Source of the DNA: Stegostoma tigrinum
Taxonomy: Eukaryota
Direction of reading: 5' to 3'
Assembly: GCF_030684315.1 (NCBI RefSeq)
Contig: NC_081392.1
Location: forward strand, 806,001 to 870,000
Length of the DNA: 64,000 nucleotides
In this document: piece after piece, positions 1-64,000 of the stretch
How the letters are laid out: the number at the start of each line of letters is the position of its first letter
How positions within the stretch are numbered: the first letter of the stretch is position 1
The notes under the pieces: model-generated
What the model was told of the DNA's origin: nothing
Database searches by the model: none
The model's input: the letters and a program-made list of their open reading frames with translations, nothing else
Program-made: the position numbers and the translations under genes

Positions 1-985
1 GTCTTGGGTTCAGACAAGCCCAAATCTACAAACCCCTCCATTCCTCTCATGTCCTTTCCCATCCTGAGTTTATAAGGAGTGTATCCTTGTTTAAGAACCT
101 CAGTACTCCTCAGTACATTAACACATGGGACAGAACAACCTGCCAAGTTGTCTTATGCCGCTGTACCATTTTGGGTATCATGTTTTTCAATGTCCGATTC
201 ATCCTTTCCACAATTCCACTTGACTGTGGTCTATACGGTATGTGGAATCTGTCTGATTCCAAAATGGGTCATTACATTTTGCACTACTTGGGTCGTAAAA
301 TGTGTTTCCCGGTCTGATTCTATGCTTCAGGGTGTACCCTAATGGGTGAACACCTTTTCTGACAGAATTTTTGTGGTAACTCTGGCTGTGTTTGTAGTCA
401 TTGGTAAAGCTTCCACCCCTTTAGTAAAGGTATCCACCATTGCGAAAATGCATTTGTATCCTTCTAGAGTTGGAGGTAGAGGTCCTATATAGTCTATATA
501 TGAACAAATCTATGGCCCTTCTATTGGTCTAGTACGTCAGAGGGCCCCCCTCTTAAAGTTCCTGATGGGGTTATGCTGTGCACAAATCAAACAGTTCATC
601 AGAGTGTTCCACCTCACCTTTCATTCCAGGTCACCGACATACTTCTATTAACTTATCCAAGGTATCCTCTGCCCCTTTATGCCCCCGTAAGTCATGGTAC
701 CAGTGAATTATTTGAGTTCATCCGCTCTCTAGAACCACAAATTTTCCTTCATATTAAACTACTTTGTGCTGGACATTGATCCCCTTGTGTGCTATTCAAG
801 TGTCTGATTCTGCTCTTTCTGTTGTTTTTTTTTCAATTCCCTGCCTTTGTTTTACTCCTCTGCTAAATTTGTTATTTCAAACTGTTTCTCCTTCTGGCCC
901 CGATTTCTTCATCTGGTGGCCACCAATCCTGTCCTTTCACAGCACCTTGTTTGGCTAACTCATCAGACCCCCTGTTCCCCCTGAG
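1..985 (-). mobile_element. Decayed retrovirus-like pol fragment (RNase H C-terminus followed by integrase), running off the left edge
   Basis: Manual minus-strand translation gives GNRGSDELAKQGA (~940-980, RNase H end motif), then NCLICAQHNP (integrase Zn finger CxxC), GP*ICSYIDYIGPLPPTLEGYKCIFAMVDTFTKGVEAFP and SIESDRETHFT (DDE core). It contains in-frame stops. Confidence 0.8.
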
Positions 986-989
986 TTAA

Positions 990-1340
990 ACTAATGGAGG
1001 CATGGATAAAATGGATAATTGGATTTTTTTTTCCCCAGGGCAGAAATGCCAATTATTTCAGGCGTAGGTTTAAGGTAAAATGGGGTAAGTTTAAAGGAGA
1101 TGTGAAGAGCATTTTTTTTACATCGAGGGTGATAAGTGCACAAATTTGCAGCCAGATGAAGTGGCAGTGGCAGACACAATAGCAATGTTTAAGAGTCACC
1201 TCGTCAGATATATGAATTGGCATGGAATAGATGGATATGGAATGCGTTGACGCAAAAGGTTTTTAGTTTATAAAGGCATCGTGCCATGCAGACTTGGCGA
1301 ACTGAAGTGTCTTTTCCTGTGCTGTACAGTTCTTTGTTCT
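990..1340 (+). mobile_element. CR1-type LINE 3' fragment
   Basis: Resembles the CR1 ORF2 C-terminus (…FKGDVKSIFFT.RV) and ends in the CR1-type tail gtgctgtacagttctttgttct, like the longer copy at 30917-33695. Confidence 0.7.
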
Positions 1341-2461
1341 TTATTTATCAAAGACGGGCTTCAGTTGCCCAAATGTGTGCAGTATTTCATTTAAATCTAT
1401 TCTGAACTTTGATTTGGATGGGGCGCAATGCAGATTATTCAGAATGTCTTTAGTGTGTAAACTGAGAACAAAGGTTCCATTCACGTAGGTTCCCTTTGAA
1501 TATAAAAGATACAGGGTTGAGCTGATCGAGTTTTCCACCATTGGTATTGGCAAATAAAATTGAGAAGAAATCTATTTCCACTGGCGTGATGGAGGCCAAA
1601 ACAAAGGACAAAATAATTTTAAACGGAGTGGAACTTTATTTCCCAAAGGCTGCAGCGGCTAGTCAAATCGACCCTGAGTCGTATGTGTTCGTAGATCTTA
1701 GTGTTAAATATATGAGTGGATAGGGAACAATGGATTTAAAGTTGAAGAACATCCTGATTTCAAAGCAAGCTTTGTGTACAATATAGTCACTTCCCGCTCC
1801 ATTTCAACATCTTCAAAATTGAAAATCCAGTAACTCTAGACCGAGGATTGAGTGGCTTCCTCCTATTTATGTGAGACAGGCTCAATGTGGGGCTGTGGCC
1901 TCCTTCTTTCCACTATCTCGGAGCTAAGGGTCTGAAGGTCCTTCGCCTGTTCGTGTCTCACATGCCTGCTGGACTGAGTGGACTCCTCTTGATCCTCTTC
2001 ATGTTTATTCTGAATGTATCCGATTTTCTGACCTTAGAACTCCCTCTGTTGTTCCTGCAGAGAAACAACAGGGTCGGTGAAAGAACCGAAGTCGTCGAAA
2101 AAAAGCAGAAAGTGCTGGTCTTCCGGTGAAAGGTCATACTAGAGTGGAAAAGTGAACTCCGTTTCTGTCTCCGCAGATGCTACCAAACCTACTGATTTTT
2201 TTTTGTTTTAATTCAGATCTAGAGTATTCGCAATTGATTGCTTGAATTTTTTTTATTTCCAGCGGATTACTTTTCAAATAGTCGCAAACTTTCAGACCTG
2301 ATATTATTCTTACAAATGTCTATGTAGGTTCCTTCATTGTCCGATCTCTCACTGTCGTACTAACGTGCAGCGCTAACCTAATCTTATAAGCAGGTATTCG
2401 ACGAAAAATACTGCAGCATCGCCTGGCTTTGCAGTTTATATCTGCTTCTTGCAGCCTCTGG

Positions 2462-2500
2462 GGTTTTTGTTGAACTGCTCCCTCTCTCCGAGTCACTGTG
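2462..2500 (-). other. 23-RSS of V1 (consensus)
   Basis: Minus strand reads CACAGTG (2500-2494), a 23-nt spacer (2493-2471) and ACAAAAACC (2470-2462). Both heptamer and nonamer are perfect. Confidence 0.97.
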
Positions 2501-2974
2501 AAACTCCACGCACAGTAATACACGGCGGAGTGATCAGCCCGGAGGCTGGGAGTCTTCAGGTTGACATCAGAGCCAGTCGCTCTCTTGGCGGTGAAACCGT
2601 CTGTCTTTTCCACTGGAGACTCGTTTTCCGCAGCTGCTGAATAAAACATCAGTTGCAGCTCCTTCCCCTGGTTTTGTCTGTACCAGAGCATGGTACCTGT
2701 ACTCTGCCCCTCCACCGTGCATTTCATTACGACTTGCCCTCCAAGTTTGGAGACAATTCGGGGATCCTGGCGAACAGTCGCGGAGTTCACGTCTGAGAAA
2801 GAAATCGAGAAAGAGATCACTAAACAGGGACAACCTCTTGATGGAGCACAGAAGGAAAGAAAATAGAAATAAATTACAAAGAAACAGATGATAAAGGATC
2901 GGTGATAACAAAAATCATTGCTTCAAAAATCACTCACATTGGAATACGATCATGACAATCAGCAACTGGTGCAT
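2501..2974 (-). CDS. TRBV: T-cell receptor beta V gene segment V1 (TRBV30-like), apparently functional; leader exon 2974-2938, V exon 2792-2501
   Basis: Leader MHQLLIVMIVFQ with GTGAGT donor and ttctcAG acceptor. Spliced V reads YVNSATVRQDP…MKC…WYRQNQGKELQLMFYS…LRADHSAVYYCAWS, with the conserved Cys, Trp and Cys of a V domain, directly followed by a 23-RSS. Confidence 0.93.
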
Positions 2975-3339
2975 CTCTAACTTCGATATTTTCTTGTAAC
3001 AGGAAAATAAACGAAGAAAATGGGTCAAGAGTTGCTGTGCATCAAATCATCTCCTTTGAAAGCAGTTAGGGAGAGACGAAGGGAGGGTCCGAGGAAATGG
3101 TACAAGTGCGAACATGTTCCTTCCTCCATGATGGGAAGCCACGCCCCCTGACTCCAAGACTTGTTTTAAAAGCGGAGCCGAGGGAATCTTGTGGCAAAAT
3201 GGTAGTACCCCTGCCTCTGTGCTAGAAGGCCTGGGTTCGAATTCCTCCTGCTCCAGAGTTAAGTAATAATGTTTTTAACAGATAGATTAGAAATATCTCA
3301 CTGTAGCTCGTAAGAACAAAAGGTTAGAAAAAGATCAGA

Positions 3340-3760
3340 GAGAGATGAAGTACGTGGGCAGAAGAGTGGCAGATACAGTTTAAAGTGGGTCAATCTCATT
3401 GAAACATATAGGACTCTTAACAGTAAATGCTGAGAGGGTGTTTGTCATTATGGTAAGTCCTAGGTGCAGTGGGCAGTCTCCCAATTTAACACTGTGATGA
3501 TGAAGAATTTTTTTCTCTCAAGGTTAGTGAGTCTTTTTCACTCCTTGCCACAGAGAGCTGAGGGGGCAGAGTTTATTGTGTACATTTAAGGCTCAGATAC
3601 ATAATTTCTTGATTGGGAGTACAATCAAGAGTTTCGAGAAAAACGCTGGAAAATGGACATGAGAAATGCCAGTCCAGCACAGATCTTATTGAATGTTGAA
3701 GCAGACCGAAGGGGCTGAATTGGCTGTTCCTACTCTTATTTCTTATGGTTTTATAATCTA
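3340..3760 (+). mobile_element. CR1-type LINE 3' fragment
   Basis: Degenerate ORF2 end plus the 3' UTR motif gaaggggctgaattggctgttcctactcttatttcttatgg. Confidence 0.6.
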
Positions 3761-6099
3761 GGGTCACCACTGTCGGCCACTTCAAAAGAGATTAGAATAT
3801 TTTCTAACTCGTAAGAAACCAGGAACTAGTGATTTTCATGTAATTAAATAGATTTAAAAACTTGAATTTTTACCTTTACTTAATGCGAGTTGAAATATAA
3901 AATGATGAAGGTCATACTTCCTGAGCAGAGTCCATCTGGAACATTTCTTTCTGTTCCATCTTAATACACCTGAGAATTAGGGTATTTTGTTTCTCTTAGA
4001 CGAAATACAAGCTACATTCACCAGGATAATTTTGGGACTTAAAAGTTTAAACCGTGAGTTTATATCAGTTTTCCTTAAGTATAGACAGTTGGGGATAATT
4101 GGATGAGGTTTTATTCGTCTCCCTCCGTGAAAAGAGTTGGAGGTCTGTAAAGGAAGAAAAGGAAAAAGCCAGAGTCAAATGCTCAATAACAAGAATTACT
4201 GTGTGCAAAATGATGAAATAAACTTTGGAGATTCGTCATTCGGGTCATTATTTATTAAAGAAAAGGTGAAAAATAGTAGCACAGAATCTTGGGACCGGAC
4301 AAGCCATTCTTTCCAAATTATTAAAGAAAGCCTGAAAATCATAATGCAAAGAGGTGTTTTGGATAAGCCTTTTGGCTAATCAAAGTTAATATAGCTGTTT
4401 GCAATTGTTCTTTGTGGACTGGAATTCATAGAACAGCGTGAAGGCAACCTTCTCTCTCAGTGGCATTTCTGTGCATTTTCTCAGTGTCTTTGGTTACTTG
4501 TTGTAGATGTCTTCTAGTCAAGATGCTATTGTGTACCACTGGTATTAGAAGTGGCACTTGAATCCCAGCCTCCTGTTATGAAGCTAAGGACACAATCAGT
4601 GCACCCTAAGAGCCTCAAATAATCTTTCATGGTAGGATACGCAGCCTTCTGTACTTTCAACTAACCTGTTCAGAGGTGCTATGACACAGCTCTAGGGCAG
4701 GTAATGTTGCAACCCTTATGGCTCAAAGATTGGGCCACTACCACTGTGCTACAAAAGCCCCCGAATTGTTCTGTTTAATCTTACTGTCGACTAAATACAT
4801 CTGTAATACCAATTAATTATTTCTGTATGGCTTCCTCCCGTTCTTGTGTAAAATATTACCGGGGTGACAGATTTCGCCTGCTCCTGGGCAAGAGGTTCAA
4901 TGCAAGGTACAGGGGATAGCTTTGACGAGCGCCCTCGAATTCTGTGTAGGAGGTTATAAAGTGCCTTAATGGCTTGTTGTTACTGTGTAATCGTCTCGAA
5001 TGGTGCACGATGGCGTTCGAAGATGCTGCTTGGCCCGCCGTGTTCATCCAGCTTCACACCGTGTTATCTCGGATTCTCCCGCATCTGCAGTTCCTATTAT
5101 TCCTGATCCTGTGTAAGTCTGAACTTGGGCTGAATGGATGAATGTTTTCCTCTGGTTCCTTTCGGACATTTTTCAGACATTGTGGAGTTACCTGGTTCCA
5201 GCGTTCCTTTATTGCTTGCCAGCCTATTATTAACATTTCCATTTTTCTATCTATATTTTCTTGATTCTTTCTTTCAGCCTTTCATTTTTTTTCCTTTGAT
5301 GATTAATCAAATCGTTTTGTAAATCCAACGTGTAATAAACGAATACGTAATACGAACTTTGCAATCTTGCTCTAATGTATTTTATCGAAATTCCGGATCT
5401 GTCTTAAAACACCCAACAGTAGTTCCGGGGCAAAGTGTACAGAGGACCGTGTACCCCAAAGACGTTCCGTCCCTTTTATTTCTGCAATAGCAGACGTGCG
5501 CTCCCCTCACCCAGCAGTCAGTCCTGACACGCCGCAATGATGTTGTTATTTCTTCTTCCTATTCTAAAATCATCGAATGCATATCGCAGGAAGAAGCCGG
5601 ACCTTTCCAAACCGTTCATGCTTTGCAATATCCCCATCCCAATATCACTTCATCAAGATGTCTCTCCTCCACATCTGGTTATCCAGCTTCCCCGGTAGCT
5701 CTGCTTTCATGACAATGAACTCTCTGGGTAAAGAATTTCACATTCTTACCATCCTCTGTCTAAAATCTGAATTCCCTGTGGAATTTCTTCTGCATTATCT
5801 TAAATTATTCCCTCGACGTTTGGACGCACCTAACAGTGTAAACGTTTTCCCTGTGTCCACCCACTCAACCATTTAATTCTCCTTGAAGTTTGTACTGGAT
5901 CACCTATAATGTTTGTCCAACCCATACACAGCATGCCCAAATCTTTCGTGATATTTATAAGTTCACTTTTCTTGTGCCACACTTGTTTACTGTTTCAATA
6001 CACCCCCTAATTAATCTTTAATTGGCAACAAAAGCTCCGGCAGATCGAACAAGGCGACGAGCAGCGTTATCCTTCAAAATTATTTTCTGCTGCCTTTGA

Positions 6100-6138
6100 G
6101 CTTTTTGTTGTTGAGCTCCATCTCTCTGAGCCACTGTG
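6100..6138 (-). other. 23-RSS of V2
   Basis: CACAGTG (6138-6132), 23-nt spacer, ACAAAAAGC (6108-6100). Confidence 0.95.
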
Positions 6139-6660
6139 AATACTCCAGGCGCAGTAATAAACAGCCGAATGATTCGCCTGCAGGCTAAGGGACTTTAGGA
6201 TAAACGTCGAGTCATTCGGTCGCTCGGCGGTGAAACCGTCAGCGGCCGCCTCTTCACTCACACTTGGTGCAAGCAACGAGTGAAACATCAGCTGCAGCTC
6301 CTTTCCTGGGGCTTGTCTGTACCAGTACATACGAAATTGTCCTGCTTCCTCCATCGTGCATTTTATTTCCGCACTCTCTCCATGAAGTTTGGAGTCTGCG
6401 GCCGGAGTCTGACGGATAGTTTGCGATTTCACACCTTTTGGGAACGCGAAGAAAGAGATCAGAAAATTCAGACACTCAGGACATGGAAGAGAAAGAATAT
6501 TGAATAAAGGGATCAATTCAGTTAAATATAGGGAAAAGGCAATGAAAAAGGGACCGGGAGTGAAGGTTAGCAAGTAGAAAGGTAACAAAATTCATGATAT
6601 TTTTTATTTATAAAAACCCTTACGGTGAAAACTGATGAACAGAGCGAGCAGCAGATACAT
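6139..6660 (-). CDS. TRBV: T-cell receptor beta V gene segment V2 (TRBV30-like), apparently functional; leader 6660-6624, V exon 6434-6139
   Basis: Leader MYLLLALFISFH with GTAAGG donor and cccaaaAG acceptor. V reads VKSQTIRQTP…IKCTMEEAGQFRMYWYRQAPGKELQLMFHS…ERPNDSTFILKSLSLQANHSAVYYCAWS, followed by a 23-RSS. Confidence 0.93.
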
Positions 6661-7589
6661 CTTGCACTGCATGTTCCCTTTTAAACAAACTTAATCATTG
6701 GTGAGACAACATTCAACACAGTGCTCCTCCCCTCAAGGTAATTGACAACCCAGCTCCTCCCCCCTCACAGACGGCAAGAACTGCAGATGATTACTGCCAG
6801 AGATAACACAGTATGGAGCTGGAGGAACACAGCAGGCCAGGCAGCGTCAGAGGAGCAGGAAAATTTCCTGCTTTCTCTAATCTCCAGGATGTAATGTTGA
6901 GTCTGATCAAACTGGGAAAATGCACCCCACAATACTTTATGTCCAGAAAATATTCCCTGTAACAGGAGGAATCCATAATATAGTGGAATAAACTTAAAAT
7001 TGGAGTTTAAAAGCATGGGGAGTGAAGTAATTAACAGATTCTGAGGAGCGTTTAACAAATTTGATGCTGAAAGTACGCCCGTCATGGGCTGGATTGAAGT
7101 AATCTCAAAACAGGTTTGACTGTTTGAAGACATGGTGAGAGAGGAGCTTCTCTCGAGGATCGTTTGGAAAGCACTTCAAAAGAGAGCAGGAGAAGCTTGA
7201 TCATTGAATGTGTTCAAGATCGAGAGGATTTTGCAGAACACGGGAGTCAAGGATGATTGGGGTTGGGATTTGCAGGGTGGGGGAACAGAAAGGGTACACC
7301 AACAGGCAGGAAATTGGAGATGAAGCCACCTTCAGATTGACCACAATCTCGGTGAATGACGAAGCAGTCTGCTGGAGGCGAATGGCGCACCGCTGCTGAT
7401 ATCTTCAAAGAATAATTCCCTCTGGTATCAGTGACGAGGTGATTTACTACTCCCTGCATAGACTGCATTCAGACTGGATTAGTATTTCTTCGAATTTGGA
7501 AGTTTCCGGTGTTGTCTGAAACAAGCGATTGTTTTGTAATGTGACGACATTGAAAAATACAAAATAAACGCGGTTAAATGTAGATACGA

Positions 7590-7814
7590 GATAATAAAAT
7601 GTGAGGCTGGATGAACACAGCAGGCCAAGCAGCATCTCAGGAGCACAAAAGCTGACGTTTCGGGCCTAGACCCTTCATCAGAGAGCTCTGATGAAGGGTC
7701 TAGGCCCGAAACGTCAGCTTTTGTGCTCCTGAGATGCTGCTTGGCCTGCTGTGTTCATCCAGCCTCACATTTTATTATCTTGGAATCTCCAGCATCTGCA
7801 GTTCCCATTATCTC
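7590..7814 (+). mobile_element. Palindromic Penelope-derived short insertion with 15-bp TSD
   Basis: TAAATGTAGATACGA at 7575-7589 and 7815-7829. Inverted arms 7589-7683 and 7686-7780, plus a 34-nt tail at 7781-7814. The sequence matches the terminal repeat of the Penelope copies at 14128 and 25012. Confidence 0.9.
7681..7722 (+). ncRNA. Minimal type-I hammerhead ribozyme motif (Penelope type); mirror copy on minus strand at 7654-7681
   Basis: gagagct-CTGATGA-A-GGGT(CTAG)GCCC-GAAA-CG-TC-agctttt. This gives the conserved CUGAUGA and GAAA boxes, a stem II hairpin, palindromic ACGU in place of stem III, and predicted cleavage after C7715. Confidence 0.75.
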
Positions 7815-8024
7815 TAAATGTAGATACGAAGCAGGTTGCCCTCTAATTTAATGACTGAACAGTTAAAAGACGATGAAGAGGATTCTCCACCGACTTAAAA
7901 TCAAGCTTCCTGGTATTCCTCTTTCCAAATTCAAGGGAAGCTGAAATATCCTCCTGTTGCTGAATGGCACTAAATGTCCTGTTCCTGCACCTATGTTGTA
8001 AATCATGGACCAAATACGGAATCA

Positions 8025-8165
8025 AAGACTGAAATTGTTGGGAAAACTCAGCAGGTCTGGCAGTATCTGTAGAGAGAAAGCAAAGTTAGCGTTTCAGATC
8101 CTGTGACCCTCCAGCAATTTCTGGTTTTGTTTCTGATTTGCAGCATTCAGTTTTTCGTGTTTTTT
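8025..8165. mobile_element. Short Penelope-terminal-repeat-like element (second family; related copies ~2100-2250, 10610-10850, 12640-12800, 17495-17575, 44845-44975, 55657-55748)
   Basis: Recurrent motif aaactcagcaggtctggcagcatctgtggagagaaa..gagttaacgtttcgggtcc..tgacccttcctcag. Its reverse complement gives CTGAGGAAGGGTCA…CCCGAAACGTT (hammerhead-like core, often decayed). Confidence 0.6.
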
Positions 8166-8198
8166 TGAGCCAAACATTGGGCTGTTTTCATGGCGTCA

Positions 8199-8214
8199 CA
8201 GCGCCCTCTGCTGC
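8199..8214 (-). promoter_or_regulatory. Candidate CTCF-binding site downstream of V3
   Basis: Minus strand GCAGCAGAGGGCGCTG is close to the vertebrate CTCF core CCASYAGRKGGCRS. Motif match only. Confidence 0.45.
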
Positions 8215-8457
8215 TTCTCTGGAGAAACGCAGAGTGAATAATATCCAAGCATTTGGACGATTATACTTCAACAACATTGTAGACTGCATTCCGGACCAAT
8301 CTCATTAATCCGTGTCTCAACTATTTCAGCTGTTGTCTCGCTTTTGTAGTAACTTATTTCAAATTATATTAAAATACGGCCCCTCTGCAGCAGAAAAAAA
8401 ACAGGATGCAGCTCTGCCTTATTCTCTCGAACACAGGTGTTTCCTGCAGTCTTTGGG

Positions 8458-8496
8458 GTTTTTGGTTGAGCTGGTCCCTCTCTCGCTGTCACTGTC
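8458..8496 (-). other. Defective 23-RSS of V3
   Basis: The heptamer reads GACAGTG (8496-8490), so the essential first C is lost. The nonamer reads ACCAAAAAC at a 23-nt spacer, or CCAAAAACC at 24 nt. Confidence 0.85.
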
Positions 8497-9111
8497 TTAC
8501 TCCAGGAGCAGTAATACGTGGCTGAGTGATCCGCTCGGAGGCTGGAAGAGTGCAGGTAGAACACAGGGTCACTCGGCCGCTTCGCGGTGAAACCGTCCAC
8601 AGGCTGGTCTGGATTAATGTGATCTGTGCCTGCAGAGTAGAACATAAATTGTGGCCCCTTCCTGGGGTCTTTTCTATACCAGTACATGTTAGGGTTATTA
8701 GTGCCCTGTACTGTGCAGTTCAGTTCCAGTTCATCCTCGGGAGAGCTGGAGACAACCACGGGACTCTGGTGGATAGTCTGAGAGTCTGCATCTGGAAAAG
8801 AGTAGAAAAACAAATGTGGGGAGTCTTTGTAAACTGGGACTCTCTGGGAAACGACAGAAAGAACGATTGTAACATAGGACAGAAGGAAAAATAGAATGAA
8901 AGAGGAAGACAGAAAGACATGCTTTGAATGGTTGAAAAATATAAAACAAGGTTATTAATTAGACCTCAGAGATAATAAGAACTGCGGATACTGGAGTCAG
9001 GGATAACAGTGTGGAGTTGGAGGAACACAGCAGGCCTTATTAATTAGGCCTATTATGTTTAAGAATTCACTTCCAGTAAAACAAGGTCATTAATCCCAAG
9101 AACAGATACAT
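8497..9111 (-). pseudogene. TRBV: T-cell receptor beta V segment V3 (TRBV30-like), open V exon but defective splice donor and RSS; leader 9111-9075, V exon 8791-8497
   Basis: V exon ADSQTIHQSP…LNCTVQGTNNPNMYWYRKDP…RPSDPVFYLHSSSLRADHSATYYCSWS is intact. Leader MYLFLGLMTLFY is followed by GGAAGTG instead of GTRAG. The heptamer is GACAGTG. A Penelope-repeat fragment sits in the intron (~8968-9036). Confidence 0.85.
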
Positions 9112-10859
9112 TATAAACTTAAAATATTTCGCTGAATATGCAGTGGACCATAAATATGAGTGTGAGTTCATCGGAGGTGCCAATCTGCACTTTAAATTAA
9201 TTGAGGTAAACCTGATGAGCTAAAGGAAGTGGTGTCAATGGACACGTCCCTCCGTCAGAATAAGGCCTCGACAATGCCTCTCATTTGATTCTCTCTGCTC
9301 TCCCTCTTTCTGATATTATAATCTGGGTGTTGCAGGCTGAAGTGATGGATAATGGTGATGGAGGTTCAAAGATCTTTCTGCACATGGCTTCAGAAATTTC
9401 TCTCCTGCATTCCATTGTTCCAGGTTGTACACATTTATTCAGGTTGGTAGACTGTGTTACTGTATATTCGACATACCTTTGTAAATCATCAATGGGGTAT
9501 CAACACCAAGCTGTTGCCCCAGGGACAGTGTTGTTCTTCACTGCACTGCAAATTCTCCCTCCTGATTCTGTACTCCTGTCAAACCAAAATAACAGGCACT
9601 GGTTTGTAGACATTTTAGAGCGCCCCTTTTGGCTGTTCGAAAAAAAGGCATCTAGTGTCGAAAAAAGTTACATTGCTTTCTTTTTTGTTCTGTTTCTTTC
9701 TGTTGTTCTTTATTTCTTCATTCACGTCTGTTTTCTCTAGTTTGTTATTTAATCATTTCCTTCATCCTATGCTTTGCCGTCTTTACCTTTTTGCCTTTGC
9801 CTTTGCCTGGTGCCAGCCAAGCAGACAGGTTTGTCCTGGATGGTGTCAAATTTTATGAGTGCTGTTGGAGCTGTATCCATCCAGGCAAGTGCACAGCATT
9901 CCATCACGCTCTTGACTTGTGCCTTGTAGGTGGTGGACAGGATTTGAGGAGTCAGGAAGTGGGGTACCTACTGATGGATGCCGACACGTTGGAAATAGAA
10001 ATGCGGAAGGATCTGTCAATCAACTGATTAACCACAGACCACGTGGACCGACTGCTAGGTCAGAGTTTTGCCATGGGGAATGCTGTTTCTGTCCTATCAA
10101 TCGGCAGCATCTTGCCATTCTGTATAAATTGGAGTTGCCTGACAAAGTTTGGTTTCTTACATTCAGTCCTGGTGAGTTCAGACAAGAGGAGTGAAATTCA
10201 TGACTCATTTCTAAAGAAACGCTTATATTGTCAAGAAATTAAAGTTGGCTTTCAATCACAAGGACGCTGGAACACGTTGTGCTTCAGTTGCACAAACATG
10301 TGGACTGACTCCATCCGAAACTGATTTAGATCTCGCTGACATGCAGATTCACTAATACGTTCCCTGAGTTATTTTACAGTTAAATTAATATGTTTTGATC
10401 TGTACACTTTTCTTCCATTCATTTGTACATAACAGATTCAATGGTGAGCTGAATGAGTTTTCGAATATACAGATCACAGAGAGAAACTATTTCCCCTGGT
10501 CTGAGGGCATCCAAAATAAAGGGATAAAATGTTCAACATAAAACCTCATAGTTCTTTGTTTGGTAAGTGAATAGTTGGATCAAGAGCGAAGGAATTAAGG
10601 ATAATGAACAAAATCATCAATTGCTGGGGAAGCTCAGCAGTTCTGGCAGCATCTAAGAAGAGAATTCAGAATTAACATTTCAGGTCTGGTGATCCTCCCT
10701 CAGGCAGTCCACTACCATCTTCCTCAGAAGGGTTGGAGATCCAACGCATTATCTGATTTCTGTTCACAAATGCTGCCAGGACTGCTGAGCTTTTCCAACG
10801 ACTATTGGTTTTGTTTCTGATTTACAGCATCCACAGTTGTTTCAGCTTTTATTAAGGAT

Positions 10860-11975
10860 AATGAATGGCTTGTCGTGAAAGTTATGTTGCATGAGACCCA
10901 GGGATAACTAGCTATTCAGATTCAAAATTGGCTCAATGGTGGGAAGCGGAGGGTGATGGTTGAAAGATGTTTCCCAGTCTGGAGGCCTGTGTATAATGGT
11001 ATGCCCCAGGATCGTGCTGGGACCTTTGTTATTTGTTATTTACATAAGTGATCTGGGTGTGATTATACAAGGCATGATTAGTAAGTTTGCGAATGATACA
11101 AAATTAGGAGGTATCATTGATAGTGAGGAAGGTTATCAAAAATTACAGAGGAATCTTGATCAAATGGGGAAGTAGGCCAAGGATTGGCAAATGCAATTCA
11201 ATACAGTTAAGTGTGAGGTAAGCATTTTGAAAGACAAACCAGGATAGGGCTAATTCCGGTTAAATGGTAGGGCCCTGAGGAGTGTTGCGGAACAGAGGGA
11301 CCTAGGAGTAAAAGTTTATCATTCATTGAAAGCAGCATCACAGGTGGGCAGGGTGGTGAAGGAGGCATTTAGCATGCTGGCTTCATCGGTCAAGGCATTA
11401 AGTATAGGAGTTGGGATGTTATATTATCGTAGTATAAGTCAGTGAGGCAGTACTTGGAGTATTGCGTATGGTTTCATTCACCCTTTTGTAGGAAAAACAG
11501 AGTTAAACTGGAAAAGTGTGCAAAGATTTACGAGGATGTTACCAGAACTTGTAGGCCTGATTTACAGAGAATTTATAAGTTGCCCAGGATAGGTCTTTAT
11601 TTCTTGGAATATAGGAAAATTAGGGATGTCCTTACTGAGGAGTATAAAATTATGACAGCCATGGGTAGGATGAATACATATACTGTTTTTTCCCAGGGAT
11701 TTAGAGGGCAAATGATTAAGGTGAGAGGGGAAAGATTTAAGAAGGACCTGAGAGGCAACCTCTTCACACAGAAGAACAGTGCATATATGGAATGGGCTGG
11801 CAGAGAAAGTAGTTGAGACAGGTATAATAGCAGCATTTAGATACATGGATGGGAAGGGTTTCGAGAGATATGGACCAAATGCCACAAATGGAAATAGCTG
11901 AGTGGATAACATGGTCAAAATGGAACAATTAGTCCTGAAGGACCTGGCTCCATGCTGTATTACTCTATGACTCTA
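10860..11975 (+). mobile_element. CR1-type LINE RT/3' fragment
   Basis: ORFs contain [14 protein letters not shown]…ISKFANDTKLGG (RT domains 4-5) and LEYCV.F.SP. It is frameshifted and ends in the tail ctgtattactctatgactct. Confidence 0.85.
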
Positions 11976-12936
11976 CCCATACGCTCAACCTACAGTGGGC
12001 CAACAGTATTCTTATCTTGCCACTTTCTCTTTTTATAACTACAAAGGCTCTTCTTATTGATAAGCCAATGGGTGGATCTTTATTGATATTTGTGTTTGTC
12101 CCAGTCTGTGAGATCTGTACTCATCTTTGGAATTTTACAAGACTTTTCTTTAACTTTTTTGCTGTGCCTTCCCCTATCTAGAAGTGCATAGCATTTTTTT
12201 GAGTAGGTGCTTGCCTTTCTCATGCTTCTGAATAGCATTAAATATTTCTTTGAACATCCTCTACTTTCCTCAGTTGTTTTCCCTGTTAGCAGAGATTCCC
12301 AGTTTTAGCGCGGGCAGTCTCTGCCTCATCCTATGCATATCTTCCTTACTTAAATCTAAATTGAAATTCGATCTCCATAGCCCACAAATTGGTCACTTTC
12401 AAATATACATCCAGCTCTCTTTTGAAGCCTACCATCAAATCCACCACCACCACTTTCTGAGGCAGCACATTCCAAAACCTAACAATACTGAGTAAAGAAC
12501 TTTCTCCTCATCTCATTCCTGCCTCTCTTGCTGACAATATTGAAGTTGTTGGAAATCATTCTGATTTCCCCATCAATCTTTCAGAATTTCTAAGACTTGC
12601 CACTTTCATTTCTCAATGAAACAGACATGTTCAGCTAATAAAAATAAAATACAGAGGATTCTGGAAATCTGAAACAAAAATGCAGTGCTGGAGAAACTCA
12701 ACACATCTGTGGAGGGAGATAGGGACAGAGTTAGCATCTTGAGTCTGGTATAACTGTTCTTCAAATCTGAGACATGTTGAGCATCTCTAGGAGTTAAAAC
12801 CTCTCAGAATCGTTCACTTTTGTTTGCAATTTCTCCAGCGCTACTCAATTTCATTGTCCACTTTCATTTTAACCGATCTCTTCACATCATAGATCTAGGG
12901 TGAGAGGAAACAGCTTTGTTTCCAGCTGCCGTTTGG

Positions 12937-12975
12937 GGTTTTTGCTGAGCTGCTCCTTCTCTCTGAGTCACTGTG
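12937..12975 (-). other. 23-RSS of V4
   Basis: CACAGTG (12975-12969), 23-nt spacer, GCAAAAACC (12945-12937). Confidence 0.95.
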
Positions 12976-13404
12976 AATACTCCAAGCACAAAAATACACG
13001 GCCGAGTGATCCACTCGGAGGCTGGGAGATTTCAGGTTAAATTCGGTGCCGCTCGGTCGCTCGGCGATGAAACCGTTCACCATTTCCTCTGGATTTACGA
13101 TATTGCTACCTGCAGAGTAAAACATGAACTGCGGCTCCTTCCCTGGGCTTTGTCTGTACCAGTAAAGGTTGCTGGTGCCCTGCACGGTGCACTTCAGAGT
13201 CAGATTCTCCCTGGGCATTTTGGAGACTGCAGCGGGAATCTGGTGGATTGTCTGTGAATCCACGACTGCAACAGAGACAGGGAGAAGAGGCAGTCAGTTA
13301 ATGAAGGCAATCAGGGCAGTAAAACAAAATTTTATGAACATAACCAGTGTTTGAGAAAACCCCTTACAGTGAAACATAGTCATTAGACCCATAAACAGAT
13401 ACAT
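12976..13404 (-). CDS. TRBV: T-cell receptor beta V gene segment V4 (TRBV30-like), apparently functional; leader 13404-13368, V exon 13265-12976
   Basis: Leader MYLFMGLMTMFH with GTAAGG donor and ctgttgcAG acceptor. V reads VDSQTIHQIP…LKCTVQGTSNLYWYRQSPGKEPQFMFYS…ERPSGTEFNLKSPSLRVDHSAVYFCAWS, followed by a 23-RSS. Confidence 0.94.
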
Positions 13405-13530
13405 CGTTTGCTTGAAGTTTCCTACTTGTAAGGGAATGTGCGATCACAGCAGTTTGGTGCGTAGGGGAGAATCAACCCGCGCTTTACAAGTATTTGATGG
13501 ATACAAAGGGGCTCTAAGGGGTGGGATGGA

Positions 13531-13561
13531 ATTGGACACGCCCCCAGGCCCGTTAACCAAT
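13531..13561 (-). promoter_or_regulatory. Candidate V promoter GC-box/CCAAT module (related motifs at 3138-3147 for V1 and 9241-9250 for V3)
   Basis: G(A/C)CACG(C/T)CCC occurs ~130-165 bp upstream of the ATG in V1, V3 and V4. V4 also has ATTGG and CCAAT flanking it. Confidence 0.4.
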
Positions 13562-14127
13562 CGGAACTAACATGGTTGCTTTATCTTTTGGCAGAGCATT
13601 CCAGTTGACTACGGACAGTCCGTGACACATATCGCTAAAGTCTGCCTTTCTTAAATCTAAAATCAAATCAAATCCCTGTTGACCTTTAAATCCCTCACTT
13701 TCAAGTATATATCCAGCTCTCTTTTGAACAATCTTAAGGAATCCGCCTCCATCACTTTCCCAGGCAGCACTTTCTCGAACAATTCTGAGTAAAGATGTTT
13801 CAGCGCATGTCACTCCTAGCTCTCGAGCTGACAATTTTGGAATCGTTGGAAACCATTCCGGCTTTCCCATCAATCTTTTCAGATTTTCTAAGACACATAT
13901 AGGAACTTTTCCCCTCCTTTGAGATCCCAATGAAACAGGTATCAGCCAAGTAAAGCTGATAAAAAGTTCCCAGTTATCCCCGCGAAAATTCGAGAAGCAG
14001 AAACGCTATTGGCATAAGTGTTTTGCCAGTGTTTGAGAGGTTCAGTGGCAGTCCCGAGCAGGTTCAAGTCCCAGCTCAGGATTTCATCGTCACGGCGGTG
14101 TTTCAAAGCAGGCTGATTAAAGAGGAA

Positions 14128-15864
14128 GAGACAGTAGGAACGGCAGATGCTGGAGAGTCTGAGATAACAAAGGTGTGGAGCTGGATGAACACAACAGGCC
14201 AAGCAGCATCAGAGAAGCAGGGAAGCTGACGTTTCGGGCCGTGACCCTTCTTCAGAAATGGGGCAGGGGAAAGGGCTTCTGAAATAAATAGGGAGAGAGG
14301 GGGAGGCGGATAGAAGATGGTTAGAGGAGAAGATAGCTGGAGAGGAGACAGACAGGTCAAAGAGGCGGGGTTGGAGCCAGTAAAGGTGAGTGTAGGTGGG
14401 GAGTTAGGGAGGGGATAGGTAAGTCCTGGGAGGACAGACAGATCAAGGGGGCGGGATGACGGTTAGGGAGGCGGGGACGAGCTGGGCTGGATTTGGGATG
14501 CAGTGGGGGGAAGGGGAGATTTTGAACCTTGTGAAGTCCACATTGATACCATTGAGCTGCAGGGATCCCAAGTTGTCCCATTTAATATGAGGTGCTGTTC
14601 CTGCAACCTTCGGGCGGCATCATTGTGGCACTGCAGGAGGCCCATGATGGACATATCATCTCAGGAATGGGAGGGAGAGTTGAAATGGTTCACGACTGGG
14701 AGGTGCAGTTGTTTATTGCGAACCGAGCGGAGCTGTTCGCAAAGCGGTCCCCAAGCCTCCGCTTGGTTTCCTGATGTAGAGGAGGACACACCTGGAAAAG
14801 CAGATGCAGTATACCATATTAGCAGATGTGCAGGTGAACATCTGCTTGATGTGGAAGGTCTTCTTGGGGCTTGGGATGGGGGTGAGGGCAGAGGTGTAGC
14901 GGCAGGTGTAGCACTTCTTGCCGTTGCAGGGAAAAGTGCCGGGTCTGGTGGGGCTGGAGGGGAGTGTGGAGCGGACAAGGGAGTCACGGAGAGGGTGATC
15001 TCTCCGGAAAGCAGACAAGGGTGGGGATGGAAAAATGTTTTTGATGGTGGGGCTGGATTGCAGATGGCGGAAGCGTCAGAGTATGATACGTTGGATCCGG
15101 AGGTTGGTGGGGTGGTACGTGAGGACGAGGGGGATTCTGTTTTGGTTGTTATTGCAGGGAGGGGGTGTGAGGATGAGTTGCGGGAAATGCGGGAGACACG
15201 GTTGAGGGCGTTCTCGGCCACTGAGGTCGGAAGTTGTTCCATTGAAAAACAGGGACATCTGAGATGTTCGGGAGTGGATTAGAACATAGAACATAGAACA
15301 ATACAGCGCAGAACAGGCCCTTCGGCCCTCGATGTTGCACCGACCTGTGAACTAATCTAAGCCCCTCCCTCTACACTATCCCACCATTATTCATATGCTT
15401 ATCCAAGGATTGTTTAAATGCCCCTAATGTGACTGAGTTAACTACATTGGCAGGCAGGACGTTCCGCGCCCTTACCACTCTCTGAGTAAAGAACCTGCCT
15501 CTAACATGTCTTAAATCTATGATCCCTCAATTTGTAGCTATGCCCCCATGCACAAGCTGAAGTCATCATCCTCGGAAAAAGACTCTCACTGTCCACCCTA
15601 TCTAATCTTCTGATCATCTTGTATGTCTCTATTAAGTCCCCTCTTAGCCTCCTTCTCTCCAATGAGAACAGAAGGCCTTCCTGTGAAACCGTTATGGAAA
15701 GTTGTTGCCTCCTCCACTTGGATAACCATCTCCAAACTTGGGAAACTTCCCCAAAATCCTGCTGCTCTGGATTGCCTCATCCTGGAGCAGATGTGACAGA
15801 GGCAGAGGAGTTGGTATAGGGGATGGCATTTTTGCAGCTCATTCAGCTCTACACTTTGTTATCT
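14128..15864 (-). mobile_element. 5'-truncated Penelope-like element (GIY-YIG end + 3' terminal repeat), with inverted terminal piece, TSD and a nested CR1
   Basis: Minus ORF PGTFPCNGKKCYTC…FTCTSANMVYCICFSRCVLLYI is a GIY-YIG region. Hammerhead core CTGAAGA…GAAACGTC at 14255-14228. Inverted repeat piece at ~15839-15864. TSD ctgattaaagaggaa (14113-14127) / ctgattagaggggaa (15865-15879). Confidence 0.88.
15280..15680 (-). mobile_element. CR1-type LINE 3' end nested in the Penelope copy
   Basis: Starts with the (AGAACAT)n tail and is the reverse complement of the 33300-33695 region. Confidence 0.85.
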
Positions 15865-15999
15865 CTGATTAGAGGGGAAACTATATTCGTACCGTTTCCT
15901 GTGTAAGAGAGCGCGGGCTGTTAATGGTTTCTCTCTGTGCATGTGTAACAGGTTAAATGACCTCCTGTTCCCCTCCCGCTGATCAGTTACACGGTTTTC

Positions 16000-16330
16000 A
16001 CGCTCCCTCTGTTGTCGCTGTGCCTAAACACAATCTCTGGATGAAATGCCAAGCGTTGTTATTTCCTTTCCTGATCTGATCCATCAGTCCTTCGTCGTCT
16101 TTCTGTCTTTCCTACTTAAACAACATCTTTTGTCCATACAATACTTAATGTTAAAGTGACATGTAGGATCTCTAACACTTTCCTGCTCTAGTCAAATGTC
16201 TTCTATTATAGATCTAGGCATTCGCTTAAAATACCTGCCAATCTCCTCCAGATGCAAGTGTCTAGAGGGCCATGTTCAAACCCATTCAGTCTTATGTATT
16301 CCCGCACTAATTAATGTGCTTTTCCCCCAC
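16000..16330 (+). repeat. Local duplicated block, copy 1 (copy 2 at ~18680-18985)
   Basis: Colinear shared words include aacacaatctct.gatgaaat.ccaag, ttcctgctctag.caaatgt, atctaggca, ccatgttcaaa and cccgcactaatta.tgtg. Both copies are followed by a tRNA-SINE head fragment. Confidence 0.8.
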
Positions 16331-16495
16331 ACAACAGTCTCTGTACCCCGATTAGAGGTGGAGTGGTGATCATGTAACCGGGTTAATCCCCAAGCCCAGC
16401 CTTGCGCTTTGCAGACCTAAGTCTAAATCTCGCCACAGCAATTTAATGAATGAAATTTGAAATTAAAAGCTGGTCCCAATCAAGGTTACTGTCAT

Positions 16496-16699
16496 GAGAT
16501 AATGGGAACTGCAGATGCTGGAGATTTCAAGATAACAAAGTGTGGAGCTGGACGAACACAGCAGGCCAAGCATGATGAAGGGTCTAAGGCCCGAAACGTC
16601 AGCTTTTGTGTTCCTAAGATGCTGCTTGGCCTGCTGTGTTCATCCAGCTCCACACTTTGTTATCTCGGATTCTCCAGCATCTGCAGTTCCCATTATCTC
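16496..16699. mobile_element. Palindromic Penelope-derived short element nested in a SINE fragment
   Basis: Inverted arms gagataatgggaactgcagatgctggaga… / …tctccagcatctgcagttcccattatctc around TGATGAAGGGTCTAAGGCCCGAAACGTC. No clear TSD. Confidence 0.8.
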
Positions 16700-18183
16700 T
16701 CCCAATCGTTGGCGTTGGCTCTGGAACTAGGAAAAACGATCCCAAAGAAGACTTTTCCAGTTTAATATGGAGATGGAAAGCAATTTTTTTTCCTGCAGAG
16801 GGTAGTGTGGAATTCTCTTCGGCAGACAGCTGTGGAGGTTGCATCATTGAATGGATTCAAAGTCGAGAGATCTTTATGCTCTGGCAGATTCGAGTGTTTT
16901 CGGAATGGGATGAAAAGCGAGAAAATGAAGACCACGATCAGATCAACCTGCATCCCTTTGATGAGCGGAGCGAACTTGAGGGACCGAATGGCCAATTCTT
17001 GTTTGTCTTTCTTAACAGACCTTAACAGACAACACCCCAGAATCACGTAATCTTGTTTGAGTATTTCCTAGACAGATCGTATTCCGACTTCGAATTTGGA
17101 TATTTGCGTTGTCATCCATAATGATTTGCTGGAACACGGAGAGAAAAACTATTTATCCTGGGAGTTGATCAGGATTAATATCAAGGTGTACTTATCGACG
17201 CAAATTGGAGTAGGTCTCGGGAACGTTCTTTCTCAATAATCTCTCGAGGCTGAAATTCAATTGGTACTGTAATCACTTGATCCATTTTGGTCAATAGGGC
17301 GAAGAAAAATGCAAAACGAAGTTGAGGAAATGGAGATTAGAAACAAACATACCCTGATTTAATTAAATGGCTGAACAGACCCTGGATGCTAACTTGCCTC
17401 CTCCAATGGCCAAAAAGGCAGAATGGCCACCAGAGGTTTATAAAATCATGAGAGGCATGGTTGAGGTGAACTGTTGATGTATTTTCCCCAGGAATTTCTG
17501 GAAAAGCTCAGCAGGTCTGGCAGCATCTGCGGAGAGAAATCAGAGTTAACATTTCGGGGCGAGTGACCCGTCCTTAACCCTGTGGTGGAAAGAATTGGAA
17601 TATATAAAAGGCATCTGGATGGGTACATGAAAAGGAAGGGTTGAAAGAAGTGTGTGCCAAATGCTGGCAAATGGGATTAGATCAGTTTAGTATGTCTGAT
17701 CCGCACAGGCAAGTTGGACAGATGTGCGGTATACCTCTGCGACTCTTCAATGGAAGGTGATTGAACATCTGCCTGTTCTTCTGTAGTGGAGAGGAAATTG
17801 AATATTCCTGTTCCTACGTACGGACTGAATCACCTTCTTTCTTACCTAATGATATTGTAGCGATTGGAATAAAGTCAGTCGGGTGGATATCATAGAATAT
17901 GAATTCTCTATTGGGTCTATTAACCAGGTCCAATCAGTGGGTCGTGGCTGACATATAAATAAGAGTGACAGAGGCTCTGCTCGCTTTAGGACCTGGCTCA
18001 GTGCCAGCTGGGTCAACGTCATGCACTATAGTGAATAAGTAAAGAATGACTTGGTGACAGGAGGTATTTCTGATATATAACTCCTTATCTTCCCACACAT
18101 CGGTATGCAGACACTGCCTTAAGCTTCCTGACTGAATAAAATTAGAATTAAACTATCTCAAATAAGGTTAAGTGAGGAACATT

Positions 18184-18673
18184 TGTAAAGGTGTAAGACT
18201 TCTGAAGTATGTAACTTCTGTCGCTGACAAAGGGGCCAGGGCACTGACTTTGTTCTAGTCAGACACACCGGCAACTTGAAATCACAATCTGTCCCGATAA
18301 CAACTTGAAATCGCCTCCTGCCATGAGCAGCCACTTCACGAACAATCGATACTATATCCTGGTCTTTTATGTTCTTGATGTAATAATTGTTTTGTATCCT
18401 GTCTTTGTCTGTTGTAATAATTGTTTCATGTATCATGTCATTGTGAGATGTGAAATTGTTTTATGTATTACGTACTTAGTAAAGCATAAAAAGCGGGAAC
18501 TGTCCGCTGTTCGGGGAGAATTACTTACGAGACTCTGCACTCTGTGCCGGGTTAAGCAGTGATACTCCACAGCTTGTACTTGCTTGGTAATAAAAGGATT
18601 TGTGTTTTTCTAAACAGGTCAGTGTCTTGTTATTGCATCAAGTCCGTGAGGGTCTCCAAAAACGAACCTGACA
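18184..18673 (+). mobile_element. Probable solo LTR
   Basis: TG…CA ends, a TATA-like gcataaaaag and an AATAAA followed by a GT-rich U5-like tract. TSD not resolved. Confidence 0.4.
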
Positions 18674-19994
18674 GTAACATTCCTCTGGAGTCACTGCGCC
18701 TCAACACAATCTCTAGATGAAATACCAAGTCGTCTTATTTCCTTTCCTGCCTTGATCTATCTTTCTGTTAGTCCTCCTTAATTAGCATATTTTGTCCAAT
18801 GTGTAAGTGGTTTGTGGAATCTCTTGCACATTCCTGCTCTAGGCAAATGTGTTTTATCATAAATCTAGGCAATCCTTTGAAATGCCCGCCAAGCTCACCA
18901 CATGCAAAGTGTAGAGAGAGCCATGTTCAAAGCCATTCAATCTCGTGTACCCCCGCACTAATTATTGTGTTTCCACCTCACCCAAAAGTGTTTTCCATAT
19001 TATAGATAATTTCTGGGGAGATGGTGGAGCTGAGTCAATGCAACTGGGCTATTAATCCCCAAGGATTGCAGACGTAGCAATTCAACGAATGACAGTTGCA
19101 ATTGAAATTTCGTCAAATCCCACATCCTCATCACCCTCAGATGAAAAAAAAGTCTCCTGAATTCCCCACGGAATTTCTCACTGGTTATCTTCAATGGTTA
19201 CGTCCAATTTTTGAAGCACCCTCCCTTCCCCCATGCCATCCCCACCCAACATTTGGAAATTTCTTCTCTACGCCATCCCTAACAATCCCTATGGTAGAAT
19301 TTTAAAGATGTTTAAGCAGTACACCTCAGCCGACTCTGTAGAGCCTTCTAAACTTCAATCTTTCGTCAGTTATAATCTGTCCTCTCCGATGTCGTCATTT
19401 ACAAGTCTTTCTATCGATCTTGTGTTCCGCACTCAACCCACCGCTCTTAATTAACAGAACAAAACGCTCCGTTTGCAAAATAGACACAGACAGGACGAGC
19501 CGAAGCAACGAGTGGCGTCATTCACCGTTGTTTCAAACAACCTTCTATTCTTCTAGACTCATAAGTTTATGTTATTCCAACATGTTGTGGACATTCCCGT
19601 GACACCGATTTGTTCCTCCACATAAAGCAACCTGGAATACATTTTTACATTTTAGGTAGTTCACTTGATTCACGCCTCAATATTCCACATTGCAGGGTAT
19701 GAAAGAAATGTATGAAAGAAATGCAGTCTGTTCTATTAATTTTCCTTCCAAGCCCTCCATTGTTCCGGTGAATCTGAGCTGCGACCCCCTCTACAATTTG
19801 TCCATCCCACAATCCCTCCTCTGGGTAATGCTGTTCCGGGCAGCTCCGCATCATTAATTGGGGGATGAGGGCAAGGGTTGATCACCTGATTGGGCGGGAT
19901 CTGGAATTCAATCAGAGCCAGGAGAGGAGCAGTGTATTTTCAATGTTGTCTTGCATTGACAAAGGTTGTTTGAACGGGAACCTTAAAGTGGAAG

Positions 19995-20190
19995 AGATAT
20001 CTGTTGCTGGCTCAGTTCATCATATTTCACGGTAAGGGTCTTCACGATTTTTTTTATTTTAAATCTGACATCTAACTTTCTTTCCACTAGCTGTCCTTTC
20101 CTCCTGTTGTTTATTCTTTTAGTTTTTAATTCCCCTTTCTCTCAATTTCACTTAATTTATCTTGTTTCACCTACGTTTCTCACAATCATG
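19995..20190 (+). pseudogene. Orphan TRBV leader exon plus intron start, inverted relative to V1-V4; start codon lost, no V exon
   Basis: aagAGA-TAT-CTG-TTG-CTG-GCT-CAG-TTC-ATC-ATA-TTT-CAC-G|GTAAGGGT (37 nt, 19995-20031) aligns with the V2 leader aagATG-TAT-CTG-CTG-CTC-GCT-CTG-TTC-ATC-AGT-TTT-CAC-C|GTAAGGGT. A pyrimidine-rich intron follows, but no WYRQ/YYC exon or RSS. Confidence 0.8.
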
Positions 20191-22227
20191 ATGGACAGAT
20201 GCATCTGTATACTTTTCCCCTCTTGTCAGTTCCTTCACCACATGTCACAGACCAGGTCTGTCTAACGATTATGTCATTTCGGATTCAACTAGCTCAGTTC
20301 GTCGGGGTTCTGCCGAGCCAATCTTTATGATGGACATTGAAGTTCCCCACCCAGAGTACATTCTGTGCCTTTGCTGCTCTCAGTTTTCCTTTAAGTGGCG
20401 TTCAACACACTGATCAGCCAAAGAGGAAGGTTATGGCGCATGGTCATGAGCAGATTTCAGTGCCCATATTTGACTTGATGCCACAAAACTTCATAGGGTT
20501 TGGAGTCAGTGTGCCTCCTGGCTGTATACCCCTGTGTTCTCCAAAATCTGGTTCACTCTAGGTGAGCTCCATTGAGAAAGAAGAAAAAGCAGACTAAGTT
20601 TAATTCTGGCGCTGCCTTAGATTGAAAACGGCCTGCACCAATCAGCTTTCTCATCCTTAGAGTTCTAGCCAATGGGAACAACAGTGTACCCAGTTTCCTG
20701 CGGATTCCAAACTGGTGGGGATGGAATGCTTTGTTGAGCATCATCTTGTGAAGAGGTAAGTTGGGCTTCTGGTCCGTGATTGATCCGTTGATTGTCTGTC
20801 TGAAATCGATCAGATGTACGTCTCAGACTTACCAATGATTTAAGATGATCTGGTAGATCTGCCATAGGTGACCTTGTAAGCACGCCAGTTGCTTCATGAT
20901 GATTATACGATCTGTATTCCTCCATTAAGGTAAAATTACCTCGTCTCAATTTTTGAATAGGGCTAATTTTAAACCACAATTAAATTTTGGTCAACGTTAA
21001 TAGCTATAGACTTGGGTTCTGAAATTACATTTCCTCCCTCCTAGGATAATTCAAATCAAATATCTAAGAATAAAACATTCTAAGTATATTATAGCACAGA
21101 AAATTGCCTGAGTTAATCGCTGTCAGTCCATTGAATTCCCATTTAATTATTCTCAAGAAGTTTGAAATCCTGAGGTATCAAGTGTGTCTATAACTTTCAG
21201 AATGATCACTTAATATTTTATTTTAAGAATAATTCTACATAATGACATATTAATAGTAACAATATTATAAAGTATAAAATAATTAAAACAGTTAATTCAT
21301 CCAGAAATAAATGTAGGATAAGAAATCCACCTACTTAATCAGCTTATACTACAAATTCACTTAAAAATAAACATAGGATATTCAAATAATTCAAACAAAT
21401 AGGTAGAAATTGTAATTTTTGTTTTATCTCAGCTTTGAGTTTATTTTTATGAAGCCTCTGAGCTTGACCAGAGATGGCACGGTTACATGCTTCCCTTCAA
21501 GCTAGATTTAAAGAAAGTCCCATGCTTTTTATTTTAATTTGACGTGGATGTGAGTGTGATTATTGCCCAGAGAGCATCACCCACACTGCTATGGATTTGG
21601 AGAGACAAAACCAGACAAGATTGAGAGATTTCCTTCCCTAAAAAGTGTAAGTGAGCCAGCAATGGCATGGTTATATGGTTATCATTAGACTAACTTTTAT
21701 TCCAGATTTTAATTGAATTCATATTTTATGATCTACTAAGGTGGAATTTGAACCTATATATCCATAGAAAACGAAGACTGGTTTCCCTTCATGGGTACAG
21801 GATAGTACAAACTCCTTCGCAACGTACCCATAAACAAGGACAAGTGGATAAGCTGAAAAAACATTCAAAGTGTTTGCCCACAAATAGAACGTCACTTTTG
21901 GTACATCATATCCCAAGTTTCATTTGGCTAGACTTGTACATAGAAACATTGCAGAAGTTTTACTCATATCTCACTGTTCGCATCACAGAAGTTAACCCCA
22001 AGAGGGAAATAAACAGTCAAAAAGCACAACAATACTTGAAATGAACATCCTGGATGTACTGGAGCTCTATTTTGAAGAATACGAGATGAGTCAACCCAAT
22101 TGATCTCAAATCAGTTTTACTGTTTTTTCCTTCTGGGCCTGAGGCATTGAATCAAGGAACAAGAGTAGGATAATTGGCCCTTCAAGACAGCTCTACTATA
22201 TGCTCATGGCTAAACATCCAACTCAAG

Positions 22228-22558
22228 TGGAGGCCTAGTGATGTCAATATTGGTCTGTTAATCCAGAGACACAGGTAATGTTCTGGAGACCAGAGTTTGA
22301 AGCCATCACAGCAAATGGTGGAAATTGAATTTTTAAAATATTCTGGAATTAAAATTCTCAGAATGACCATTGTTGATTGTGATAAAATCCCATTTCACTA
22401 ATGTCTTTCAGAGAATGAAACTGCCATCCTTACCTAGTCTGATCTACATGTGACTCCGGGCACACACCAATATGATTCACTATTAACTTGCCATTTGAAT
22501 GGACAATAAAAGTTGGCGTAGCCAGAAATGCCCTCATCCCATGAAAGAATAAAGAAAA
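22228..22558 (+). mobile_element. tRNA-derived SINE whose 3' tail matches the LINE at 44998-45690
   Basis: A/B-box-like head, internal ttcactaatgtctttcag.gaa.gaaa.ctgccatccttacc, and tail caataaaagttggcgtagccagaaatgccctcatcccatgaaagaataaa. Confidence 0.7.
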
Positions 22559-23711
22559 TCATCAACTGTCATCCTTTCAGGTCTGTGGCCACAATATGAA
22601 ATGAAAATTTACTCTGTGTACAAACAGCACCTTAAAGCAGGATGAATTCCTGAGTTCCAAATGTTTGATCTCTGCTGAAACATCATACCAGTTATAACAT
22701 TCACTTGAAAAGTTAACTGGATTCAGCAGCAAAACAACAAATACAGTGGCGACAAGAGCAGGCCAGAATCTAGGAATACTGCAGTAAGTAACTCACCTCC
22801 TGACTTCTCAAAGTCTGACCACCATCTACAAGGCACAAGTCAGGAGTGTGATGGAATACTCTCCACTTGCCTGGATGAGTGCAGCCCAAACAATGCTCAA
22901 AGGGTTCTTTTTGCACATTAGATCCCTGTATCAAGGACTATCAGTTAGCTCCCTTCAATAATTATTACCTTTCAAACAGCAAAAGAAATGAACCAAACAG
23001 TTTATCAAAAGTGAAACAAGAGGTTTCTGGGTGAAATGCAGCAAAACAGTTTGCTGTTGAGCTATAGACCCTAGCTAAAATCTTATCAGGAACTCACTCA
23101 CTCGCATCTAAGCATACATGCCCTCACAATCTCTAAAATTGATTGTAATCAGTGTTATATTTAACACTCTTAGAATAAACAGGCACTTTCAAAATTCAGC
23201 GGATGTAGACCAAGGAAAAAAGGATCAATCAGAACAAGGATAGTAGTAACTGCAGATGCTAGAGAATCTGAGATAACAAAGTGTGGAGCTGGATGAACAC
23301 AGCAGGCCAAGCAGCATCAGAGGAGCAGGAAGGCTGGTGTTTTGGGCCTAGACGTAAAGTAACATAAATGTGTCAGCCTGGTTCAGGGTCAAAGCACTAT
23401 TTGAAATGCAGCAAATAATAAAAATGTAATACTTAACATAGCATAATTCTCCCACTTGCAAATTCACTTCTTGCCTTCCACCATTACATCCCACTTGGGA
23501 AAGTACGCTGATTCCTAACCCTCACTACCCTCAAGATTAACACAAAGCACACAAAGTCCCAAATTTATCTGCCCATTGAAATTAAGTGAATGGAAAACTC
23601 TGATCAAGTTTTTGCACTTAACAGGAACTATTGTCTAATACAAATAAGTAATTTCTAATCACAAGTAAACAGCTACAAGCTATCAACATAAGACTACTGT
23701 TTAATACTCTA

Positions 23712-24475
23712 AAACTGGTTGTTGACTTGCTCACTGAACTGGTAAGTTTGTTCGCAGACGTTTTGTCACCATGCTAGGTAACATCATCAATGTGCCTCCG
23801 GTGAAGCATCAGTGTTCTGTTTCACTTGCTATTAATGTGTCTTGGTTTGTTGGGGTGGGTGGCATCACTTCCAGATTTGTTTCTTAGCGGTTGGAATGTG
23901 GGGTCCAGCTCTACATGTTTGTTAATGGGGTTCAGGTTTGAGTGCCAGGCCACCAGGAATTCTCATGCGTGTCTTTGCTTGGCTTGTCCCAGTTGAACTG
24001 GTGTCCCTCTTTGAGTCCACGTGTATTGAAATGAGTGACAGTTGTCTCTTGGGAGCAAGTTGGTGGAGTAATTTAGTGCTCATTTCAGATATGTCCTTAA
24101 TGTATGGTAAGGTGACCAGTGTCTCTGGATGGGTTGTGTCTTCCTGTTGTGATCTGTTGTGTTGGCATTGGTGGACTATGCTTTTCTGGTAATTATTGTT
24201 TCAAAAGACACTGTATAAGTGTTCTTCCTTGGCCTTGCGTTGCTCCAGGCTGCTGCAGTGTGTTGTGCTTCACTTGAACAGTGTTTTGATGCAGCCTCAT
24301 TTGTTAAAGCAAACCACGATACATAAGTAACAGGTGAGACAGAACACTGACACTTCGCTGATGGCATCCTGAGGATATTACCTAGCCTGGGAACAAAATG
24401 CCTGCAAATAAACAGTTTGGCAAGCAAGTCAACAATCGCATCAACACTCGAGCTGCAAATCTTCTCAAAAATCTT
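23712..24475 (-). mobile_element. Penelope-like element fragment of a different family, with inverted terminal repeat
   Basis: Minus translation gives PETLVTLPYIKDISEM and QRHA*EFLVAWHSNLNPINKHVELDP. Decayed hammerhead TGATGA-TGTTACCTAGCATGGTGAC-AAAACGTC at ~23755-23790, with an inverted copy at ~24369-24402. Confidence 0.7.
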
Positions 24476-24999
24476 GTATACTCAAAAACCCTTACAAATA
24501 CATTCAGACAGACATAGACAAACAAAAAATGTAGTTTTATGGGTGGACAGGAAAAAACTGGGAACTACAGCTCAATGGTACAAATCTATAGAGTCCGCTA
24601 AAATGATCCTTTTGGTTGGCCCGGACTTTCTGCTCTTCCATTACCTTTCTCCAGGTTCCTTCACTTCTCCACAGGAGGCACAGAGTGATTGTTACATCTA
24701 CTGCAAAGTCTCTTAGTTACTGGTTAACAGCAATAGCTTACAGCTACTGGTGAAAAACATAACTGATTTTCTTCAGGCTTCAGGTATTTTACTACAGACA
24801 GAAAGGCACACAACCAATAATTTCTGACATCCAAACACTTATCACTGTATCATTCAGATCCACAAGATACCCTGGAATGAGTTATCATCAGGCTGATGAC
24901 CTTTGATACCCATGACCGGTCACAGTTGCACAAACTGGTCGCAATGTTCTGTCTCTCATGACCTGCTCCATGCCCCAACCTTGGTGATGGGCGGAGCGA

Positions 25000-27770
25000 C
25001 CTCCCCCATTTCTGAAGAAGGGTCCCGACCCGAAATGTCAAGCTTTCCTGCTCCTCCGATGCTGCTTGGCCCGCTGTGCTCATCCAGCTTCACTCTATGT
25101 TATCTCAGATTGTCCAGCATCGGCGGTTCCTACTATCTCTGTAACAATTTTAACCCCCTGGCAAAACCTCTTCTAAGGATGCCTTCCTTAAAGAAGTTAC
25201 CCTCCTCCCTCCAAAACAACCTCAGTTCATTCTTATCCCACTGCAACCCTCTTGTACTTTCTTCCGTCTTGAAACTGCTCGATCATGCCATAAAGCAAAC
25301 CAGGTACTACAGCCACATTTCCTTTCTCAGTACCTGCCTACAGAACCGGATAATCCCCAACAGACTAAAGTCTACATTTAAACCTTCCAAATTTGGCCCC
25401 AACCGCGACGACCACTATAATCAGAACGTTGATCTCCTACAGAACCGTTTCTCGCTGCAACTTCTGAAACACACACTCACTGCGATGCGCTGACATCTCC
25501 AAATACTGCAATCAAGCCTAACCCAACTCAGAGCCTCCCTCTCCCAGACCTGCAAAGGACCTCTCCTGCTTTTTATCCTTCATAAGATCCACAACCTTAA
25601 CTCTCAATTTTACTTGGCTTTATTAGATTCTAAAAACCTAAAGTACTTTAAACTCACAGGTGCTTGCCACCAAACCCAGAACGTTCCCCATCATTTGCCC
25701 GCCACCATTAGCCACCTTTGGAGCACCAACGGGTTTCACAGATGATGTCACATCCACTGTCACCCGGTACACCACTTCCAGTACAACTGACACCATCATC
25801 CCCACTGCTGATGCCACCACCGTCTCCATTTCCAAGGCCGACACAGACATCGAGGATGCTGCTGCCACCTACACAAGCATCGAGGACACCACTTCCACCA
25901 CCATGCTCAATTTGCTGGCCAACGTTGCTCCGCCCATCGCTGAGGTCATTCCTCCCATCACCGAGATCGCTCCGCCCACTGGCGACTTCATTCCGCCCAT
26001 CGCTGACTTTGCTCCGCCCACCACCAATGTTGGTCCACCTACCGCCGATGTCGCTCTGCTCACCACTTTCACAGCCAGCATCTTGAGACAAAACAATAAT
26101 ACTGAGCCCAGCCAAGTCTTCACCATCCCCCAGACCTCCCCCTTACTGAGGACCAACGGTCAATCCTCAGTAAGGGTCTCACATTTGTTCCCCTCCACCC
26201 ACACATTGATGAATATAAGTCTCGTCTGAATGTTGAGCAGTTTTTCCGCCGCCTCTGCCTCGCGCTTATTTCTTTAATCGTGAGACTAACCCTCCCTCTA
26301 CTGATCCCTTATCCCACCTCCTCCTGGACACCACCCCAAGGCCTCCTACCATCCCTCGACCTCTTCATTTCTAATTGCCATCGAGACATCGATCGCCTCA
26401 GCCTCTCCACCCCTCTCACCCACTCCAACCTCTCCCCCGCAGAACGTGCAGCCCTCTGCTCCCTCGACTTCAATCCCGACCTCATCATTAAACCCGCGGA
26501 CAAGGGAGGTGCAGTTGTAGCATGGCGCACTGACCTCTACATTACTGAGGCCAGAGACCAACTCTCCGACACCTGCTTCTACCATCCCCTGGATCATGAC
26601 CCCACCCCCGAGCACCAAACCATTATCTCCCAAACCATCCACAACCTCATCACCTCAGGTGACCTCCCACCCGCAGCCTCTAACCTCATCATTCCCCAAC
26701 CCTGCGCAGCCTGCTTCTATCTCCTTCCCAAAATCCACAAACCTGACTGTCCTGGTCGACCTATTGTCTCCGCCTGCTCCTGCCCCACCAAACTCATCTC
26801 CACCTATCTTGACTCCATTTTCTCCCCCGTGGTCCAGGAACTCCCCACCTACGTCTGTGACATCACCCATGCTCTCCACTTCCTCCAGAACTTCCAATTC
26901 CCCGCTCCCCAATACCTCATTTTCACTCTGGACATCCAGTCCCTATACACCTGCATTCCCCATGCAGATGGCCTAAAATCCCTCTGCTTCTTCCTGTCCC
27001 GCAGACCCAACCAGTGCCCCTCCACTGCCACCCTCATCCGGTAATCCGAACTCGTCCTCATCCTCAACAACTTCTCAATTAATTCCTCCCACTTCCTACA
27101 GACAAAGGGGGTGGCCATGGGTACCTGCATGGGCCCAAGCTATGCCTGCCTCTTTGTAGGGTACATGGAATAATCCCTCTTCCAAAGCTACACTTGCCCT
27201 ATCCCCCATCTCTTCCTCCATTAAATTGATGACTGTTTTAGCACCACCTCGTACTCCCACAAGGAGATTGAACAGTTCATCCACTTCACTGACACCTACC
27301 AACCTTAAGTTTACCTGGACTATCTCTGACACCTCTCTCTCCTTCCTGGACCTTTCTGTCTCCATCTCTGACATCCACCTGGAAACCAATATCCATTTTA
27401 AGCCTATCGACTTCCACAACTACCTAGAATATTCCTCCTCTCTACCACCTTCCTGTAAAAAGGCCGTACCCTATTCCCAATCCCTTTGCCTCCATCGCAT
27501 CTGCTCCTGAGATGAGGCATTTCACTCCCAAACATCCCAGATGTCCACTTTTTTCAAAAACCGCAACTTCCCCTCCACAGTGATCAAAAATGCCCTCGAC
27601 CTGGTCTTCTGCATTTCCCACAACTCAACCCTCACACCCTCTATCCGCAATAATAACCAAAGCAGAGTCCCCCTCATCCTCACGAACCACCCCACCAACC
27701 TCCAAATCCAACACATCATCCCCAACATTTCCACCATCTGCAATCTGACCCCACTAGCAAAGACAAAGAC
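25000..27770 (+). mobile_element. Near-full-length decayed Penelope-like retroelement (5' terminal repeat with hammerhead, N-terminal domain, RT; GIY-YIG end missing)
   Basis: CTGAAGAAGGGTCCCGACCCGAAATGTC at 25012-25039, with the ORF starting MPSLKKLP shortly after. RT motifs IIKPADKGGAVV, FYLLPKIHKPDCPGRPIVS, FTLDIQSLYTCIPH, QTKGVAMGT and LSFLDL. Several stops and frameshifts. Confidence 0.92.
25918..26064 (+). repeat. 21-bp tandem repeat (7 copies) in the Penelope ORF
   Basis: Encodes ANVAPPI/AEVIPPI/TEIAPPT/GDFIPPI/ADFAPPT/TNVGPPT/ADVALLT. Confidence 0.85.
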
Positions 27771-28035
27771 AAAGAATCCCAAACACATGCACGAGCAGGT
27801 TCAGGAACAGCTTCTTATTAGTCATTATCAGACTGATGAATGGACTGTCTAGCCTCAAATAACACTGACCTTGCTAACGTTGATTTCACCTAGTGCCTCC
27901 CCTGTGCAATATAACCCGCATACCGCTGTCTAAGTCTTTTTGATCTGTACATCCTTTGCTTACTATTATCTGTCTGTACCACTTGTAAACAAAGCTTTCA
28001 CTTTATTTCGGTACATGTGAGAATAAATAAATTAA

Positions 28036-28625
28036 TCATGGCAGGACACATAGGAATTTGGAAAACTGAGGCTCCCATAAACAGTTATTTTACTTGGCCG
28101 AAATTGCATTAAGACGTGGTTTTTTAAAACATCAAACTTATGAATTTATAGATAAATCTCAACAAGCAATTTAACCAGTACCCTTAATTCCTATACCAGT
28201 TTTTGAGGAGCCATTCAATTGTATACTAGTGGATTGTGTCAGACCATTACCTTAAATGACAGCTAGAAATGAATATACCTTTACCATTATGGATATAATT
28301 ACTCAATTTCCAGAGGCTGTTCCTTTGAAACAATCAGAGTTAAAGTGGTAGTCAACAATCTCACACCGTTTTTCACATATACAAATGGAAGTACAATCTA
28401 ATCAAGATCAAACTTCATGTCAAAATGTTTTCAAGATATATCAGTAGTTTGGGAATTAAACAATTGAAATCAACTGCATAGCATCCATTGACTTGGTGTT
28501 TTGAGAGCTATCACGAAACTCTCAAAATTATGATCAAAGCCTATTGTTATATGTCTGAAGGATTGGGACAAAGAATTCGATCTCTTATTTGCAACAGAGA
28601 GTCTTGAAACAAATCTACTGGTTAG
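28036..28625 (+). mobile_element. Gypsy (Gmr1-like) integrase fragment
   Basis: MAGHIGIWKT…PLIPIPVFEEPFNCILVDCVRPLP…FTIMDIITQFPEAVPL. Paralogous to 54720-55430. Confidence 0.75.
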
Positions 28626-28679
28626 GAGTCATTGAAAAAATTAATGAGTGTTTTCAAAAGTGTTCATTTTACTGTGTTG

Positions 28680-31600
28680 TGAATACGGAGGTAGAAGAGG
28701 AGATCTGCTTTGGCTGTCTGTCTTCATGTCATAACAGTTGTGAAAGCAGGGCTGCTGTCTGGGTATAACTTGATAGACGAGAGTCTGCAACTATATTAGC
28801 AAAAACTAACAATTTTTATTAACTTTTTATTAACTTTGTACAAGAGAGCTTTAGCAGAATCCTCACTTTCTTGTTCTAGCTCTATGTGATCTGACATTAT
28901 TGATGATGCAGTTTAGCTGTTAAGCCCATCTACTATACTTCCCCTGAAGTCTTTCACTCTACGCTGAACTGTTTGCTCCTACTCTCACCATTCTGTTAAA
29001 GATTATTTTGCAAAGCACATCAATCTCCAACAATGTTCTAGCTCATTTATGAGGAATTGAAGGATGTATCTACTTCAGTATTATCCCTATGAAAAGCAGG
29101 CACATCAGCAGATGTGTCATCTTCGCACAACAGCTGGCACCGTATACCGGAACACTGATGTTGACTTGAAGACAAAAGTATTGAAGAGTGAGCAAAGAAA
29201 GATTGATTCAAAAGACAAATCTTCAGAACCTAAACCACTAAAAACTCATAAAAGGGACGACAACAAATTTAATCCTCCATTGTTTCACGAGGAAATTTTT
29301 TTTTGAAAAGTGAAGCACTTTTGCCTCCCATGTAGACCTTCACAGCTGTATTCTCCACTCTAATGCAATGATGAAAGAACAATTCAATTCAACATCCAGG
29401 AACAGTCATGTAGCTGGAAAGAAGAATTAAGACTTACTTTGAAGCTTGAGGCTTCTTCCCTGCAGATATTGCCCTGTCAGGAATTCCAGCAGAAAGTAGG
29501 ATTTCGTCATCATCAACATAAGAATAAAGATTCAAGCAAGTAGGTGTTCAGAATGGTTTATCCTTGACTTACCTCTCCTCCATTTAATCTATCCTGTCCT
29601 GAAAGAGAAATTAAAGACCTGTAGTATCCTCCTGTGAACCCAGGTGTGCAGTTTCTCCAACGATGACTGATTCAGCATACTTAACTGAAATTTCTTCTGC
29701 AAGTCCTGAAGAAGAAAGTTTCAAGATTACATCAGCATCTCTATATTATATATATGAAAAGAACTGTTGAATAGGAATAATTCATGTCGATGATTATTTT
29801 TCATTATAAGTGTAGTATGCATATGCGCTTGCAAACTTATAGGAATACCTTCTGCACCCTGAAGCTGAATTGTAAAACTGTGGCATTAAAAGAAGGCATA
29901 ACCTTGTTCCTGCATCTGATTTAAATTTTATTTTCTTACCATTAATCATAATATCTGCACATCAGAAAATGTCCTGTTATTTGGTCATTTGTCCAAGAAC
30001 ACATCATCCAATTCTTGGACAGTTGCAGACTGACAATCACTGTTCACCTTCACTTTCACTTATAATCAATTTATGGCTTTTTGTCACCAAAGGTTGTAAA
30101 GTAAATATTGCATTAAGAAAACAGCAGTTATAGTCTGGGAATAGTGACCATGCTGATCTCTTTGAGAACATTCTCTGGTCTTTCTTTCACCTTATTCACT
30201 GTTGAAGTCTCCATCCAATTGTGTAAAATGGCTCTTATGTTGTGTGACGCTCAGCATTATTCACAGTGAAAGCATTGCATCAATGGAGATTTTCCCATCA
30301 CAACATAGACATGAAGTAACACAGGTCTGCTGTCTTCCAATTGCTATTGATTTCTTACTGCATATTGACTGCTATCTGATTTACAAATGAACCAATTTGG
30401 TTGTCAGGACTTGGGAAAGTTCTTTGGTACTGTATGCTGACAGCTGGTAACAGTCAGAAAGAAAGAAATCAGTGTTTGCTAATTTTGGGTGAATCCACCA
30501 AACTATTGTGATTTCTACCAGTGTCGTGTTGTAGAGTAGGAATTGAAGACATGAGTGACTTTAATACAGTAGGCATTTCTTCCCCAATAACACTAGTAAC
30601 TTTGTTCCTAGTATATTAAATGTTCTTGTTCATATTGCTTCCTCAAGTTAAATTGTGATGTGTCAGGAAAGCATTGTTTCTCCAAATGTGTCCACGCCTG
30701 CCGGATGGCCATGTCAGCAGAAGGTCACTATTTTTGACCTACTATTGAAACATTTTCCGAACATTTTCAGGAATGGTTTTATTGCCCCTTGGTAGCATCC
30801 AAACCAACATGGCTTTTGTGGTCACAGCCTGTCACCATCACTTTCACTTATGATCAATTTATGGCTTTTTGTCGCCAAAAGTTGTAAAGTAAATATTGCA
30901 TTAAGAAAACAGCAGTACCTAGGACTTCGATGTTGTGGCCATTTTGGAGACATGGATAGAGCAAGGTCAGGAATAGATGTTGCAGGTTCCAGGGTTTAGA
31001 TCCTTCATAAAGATCAGGGAAGGTGGTAAAAGAGGGGGAAGTGTGTCTTTGTTAGTCAAGGACAGAATAACGGTAGCTGAAAGAACTTTTGACGAGGACT
31101 TGTCTACTGAAGTGGAATGGGCTGAGGTCAGGAACAGGAGAGGAGAGGCCACACTGCTGGGAGTTTTTTATAGGCCTCCACAAAGTTCCAGGGATGTGGA
31201 GGAGAGGATTGGCAAAATGATTCTGGGCAGGAGTGAAAGGAACAGAGTGGTCATTATGGGAGACTTTAACTTCCCCAACATTGATTGGAAAAGCTCTAAC
31301 TCTAGTACGTTGGATGGATCAGTTTTTGTCCAATGTGTGCAGGAGGATTTCCTGACACGGTATGTCAAAGACCCGACAAGAGGGGAGGCCACACTGGATC
31401 TGGTACTTGGTAATGAACCAGGCCAGGCGTTTGATTTAGTGGTAGGTGAGCACTTTGGAGAGAGTGACCATAATTCAGTTACGTTTAGTTTAGTGATGGA
31501 AAGGGATAGGAACATGCCACAGGGCAAGAGTTATAGATGGGGGAAGGGCAATTATGATGTGATTAGGCAAGACTTAGGAGGCATAGAATGGGGTAGCAAA

Positions 31601-34250
31601 ATGCAGGGGATGGGGACAATCGAAATGTGGAGCTGGCTGAAGGAACAGATATTGCGTGTCCTCGATAGGTATGTCCCTGTCAGGCAGGGAGGAAGTGATA
31701 AGGTAAGGGAACCGTGGTTTACTAAAGAAATTGTATCTCTTGTTAAGCGGAAGAGGGAGGCTTATGTGACGATGAGACGAGACGGCTCAGATGAGGCAAT
31801 GGAGAGTTACAGATTAGCTAGGAAGGATTTAAAGGGAGAGTTAAGAAGAGCAAGGAGGAGACATGAGCAGACATTAGAATAAAGGAGAATGCTAAAGCTT
31901 TCTATAGGTATGTGAGGAATAAGAAGATGACTAGGGTAGGAATAGGGCCAGTCAAAGGCAGAAGTGGGAAGCTGTGTGTAGACCCTGTGGAGATCGGAGA
32001 GGTGCTAAACAAATATTTCTCATCTGTTTTCACTCAGGAAAAGGAGAATATTGTAGAGGAGAAGACTGAGTTACGGGCTATTTGAAATAGAATTGAAAGG
32101 ATTGAGGTTAGTAAGGAGGAGGTGTTATCAATTCTAGAAGGTGCGAAGGTAGATAAATCCCCTGGGCCAGATGGGATTTTTCCGAGGGTTGTCTGGGAAG
32201 GTAGGGAGGAGATGGCGGAGACTGTGGCCGTGATCTTTGAGTCATCATTGTCTCCAGATTTAGTACCAGAGGACTGGAGGATTGTAAATGTTGTGCCCTT
32301 GTTCAAGAAGGGCAGTAGAGATGACCCAGGTAATTGTAGACCAGTGAGCCTTACATCTGTTGTAGGAAAAGTTTTGGAAAGGATTATAAGAGATAGGATT
32401 TATAATCATATAGCAATCAACAATTTGATTGGAGACAGTCAACATGGATTCGTTAAGGGCAGGTCGTGTCTCACAAACCTCATTGAGTTTTTTGAGGTGA
32501 CCAAGCATGTGGATGAGGGAAGGGCAGTTGGCGTGGTGTACATGGACTTCAGTAAAGCCTTTGATAAGGTTCCACATGGTAGGCTATTGGAGAAATTGCA
32601 GAGGCATCGGATTAAGGGAGATTTAGCAGTGTGGGTTAGAAACTGGCTTTCTGTAAGTGGTGGTTGATGGAAAATATTCAGCCTGGAGTCCAGTTACTAT
32701 TGGTGTGCCTCAGGGATCTGTTTTGGGACCACTGCTGTTTGTCATTTTTATAAATGACTTGGACACAGGCATAGGTGGATAGGTTAATAAGTTTGCAGAT
32801 GACACTAAAGTCGGTAGAATGGTGGACAGCGTGGAAGAATGTTGGAGGTTGCAGGGAGACTTGGATAAACTGCAGAATTGGGCTGAAAGGTGGCAAATGG
32901 AGTTCAATGCGGATAAATGTGAGGTGATTCACTTTGGGAAGAATAATAGGAAGGCAGAATACTGGGTCAATGGAAAAATTCTTGGTAGTGTGGATGTTCA
33001 GAGGGATCTTGCTCCATGTACATAGATCCCTGAAAGTTGCCACCCAGGTTGATAGTGCTGTTAAGAAGGCATATGATGTGTTAGGTTTTATTGGTAGAGG
33101 GATTGAGTTCCGGAGCTGTGATGTCATGCTGCAACTGTACAAAACGCTGGTGCAGCCTCACTTGGAATATTGTGTACCGTTTTGGTCGTCCCATTCTCGG
33201 AAGGATGTGGAAGCATTGGAAAAGGTGCAGTGGAGATTTACCAGGATGTTGCCTGGTCTGGAGAGAAGGTCTTACGAGGAAAGGCTGAGGGGCTTAGGTC
33301 TGTTCTCACTGGAGAGAAGAAGGCTAAGAGGGGATTTAATAGAGACATACAAGATGATCAGAGGATTAGATAGGGTGGACAGTGAGAGTCTTATTCCGAG
33401 GATGATAACTTCAGCTTGTACAAGGGGGCATAGCTACAAATTGAGGGGTGATAGTTTTAAGACAGATGTCGGAGGCAGGTTTTTTACTCAGAGAGTGGTA
33501 AGGGCGTGGTATGCCCTGCCTGCCAATGTAGTTAACTCAGCCACATTAGGGGCATTTAAACAGTCCTTGAATAAGCATATGGATGATGATGGGATAGTGT
33601 AGGGGGATGGGTTTAGATTAGTTCACAGGTCGGTGCAACATAGAGGGCCAAAGGGCCTGTTCAGCGCTGTATTGTTTTGTGTTCTCTGTTCTATGGTCTG
33701 GGAATAGTGACCATGCTGATCTCTTTAAGAACATTTTCTGGTATTTTATGTTAGCAGGTCAGTATTTTCTTGCGAATAATTTCTGGTTTTCTTATGTAAC
33801 AGGATAGGTTGCTATTCTCAGATCTAGGGCCTGATTCAATGACTCAATGTTATTAACATTAGACAAATTTTGGTAACCAGCAGATCCCACAGGAATTTTG
33901 GGCTCACGTCACTGAATGGAGAACTAGAGACCCAGAGATGTTGAATTAAAAATAATGCATTATTGCACCATTTTGTTATGTCAGCAAATTTTATAATCAA
34001 CCTTAATTTTTTTGTGGATTTCAACATAGAAATTAGGGCATTCTTCTGTTTGCTTAGATTGTTCAATATAGTCCTTTTAGCTGCAGGCCATGTGTTGCTG
34101 CACAAATACATGTGTTCCTATGGTTACTCATTTCAAACATCAGTTGAAGAATGTACTGAAATATCCCATTATTCTTACTGCTCAAACTGAATCACTGCGT
34201 TTCCAGTACTTTCTCATTTTATTTCACATTTCCAGTTGGATAATAGTGGG
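28680..34250 (-). mobile_element. Decayed Gypsy LTR element (gag-protease region), split by the CR1 at 30917-33695
   Basis: Minus translation CADIMINGKKIKFKSDAGT (~29905-29965) resembles the protease F.LDTGA motif. A GHY-containing zinc-knuckle-like segment occurs at ~30130-30180 and ~33695-33775. Confidence 0.55.
30917..33695 (+). mobile_element. CR1-type LINE, 5'-truncated ORF2 (APE endonuclease + RT) with 3' UTR; inactivated
   Basis: DVVAILETW, VFYRPP, IMGDFNFP and SDH (APE). [39 protein letters not shown] and KFADDTK (RT). (GTTCT)-type tail. Several stops and frameshifts. Confidence 0.95.
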
Positions 34251-35469
34251 AGGGAAGCTATCGCAATTATGGCAAAGCAGGGCAGGTCCTGCACCCTATG
34301 AAGAAACTTCATAGACATGCCTCACATACACACAGAGTGAATGGCTTTGAAAAATCTCAAACATGTAGATTTGGAGTCCAACACCACTCACCACCTCTCC
34401 CTCACCCCTGCACATACATAATGAGTGCCTCTTCAACACTTCCTTAACACATAGAGTGGCTCACATTATCCTCTTCAATGTAGAAATCATGAATCATGTC
34501 ATTCCCAGTGATCTCACTAGCTGTCTGACAATGCCCACCCATGCAATTTTCACTGTGGATTTGGCATGAATTCAGGACTGATGCCTACTGAGAAGGCCAA
34601 ATGTAGGAACAAGGTGATTAGATTCTGAACCAAACAGACTAGAAGGCCCGTTTCCATTCACTGGATCATAGTTTAGTTCTGAAAATGTTAGACATTTTTG
34701 CGTCAAAGGCTGAACAGATGGCTGAGCTGTCAATAAAAAAGGGCAGCACTCTGTTTCACAACTTCAAAAGATGGGCTGTCAATGTGAACGTCAAATCACA
34801 GGATCCAATTCACACAGTAAAATCTGAATCTCAATTCTGTTCAGTGTAAGAGAGCACATTTTGCACTGGAAAATGTATTGCACTGCATCTGAAGATTTCT
34901 TCCATTTTCACAACTTCAATAAAATTAATGGTCTAACAAAAGTCCTATTAGCAATTACTGCATGATAAATATACTGAACTTATCCTATAACAATATATGA
35001 GCAACAACTAAACTATCATGAGATTCCCAACTCCATGCCAAGTTTCCTAACTCCAGACTAAGGTTCCCTTTGGCTCACAATTCATCTGAGGTACCATCAT
35101 TTACATCTCCTACCAAGAGTGTTTGATTCCATGGAAATAATGGGTGGTCTAAAACTCCAAAACAAAGTAGGAAACAGCGGTATTGGTATTTGTGGGTTTG
35201 CTTACCTGCACGTTATCCTGCCCCCTTAAAAACGTCTCACAACAAGAATGGGTATGAGAATTCACAGAATCAGTTACTAACTGCTCTTTTCAAATCCCAG
35301 CTCCCTCCATTCCAGCACAGATGGAGGAGCAAATGTCTCAGCCAGAATATTTCTCCAACACACAAACATGGAATGAAAATGGATAGACGACTCAGAATTA
35401 ACCTACGAATTTGAAATAATGCTAAGAGTAGCCCCATTATCTCTGCTTAATAACCTCTGGGGTTGTACA

Positions 35470-38400
35470 AAATTGGTAGAACTGTCCAAAAAATTCAGAC
35501 AAGCTCAGACAATAGATACTCAGAGAACCATACCTTAAACCATTATTGCAATCCCTGAGTATAGCATGTACCAAAGGCAGGACAAAACCAAACTGAGGTG
35601 GTAGCAGTCATATAATCAGGGGGAGCTGTCCTCGAAATCCTTACCATTGATGCCAATAAATCTTGTGGTTATGGTCACTCCTGCTGATTTCCACCTACTA
35701 CTCACCACCACCACCACCCAGCCATACTCAGCTGATGTTGAGCACAAATTGGAAGAAACTCTGAGAAGGATTTCGTTGCCCATCACCAAGAGTGGCTCAG
35801 CAACGCTACTGCCCAGGTTGGTCAGAATCCTAAATAACAGAGTTTGCGTCTGCATTTGTGGTGAGGGAACCAATAAGAGTGAAACTCTATTTGGAGTCAT
35901 TCTCACAAACTATTCATCTCTAATGTACATGACAGCATTTGTGGGCATGACATCTCACACTCCCTTTGGAGATTAATTTGATTCATTATATTCAGAGTAC
36001 CTTAAATCATGTTGTATGAAAGTACCACTGAGTTAAATGGGAGAGATTAGGTATCAAACTGGTGACACTATATCATAGGACATATTGCATGTCAAACAGA
36101 GGAAGCAGGAAGCAGCAGAAAAGGACTAAGCAACTCCGCAACCAACAAACCAGATCTAAGTTCTGCAGTCCTGTTGCAACCAGTCTTGATGATAGTGGGC
36201 AATTAAAAAACCAACAGCAGCAGACATCTGATTGAATATTGCTCCACTGAAGATGTGGGACCCTACACCATATGTATAAATGATAAGGCTGAAGCCAAGG
36301 TGTACAAAATGATCAGAGGTATTGATAGAGTGGACAGCCAGAGACTTTTTCCTAGGGCTGAGGTAGTTATTATGAGGGGGCATAGTTTTAAAGTGATATA
36401 GGGGAGATGTCAGGTAGGTTCTTTACTCAGAGAGTGGTAGGGGCATGGAATGCATTGCCGGAGAGGGTAGTGGAGTCAGTCTCATTAGAGGCTTTTAAGA
36501 GGCTATTAGATAGTCATATGGATGATAGTATGAGGTAGGGGTGGAGGTAAAGTTACCTTAGATTTAAGGTAAAAGTTCAGCACAACATAGTGGGCCAAAG
36601 GTCCTGCACTGTGTTGTACTGTTCTATGAAGTATTTGCAACAATAGTCAGCCAGAACTTCTGCGTGGATAATTCATGTTGGCCTCCGCCAGAGTTCTCCA
36701 TCATCAGATGTTAAACTTCTGCTAAGTCAATTCACGCCATATGATTTTCGCACTCTAGTCCAGTCAATTCCTGCCTCATCAGTCTACTCTTGATAAGTGT
36801 TGGAAAGGGTGTTGACAATACTATCAAGCAACACTTGTGCAGCAATGACCCATTCACTGATGCTCAGTTGAATTGTGACAGGGTCACTTAGCACAGCCTT
36901 CGGCCAAACTTGGGAAAAACAGCTTAACAGAAGTGATGTGAGAATGATGTCAATACAGCATTTGACCAAGTGAAATATTAAGGAACTCTGGCAAAACTGA
37001 AGTCAATGGTGTTACAAAGATGTTTCGTGTTTGCTATTGTTGGCAGGACTTAAATTCTGAAGGATTGTGGAAAATGGATTTATTTCACATTTTTGAGATA
37101 CCTGCTTTTTTAAAGAAATTATGAAAGTTTACTTATGCAAGTGTAGTCAGCAAGACTTCATGATTAGTCATCTGACCACACATGGCAGAACATCACAGCA
37201 GCAGACTTTGGTAATGTCCTATGTTTTTAACTTTTGGCCTTTGGGTGGTGTATTTTTTTTTATAAAGCCAATCTCTGCAGATACATCTGTGCTTCTCTAT
37301 TTTCCTGAAGAATGTGTGTGCTTGCTTCTGTTTTGACTATATTTAGTGTGTTGAGTATCTGTACACCTCTAATACTGATTGTTTATTAACCAATTATTGC
37401 ATCCTCATTGAATGAGTTTTGTTTCCATAATGAACAAATAGTATTGTTTATTAAGAAATCTGGTTGATAGATCTTATTTAAAACCTAACATAGGGAAGAT
37501 GCTTAGTTGGTCACCTTGGTATCTGGAAAAATGTATTTTATTTTATCTTTTTACCCATTGTTTAATGAGTTGAGTGATGTTGCAATCCTCCAGCCTCTTT
37601 TGTAACAATAGGAATCAGTGGAAAATCTCCAATGCAGTCATATCCATTATAAAAAAATATCGTTATGATTATTAGATTGTTGATTTGGGATCACCGTTAC
37701 CTAGTCTAGGTAACCAATTGCTCATAATGAAATGTTCAGACAGCTACTAAATTTGATAAAATACTATAGGTTAGATATAACGCATTATTTAATTAGATAA
37801 AGAAAAAACATGATTCAATGAGAATGCTTTCCCTACCCTGGAGTGTTGTCCTGGAATGGACAGAAAGATGTGATGGATGTCTACAACTTGGGTGGTGCAC
37901 AACTCCTTTCAGTTGTTCACAATCTCTGGTTCACAGTCTCAATCTTCCATGTATAAGGTGAAGGCTTGTATATCTGGACTCTTTAACTTACTTCCCAACT
38001 CCAGAGGTAACATGAGAGTGACTACACTTGACACCAAGGCAGCATTTGATAAAGGTGGCATCAAGGACCCCTAGATAAACAGATGTCAATGGGAATCAGG
38101 GAAAACAGTGCTGATTTGAGTCACAGTGAGCACAAGGGAAGATTGTTGTGGTTGTTAGATGTCAAACATCTCAGTCCAAGGGCATCACTGCAGTAATTCT
38201 TCAGGATGGTGTCCAAGACCAAACCATCTGAAGCTGCATAACCGATGGCATTCTTGCCACATATGATCTGAAGTAAGCTTGTGCATTGATGATTGCATAA
38301 TGTTAAGTGCCATTTGCATTTCCTGAGATAGTGAAGCTGTCTTTGCAGCAATATCTGGATGATATTCAATGTTGGGCAGATAAGTGTAAATAACCTTCAA

Positions 38401-39050
38401 GCTACATAAAGGCAATGACTATCTCAAAAAAGAGAGGATCTAACCATCGCCATTGTTGCTCAATGGAGTTATCTTTGCTAAATCACTACTATCCCAAACA
38501 ACTGGGGCTAATATTGAACAGAAGATGAACTAGATAAGCCATATAAACACGAGCAGGTCAGATGCTAGGAATTCTAGAACAAGTAACTCAGCTTCTGACT
38601 CTCCAATGCCTGTCTACCATCTAGCAGGGATAGGTCAGGAGTGAAATGCTTAGATCAGTACAATACTAACAACACTCAAGAAGCTTGACACCATCCAGTA
38701 CAAAGCAGCCTACTTGATTGGCATCTCATCCAACAACTTCAACTCTCATTCCCTTCACCACTGGTGTACAATGGCAACAGTGCATGTCATCTAAACATTG
38801 CACTGCAGAATCTTACCAATGCTCTTTTGATAGCATCTTCCAAATCTGTGATCTCTATTACCGAGAAGGGAAATGGCAACAGATGCATGGGAACATCACT
38901 TCCAAATTCCCCACTCATCACCCACCATCCTCATTTTGAACTGTATTCTTTCGCTGTCAAAGGATGAAAATCCAGGATTTCCCTCCTCAACAGCATTGAA
39001 GGTCCCACTACACCACATGGACTTCAGCTGTCCAAAACATTGCTCAGACA
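35470..39050 (+). mobile_element. Fragments of a CR1/L2-group LINE (same family as 44998-45690) with a nested CR1 3' end (~36290-36630)
   Basis: RVTTLDTKAAFDK (RT), and KKLDTIQYKAAYLIG matching the 45230-45285 segment. Confidence 0.6.
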
Positions 39051-39573
39051 GCCATGATGATGTAAAATACTGACTATGAATAGCAAAAATCTTATTGATT
39101 AGCTCGAAAGACTTTTACTTAAGTGAGAGAAAAAACAGTAGAAAATGTACTAGTAAACTTTAAAATAGCCATCAAAGTAACCTGATCTGAAAGCAGCCAA
39201 ACACTCAGAAATTTACAAAGGAATGTCTAATTGCTGAGAATGACCACAGCACCTAGGAAAGGCAATCCGAGGGGTAGTTAGCTGGAAATTAAGATTCATG
39301 ATCTGGAATATTTAGCTAACAATTAAACCCTCAGATGTCTCTGATGAAGAGACTACAAATGTTGAGATTGATTATTGACATTGGTCGGTATTCATTATAG
39401 TTTGTGCATATAAATGTATCAACAATAAATACCACCAGATAAACTGGAAAAATAACTAACATTTTATATATGAGCCACCAGCAACTCTGCATTATTACCA
39501 TTATTACTTGCTACAGCACCAGTTTTCCTGGTTGTCACTAACTGGTTTACCAGCTGAGTTACCCTGAAGTACA

Positions 39574-39587
39574 CTGCCATCTCCTGG
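39574..39587 (-). promoter_or_regulatory. Candidate CTCF-binding site
   Basis: Minus strand CCAGGAGATGGCAG is one mismatch from CCASYAGRKGGCRS. Motif match only. Confidence 0.3.
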
Positions 39588-40084
39588 TGCCAGTATTACC
39601 AAATTTTCCTTAACCTTTTCAAGCTTACTCAACACACCGAAGTTCACAAAATGATTTATTCAGTAGTCCTGTTATCGGCACTCCCAGTGTCAATAGAGTT
39701 GTATGTCAGTTCCAGGCTCGCCCCTTCCCTGCCCTGATTCAGCCATCCATCTTTGGAAATGGGAGCAGAATCTTCAGATCCAAGCTAAGTGATGCATGTC
39801 AATCCTGGGTCAGCATGGAAAACTACTGGAATAGGGTGTTTGACTAACCCTCATCCATTACAGTCTCGTCACTTTCTAGTGGTCTTGGAAAGGCATTGAC
39901 CAGAGAGAATGAACCAATGGCATAAATGTACGAGTGAAATGGTCTAAGGTACAAGGAGAAAGTGTCAATAGATCCAGAGCTGGTGGATCACAGAGAGAGG
40001 AGATTTAACCTTAAGGTTGATTACTATGAGCTCCTATCAAGTCTAAAGCCTGAATTTTAACCCTAACTACCTCTCTTGTACCAC

Positions 40085-41430
40085 CTGATTTGATCAGTAA
40101 TTTCATAGATGACACAAAAATTGGTGGTGTAGCAAGCAGTGAGGAGGAAAGCTTAGACTGCTGAGTGGTGAAAATGAGCTGGCCAGAGGGGCTAAAAAAC
40201 AGCAAATGGAATTTAATTCCAAAGAGTGTGTGGTAATGCATTTTAGGAGAAAGAACACAGCAAGGAAGCTCACAATGAATGATAAGACCTAGGAAATATC
40301 AAGGATCAAAGGGACGTTGGTATTCATGTCCATAGATCCTCGAGGCAACAGGGACAGGTGGAAAAGCCATGATCATATTGAATGGCAGAGCAAGCTCAAG
40401 GGACCAAACGGCCTACTCCTGTTCCAACTTCTTATGGTGTTACAGGTTAGATGGTTCAGAAGGCATATGGGATACTATCCTTTATTGGTTGAGAGCAGGG
40501 ATGTTATGAAGGAGCTAATGTTTGTCAGGCCACAGGTAGAGTAATATATGCAGATCTGGTCATTGCACTTTGGGAAATGCATGATTGCCACCAAAAGCAG
40601 AGGAGATTTACCAAAATGCTGGCTAGTCTGGAGAAATTCAGCTATGTGGAGAGACTACACAGGATGGAATTGCTTTCCTTAGAATAGAGGAAGCTGAGGG
40701 AACATCTGATTGAGGTACACAAAATTATGAAGTGTGCACACTGGTTAGATAGGAAGAATATTTCCCATATGTACAGAAGGCAATAACTAGAGGCATAGAT
40801 TTAAGGGAAGGGGCAGGAGATTTAGAGAGGATTTTAAGGATGTTTTATTTTCACCTGCAAGGTGGAGGGTGTCTGGAACTCACTGCCTGAAAAGGTGGGA
40901 GAGGCAGCAACCATCACAATATTTAAAAATAATTAGGCGATCACGTGATGAGCTATGGCAAGTGCTGGAACATGAGACTAGAGTAGATTGGTACTTGACG
41001 ACAAGTATGAACACAGGGAGATGGATGGCATAATTCCATGCTCTGAAACTCTATGGAAGAGGCTAAGATGATATTTGATAGTAGTTTACAAAATCATGAT
41101 AGGTCAAGTCAGAGTATGTGGGGAGGAATTGCTCCTGCCTATAAAAGGATCGAGAACCAGGGGGCACAGTTTTAAGAGCAAAAATAGCAAATGTGAAATG
41201 TAATTGTTTCCCCACACAGTGAGTAATTAGGTATCAGGAATGCACTGCCTGGGAGCATCCTGGAGGCAGGTTCAATTTAAGTATTCACAAAGGAATTAGA
41301 TGATTATAAATTGGAACGATGTGCAAGGACACAGGTAAATGGCAGGAGATTGGCACCAGCTTAAGGTGCTCAGAGAGCCAGAGCTGAATGCAATGGCCCA
41401 CTTAGCCTACCTCTGAGCTATAACGACTCT
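40085..41430 (+). mobile_element. Old CR1-type LINE 3' fragments
   Basis: FIDDTKIGGV (RT) and degenerate CR1 C-terminal and 3' UTR motifs. Confidence 0.65.
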
Positions 41431-43869
41431 AATTGGCCTTAATTACCCTTTCCATAAGAAGGAAATATTGGCCATGCTCCATGTTGCTAATTGAATCTCA
41501 TGTCATCTGTGAGTGTGAGAGATGAATTCAGCTGGGTTGGTTCTCTCTTCCTGCATGCTTGGTGCCATCAACAAGCTTTTGCCATGATGGCTCAAACCAA
41601 ATGATTCCTTTGGACAAAATCTTATAAAATAGGTACATGGAGCCAGACCATGGAAGCAGTCAACATGTTAAACAGATAAATAGTGACCAACAATTGAGCC
41701 TGTCCTTGAGGGATACTTGCATTGAGCAAATGAACTAACTCAAAAGTATTCATAGATCATTAGGAAGTGTTGGAGTGTTTAGCGGCTTACGCTCCATTGA
41801 ATCATTCTGATGTGTAAACTATCTTTGTTTATGACACATGTTAATAAAATTAATCAAGTCGCTACCACGTGACAAGCCTCAGCAAGGAAGGGAGAATCAG
41901 AAGAAATCTGGACCTTTTATCCCATTCTGCTCTTTTCTTTTACTTTTGTGGTTTCTGTGGAGCTAAAGATCTCTTCAGTAGATCATCACAATGGCCATAT
42001 TATGTGATTGTGATGTTTACCTTGATAAAAGCACAATACTGTCCAAAGCCGGTTGAGAAAAAAGGCCCAGGACAAATAGATAGGGAGAAATTTTTCCTGC
42101 TTATAGAAAGGTCAAGAAGCAGAGGACACAATTCTAAAATATTTTGCAAAAGAAGGAAATGCATGCTCAGAAAGAAAAATAAGCCACAATAAGCCAGGAC
42201 AGAGCCTCTACAGGACTCCAGCTTGACCTACTGTGGCTGCCAGGTAAACTCATGATTTACACACCGACACATGCACAGTGCAGTTCTCTGACAGTGCTCT
42301 CTGATCATGGCCTGGGAAAAGATCCCTGCTCCATCCTAAACAGTCCTTCCCAGAACACTGCATTGCATTCCATATTTAAGATGCATAGTATTCACCAATA
42401 ATGGATACCCAACTTAAAGGCCTACAGTCTCTCACAGTTCCTCCATTAACAATATGGCTGAGTGTCATTTGGGAATCATTGATTATTCTGAGTATTGCAT
42501 CAACCCCCAACAACACCCCCACCACCACCCTTCTGGGCCTCCTCTTAACAGAATAGAGCCACAACTGATTCCCACTCTCTGAAAAAAAATCAGACCCTAT
42601 TCCCCAGCTAAGTGGGTCAAAAGCCGTAAAAACTGGAGAACCATATCCCTATAGGCGGTTGAAATCATCCATTGACACATTCTGATCAGGAAACAATCCG
42701 TCTGTCCACAACATTCCCAGGACCAACTTACCAGGACATATCACGAACTCCCAATCCGAGACAGGCAGATTCCCAAACCAACCACTCAATTGCTAAGAGA
42801 CAATTAACCTTCAGGCCAGGAGGCTTGCATCTAGTTTATAGCCTTTTCCCCCGTTCTGCCTTTTTCTAAAAAAGCCACAGTAAATGAATTAAAGATCTCT
42901 TCAGTAGATCACTTCAGTAATCGTATTAAATTAGTGTGATGTTTATTTATTGGTAAAATGATACAAATGATAAAATCCACACTTGACAAGCCTGTGATCA
43001 TATTCACTAGAACCATTTGAGATGCCTTGGGTAGGTTCCCTGCCACCATTTCTTCTTATTGGTCTTAATTTATGTGACTGATGCCCATGCCAAGTCTATG
43101 GCAGAAGATAGGCTCATTTCTGATAAACAGGCTTATACATAGAATTTAACAGCCAGTTACACTACACCTTAAGTTATGTGATAATGTTTCTTGTGAAATA
43201 TCAGGGTAAACTTTAGAACAGGAACACACTACTGTTAGCAAATTAGCAAATTGGACCTGTCATCTTGGACGGCAAATTAGAACAACTGGTACAAATACGA
43301 ACACACATTGGTTAAACCCTTCCAGAATCAATCCTTTATATCCTAACGTGCAGATCTTATCTTGTGGTTCCTTAACTTTTTTGTTAATTAACTACCTCAT
43401 ACAGTGTGTCTCTCACCACTGCATTACTTGTCACCAGAAGCACAAACAGGAAGGGAACCAAAAAATAGTACAGAGTAGGGAATACCAACAGCTAGCTACG
43501 AGACCACAGGACCGCAACACCGTAAATTTCTCCACCAAGATAAACAATATCCAATCAGCATGACACAGGTTAAACCCACTGGACCCAAAACAATGGATAT
43601 GACGTCCAGCAACAAGTGGCAATACACTAGACAGTTCTCACAAAACAAAGGTTACACATTCCATAAAAAATTCCACCCAACGCTATCTTATAGTTAGCTA
43701 CTAAGAGAATGGGGAACCATGAGAACCAATAGAAATCTAGGAAAAGTCCACAGATAAAATCAACAACACAGAAGATCCCAATCAATCCATAAACCACAAC
43801 AAGCAGCATACTCTGGTATTATACCACAAGTGTCCCAACAGTTAGAAGGGAAATAAAGAAGCAGATATG

Positions 43870-46800
43870 TTGGCATTTCCCAGGGAGGTGTAAAAGGAAA
43901 AGGATTATAGTTGCAGAGAATTTCAACTTTCCTAACATTAACTGGGACCATCTGAGGGTAAAAGGATTAGATGGGATGGAATTTTTTTCAGTGCATCCAG
44001 GGAAACACTTTGTGCCAGTGTGAGATAGTCCTACTACAGATGGATGCAGTTGTGGTTGTCACTCTATAGGAATGTTGTGGAAGTTTTGGAGAGAGGACAA
44101 AAGAAGTTTACCAAGATGTCGACTGGATTGGAGTGTGTGAGCTATAAGCAGGTGTTGGACAAGCTTGGATTCTTCTTGCTAGAGCATCAGTGGCTGAGGG
44201 ACAACCTGATAAAAGTGTATAAAATTATGATGGAGGTAGATAGGGTCAATAATTGGAGTCTCTTTCCAGTTGAGAAACTTCAAATACAAGGGAGCATAGG
44301 TTTAAGGAGAGGGGAAAAGTTTAAAGGAGATGTACAAGGAATTTTTTTGCACAGAGTGTGGTGGGTGCCAGTCCCTACAGTGATAGAAGCAGATGTGATA
44401 CCAATGTTTAAGAGGCTTTTAGATAGACGCATGAACAGGCAAGCAATAGAGGGAAAAAGACAATGTGCAGGCAGATGAGATTCATTTCAAATGGCATCAT
44501 GGTTGGCACAGACATGATGGGCCAAAGGTCCAGTTTCTGTGCTGTACTATTCTATATAGTATGTTATTAATATTGAAAGAGAAAGACCTATTACAGGTTA
44601 ACAGGACAATCTGTCCATGGAGCCAAAGATGAATATTTAAAATTTGTATTCACAAAGGAGAGAGATTGTCACTAGAGATCTCAGTTGGGATGTTGAAGTT
44701 CTAGAGCTTGTTAACATTGATAAGGAGGAGGTTTTGGATGTTTTCGAGGACATAAAAGTGCATTAATCCCAAGGGCCTGATGAGATCTATCTGATGGGAG
44801 ACAGGGAAGATACTGCTTAGGCTCTGGAGGAGATATTTAATACTTCTGAGGAAAGGTCACCAGATCCAAAACATTAGCTCCAATTTCTCTTCACAGATGC
44901 TGCCAGACCTGCTGAGCTTTTCCAGCAACTCCTGTTATGTTTCTGATTTACAACACCACAGTTCTTTCGGTTTTTACATTTAATATTTCACTGACCACAG
45001 GTGTAACCATCATTGAATCCCCAACTATCAACATCCTTGGGTTATCATTGCCCATAGAGTCAATGGACTCACCACATAAATAAAGTGGCTACAAGACCAG
45101 ATGAGAGGCTAGGAATACTGTGGTGAGTAACTCACCTTCTGACTTCCCAAAGCCTGTCCATCTACAAGGCATGAGTCAAGGGTGTGATGTAATACTCCTG
45201 GCTTGCCTCATGAGTTCAGCCCCAACAACACTCAAAAAGCTTGGCACCACCCAGGGCAAAGCAGCCTGCTTGATTGGCACTGCATCCACAAGCATCCACT
45301 CCTCCACCACCGACAGTCAGTAGCAGCAGTGTGTACTATCTAGAAGATGCGCTGCAGAAATTCACCAAAGATGCTCAGCAGCATCTTCCAAATCCATGAC
45401 CTCTTCTATCTAAAAGGACAAGGGCAGCAGATATATGGGAACACCACCCCCTTTAAGTTACCAAGGCACTCACCATCCTGACTTGGAAATATCTGCTGTT
45501 CCTTCATTATTGAAAGGTCAAAATCCTGAAATTGCCTCCCTAATGGCATTGTGGGTCAACCCACAGTAGGTGGACTGCATCAATTCAAGAAGGCAGTTCA
45601 CCATCACCTTGTGAAGGACAGTTAAGGCAGGGCAATAAATGCTGGCTAGCCAACGACATTCACATCCCATAAATGAATAATCAAAAAAAAATGTGAAGTG
45701 CTAGATGATTGGAGGATAGATTTATACCTCATTTACAGCATCTGCACTTCTTTCAGTTTTTATTTAGCTTTCTTCAAGATGTGTAGCAATTAATTACAGA
45801 CCAGTTAGTCTGATGTCAGAGGTAGAGAAATTATTGGAAAAAGTTCTGAGCACCTGAATTAATCAATACTTGGGATTGATCAGGAATATTCAGCACAGAT
45901 TTGTTGGTAGGAGATCCTGCCTGACTAATTGACTTGAGTTTTTTTTAAATGTATTGATGAGGCCCATGCAGCTAATGTGGTTTATTGGATTTCAGTATGG
46001 CTTTTGACAAGATTCCACATGAACGGCTGGTCAAAAAGATAAGAACCTGTGAGATCCAAGCCAAGTTTGCAAATTGGATCTAAAATTGGCTTGCGAATAG
46101 TAAAGTAAACAGTGATGGTGGAGGGTTATTTTATGATTGGAAGATTGTAACTAGTGCTGTACCACGGAGATCAGTGGTGGGATGCTTGATGTTTGTTATG
46201 CACATCAACAACTTAGATGTGAATGTAGAAGGTGTAAATAGTAAATTTGCAGATAACACAAAAATTGGTGGCATTGTTAGTAATGAGGTGAATGGTCTCA
46301 GGCAACAGTCTGATATTGATCACCTGGGAAAATGGGTAGAGCAATAGCAGATGGAATTTAATTCTGATAAACATGAGGTAATGCATTTTGGGAGGTCTAA
46401 CATGGGAAGGATATGCGCAATGAATGGTAGGTTCATATGGAGGACGAAGAAACAAATGGACATTGGTGTATTAATCCATAGATCCCTAAAGGTGTCAGAG
46501 GTGGACCGGGTAGTGAAGAAGGCATACAGGATGCTTGTCTTCATTAGCTGGGGTGAAGAATACAGGAGCAAGGAAGTCTTGTTATAGCTTTATAAAACGC
46601 TGGATAGGCACAGATGGAATACTTTATGTACTTCAGGTTGCCAGACTATCGGAATGACATGGCTGCACAAGAGATGGTGCAGAGGAGATTTATGAGGATG
46701 TTGCCTGGATTGAAAATCTCAGTTATGAGGAGAGATAGATTAGGCTCTTTTTATATTCCCTGGAGCAGATGAGGCTGAGGGGGGAGCCTGATTGCAGTAT

Positions 46801-47100
46801 ACAGAATTTCAAGAGGAATAGCCTGGGTAGATTGTGAGAATATTTTTTCCTTTGGTAGATGTGCCTAAGACAAGAGGACATAAGTTTAAGTTGAGGAGGG
46901 AATGGTTTCGAGAGAATCTGAAGAAAGATTGTTAGAAATATAGAACTTGCTACTTGAAAGGATGATGGAGGCAGGAACGCTTGCAACATTTAAGAAATAT
47001 CTGAGCGAGCAAATAAAATGCCAAGGTACAGTAAGTTACAGACCAAGTGCAGATAACTGGAATTAATATAATTTGATGTTTACACGTCAACATAGACTTG
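43870..47100 (+). mobile_element. Fragmented CR1-type LINE(s) with nested elements
   Basis: LERGQKKFTKM…LE (44044-44478 ORF), AFDKIPH, KFADNTKIGG and MEFNSDKHEVMHFG. Confidence 0.75.
44998..45690 (+). mobile_element. CR1/L2-group LINE 3' end
   Basis: MSSAPTTLKKLGTTQGKAACLIG, with tail ggcaataaatgctggctagccaacgacattcacatcccataaatgaataatcaaaaaaaa. Confidence 0.7.
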
Positions 47101-47109
47101 GTGCACCAA

Positions 47110-49490
47110 ACATTCGTCCAACCTCTTATAATGCACTCCAATCCAGGCAACAGCCTGGTAAACCACTTTTGTAACCCCTCCAAAGCCTTCACATCCTTTC
47201 TGTGGTGTGGCAACAAGATCTACTCACAAAAATCCAAATTCAGCCTAACCAAAGTTTTATGCAGTTACAACATGACTTCCAAAGTCATATTCAATGCCTG
47301 ACCGATGAAGGCAAGCATGCCATGTGCCATCTTTACCACTTTATCTCCCTGTGTTGCCACTTACTCAGAACAATAGACTTGTACCCCAAGATCCCTCTAT
47401 ATATCAATGCTCCTGAGGATCCTGCCATACTTTCCTCTAACATTTGCCCTCTCAAAATGCGTCACCTCACACTTGTTTGGATTAAGCTCCATCTGCCATT
47501 TCTCCAACCAAATTTCCAACTGATCTATATCCTTTGATAAGCCTCCTCACTATCCAAAACTCCATGAATTTTCATGTCATTTGCAAACTTACTGGTCATG
47601 CTACCTACATTTTCAAACAATTTATCGATATATATGTAACCAATAAGAGGTCCCAGTACTGATTCTTATGAAATATCATTGGTTAAGACCTCCAGTCAGA
47701 AAAGCATCCCTCCAGAACCACCCATGTTTTCAATGTTCAAGCCAATTTTGCATCCAATTTACCAACTCACATTGGATTTCATGTGACTTAATCTTCTGAA
47801 CCAGCCTGCCGCGAGGGACTTGATCAAATGCTTTAGCAAAGTCCACATAAACAACCTCTACTGCCGTACCCTCATCAGTCATTTTCATCACTACCTCAAA
47901 AAACTAAAATTTGTGAGACAAGGCCTCCCCCACACAAAGTCATGCTGACTATCCTAATAAGTCCGTTCTTTTCCGAATGTGAGTGAATCCTGTCCCAGAA
48001 TATTTTCTGCAATAATTTTGCTACCATTGATGTAAGGCTTACCAGCCTCTGATTTCCTAGATTATATCTTTTGCCATTCTTACAAAATGGAACAACATTG
48101 GCTATTATTCAATCTCCTGGGACCTCTGCTCTGGCTAAAGAGGATACAAAGATCTCTGTTAAGGCCCCAGCAATCTTCTCCTTTGCCTTCTTTGGTATCC
48201 TGGGGTAGATCTCATCAGGCTCTGGGCTAACACCTCCTCTTTCTAAATATCAACATGGTCTAGAATATCAACATACTCCTCCTGAACATTACCATCATCC
48301 ATGTCCTTCTCCTTGGTGAATATCGATATGAAGTACTTAATAAAAGTCTCATCACTTCCAGTAGCTCCCTCCATAAATGCCCTCCTTAGTTCTTGAGTGG
48401 ATCTATTATAGTTCCCCTAGATACTCTTTTGATCCTAACCTACACTAAAAGTTCCTTGGGATTCTGCTTAATTCTATGTGTCAATAATATTTCATGACCA
48501 TTTTATCCTTCCAAATTCCTTGTTTAAGTTCCTTTCTGCTCCCTTTATATTCCTCAGGGACCTTGTCTGATTTTAGTATTGTAAGCCTTATATATGCTTC
48601 TTTTTTCCTTTTTGTCTAAACTGTGAATGTTTCCTGACATTCAGGGTTCCTAAATCTTGCTATCCTTATCTTTCATTCTCACATGTTTATGCTGGTCCTG
48701 AACTTTCATCTCCTGACCTTTAAAAAATTCCCACATTTTAGAAGTGGAATAACCCTCAAGCAGTTGCCCCAATCTAATTTCTCCAGTTCCTGTCAAATAC
48801 TGTTGTAATTAGCCTTCTCCCAGTTTAGGACTTTCACCTGAGGACTAGCCTTATCCTTATCCATAACTTCAAGTTTATGGAATTTTGATCACCGATAACC
48901 TGGCAAGCCTCATTCCCCAACAAAAGGTCTAGTGTGTCTCCTTCTCTATTTAGACTATCAACAGGTTGATTCGAGAAACCCACTGAATGCACCCAATAAA
49001 CTCTGCCCTGTCCAAGTCCTTGACATTAAGGGCATCTTAGTCAATATTGGGGAAGTTAAAATCACTCACTCTAGCTCTGTTTTTACATCTTTCCATGACT
49101 CCTTACATATCTGTTCCTCTGTCTCCCACTAGCTGTTGGAAGACCTATTGTGTAAACCATCACAGCAATTACATGTTTCCTATTCCTGAATTCTACCCAT
49201 ACGGCCTTGCTAAATGAGCTCCCCCCCGCCAAGATGATCTCGCTTAGTGCAGCTGTGGCAATCTCCTTAATCAGTAATACAACATCCCCACTGCTTTACA
49301 TCTCTCTCTATCTTTCCTGAAAAATCTAAGTTGTGGAACTATCAGCTGCCAGTGCTACCTTTCTCTCAACCAAATTTTGATAATCACTACAACATTGTAG
49401 TCCCACATCCTAATCCAAGCTCCAAGTTCATCTGCCTTATCTGTTATACTCCTTGCAGTAAAATAAATACACTTCAGACTGCTAGTCCCA
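47110..49490 (-). mobile_element. CR1-type LINE ORF2 (APE + RT), decayed, convergent with the plus-strand CR1
   Basis: Minus ORFs YFTARSITDKADEL…WDYNVVVIIKIWL (APE start) and HHRKDVKALEGLQKWFTRLLPGL (C-terminus). Confidence 0.8.
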
Positions 49491-49589
49491 CTGTGTTTAA
49501 AACTGAAATTTGGCCTGAGGCTGGAGAAGTAGTACTGGGAACAAAGAAATGGCAGAGGAACTGAATGCATACTTTACATTGAGTCCTCA

Positions 49590-51030
49590 GCTAGGCACAC
49601 GGATACTGTGCTGGCCGTGGGAATATTCGCTGATATTTTTAACCTCTCCTTACTATGATCTGAAGTTCCCACCTGATTCAAGAAGACCACCATCATCCTA
49701 GTACCAAAGAAAAATCATGCAGCACACCTCAATGAGTACTACCCTGTGACTCTAGCCTCTATAATTATGAAGTGCTTTGAGAGATTAGTCATGGCTCACA
49801 TCAACACCAGATTGCCTTGAACCCTTGCAATTCACCTACCAGCACAACAAGTCGACAGCAGATGCCATTTTTCTGGCTCTACACTCATCCCTGGAACATC
49901 TGGATAACAAAGATGTCTATGTCAGGCTCCTACTTATTGACTGCAGCACCGCTTCAACACCATAATTCCAAACAAACTCATCACCAAACTCTGAGACCTA
50001 GGCTTCAGCTCCTCACTCCGTACCTGGATCTTCAACTTCCTGACGCATAGATCACAATCAGTAAGAAAAAGCGTCAATAGCTCCTCCATGATTATCCACT
50101 ACATCAGTGCCTCGCACAGTTGTGCAATCAGCCCGGTACTACTTATGCACTCACAACCTATTGGTCAAATTTCTCCCCAATTCCGTCTACAATTTTGCCG
50201 ACAACATCATCATTGTAGGCTGTAACTCAAATGAGACAGAGTACAGGAAAGAGATTGAGTGCTTAGCAGCATGGTATTAGGGCAACAATCTCTCCACCAA
50301 AATCAACAAAACAAAGCAGCTGGCCCATGACTTCCTAAAGCAGATGGGAGATAAATGCTTTTGTCTGCATCAGTGGTCCGGAGATAGAGGTGGCCAAGAG
50401 AGTCAGCTTCCTGGGAGTGATGACCGCCAACAATCTGTCATGGTCCACCCACGTCAACAACACAGTCATGAAAACTACTTCTCAGCAGGCTAAGGAATTC
50501 AGCAACACGACAAAGGCCCTTACCAATTTATATATATGTACCATTAAAAAAATCTATCTGGATGCAACATAGCATGCTACGGCAACTGCTCTTTCTAAGA
50601 TCGCAAGAAATTAGAGAGTCATGAACAAAACCTAGTCCATCATGCAATTCAACCTTCCATCCGTTGACTCCATTTATACTTCCCATTACCTGACGAAAGC
50701 AACCAACATAATCGAAGACCTCTTACTTCTCAATTATACTGTCTTTCACCTTTTTCCCTCAGGCAGAAAATATAAATGTTGAATACACATATGAGCAGAT
50801 TCAAGAACAGCTTCTTCACTGCTGTTATCAGACTTTTGAGTGGACCTCTGAAATGTTAATGTTGATTTCTCTCTCTGCACCTTCTCTGCAGCTGTAACAT
50901 TGTATTCTGCACTCTATTATGCTACCTTGATGCAATTTGTATGGTATGATCTGCCTATATAGCCTACAAAACAACATTTTTCACTGTATCTTGGTACATT
51001 TGACGACAATAAATCAAAATCAAATTCAAA
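49590..51030 (+). mobile_element. Rex1/Babar-type LINE (RT + 3' end) nested in a CR1
   Basis: [25 protein letters not shown]…[21 protein letters not shown] and FADN. Tail aataaatcaaaatcaaattcaaa. CR1 sequence flanks it at ~49508-49585 and ~51030-51595. Confidence 0.8.
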
Positions 51031-54000
51031 CATCAGTTTCCACAGCCGAAGACAGCAGCAGCATACCAGAACTTCAAGAGACAGGGGACAGAAGGGAGCA
51101 TACGGACCATCAATAAGAAGAAAGTGCTGGAGAATCTGAAGGTGGATAAATCTCCCAGATGAGTTCTGAAAGAGATAGCTAAGGAGATTATAAGGGCATT
51201 GGTGGTGATCTTTCAGGAATCATTGGCATCAGGGAGGGTCTCAGGGGTCTGGAAAATGGCTAATGTAGTATCCTGTCTCAAAATGGAGGGAGCCAGAAGA
51301 CAGAAGACTACAGGCCAATTAGCCCCAACCTCAATGGTTAGTAATATTTTAAAGTCCATTGTTAAGGATACGATCGAGGAGTACCTGGAGTATATGTTAA
51401 AATAGGGCTGAGTCAGCATGGCTTTGTCAAGGGAAGATCAATCTTAATAAATCTGTTATAATTCTTTGATTTATTTGTGACCACGTTCTACAAGGGAGGT
51501 CAGGAAATGTAATCTATTTGGATTTCCAGAAGGCATTTGAGAAAGTGCCAGAGAGAGGCTAAATAACATAAGAGCCCAAAGTAGTTGGGGGCAAGCTTGT
51601 GATGATGTTATGGCTTTAAGAAGCATGTTTTATCCTGGTTTCTTTTGCAGAGAGATTGTGGGACAGGTATCAAGCAGTCTGTGAGAAGATAAACAACTTG
51701 TGAGGCCTTGGAGTTTTTTAAAAGTTGGAACAATAGAAGCAGCCGTGATGGGGGTGGCTAGCTCTTGCAGACCAAGATTTCTAGTTTCTTTTTAGCTTTC
51801 AGATTCAGCAAACGCTCCAACATTTTGAAGAAGTAGATTTTTTTTTCTGTTTCTCAGTTACAGCTAGAAGCTGGGTTTCTCTTCCAACAGCAGATATTGC
51901 ACGTGAGAAAATCTGTTTACTGAATTTGTCTTTTTGCCAAAGGGTGTACTTAAGGGATATTACTACATTTGAAGAGTTAATCAGTAACAGTTAATGTATT
52001 TATTATTCTTTTAAGATTTTCAACAGAGTTAAGTTATTCTAAGTTCTTCTTTCTTTTGTTGCATTTTTAACTGTAGTTTTGAAATAAATCACATTTTGCT
52101 TAACATCAAGTTTGCCTGATCATTTGATCAGGCAAATTGGATAGGGAATACACCTATTTACACCTACATTTAAAATAAGAAAAAGTTAAGGTCTGGTACT
52201 ACTTTGTAAAAATATTTTGAAAGGATTTGGTCTGTTCCATAACAAACTGGGGACTCTTGTTGGGATCAAAATCTTTAATTCCAGGTTGGGTTTAGAATGA
52301 TTGGTCTCAAAGTCAGTGAGTTTTAAATGTTATGTCTTTTGTTATGGGTGTTGAATTTGGTTGATTTAAACAGGATGTGCCTTGCGTAGTAATGGCTGTT
52401 TCAGTCACTAAGATTTTCCTGGGGATGAAAGAAATCATGTTGGGAGCTTTATAGAAAGTGAGCAAGGCAGAGCTTTTGGAATTGGCAGATTGGCTGGAGT
52501 TGCAGTTGCTGTTTGTCTGTGCAGGCAGTAATTGTAGCAATAGCTTGACACTTACAATTGCCAGAAATGCCATCAGAATCTTTGGAAATGGCTAAAATTC
52601 AATTGCAAAAAAACAACTTGAATTAGAGACAAATGAAGAGGAAAGAATAGCCCTAGCAGAAGAAAAGCAGAAAGAGACAGAGTTTGAACTTCAAAAGTTG
52701 GCAAGTAGAGAGGAAAGTCGACTTAATAGGCTGGAGGTGCAGGTACTGATGATGACCAAACCCATTGTCGTTAAAAGTAAGGTGTGATCTGTTTAAATGT
52801 GTCCAAGTGTTGCCTTAATTTTGACAAGAAGGATGTAGATGCTTTTTCTTTTTTTTGAGAAAGTGGCTAGACAAATGAAATGGCTGGTGATCATGTGGGT
52901 ATTGTTGATCCAAACAAAGTTGGTTGGGAGACCTAATGAGGTATTTGCGTCACTATCAGAGAAACTATCTGGGAAGTATAAGGAGGTGAACAGAGCCATC
53001 TTAAGTACATATGAGATCGTTCCGGAAGCCTATAGGCAACATTTCAGAAATCCAAGAAGGACACTCATCACATGTACATTGAGTTTAAAAGGATCAAGCA
53101 CAAGTAATTTTGATAGGTGAATAAGTGTGTTGAAAATAGATCAAACATCTTAGAGAGACAATTATTTTGGAGGAGTTCAAAAGCTCTCTTTCTGAAGTAG
53201 TGAGAACTCATGTGGAAGAGCAAAAAGTTAGAACTGCAAGATTAGTAACCAATAATTATGAGTTGGTTAGTAAAGCAAAGTTTGGCTTCCAAAATCGATT
53301 TCAGTCTGTGGATAAATCCTCAGGTGGTAAGGGAAAAAGAGATCACATTGATGATAATAAAGATCGGTTACCATACAGTAAAAGGGAAACTTATGTGGGG
53401 TTAGAGTGATAAAAAAAGCTCAGGTATTTTCACTACAATAAAATAGGCCACAAAGAATTCAGAGTTTTAGTGGTTTTGAAAAAGGACTGTGAAGACAGAA
53501 GTGGGGAAATCAGGACAAGCCAATGAGTTTCATTGAAGTGTTCAAGGAAAGCGCAGTGGAAGTTGAAAAGCTGCACAAAAATGTGCAACCTGCTCAGGGG
53601 TTGGTTGAAAATAAAGTGCCAGATCTGCTTAAATAACTTACTCACGAGTGTAAGGTTTAGTCATATATGCCAGTAGGAGCAGGTAAAGAAATTAAAATTT
53701 TAAGAGATAAGACAGTATGTCAATTTTGATAGTGAGAGATGAGGAGATATGCAATTCAGAAACAGTACGGATGGAAAAAGTGGTAACAAATGGAATTCAT
53801 GTTGAGACAAGAAGTATAAGAATCCAAGAAGTAGAAGTATAAAGTGAGGTTGGAGAGTCCAGTGAAGAGTGGAGAAGTGGTGCTAGAAGTACAGGAGAAA
53901 CTCTCAGTTCTGGGATTGCAATTTGTCCTTGGTAATGACATAGCTGAATCAAAAGTGGGAGTGATACCTTCTGCGGTTGAAAAGCCAGTGGAAAATCAGG

Positions 54001-54099
54001 CAACTGAGGTACTACAGGAAGTATATCCTAGGATTTTTCCTAACTGGGTGGGAACAAGGTCACAAAGCAGGAGAAGAAATCAAATAATAAAGATAAGGA

Positions 54100-54410
54100 A
54101 TCACAGAATCCCCAAAGGGTGGAAACAGGCCATTCAGCCCAACAAGTCCACAATCGATCCTCCAAAGAGCACCCCACCCAGACCCTCCCCCTACCCTATC
54201 CCTATAACCCTGCATTAATTTAGCATGGCCAATCCACCTAACTTGCACATCTCTGGACTGCAGGAGGAAACCAGAGCACCCAGTGGAAACTCACACAGAC
54301 ACAGAGAGAACGTGCAAACTCAACACAGACAGTTGCCTGGGGCTGGAATCAATCCCAGTTCCCTGGTGCTGTGAGGCAAAAGTGCTAACCACTGAGCCAC
54401 CATATTACCC
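54100..54410 (-). mobile_element. V-SINE (HE1-like) tRNA-derived SINE nested in the Gmr1-like element
   Basis: Minus strand has a tRNA-like head (ggtggctcagtggttagcac), the V-domain gggtgctctggtttcctcc..cagtcca.agatgtgcaagttaggtggattggccatgctaaatt and a CR1-like tail. It is flanked by a gaatcaca direct repeat. Confidence 0.85.
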
Positions 54411-56490
54411 AAAGAATCACAATTGTCTGATATGGTGTTTGATCAAATGTTTGGGGGGAAAACAAACAGATTAGCTGGAGGACAAAGTGGATATTTTTAA
54501 TTCAGAGAAATTAACTGAATTACAACACAACGATGGAAAACCAATACAGTTGTATCAAGAAGCAGACACAAAAGAAGAAATGGAGTATATCCCAGAATGT
54601 TACTATCTTAAAAATTATGTCAGATGTAGAAATAGAGACCACCACACATTCAGGCAGACGAGAAATGGGCAGAAGTTCATCAAATTGGATTACTGGCGGG
54701 TTGTAGAAAGGACATGTATGGGTAGCACATGAATTACCATAAGGAGGCTATTCGGAAATAAGGAAAACTCAAGCTAAAATACAAAAATATTTTTATTGGC
54801 CTGGAATGCTTAAGGATATGGTTGATTTTTGCCAGACATGTCACCTATATCAGGTAATTGGAAAACATCAGGCAGAGATAAAACCAACATCTTTAATACC
54901 TATTCCCACATTTGAGGAACCTTTTATAATGGTCTTGATTGCGTAGAACAACTACCTAAAACATAAAGTGGGAATCAGTATTTCTTAAATGGGATGGATG
55001 TGTCCAAAGGATTCCAGAGGCCATTCCAATACACTGTATCATGACTAAAAGGATTGCAGAAGAGTTACTCAAAAATATTTTCTAGATACAAACTACTGTG
55101 GAGGTACTATCAGATCAAGGGTCAAATTTTACATCAAAATTCTTAAGGGAAGTTATGGATAGTTTAGGAATAAAACAATTCAAATCTACTGTGTACTATC
55201 CAGTGATATCAAACTTTATAGACAATGTTGCAGCTTGTTGTCAAGGGTATCCAGAGGATTGGGTTAAAAGAATTCCATTTGTACTTTTTATAATTAGAAA
55301 TGGACCAAATGAACCTACCAAATTTGGGCCATTTGAATTAGTTTTTGGGCATGTAGCTAGAGGACTGCTGAAATTAATTAAGGATAAATTAGAGTTCAGA
55401 AACCACATATTTAGTGTATGTGTCAAATTTTAGGGAAAGATTAAATAGAGTGGATAAGTTGGCTAGATAGCGTTTAAAAGTAAGAAAGCATGTAGTGAAA
55501 CAGAAATCAAAAATCAACAATTTTCTAGAGGAGATAAAGTGTTAGTGTTACTTCCGAAGGTAGATTAGATTAGATTAGATACCCTACAGTGTGGAAACAG
55601 GCCCTTCGTCCAACAAGTCCACACCGCCCCTAGGTAGGTGAACCTTTCAAGGTAAGGAACAAAAACAAAGTTGCTGGTAAATCTCAGCAGGTATCAATGA
55701 AGGAAAAACAGAGTTAATGTTTCGGGTCCAGTGACCCTTCCTCAAAAAGTAAGGTTTACTGGGGCCATATCAAATTGAAAGGAGAACAAGTGATGTGAAT
55801 TTTTTAATAAGAATGTCAGATAGAAAAAATCTCACAGAATGTGATGTCAATATGTTCAAAAGGTATTTTCATAGGGAAGGAACGCGAATAGTGAATGTGT
55901 TACTGATTACAACACAGACTGAATAACCAAGTTCAGATGATTCTGGATTGGACATTCTTCAAATTAAATTGGACAATAAGGACGTTCTTGAAAATTGGGA
56001 TAGATTGAGTTACCTTCCAGTGGAAAATTAAAATGATTTGAAAGAATTATCACAATCACATGGGGAGATTGTAGATGTAGGAAGTGCTATTCCAGTTAAG
56101 CAACATCCTTATAGACTTAACCGTATAAATTTAGCAATAAAAGAATTAGAATTAAAATTAGATTTATTGTCACATGTAGTCAAATAAGTACAGTTAAAAG
56201 TGTGCAAGTTGCTGCTTAAGATGCCATCTTAGAAACAAAGATTCCCAAATACAGCTTCTTCAGTGACAGTTCTTAGAAAAATAGAGAAGTAAAAAGTCCA
56301 GCATTGCAGATTTTAGAAATAAATTATAAAATGGAAGAAAAGAAAGTTCAGAACAATGATCTTCCAACACAGTCCATGTTGGCACCTAGCCTCCAAATCG
56401 CATTGATCCTTGACTGCAGGCCACACCGGGTTTCACCTCAGAGTTCATGAGATTGGGAGATCACTCTGGAATCACCTTGAGACGCTGAGG

Positions 56491-56660
56491 CCATGCCAGG
56501 CTGAGAGACTACCATATACTGCCAGAAGACCACCAAACTGTGTTGAGAGATTGCCATGCTGGGCCACTGAGAGATCACTATGCCAGGCCAAGAGGACACC
56601 ACACTGGACCAAGGGGACTCCATGCTGGGCCGGTAGACCACCACGCTGGAATGAGAGACA
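56491..56660 (+). repeat. Degenerate ~21-bp tandem repeat (~8 copies) within an insertion interrupting the Gmr1-like RT
   Basis: Units of the form ccatgc(c/t)(a/g)ggc..agagac.a. Confidence 0.7.
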
Positions 56661-56997
56661 GATTGAATGCATGGTTAATGACAACATAATCAAAATGAGT
56701 TGCAGCAGTTGGAACTCACTCATAGTAATGGTGCCAAAACTGGATGGCACTCAACAATTATGTGTGGCCTAGCACAAAATCTGATTCATATTCTATTTCA
56801 CCTTTGGAAGACTGTAATTAATGGGACAAGCAACTTCTATTTCTAAGTTAAACTACTACTACGGCAGGTACCTTTATCTGAAAAGTAAAGACAATTTTGT
56901 CTTCTGTGACACCAAATGGACTATACCAATTTTAAAAATGCACCAACCACATTTCAACAATGAGCCAATAAAGTCATTTCTGGATAACCCTGTTGTG

Positions 56998-57610
56998 TGG
57001 TGTACGAGAGGGCTAGAATACAAGAGCAGAGATGTAATGCTGAGGCTGTATAAGGCACTGGTCACACCACATTTGAAATATTGTGAGCAGTTTTGGGCCT
57101 GGTATCTCAGGAAGGATATGCTGGCATTGGAGATCCATAGAAGATTTACAAGAATGACCCTGGAGATGAAGGGATTGTAATAAAAGGAGCAGTTGAGGGC
57201 ACTGGGGTCTGTAATCAATAGAGTTGAGAAGGATGATGGGTGTGTAGCTGAAACTTACAAAATATTGAAAGGCTTAGATGGAGTGGACATGGAGAAAATG
57301 TTTCCACTAATAAGAAAGACAAGAATTTGAGGGCACAGCCTCAGTGTGAAAGAATTCACACCTTTCAAACTCTGATGAGGAGGAATTTCTTCAGCCAGAG
57401 GGTATCTAATTTGTTGGACTGATTGCTAAAAAATGCTGTGAAGACCAAGTCATGGACTGTATTTAGGCTAGAAATAGATAAGGCCTTGATTACTAAGGGG
57501 ATCAAGGGTTAAGGGGAGAAGGCAGTGGAAGGAGGTTGAGAAACATATCAGACTTGATCGGTGAGCCAAAGGGGCTAATTCTGATCCTATATCTTATGGT
57601 CTTATATTGC
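56998..57610 (+). mobile_element. CR1-type LINE 3' fragment
   Basis: RGLEYKSRDVMLRLYKALVTPHLKYCEQFW…RRFTRM, with tail atcttatggtcttat. Confidence 0.8.
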
Positions 57611-58268
57611 GATGTGGGAGAGAATGAAGTATGAACACCAATGCGCATCAATCTATTGCATTGATACCTATAGTATGGCAGCTGGTAATGCCACCCAACT
57701 GCATCAGCCCCACAATAGAATTCCTTGACTGCTGAAAGTCCCTTTGTGAATCCATGGGATGTCACACCTGTAGAGTGTCAGGGAAACTTCAAATAGAGAT
57801 TTAAAAGGAAGAGATGCAAGACAAAAATTTATTATCCCTCTAAGCAAGAAACCTAGTTCTAGTGGGTTATATCCTAGGCTGTGATTATGAGATGAAAGAT
57901 ATGTTAGTGTGTTGCCATCTTGGAAATGCACAAAAGCAGGATTTAAAAGTCCTAGTTTCATTGTGTTAGTGAGCTGATATTTTGATGTGGGCTAGGATCT
58001 TGTGAAGGTCAGAGTTTGAGGACAACCATTAGATACTCCTCCAAAGCAGGTGGAAGACTTTTTCACTTTGTGAGCTGGGAGCTCAGCAAGTCAGTGGGGT
58101 TACTGTCAATAAGAAAAATATGACAACTAATTTTCAGAGTCAAGACTCTTGAAATCAACTACTTCACTACCAACATTAGTGTAACATCCAACTTAATGAC
58201 TGCAATATTCCACGATCTAGTTTTCACCCAGAGACTGATTTGTAAATCTTTTTCACGGTAATTCTGTG

Positions 58269-58271
<3 letters not shown>

Positions 58272-58311
<40 letters not shown>
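58272..58311. repeat. (GT)n microsatellite, ~20 units, within an LTR-like segment (~57800-58544)
   Basis: Direct observation. The segment ends …cgtaaca-aactgg like the 52244 LTR end. Confidence 0.9.
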
Positions 58312-58312
<1 letters not shown>

Positions 58313-60019
58313 TGTATGTGTCACACTTCCCTTAACTCAAGAAACGCTGGTTAGTTTGTCTCCTTTAAAAATATACATGCGTTTTGACTGGGAAAAGGTA
58401 TCCATGAAGGAGGGGATCCTCTTTTAAATTAACCTTGTTGCGACCCACCAAGAGAAAGGCTAAATTATGAGGGGGTGGGGCAGTTCAGGCCTCCTCACTT
58501 GGCAGCTTTAACTATTTGACAGTATCCCACTCAAAATCGTAACAAACTGGAGATCCCATCCTGGGCCCAATCTTAATATACTTTACAGTTTAATGGTTCG
58601 TCTTCCAACAGTTTCAAAGCGAAATAGGCTTATGTCCAAGCCCCTACTCATTTAGAATTTTCCCCAGAAGCTCTTAATTTTTGCCTTCTCTGCAGTTAAA
58701 TAAAAAGTTTACTTGCACACTAAGTCAACTGGCTATCCCTACAATCTATCATAATTGAAAGCATATCAGAACTACATCACTTCCTGATCAGAGAATTTCT
58801 CAATGCCAATTGCAGTAGTCACCTACACAGAAGCTCAGCTACAAAGATTTGTGGGCTATCTTTAAACCTTGTATTTAGGCCTGTAAACTTTTTGCCCTGA
58901 ATCTAAATATCAAGAAAACAATGGCCATAAATCAAGATGTCACCTCTCGAACCCAGACCACACAAATGAAACCCCACAGGAAGTGAAGAGTAAATGCTAC
59001 CTCAGGCTTAGGGCTACAGGCAATCCATCCCTCAATACAGGACTTGATACATGCAGATGGAAAGCCTTTAACTCCAAACATTGCTGGAATAACATCAAAT
59101 GCACCATGAGGAGGACAAAGTAAATGATTTTTGAGGCCTATGTTCTTTGCACCTTGTTGAGTGATTGAAAAACATAGACAACTATAGCATTCAGACAAGA
59201 AATCCCAACAAGTTCCACCTTTCCTGTCTGCTGTGCATGATGGGTACATCCTGACAGGACAGAATTACAAAACGTCACACCTTTCTAAGAGAGGACTTCC
59301 AAATTTGTTTGCACTTGTCAAGCAGAGACAGCTTTGCCAGCAGAATGAAAGATGGTCATATAAACTTTCTGTATGGCGAGGTAGCCATCCCAGTCAGACT
59401 CACAAAGCTCCCTTTCAAAGAAATTTATAGAGTGACATGAAAACCATAAACATCAATTATTGAGCCAAGGAGTCAAATTCTGACAACGGAGGAAAATAAT
59501 GACACTTCTAGCGAGCACACAAGCACCACCACAGCAACCAATAGTTATAGCAGCCTAGCAACAGGTGCCAACACCAAAAACAATGACCCAAGACATCATT
59601 CAGTCACTTCATACGTGGCACTTGTGGCAGAACCTGTATCTCAATGATTGGCCTCTTCAGCCATCAGTAACTATACACACAGCTAGCCCCACTCCTCAAT
59701 CTAAAATGGATTGTTTACTGCACGTCCAACATCTCCCACTGATAGAATGATACTAACAAATTTCTAGAGGAGATAAAGTGTTAAACATTCACTTTCTCCA
59801 CTGACATACCAAGGCAATACTGTTTACCACCCACAAGGAGCAATGCAACAACTGCAGACTCTTTTTGACAGCGCATTGAATAACCAATCCCTACCATCTA
59901 GAAGGACAAAGGCAACAAATACATGGGAACACCACCAGATGCAAGATCACCCCAAGCCACACATCATCCAGGTTTGGAAAAATGCCACTGCTCCAGTGTG
60001 CTTAGCTCTAGCTCAGCAG

Positions 60020-61020
60020 GCCCATAATGACAGGCTGAAGAACATGTCCCACCATTTTGGAAAAACATGGAGTTTGGACAAAGGCAATGAAATGTGGAAT
60101 ATTTTTAAAAGCCTACAGTGTCATTGGATCACTGGGTAGGTTATGTTCTATCTAGGTTAAGGTTGAAGCAATAAATAATCCTGAGTTCAGATGTTTTTTG
60201 AGACTAGTGAATCATTACACTAATTCATGGCAATTTGACAAACCTATTGCATCCATTGGACAAACTCTTGAGGAAGGGTGTTTCATGGTTTTAGGCAAAG
60301 GTGTGTGACAAAACAGCCACGTGAATTGGAAGATGGTATAATGCCTGTTTATTATGATGTGTCCAAAATGATTAAGTTAGCATATGATGCATCTCCTTAC
60401 AGAATAGGTGCTGTGATCGCTCTTGTGTTGGATAATGCTAAGGTGAGTCTCATTGTATATGTCTCTCAAACTATCAGTGCCAGTAATGTGAAATTTTGCT
60501 AAGAAAGAGCTTGAAGCATTGTCTTTGATTTTTAGGGAAAGAAGATTTTACAAGCACTTGTACGATGTAAATTCTCATTCAAAACTGAGTATAAGCCACT
60601 GATCATTATTTCGAATCCAAGTTTAGCTGCAACTTAAATGCAGAGATGGGCTTTGAGTTTGTGTGCTTTGAAGTACAATAATAAGTACGGACAATCAGAA
60701 GATCATTGTAATACTGATGTGATGTCTACATCTCCACCTGACATAAAACCTGACAGAGAGGATATATTTTTCTTTTCACATACAAACAAATTGCCAATCA
60801 CACCAGAAGACATTGTTTTGAACAATGAATAGTTTGTTTTGACCCTACATTGTCAAGTATTTATGCCCATGTCACAAATGGGTGGCCTACACAGGTTCTG
60901 GATTTAGAAATATGTCATTTTTTTTCATTCAAAAGGATGAGTTATTAGTTGATAAGGATTGTATAACGTAGGGAGCCAGAGTTGTAATTCTGCAAAGGTA
61001 CTGTTGGATAAGGTTGAAGG
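60020..61020 (+). mobile_element. Gypsy RT/RNase H fragment
   Basis: IKLAYDASPYRIGAVI…YVSQTIS, LEALSLIF, YKPL and MQRWALSL (Gypsy RNase H). Confidence 0.8.
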
Positions 61021-61654
61021 TATCAGAACTGATAAGAGACTTCACAATGGGGTGTTTTGTGCGTGAGTCATTCTGATTGGATGAGCACTAATATTGCGGA
61101 AATCAGCAACTGCTGTCTCTACCAAATAAGGACAAAACATTCAGGATTCATCACATGCACAGATAATTCTAAATATGGCATACACTTGGGACAGAAAGAC
61201 CTGTATAAAAGCAGGCTGGGAAATCCCCGATTCCATCAGAGACTCTGACAACCAACAACTGCTAGAAGCAATATTGATGAGGAAGCGTGGTGAAGACACA
61301 CAGAAGAGTTCCAGTCTAGCCAGCTGCCAACTCTCCCAAGTAATAATGTTTGAGGTTGGCGACAGAATCCAGGGTAGTAAAAAGCAACAGTTGCAATATC
61401 TCTAGTTGTTAAATGTGTGCATTTTCGCTTCATAAACTGAGTTTCATACAGCTATAAGTGTCTCCGCCGTATATATATACTGTTGTCTCACACAGACAGG
61501 CAATAGTACCGATCACAGATCAGTGTGATTCTTGTGATCAAAACTGAGAAATGGGATTAATAGCCAATCTAGTGAAAGGTTATCTTTGGTGGCCAGGGCT
61601 AGATAAAGACATAGAAGTATCTGTCAAGCTGTAAAACAGAAGTCACCATTGGTA

Positions 61655-61809
61655 TCAGAGATAATGGGAACTGCAGATGCTGGAGAATTTCAAGATAATA
61701 AAATGTGACGCTGGATGAACACAGCAGGCCAAGCAGCATCTCAGGAGCTTGTGCTCCTGAGATGCTGCTTGGCCTGCTGTGTTCATCCAGCCTCACATTT
61801 TATTATCTT
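61655..61809 (-). mobile_element. Palindromic Penelope-derived short insertion with 14-bp TSD
   Basis: AGTCACCATTGGTA at 61641-61654 and 61810-61823. The arms fold at caggagc-ttgt-gctcctg, and the hammerhead segment is absent. Confidence 0.9.
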
Positions 61810-62054
61810 AGTCACCATTGGTACTTTGGCAGCTATAGAAATGGCCAGCTGGACTGTGATGAGAGTTTGCATGTTGAATTCGCATAATTTGAAGGACAAA
61901 AGCTATTGGAACAAAAACTGTGTTGCCTATTAACAGGAGTCCAATATTACAGAAGGACAGGGCTATCCAGAAGGTCAAGCAGTGCGTACAGGTTCAGTGA
62001 AAGCAAATGTGCTATTACCCGTAGCATTCTCCAAAACAGTCAGGACTGTGGAAA

Positions 62055-62253
62055 GAGATAATGGGAACTGCAGATGCTGGAGATTCCAAGATAATAAAAT
62101 GTGAGGCTGGATGAACACAGCAGGCCAAGCAGCATCTCAGGAGCACAAAAGCTGACGTTTCGGGCCTGGGTCTAGGCCCGAAACGTCAGCTTTTGTGCTC
62201 CTGAGATGCTGCTTGGCCTGCTGTGTTCATCCAGCCTCACATTTTATTATCTT
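62055..62253 (-). mobile_element. Palindromic Penelope-derived short insertion with 12-13-bp TSD
   Basis: GGACTGTGGAAA(G) at 62043 and 62254. The arms look identical to the 7590 element and fold inside hammerhead stem II, so CTGATGA is absent. Confidence 0.9.
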
Positions 62254-63337
62254 GGACTGTGGAAAGGTTGAGTGGTATAGGAGAAACTTTCTGAAGCAGA
62301 ATACCATTGAATATTGAGGGCAGAAAAAACTCCTGTGTTTGCTAAGAAAGTGTTTCTAAGTCAGCAAGAAGAAAATTTCATAAACCCTTTGCAACTGGCC
62401 AACTGAACAAAGAACTTTAAAGTGGGAACAGACTGACTATTCACTGAGCTTTGAATATTTGTAAAGTTGATGCTAAGGGCAAAAGGTTTGAATCTATATT
62501 TGGAATAAGAATGTTTCAAATAGTTCTTATATCATAAAATGTCATCAATGTTTTTATTGCCATCTTCATGGATGCACTGGAGAGTCAGGTTCTTTAGTAA
62601 TGCAATCCCAGAGTAGGAAATCACCCGAGCAAGTAGCACAACAGTAGAATACGAGCAAAGTTGGATGCAAAGATTTCAAATCAGAACCTGAGATGAATCA
62701 TTCCAACCAGCAGACCTTTGTAATAAAGTGACTACCCATGTGCATGCCATCAAAAGACTCAAAAGTTTGAAAGATCATATGTTTCTTGCAAGTAAATAAA
62801 AAGGCATAAATGAAACTAGCTGGAATAATATGCAGCCACTAATGCATGAGGATAATCGTGTATATATTTTGTGACTTGGGTAATTCAATGTTCTATTTTG
62901 CTGTCATCATATGACCTCTACCTTGAAGCATACACGCAATAGGCAGACATCTTGACTTCAACAATGTCTTCGCATTGAACATGCTGCTGTGTTCTACACT
63001 CAAAACAATACCCAACCCAAAACCATTCCTAGTCCTGACTATTTTAATGTTTAAGGCCCAGCAATCTTCACTAATAGCCTTGTTAATGGCACTGACAGAA
63101 GGTTAAATGTGATCTTCCAGCAAACCTCAAGTTTCCCAGTGCCACTGGGGACAAATCAACAGATGTAGACACTCAGTGACAGTCCAGGATTGCACAGGGA
63201 AACCAAATGACTAGCAATCTGTGAGTTACCAGAAACTGTAAAATCAGTTTTTCACAACACATCCTGTTGGTGGAACTATGAAAAGGCATCAAGCATCATG
63301 AATCTAGGAACCCACTAACAATTACACTGTACTCAAA

Positions 63338-64000
63338 GGAAGCAAGAACTACAGTTGCTGGAGTCAAGAGACAACAGAGTGTGGAGCTGGAGGAACACAG
63401 CAGGCCAGGCAAAATCAGAGTAGCAGAAAAGTTGACGTTTTGGGTCGGAACCCTTCTTTAGAAATGGAGGGGAGAAGGGAGCTGGGAAATAAATAGAGAA
63501 AAGAGAGGTGGGGCTGGGGAAGGTTGGTGGGATGGTGATAGGTGAGTGCAGGTAGGCGGGGGGGGGGGGATTGATCAGTGGGATGGGTGGGGTGGATAGG
63601 TGAAAGAGATGATGTACAGGTTGTGTAAGGTAAAGGAGGTGGGGATGAGAGGGAGGCTTGGTATGGGATGAGACCAGGGGTGAGGAGATTTTAAAACTAG
63701 TGAATTCCATGTTTAGGCCATCGGACGGTAGGCTCCCAAGGCAGAATATGAGGTGTTGCTCTTCCAGTTTGCAGGTGGGTGTCACTGCAACACTGTAGGG
63801 GACCTAGGATAGACATGTCATTCAGGGAGTGGGAGGAGGAGTTAAAATGATTGGCGACCAAAGGTGTTGTTGTTTGTTGCGTATAGAGCACAAATGTTCT
63901 ATGAAACGGTCTCCGAGTCCACACTTGGTTTCACCGATGTAGAGAAGGCCACATCAGGAGCAATGGATACAGTACAAAAGGTTGATGGATGTCCAGCCTG
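63338..64000 (-). mobile_element. Penelope-like element 3' end (GIY-YIG C-terminus + terminal repeat), running off the right edge
   Basis: LVANHFNSSSHSLNDMSILG and CKLEEQHLIFCLGSL…GLNMEF. Decayed hammerhead CTAAAGAAGGGTTCCGACCCAAAACGTC. Confidence 0.85.

What the first reader, a model, noticed from the sequence alone, without database searches (positions are those of the whole stretch)
2462..13404. Tandem cluster of TRBV30-like V genes in a shark TCR-beta locus
Seen in sequence: four same-orientation V segments sharing TI/V-H/R-Q, C-T-V/M, WYRQ/K, MF(Y/H)S, R(P/A) and HSA.Y.C(A/S)WS, each with a 37-nt leader and a 23-RSS. Established, recalled from memory: human TRBV30 begins SQTIHQWP…CTVEGTSNPNLYWYRQ and ends CAWS, and is a single gene lying inverted 3' of the C genes. 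V3 (SQTIHQSP…CTVQGTNNPNMYWYRK) and V4 are strikingly close to it. Inference: this V lineage predates the shark/bony-fish split and is a diversified multigene family here. It may sit as an inverted cluster beyond C-beta and rearrange by inversion.
Basis: partly seen in the sequence, partly recalled or inferred. Interest (0 to 1): 0.7.

Follow-up and report, generated by a model that had tools for sequence, protein, structure and literature searches.

The report
Shark inverted TRBV30-type V cluster
Four T-cell receptor beta V gene segments related to the lone backwards-facing human TRBV30 sit backwards behind a constant gene in a two-headed shark locus, so this gene lineage, and likely its odd position, is older than the split of sharks from bony vertebrates.

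Summary
Real. Four minus-strand V segments lie at the stated coordinates. V1, V2 and V4 look functional; V3 has a GG splice donor and a GACAGTG heptamer and is likely dead here. Trees put them, with other shark and ray CAWS-type V, as sister to bony-vertebrate TRBV30-named genes (96/86 and 98/95). They are co-orthologues of TRBV30, not especially V3/V4. To the left, a plus-strand Dβ-Jβ-Cβ cluster (C 39 kb, D 49 kb from the window edge) makes them 3' and inverted, as in mammals. A second, minus-strand D-J-C lies 70 kb further left, with its own inverted TRBV30-type V beyond it. The locus is therefore head-to-head, and V1/V2/V4 could join by inversion (near cluster) or deletion (far cluster). 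No rearranged junction was seen. A separate conventional TRB locus exists on another contig, and all 5 nurse-shark TCRβ records retrieved belong to it. Multi-gene inverted clusters (tuatara, newt) and head-to-head loci (salmonids, pike) are published; nine searches found no shark account. EPHB6, MOXD2 and trypsinogen synteny was not found; a C1s-like gene flanks the locus.

The parts
2938..2974 (-). V1 leader exon (37 nt, GT donor)
   Evidence: a relative's RNA contig joins 2940 to 2791, net 145 nt = this intron
2501..2792 (-). V1 V exon, open, ends CAWS
2462..2500 (-). V1 23-RSS, perfect consensus
6624..6660 (-). V2 leader exon (37 nt, GT donor)
6139..6434 (-). V2 V exon, open, ends CAWS
6100..6138 (-). 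V2 23-RSS, 1 mismatch in nonamer
9075..9111 (-). V3 leader exon; donor is GG instead of GT (likely unspliceable)
   Evidence: the orthologue is spliced at this intron (net 283 nt) in a relative's RNA
8497..8791 (-). V3 V exon, open, ends CSWS; likely non-functional in this genome
   Evidence: Chiloscyllium orthologue P0005 ends CAWSIHS, i.e. intact heptamer
8458..8496 (-). V3 degenerate 23-RSS (GACAGTG; 3 mismatches)
13368..13404 (-). V4 leader exon (37 nt, GT donor)
12976..13265 (-). V4 V exon, open, ends CAWS; CDR1 two residues shorter than V2/V3
12937..12975 (-). V4 23-RSS, 1 mismatch in nonamer

Best explanation
V1-V4 are TRBV30-lineage T-cell receptor beta V segments that lie 3' of and inverted to a plus-strand D-J-C cluster in a head-to-head shark TRB locus, and V1, V2 and V4 likely rearrange by inversion to that near cluster, with deletional joining to the far minus-strand cluster as a predicted second route. 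Shown: the segments, their signals, the two opposed D-J-C clusters, the tree position. Inferred from the 12/23 rule: RAG pairs a V 23-RSS with the 5' 12-RSS of a D(J). With the plus-strand D (51-62 kb away) the intervening DJ-C block flips and the signal joint stays on the chromosome. With the minus-strand D (122-133 kb away) the join deletes the whole plus cluster. V3 is likely a recent, lineage-specific loss of function. The family expanded in elasmobranchs from an ancestral V also inherited by bony vertebrates, where mammals keep one copy.
For: Window = G000:C51:806001-870000. C1-set exons at C51 767.3 kb (+) and 671.9 kb (-). Plus cluster: D GGGACAGGGGG with 5' 12-RSS and perfect 3' 23-RSS at 757.05 kb, 6 J motifs at 757.9-762.1 kb (the last with an in-frame stop), C exon and TM exon with the conserved Lys. 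Minus cluster: D at 686.13 kb with 12- and 23-RSS, 3 J, C and TM exons. The plus C exon is 100% identical to named model P0162, whose tail matches nurse-shark 'T-cell receptor beta chain' records. A profile of V1-V4 plus one paralogue scores 87.9 bits on PDB chains 3hg1_E and 5xov_J, the best chains holding one V domain, against 61.3 and 47.9 bits for the beta and alpha V of the one other TCR whose domain scores were printed; those two chains begin SQTIHQWP. ML trees: shark/ray CAWS V plus bony-vertebrate genes named TRBV30 (donkey, Podarcis, Erpetoichthys) form one clade, 98/95 among 107 rows, SH-aLRT 91 among 103 rows, 96/86 among 57 rows with shark (96/95) and bony (91/92) halves. Holding all shark TRBV together is rejected, p-AU 0.009. 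Two Andrias records named TCR beta carry a CAW-type V on C-beta. A relative's RNA holds spliced leader-V germline transcripts of the V1 and V3 orthologues. Chiloscyllium punctatum models 12171, 12172, 12173, 12175, 12178, 12183, 12185, 12188 on one scaffold length follow the same order: V4, V3, V1, CAAS V, C, then far-arm V. No N in 464 kb, and the two C exons are 55% identical, so this is not a haplotype duplication.
Against: No V-D-J junction for these V was seen: laying one relative's run on V4 showed germline V-RSS contigs only (6 of 13 loose ends and 8 of 16 pieces shown). 0 of 5 nurse-shark and 0 of 1 horn-shark TCR-beta records retrieved use a CAWS V; the nurse-shark ones group with the other locus, C59. 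The only protein joining such a V to shark C-beta (P0001) is a genome model that appears to read through a J RSS, and it uses the far, same-strand C. Trees rest on 97 columns, rows were gathered by similarity to V3, the bootstrap had not settled, and the AU rejection may also come from other shark V grouping with bony-fish V. V1 is as identical to a turtle TRBV10-named V (39%) as to donkey TRBV30 (39%). Mammalian flanking genes were not found.
Confidence: 0.75

Rival explanations
1. The V segments are simply the distal 5' V of the far minus-strand translocon and rearrange only by deletion; their inverted place behind the plus-strand C is a by-product of the plus cluster lying in between.
For: They share the strand of D-J-C at 686-670 kb. 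The Chiloscyllium model P0001 links the V3 orthologue to the orthologue of that C (63% identity against 53% to the plus C).
Against: The plus-strand D has a usable 5' 12-RSS at half the distance. Only one V upstream of the plus cluster in the middle block looks intact (739.8 kb). Inverted 3' V of this clade are expressed in amniotes and newts (PMC11754216, PMC12698447, passages). P0001 is a gene model, not a transcript.
Confidence: 0.15
2. The C51 locus is a mostly silent or decaying second TRB locus; the working shark repertoire comes from the conventional locus on C59.
For: 5 of 9 TRBV30-type members on C51 are broken or have a faulty RSS. All 5 nurse-shark TCR-beta records retrieved use C59-type C and V.
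Against: Both C genes have open Ig and TM exons, both D have full signals; orthologues are kept in Chiloscyllium, whale shark, catsharks, horn shark and rays; spliced germline V transcripts exist in a relative. Nurse-shark cloning with C-specific primers could miss a C only 42-45% identical (inference).
Confidence: 0.07
3. The likeness to TRBV30 is convergence or retained primitive sequence, and the inverted position arose independently in sharks.
For: Identity to TRBV30 is only 39-47%. Antigen-receptor loci invert often (PMC11754216, passage). Flanking genes differ from tetrapods. TRBV30-type pseudogenes also lie upstream in normal orientation at 717 and 724 kb.
Against: Three trees recover the joint clade with conventional TRBV, TRAV/TRDV, TRGV and VH rows present. 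TRBV30-type V lie inverted behind both C genes, and the C59 locus, which has no such V among those found, has no inverted V in 90 kb behind its C.
Confidence: 0.12

Closest known systems
Mammalian TRBV30 (single inverted V 3' of TRBC; rearranges by inversion)
   Same: Same V clade, CAWS end, 23-RSS, position 3' of C-beta in opposite orientation. The mammalian layout is from PMC10464911 (passage).
   Different: Four-plus copies here; a second opposed D-J-C gives a same-strand route; no EPHB6, MOXD2 or trypsinogen flanks found.
3'-inverted TRBV clade of amniotes and amphibians (tuatara 5 genes; newt three inverted clusters; PMC11754216, PMC12698447)
   Same: Several inverted V behind C; these papers report the inverted V as one clade with low bootstrap (passages).
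   Different: Those passages trace the inversion to salmonids and amphibians, not to cartilaginous fish; here the clade supplies 4 of about 7-8 intact-looking V of the locus.
Head-to-head TRB loci of salmonids and pike (PMC10464911)
   Same: Two D-J-C in opposite orientation with V genes in the middle pointing to their own cluster (passage).
   Different: Here extra V flank both C genes on the outside; the two shark C are only 55% identical; bony-vertebrate C-beta form a clade apart from shark C-beta (92/88), so a shared origin is not shown.
Published nurse-shark TCR-beta repertoire (V families with YVEQSP...CAC motifs; PMC5931798 primer table)
   Same: Same chain type, D core GGGACA, C tail.
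   Different: Those V and C match the other locus, C59, a plain V-D-J-C translocon, not the locus of this window.

Membership tests
TCR beta V gene segment (TRBV) | Two-exon V with leader, Cys23-Trp41-Cys104 V domain | tested here: met
   V3 leader lacks a GT donor
TCR beta V gene segment (TRBV) | 3' RSS with 23-bp spacer | tested here: met
   V1, V2, V4 with 0-1 mismatches; V3 fails the first C of the heptamer
TCR beta V gene segment (TRBV) | Linked in cis to D-beta (12/23 RSS, GGGACAGGGGG core), J-beta and C-beta | tested here: met
TCR beta V gene segment (TRBV) | Found rearranged as V-D-J spliced to C-beta | tested here: inconclusive
   one relative's contigs show only germline V-RSS; 0 of 6 shark cDNA-type records use this clade
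TRBV30 / 3'-inverted TRBV clade | Groups with TRBV30 apart from other TRBV, TRAV/TRDV, TRGV, VH | tested here: met
   98/95, 91, 96/86; 97 columns, donkey as the only named mammal
TRBV30 / 3'-inverted TRBV clade | Lies 3' of TRBC in opposite orientation | tested here: met
   V on minus strand at 808-819 kb, C on plus strand at 767-770 kb
TRBV30 / 3'-inverted TRBV clade | Rearranges by inversion | not testable with these tools
   needs thymocyte DNA or long RNA reads; a deletional route to a second cluster also exists
Tetrapod TRB locus (orthology by synteny) | Flanked by EPHB6/TRPV6 and MOXD2, trypsinogen genes inside | tested here: not met
   0 of 14 Eph ligand-domain matches and 0 of 7 Cu-monooxygenase matches on C51; the one trypsin-domain match on C51 among 135 listed (150 of 296 candidates scored) is C1s-like; TRPV6 not tested
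TRAV/TRDV, TRGV or Ig V | Groups with the genome's own alpha/delta, gamma-type or VH segments | tested here: not met
   own C55 and C5 V fall outside the clade; those labels are inferred from motifs and linked C exons

The most novel reading that the evidence does not exclude
The ancestral jawed-vertebrate TRB locus was two-headed, with opposed D-J-C clusters and TRBV30-type V outside each C, as in this shark. The head-to-head loci of pike and salmon would be survivors of it, and the lone inverted human TRBV30 would be the orphaned V of a lost opposite-strand D-J-C. Sharks would also run a second, barely sampled TCR-beta repertoire dominated by TRBV30-type V. Against: bony-vertebrate C-beta form one clade (92/88) apart from an unresolved set of shark C-beta, which fits a shark-only duplication. 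The weaker claim, that the inverted 3' position is ancestral to jawed vertebrates, I put at about 0.65.
Probability: 0.2. Interest if true: 0.75.

Novelty: new variant of a known kind. Interest (0 to 1): 0.52.

Why it matters
Why an inverted V is kept behind TRBC is an open point in the literature I saw (PMC11754216 says a fitness advantage is unclear; PMC12227049 cites the inverted V of beta and delta loci as a mark of ancient duplication). A shark locus with the same V clade in the same place pushes both lineage and layout back to the first jawed vertebrates. It also gives a direct test: the same V can join by inversion or by deletion, and the two outcomes can be told apart by D, J and C sequence. 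It further indicates that at least some sharks have two TRB loci and three C-beta genes, and that the nurse-shark sequences retrieved here sample only one of them.

Tried and rejected
Homologue search with V3 at near lengths: 0 of 1 candidates passed. PDB search with the C exon alone was dominated by multi-domain Ig chains and did not name the C; the full-length relative P0001 did. Sequencing runs: no RNA holder listed for the window's own species; one small-share run of a relative was laid twice and showed no V-D-J junction, which is no evidence of silence. P0001 was considered as a rearranged transcript and rejected: its junction residues match the J RSS spacer and heptamer (my reading). Misassembly was considered and rejected (no N in 464 kb; C exons 72% identical in DNA). 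Flank searches: 0 of 125 selected ORFs from window 13.5 kb to C51 970 kb hit Pfam (125 of the 130 that passed my filter, out of 1257 ORFs in all flanks); EMG1 search found nothing. A divergent catshark C-beta type (P0018) has no close match in this genome (best 34-44%). No earlier scan notes nearby. Three papers were not held: a shark Ig/TCR review, Criscitiello 2010 and a 1994 horn-shark paper; the elephant-shark supplement gave 0 hits for four terms, which may reflect how Greek letters are stored. These unseen sources may already note TRBV30-like shark V or several C-beta.
Full report
1. Observation. The window holds four V exons on the minus strand, with 37-nt leader exons starting at 2974, 6660, 9111 and 13404. 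A 23-RSS pattern with up to three mismatches matches four times in 64 kb, once behind each V; 0.79 matches are expected by chance. V1, V2 and V4 have GT donors, open frames ending CAWS and canonical heptamers. V3 has an open frame ending CSWS, but its donor is GG and its heptamer GACAGTG. The first C of the heptamer is needed for cleavage (established knowledge), so V3 is likely non-functional. Its Chiloscyllium orthologue keeps the heptamer, and a relative's RNA splices it at the same 283-nt intron. The four are 44-61% identical in protein: old duplicates, not a recent tandem burst.

2. The locus. The window is G000:C51:806001-870000. I read C51 506-970 kb without gaps. Two C1-set exons lie left of the window on opposite strands. 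Plus cluster: D at 757.05 kb (12-RSS, GGGACAGGGGG, perfect 23-RSS), six J motifs at 757.9-762.1 kb, the last with a stop, C exon 767.3 kb, TM exon 769.8 kb. Minus cluster: D at 686.13 kb (GGGACAACAGGGAC, 12- and 23-RSS), three J at 685.7-683.8 kb, C exon 672.2 kb, TM exon 670.4 kb. Only one J 12-RSS passed my strict scan; the others show heptamer-like words with weaker nonamers. Order from the left: V 585.9+, 604.5+, 615.9+ remnant, 630.9+, 632.8+ broken; C-J-D minus; V 692-, 700.7-, 708.2-, 716.9+, 724.2+, 739.8+; D-J-C plus; V 798.9-, 803.9- remnant, V1-V4 minus. Middle V point to their own cluster; outer V point inward and are inverted to the nearer C. Nine V are of the CAWS type; four look fully intact (V1, V2, V4, 585.9), 604.5 has a 19-nt spacer, the rest are broken. 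About three or four other V look intact. The plus C exon is identical to NCBI model P0162, named Stegostoma tigrinum, so the species is likely the zebra shark. The two C exons are 55% identical, which excludes a haplotype duplication.

3. Identity of the V. A profile of V1-V4 and one paralogue scores 87.9 bits on PDB chains 3hg1_E and 5xov_J, the best chains with a single V; chains ranked above them hold several V domains. Their V begins SQTIHQWP and ends CAWS; that this is human TRBV30 is recalled, and agrees with the UniRef name of the donkey row used in the trees. A search of 1.84 billion representatives gave 580 hits, 150 listed; 30 were named. Trees of V domains (97 columns): 107 rows, shark and ray CAWS V plus bony-vertebrate TRBV30-type V form one clade at 98/95, bootstrap not settled; 103 rows, SH-aLRT 91; 57 rows chosen by me for balance, 96/86, with shark (96/95) and bony (91/92) halves. 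Partial domains were dropped before each tree, and searches also dropped near-duplicates and most unnamed rows. Holding all shark TRBV together is rejected (p-AU 0.009), though other shark V with bony-fish relatives add to that. V1-V4 are 39, 44, 44 and 47% identical to donkey TRBV30 and 27-39% to four conventional TRBV. They are co-orthologues; V3 and V4 are not specially close.

4. Conservation. Chiloscyllium punctatum models on one scaffold length run V4, V3, V1 orthologues (12171-12173), a CAAS-clade V (12175), a C of the plus type (12178), then far-arm V (12183, 12185, 12188); strands were not visible. CAWS V also occur in catshark, horn shark, manta and stingray models; in catshark and horn shark they share a contig length with a C-beta model.

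5. A second TRB locus. Contig C59 has a plain translocon: many V, one D, four J and one C, all minus strand, with no V in 90 kb behind C. Its C is 39-42% identical to the C51 genes. Four full nurse-shark TCR-beta records group with it (99/92) and a fifth, partial one shares their C start; none uses a CAWS V. The primer motifs in PMC5931798 (passages) also match C59 V families.

6. Mechanism. Shown: anatomy and signals. Inferred from the 12/23 rule: after D-J joining, a V 23-RSS pairs with the D's 5' 12-RSS. For the plus cluster, 51-62 kb away and opposite in strand, this inverts the DJ-C block and keeps the signal joint. For the minus cluster, 122-133 kb away and on the same strand, it deletes the plus cluster. 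I favour inversion to the near cluster as a main route, with deletion also open. One allele would then have two chances at a productive beta chain (speculative). Expression evidence is thin: a relative's contigs hold spliced leader-V transcripts of the V1 and V3 orthologues that run on into the RSS; no junction was seen for V4. P0001 links a V3 orthologue to the minus-type J and C but looks like a gene model.

7. Synteny. No Eph receptor (0 of 14 matches) or MOXD/DBH gene (0 of 7) maps to C51. The left neighbour, 30 kb from the last V, is a C1s-like gene with CUB, EGF, sushi and protease exons. To the right the first Pfam hits are a galectin exon near 998 kb and a T-box exon near 1081 kb; short exons nearer by could have been missed. 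Orthology to the tetrapod locus is therefore not shown by flanks.

8. Literature. Passages read: PMC11754216 (inverted TRBV form a clade with low bootstrap; five in tuatara; also salmonids and some amphibians), PMC10464911 (single inverted mammalian V; head-to-head loci in salmonids and pike), PMC12698447 (three inverted clusters in newt, expressed), PMC12227049 (inverted V after C as a sign of ancient beta/delta duplication), PMC12529555, PMC6795676 (shark TCR described as translocons). Nine searches (listings only, apart from the papers named) gave no description of a shark TRB locus with inverted TRBV30-type V or opposed D-J-C. Three key shark papers were not held, and supplements such as the tree of PMC11754216 were not seen. 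From memory, older horn-shark work reported several C-beta.

9. Verdict. A real, partly novel variant of a known system. Each ingredient is known in bony vertebrates; their joint presence in a shark, and the second locus, extend them to the base of jawed vertebrates. A C-domain tree keeps bony C-beta apart from unresolved shark C-beta (92/88), so the two-headed layout may be a shark duplication. Interest 0.52.

Noticed in passing
G000:C59:6154600-6290000 (L041-L049, L066-L071): A second, conventional TRB translocon (V-D-J-C all minus) whose C and V match the nurse-shark TCR-beta records retrieved; three C-beta exons in the genome in all.
   Followed up: partly
G000:C51:630882-633032 (L018): One intact and one broken V with 23-RSS that fall outside all TRBV clades in the trees, near the gamma-type and VH rows, yet lie inside the TRB locus behind the minus-strand C.
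   Followed up: no
G000:C51:684803 (L013): A J motif with splice donor on the plus strand inside the minus-strand J cluster, without an obvious RSS.
   Followed up: no
G000:C51:523000-556300 (L026-L029): C1s-like complement protease gene 30 kb left of the locus; further single-exon protease genes and a divergent Eph receptor lie on C58.
   Followed up: partly
L023:3357-4975 (G000:C51 about 579-581 kb): Fragmented retroviral-type pol remains (RNase H, integrase core, MLV-type integrase C-terminus) just left of the outermost V; observed only.
   Followed up: no
P0018 (Scyliorhinus torazame model): A CAWS-type V linked to a divergent C-beta-like domain (35-42% to the three C here) with no close match in this genome.
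   Followed up: partly
G000:C51:604764-604810 and 798573-798520: RSS irregularities: a 19-nt spacer behind the 604.5-kb V, and a consensus nonamer only 5 nt behind the heptamer of the 798.9-kb V.
   Followed up: no
window 14400-15300, 25600-27900, 30900-33600, 53800-57300: The rest of the window holds repeat-derived ORF pieces (reverse-transcriptase- and integrase-like by eye) and no further V.
   Followed up: partly
L079:8265-8531, L088:1518-1925, L092:1619-1801: Galectin, T-box and KAP-family NTPase exons in the wider flanks of the locus.
   Followed up: no
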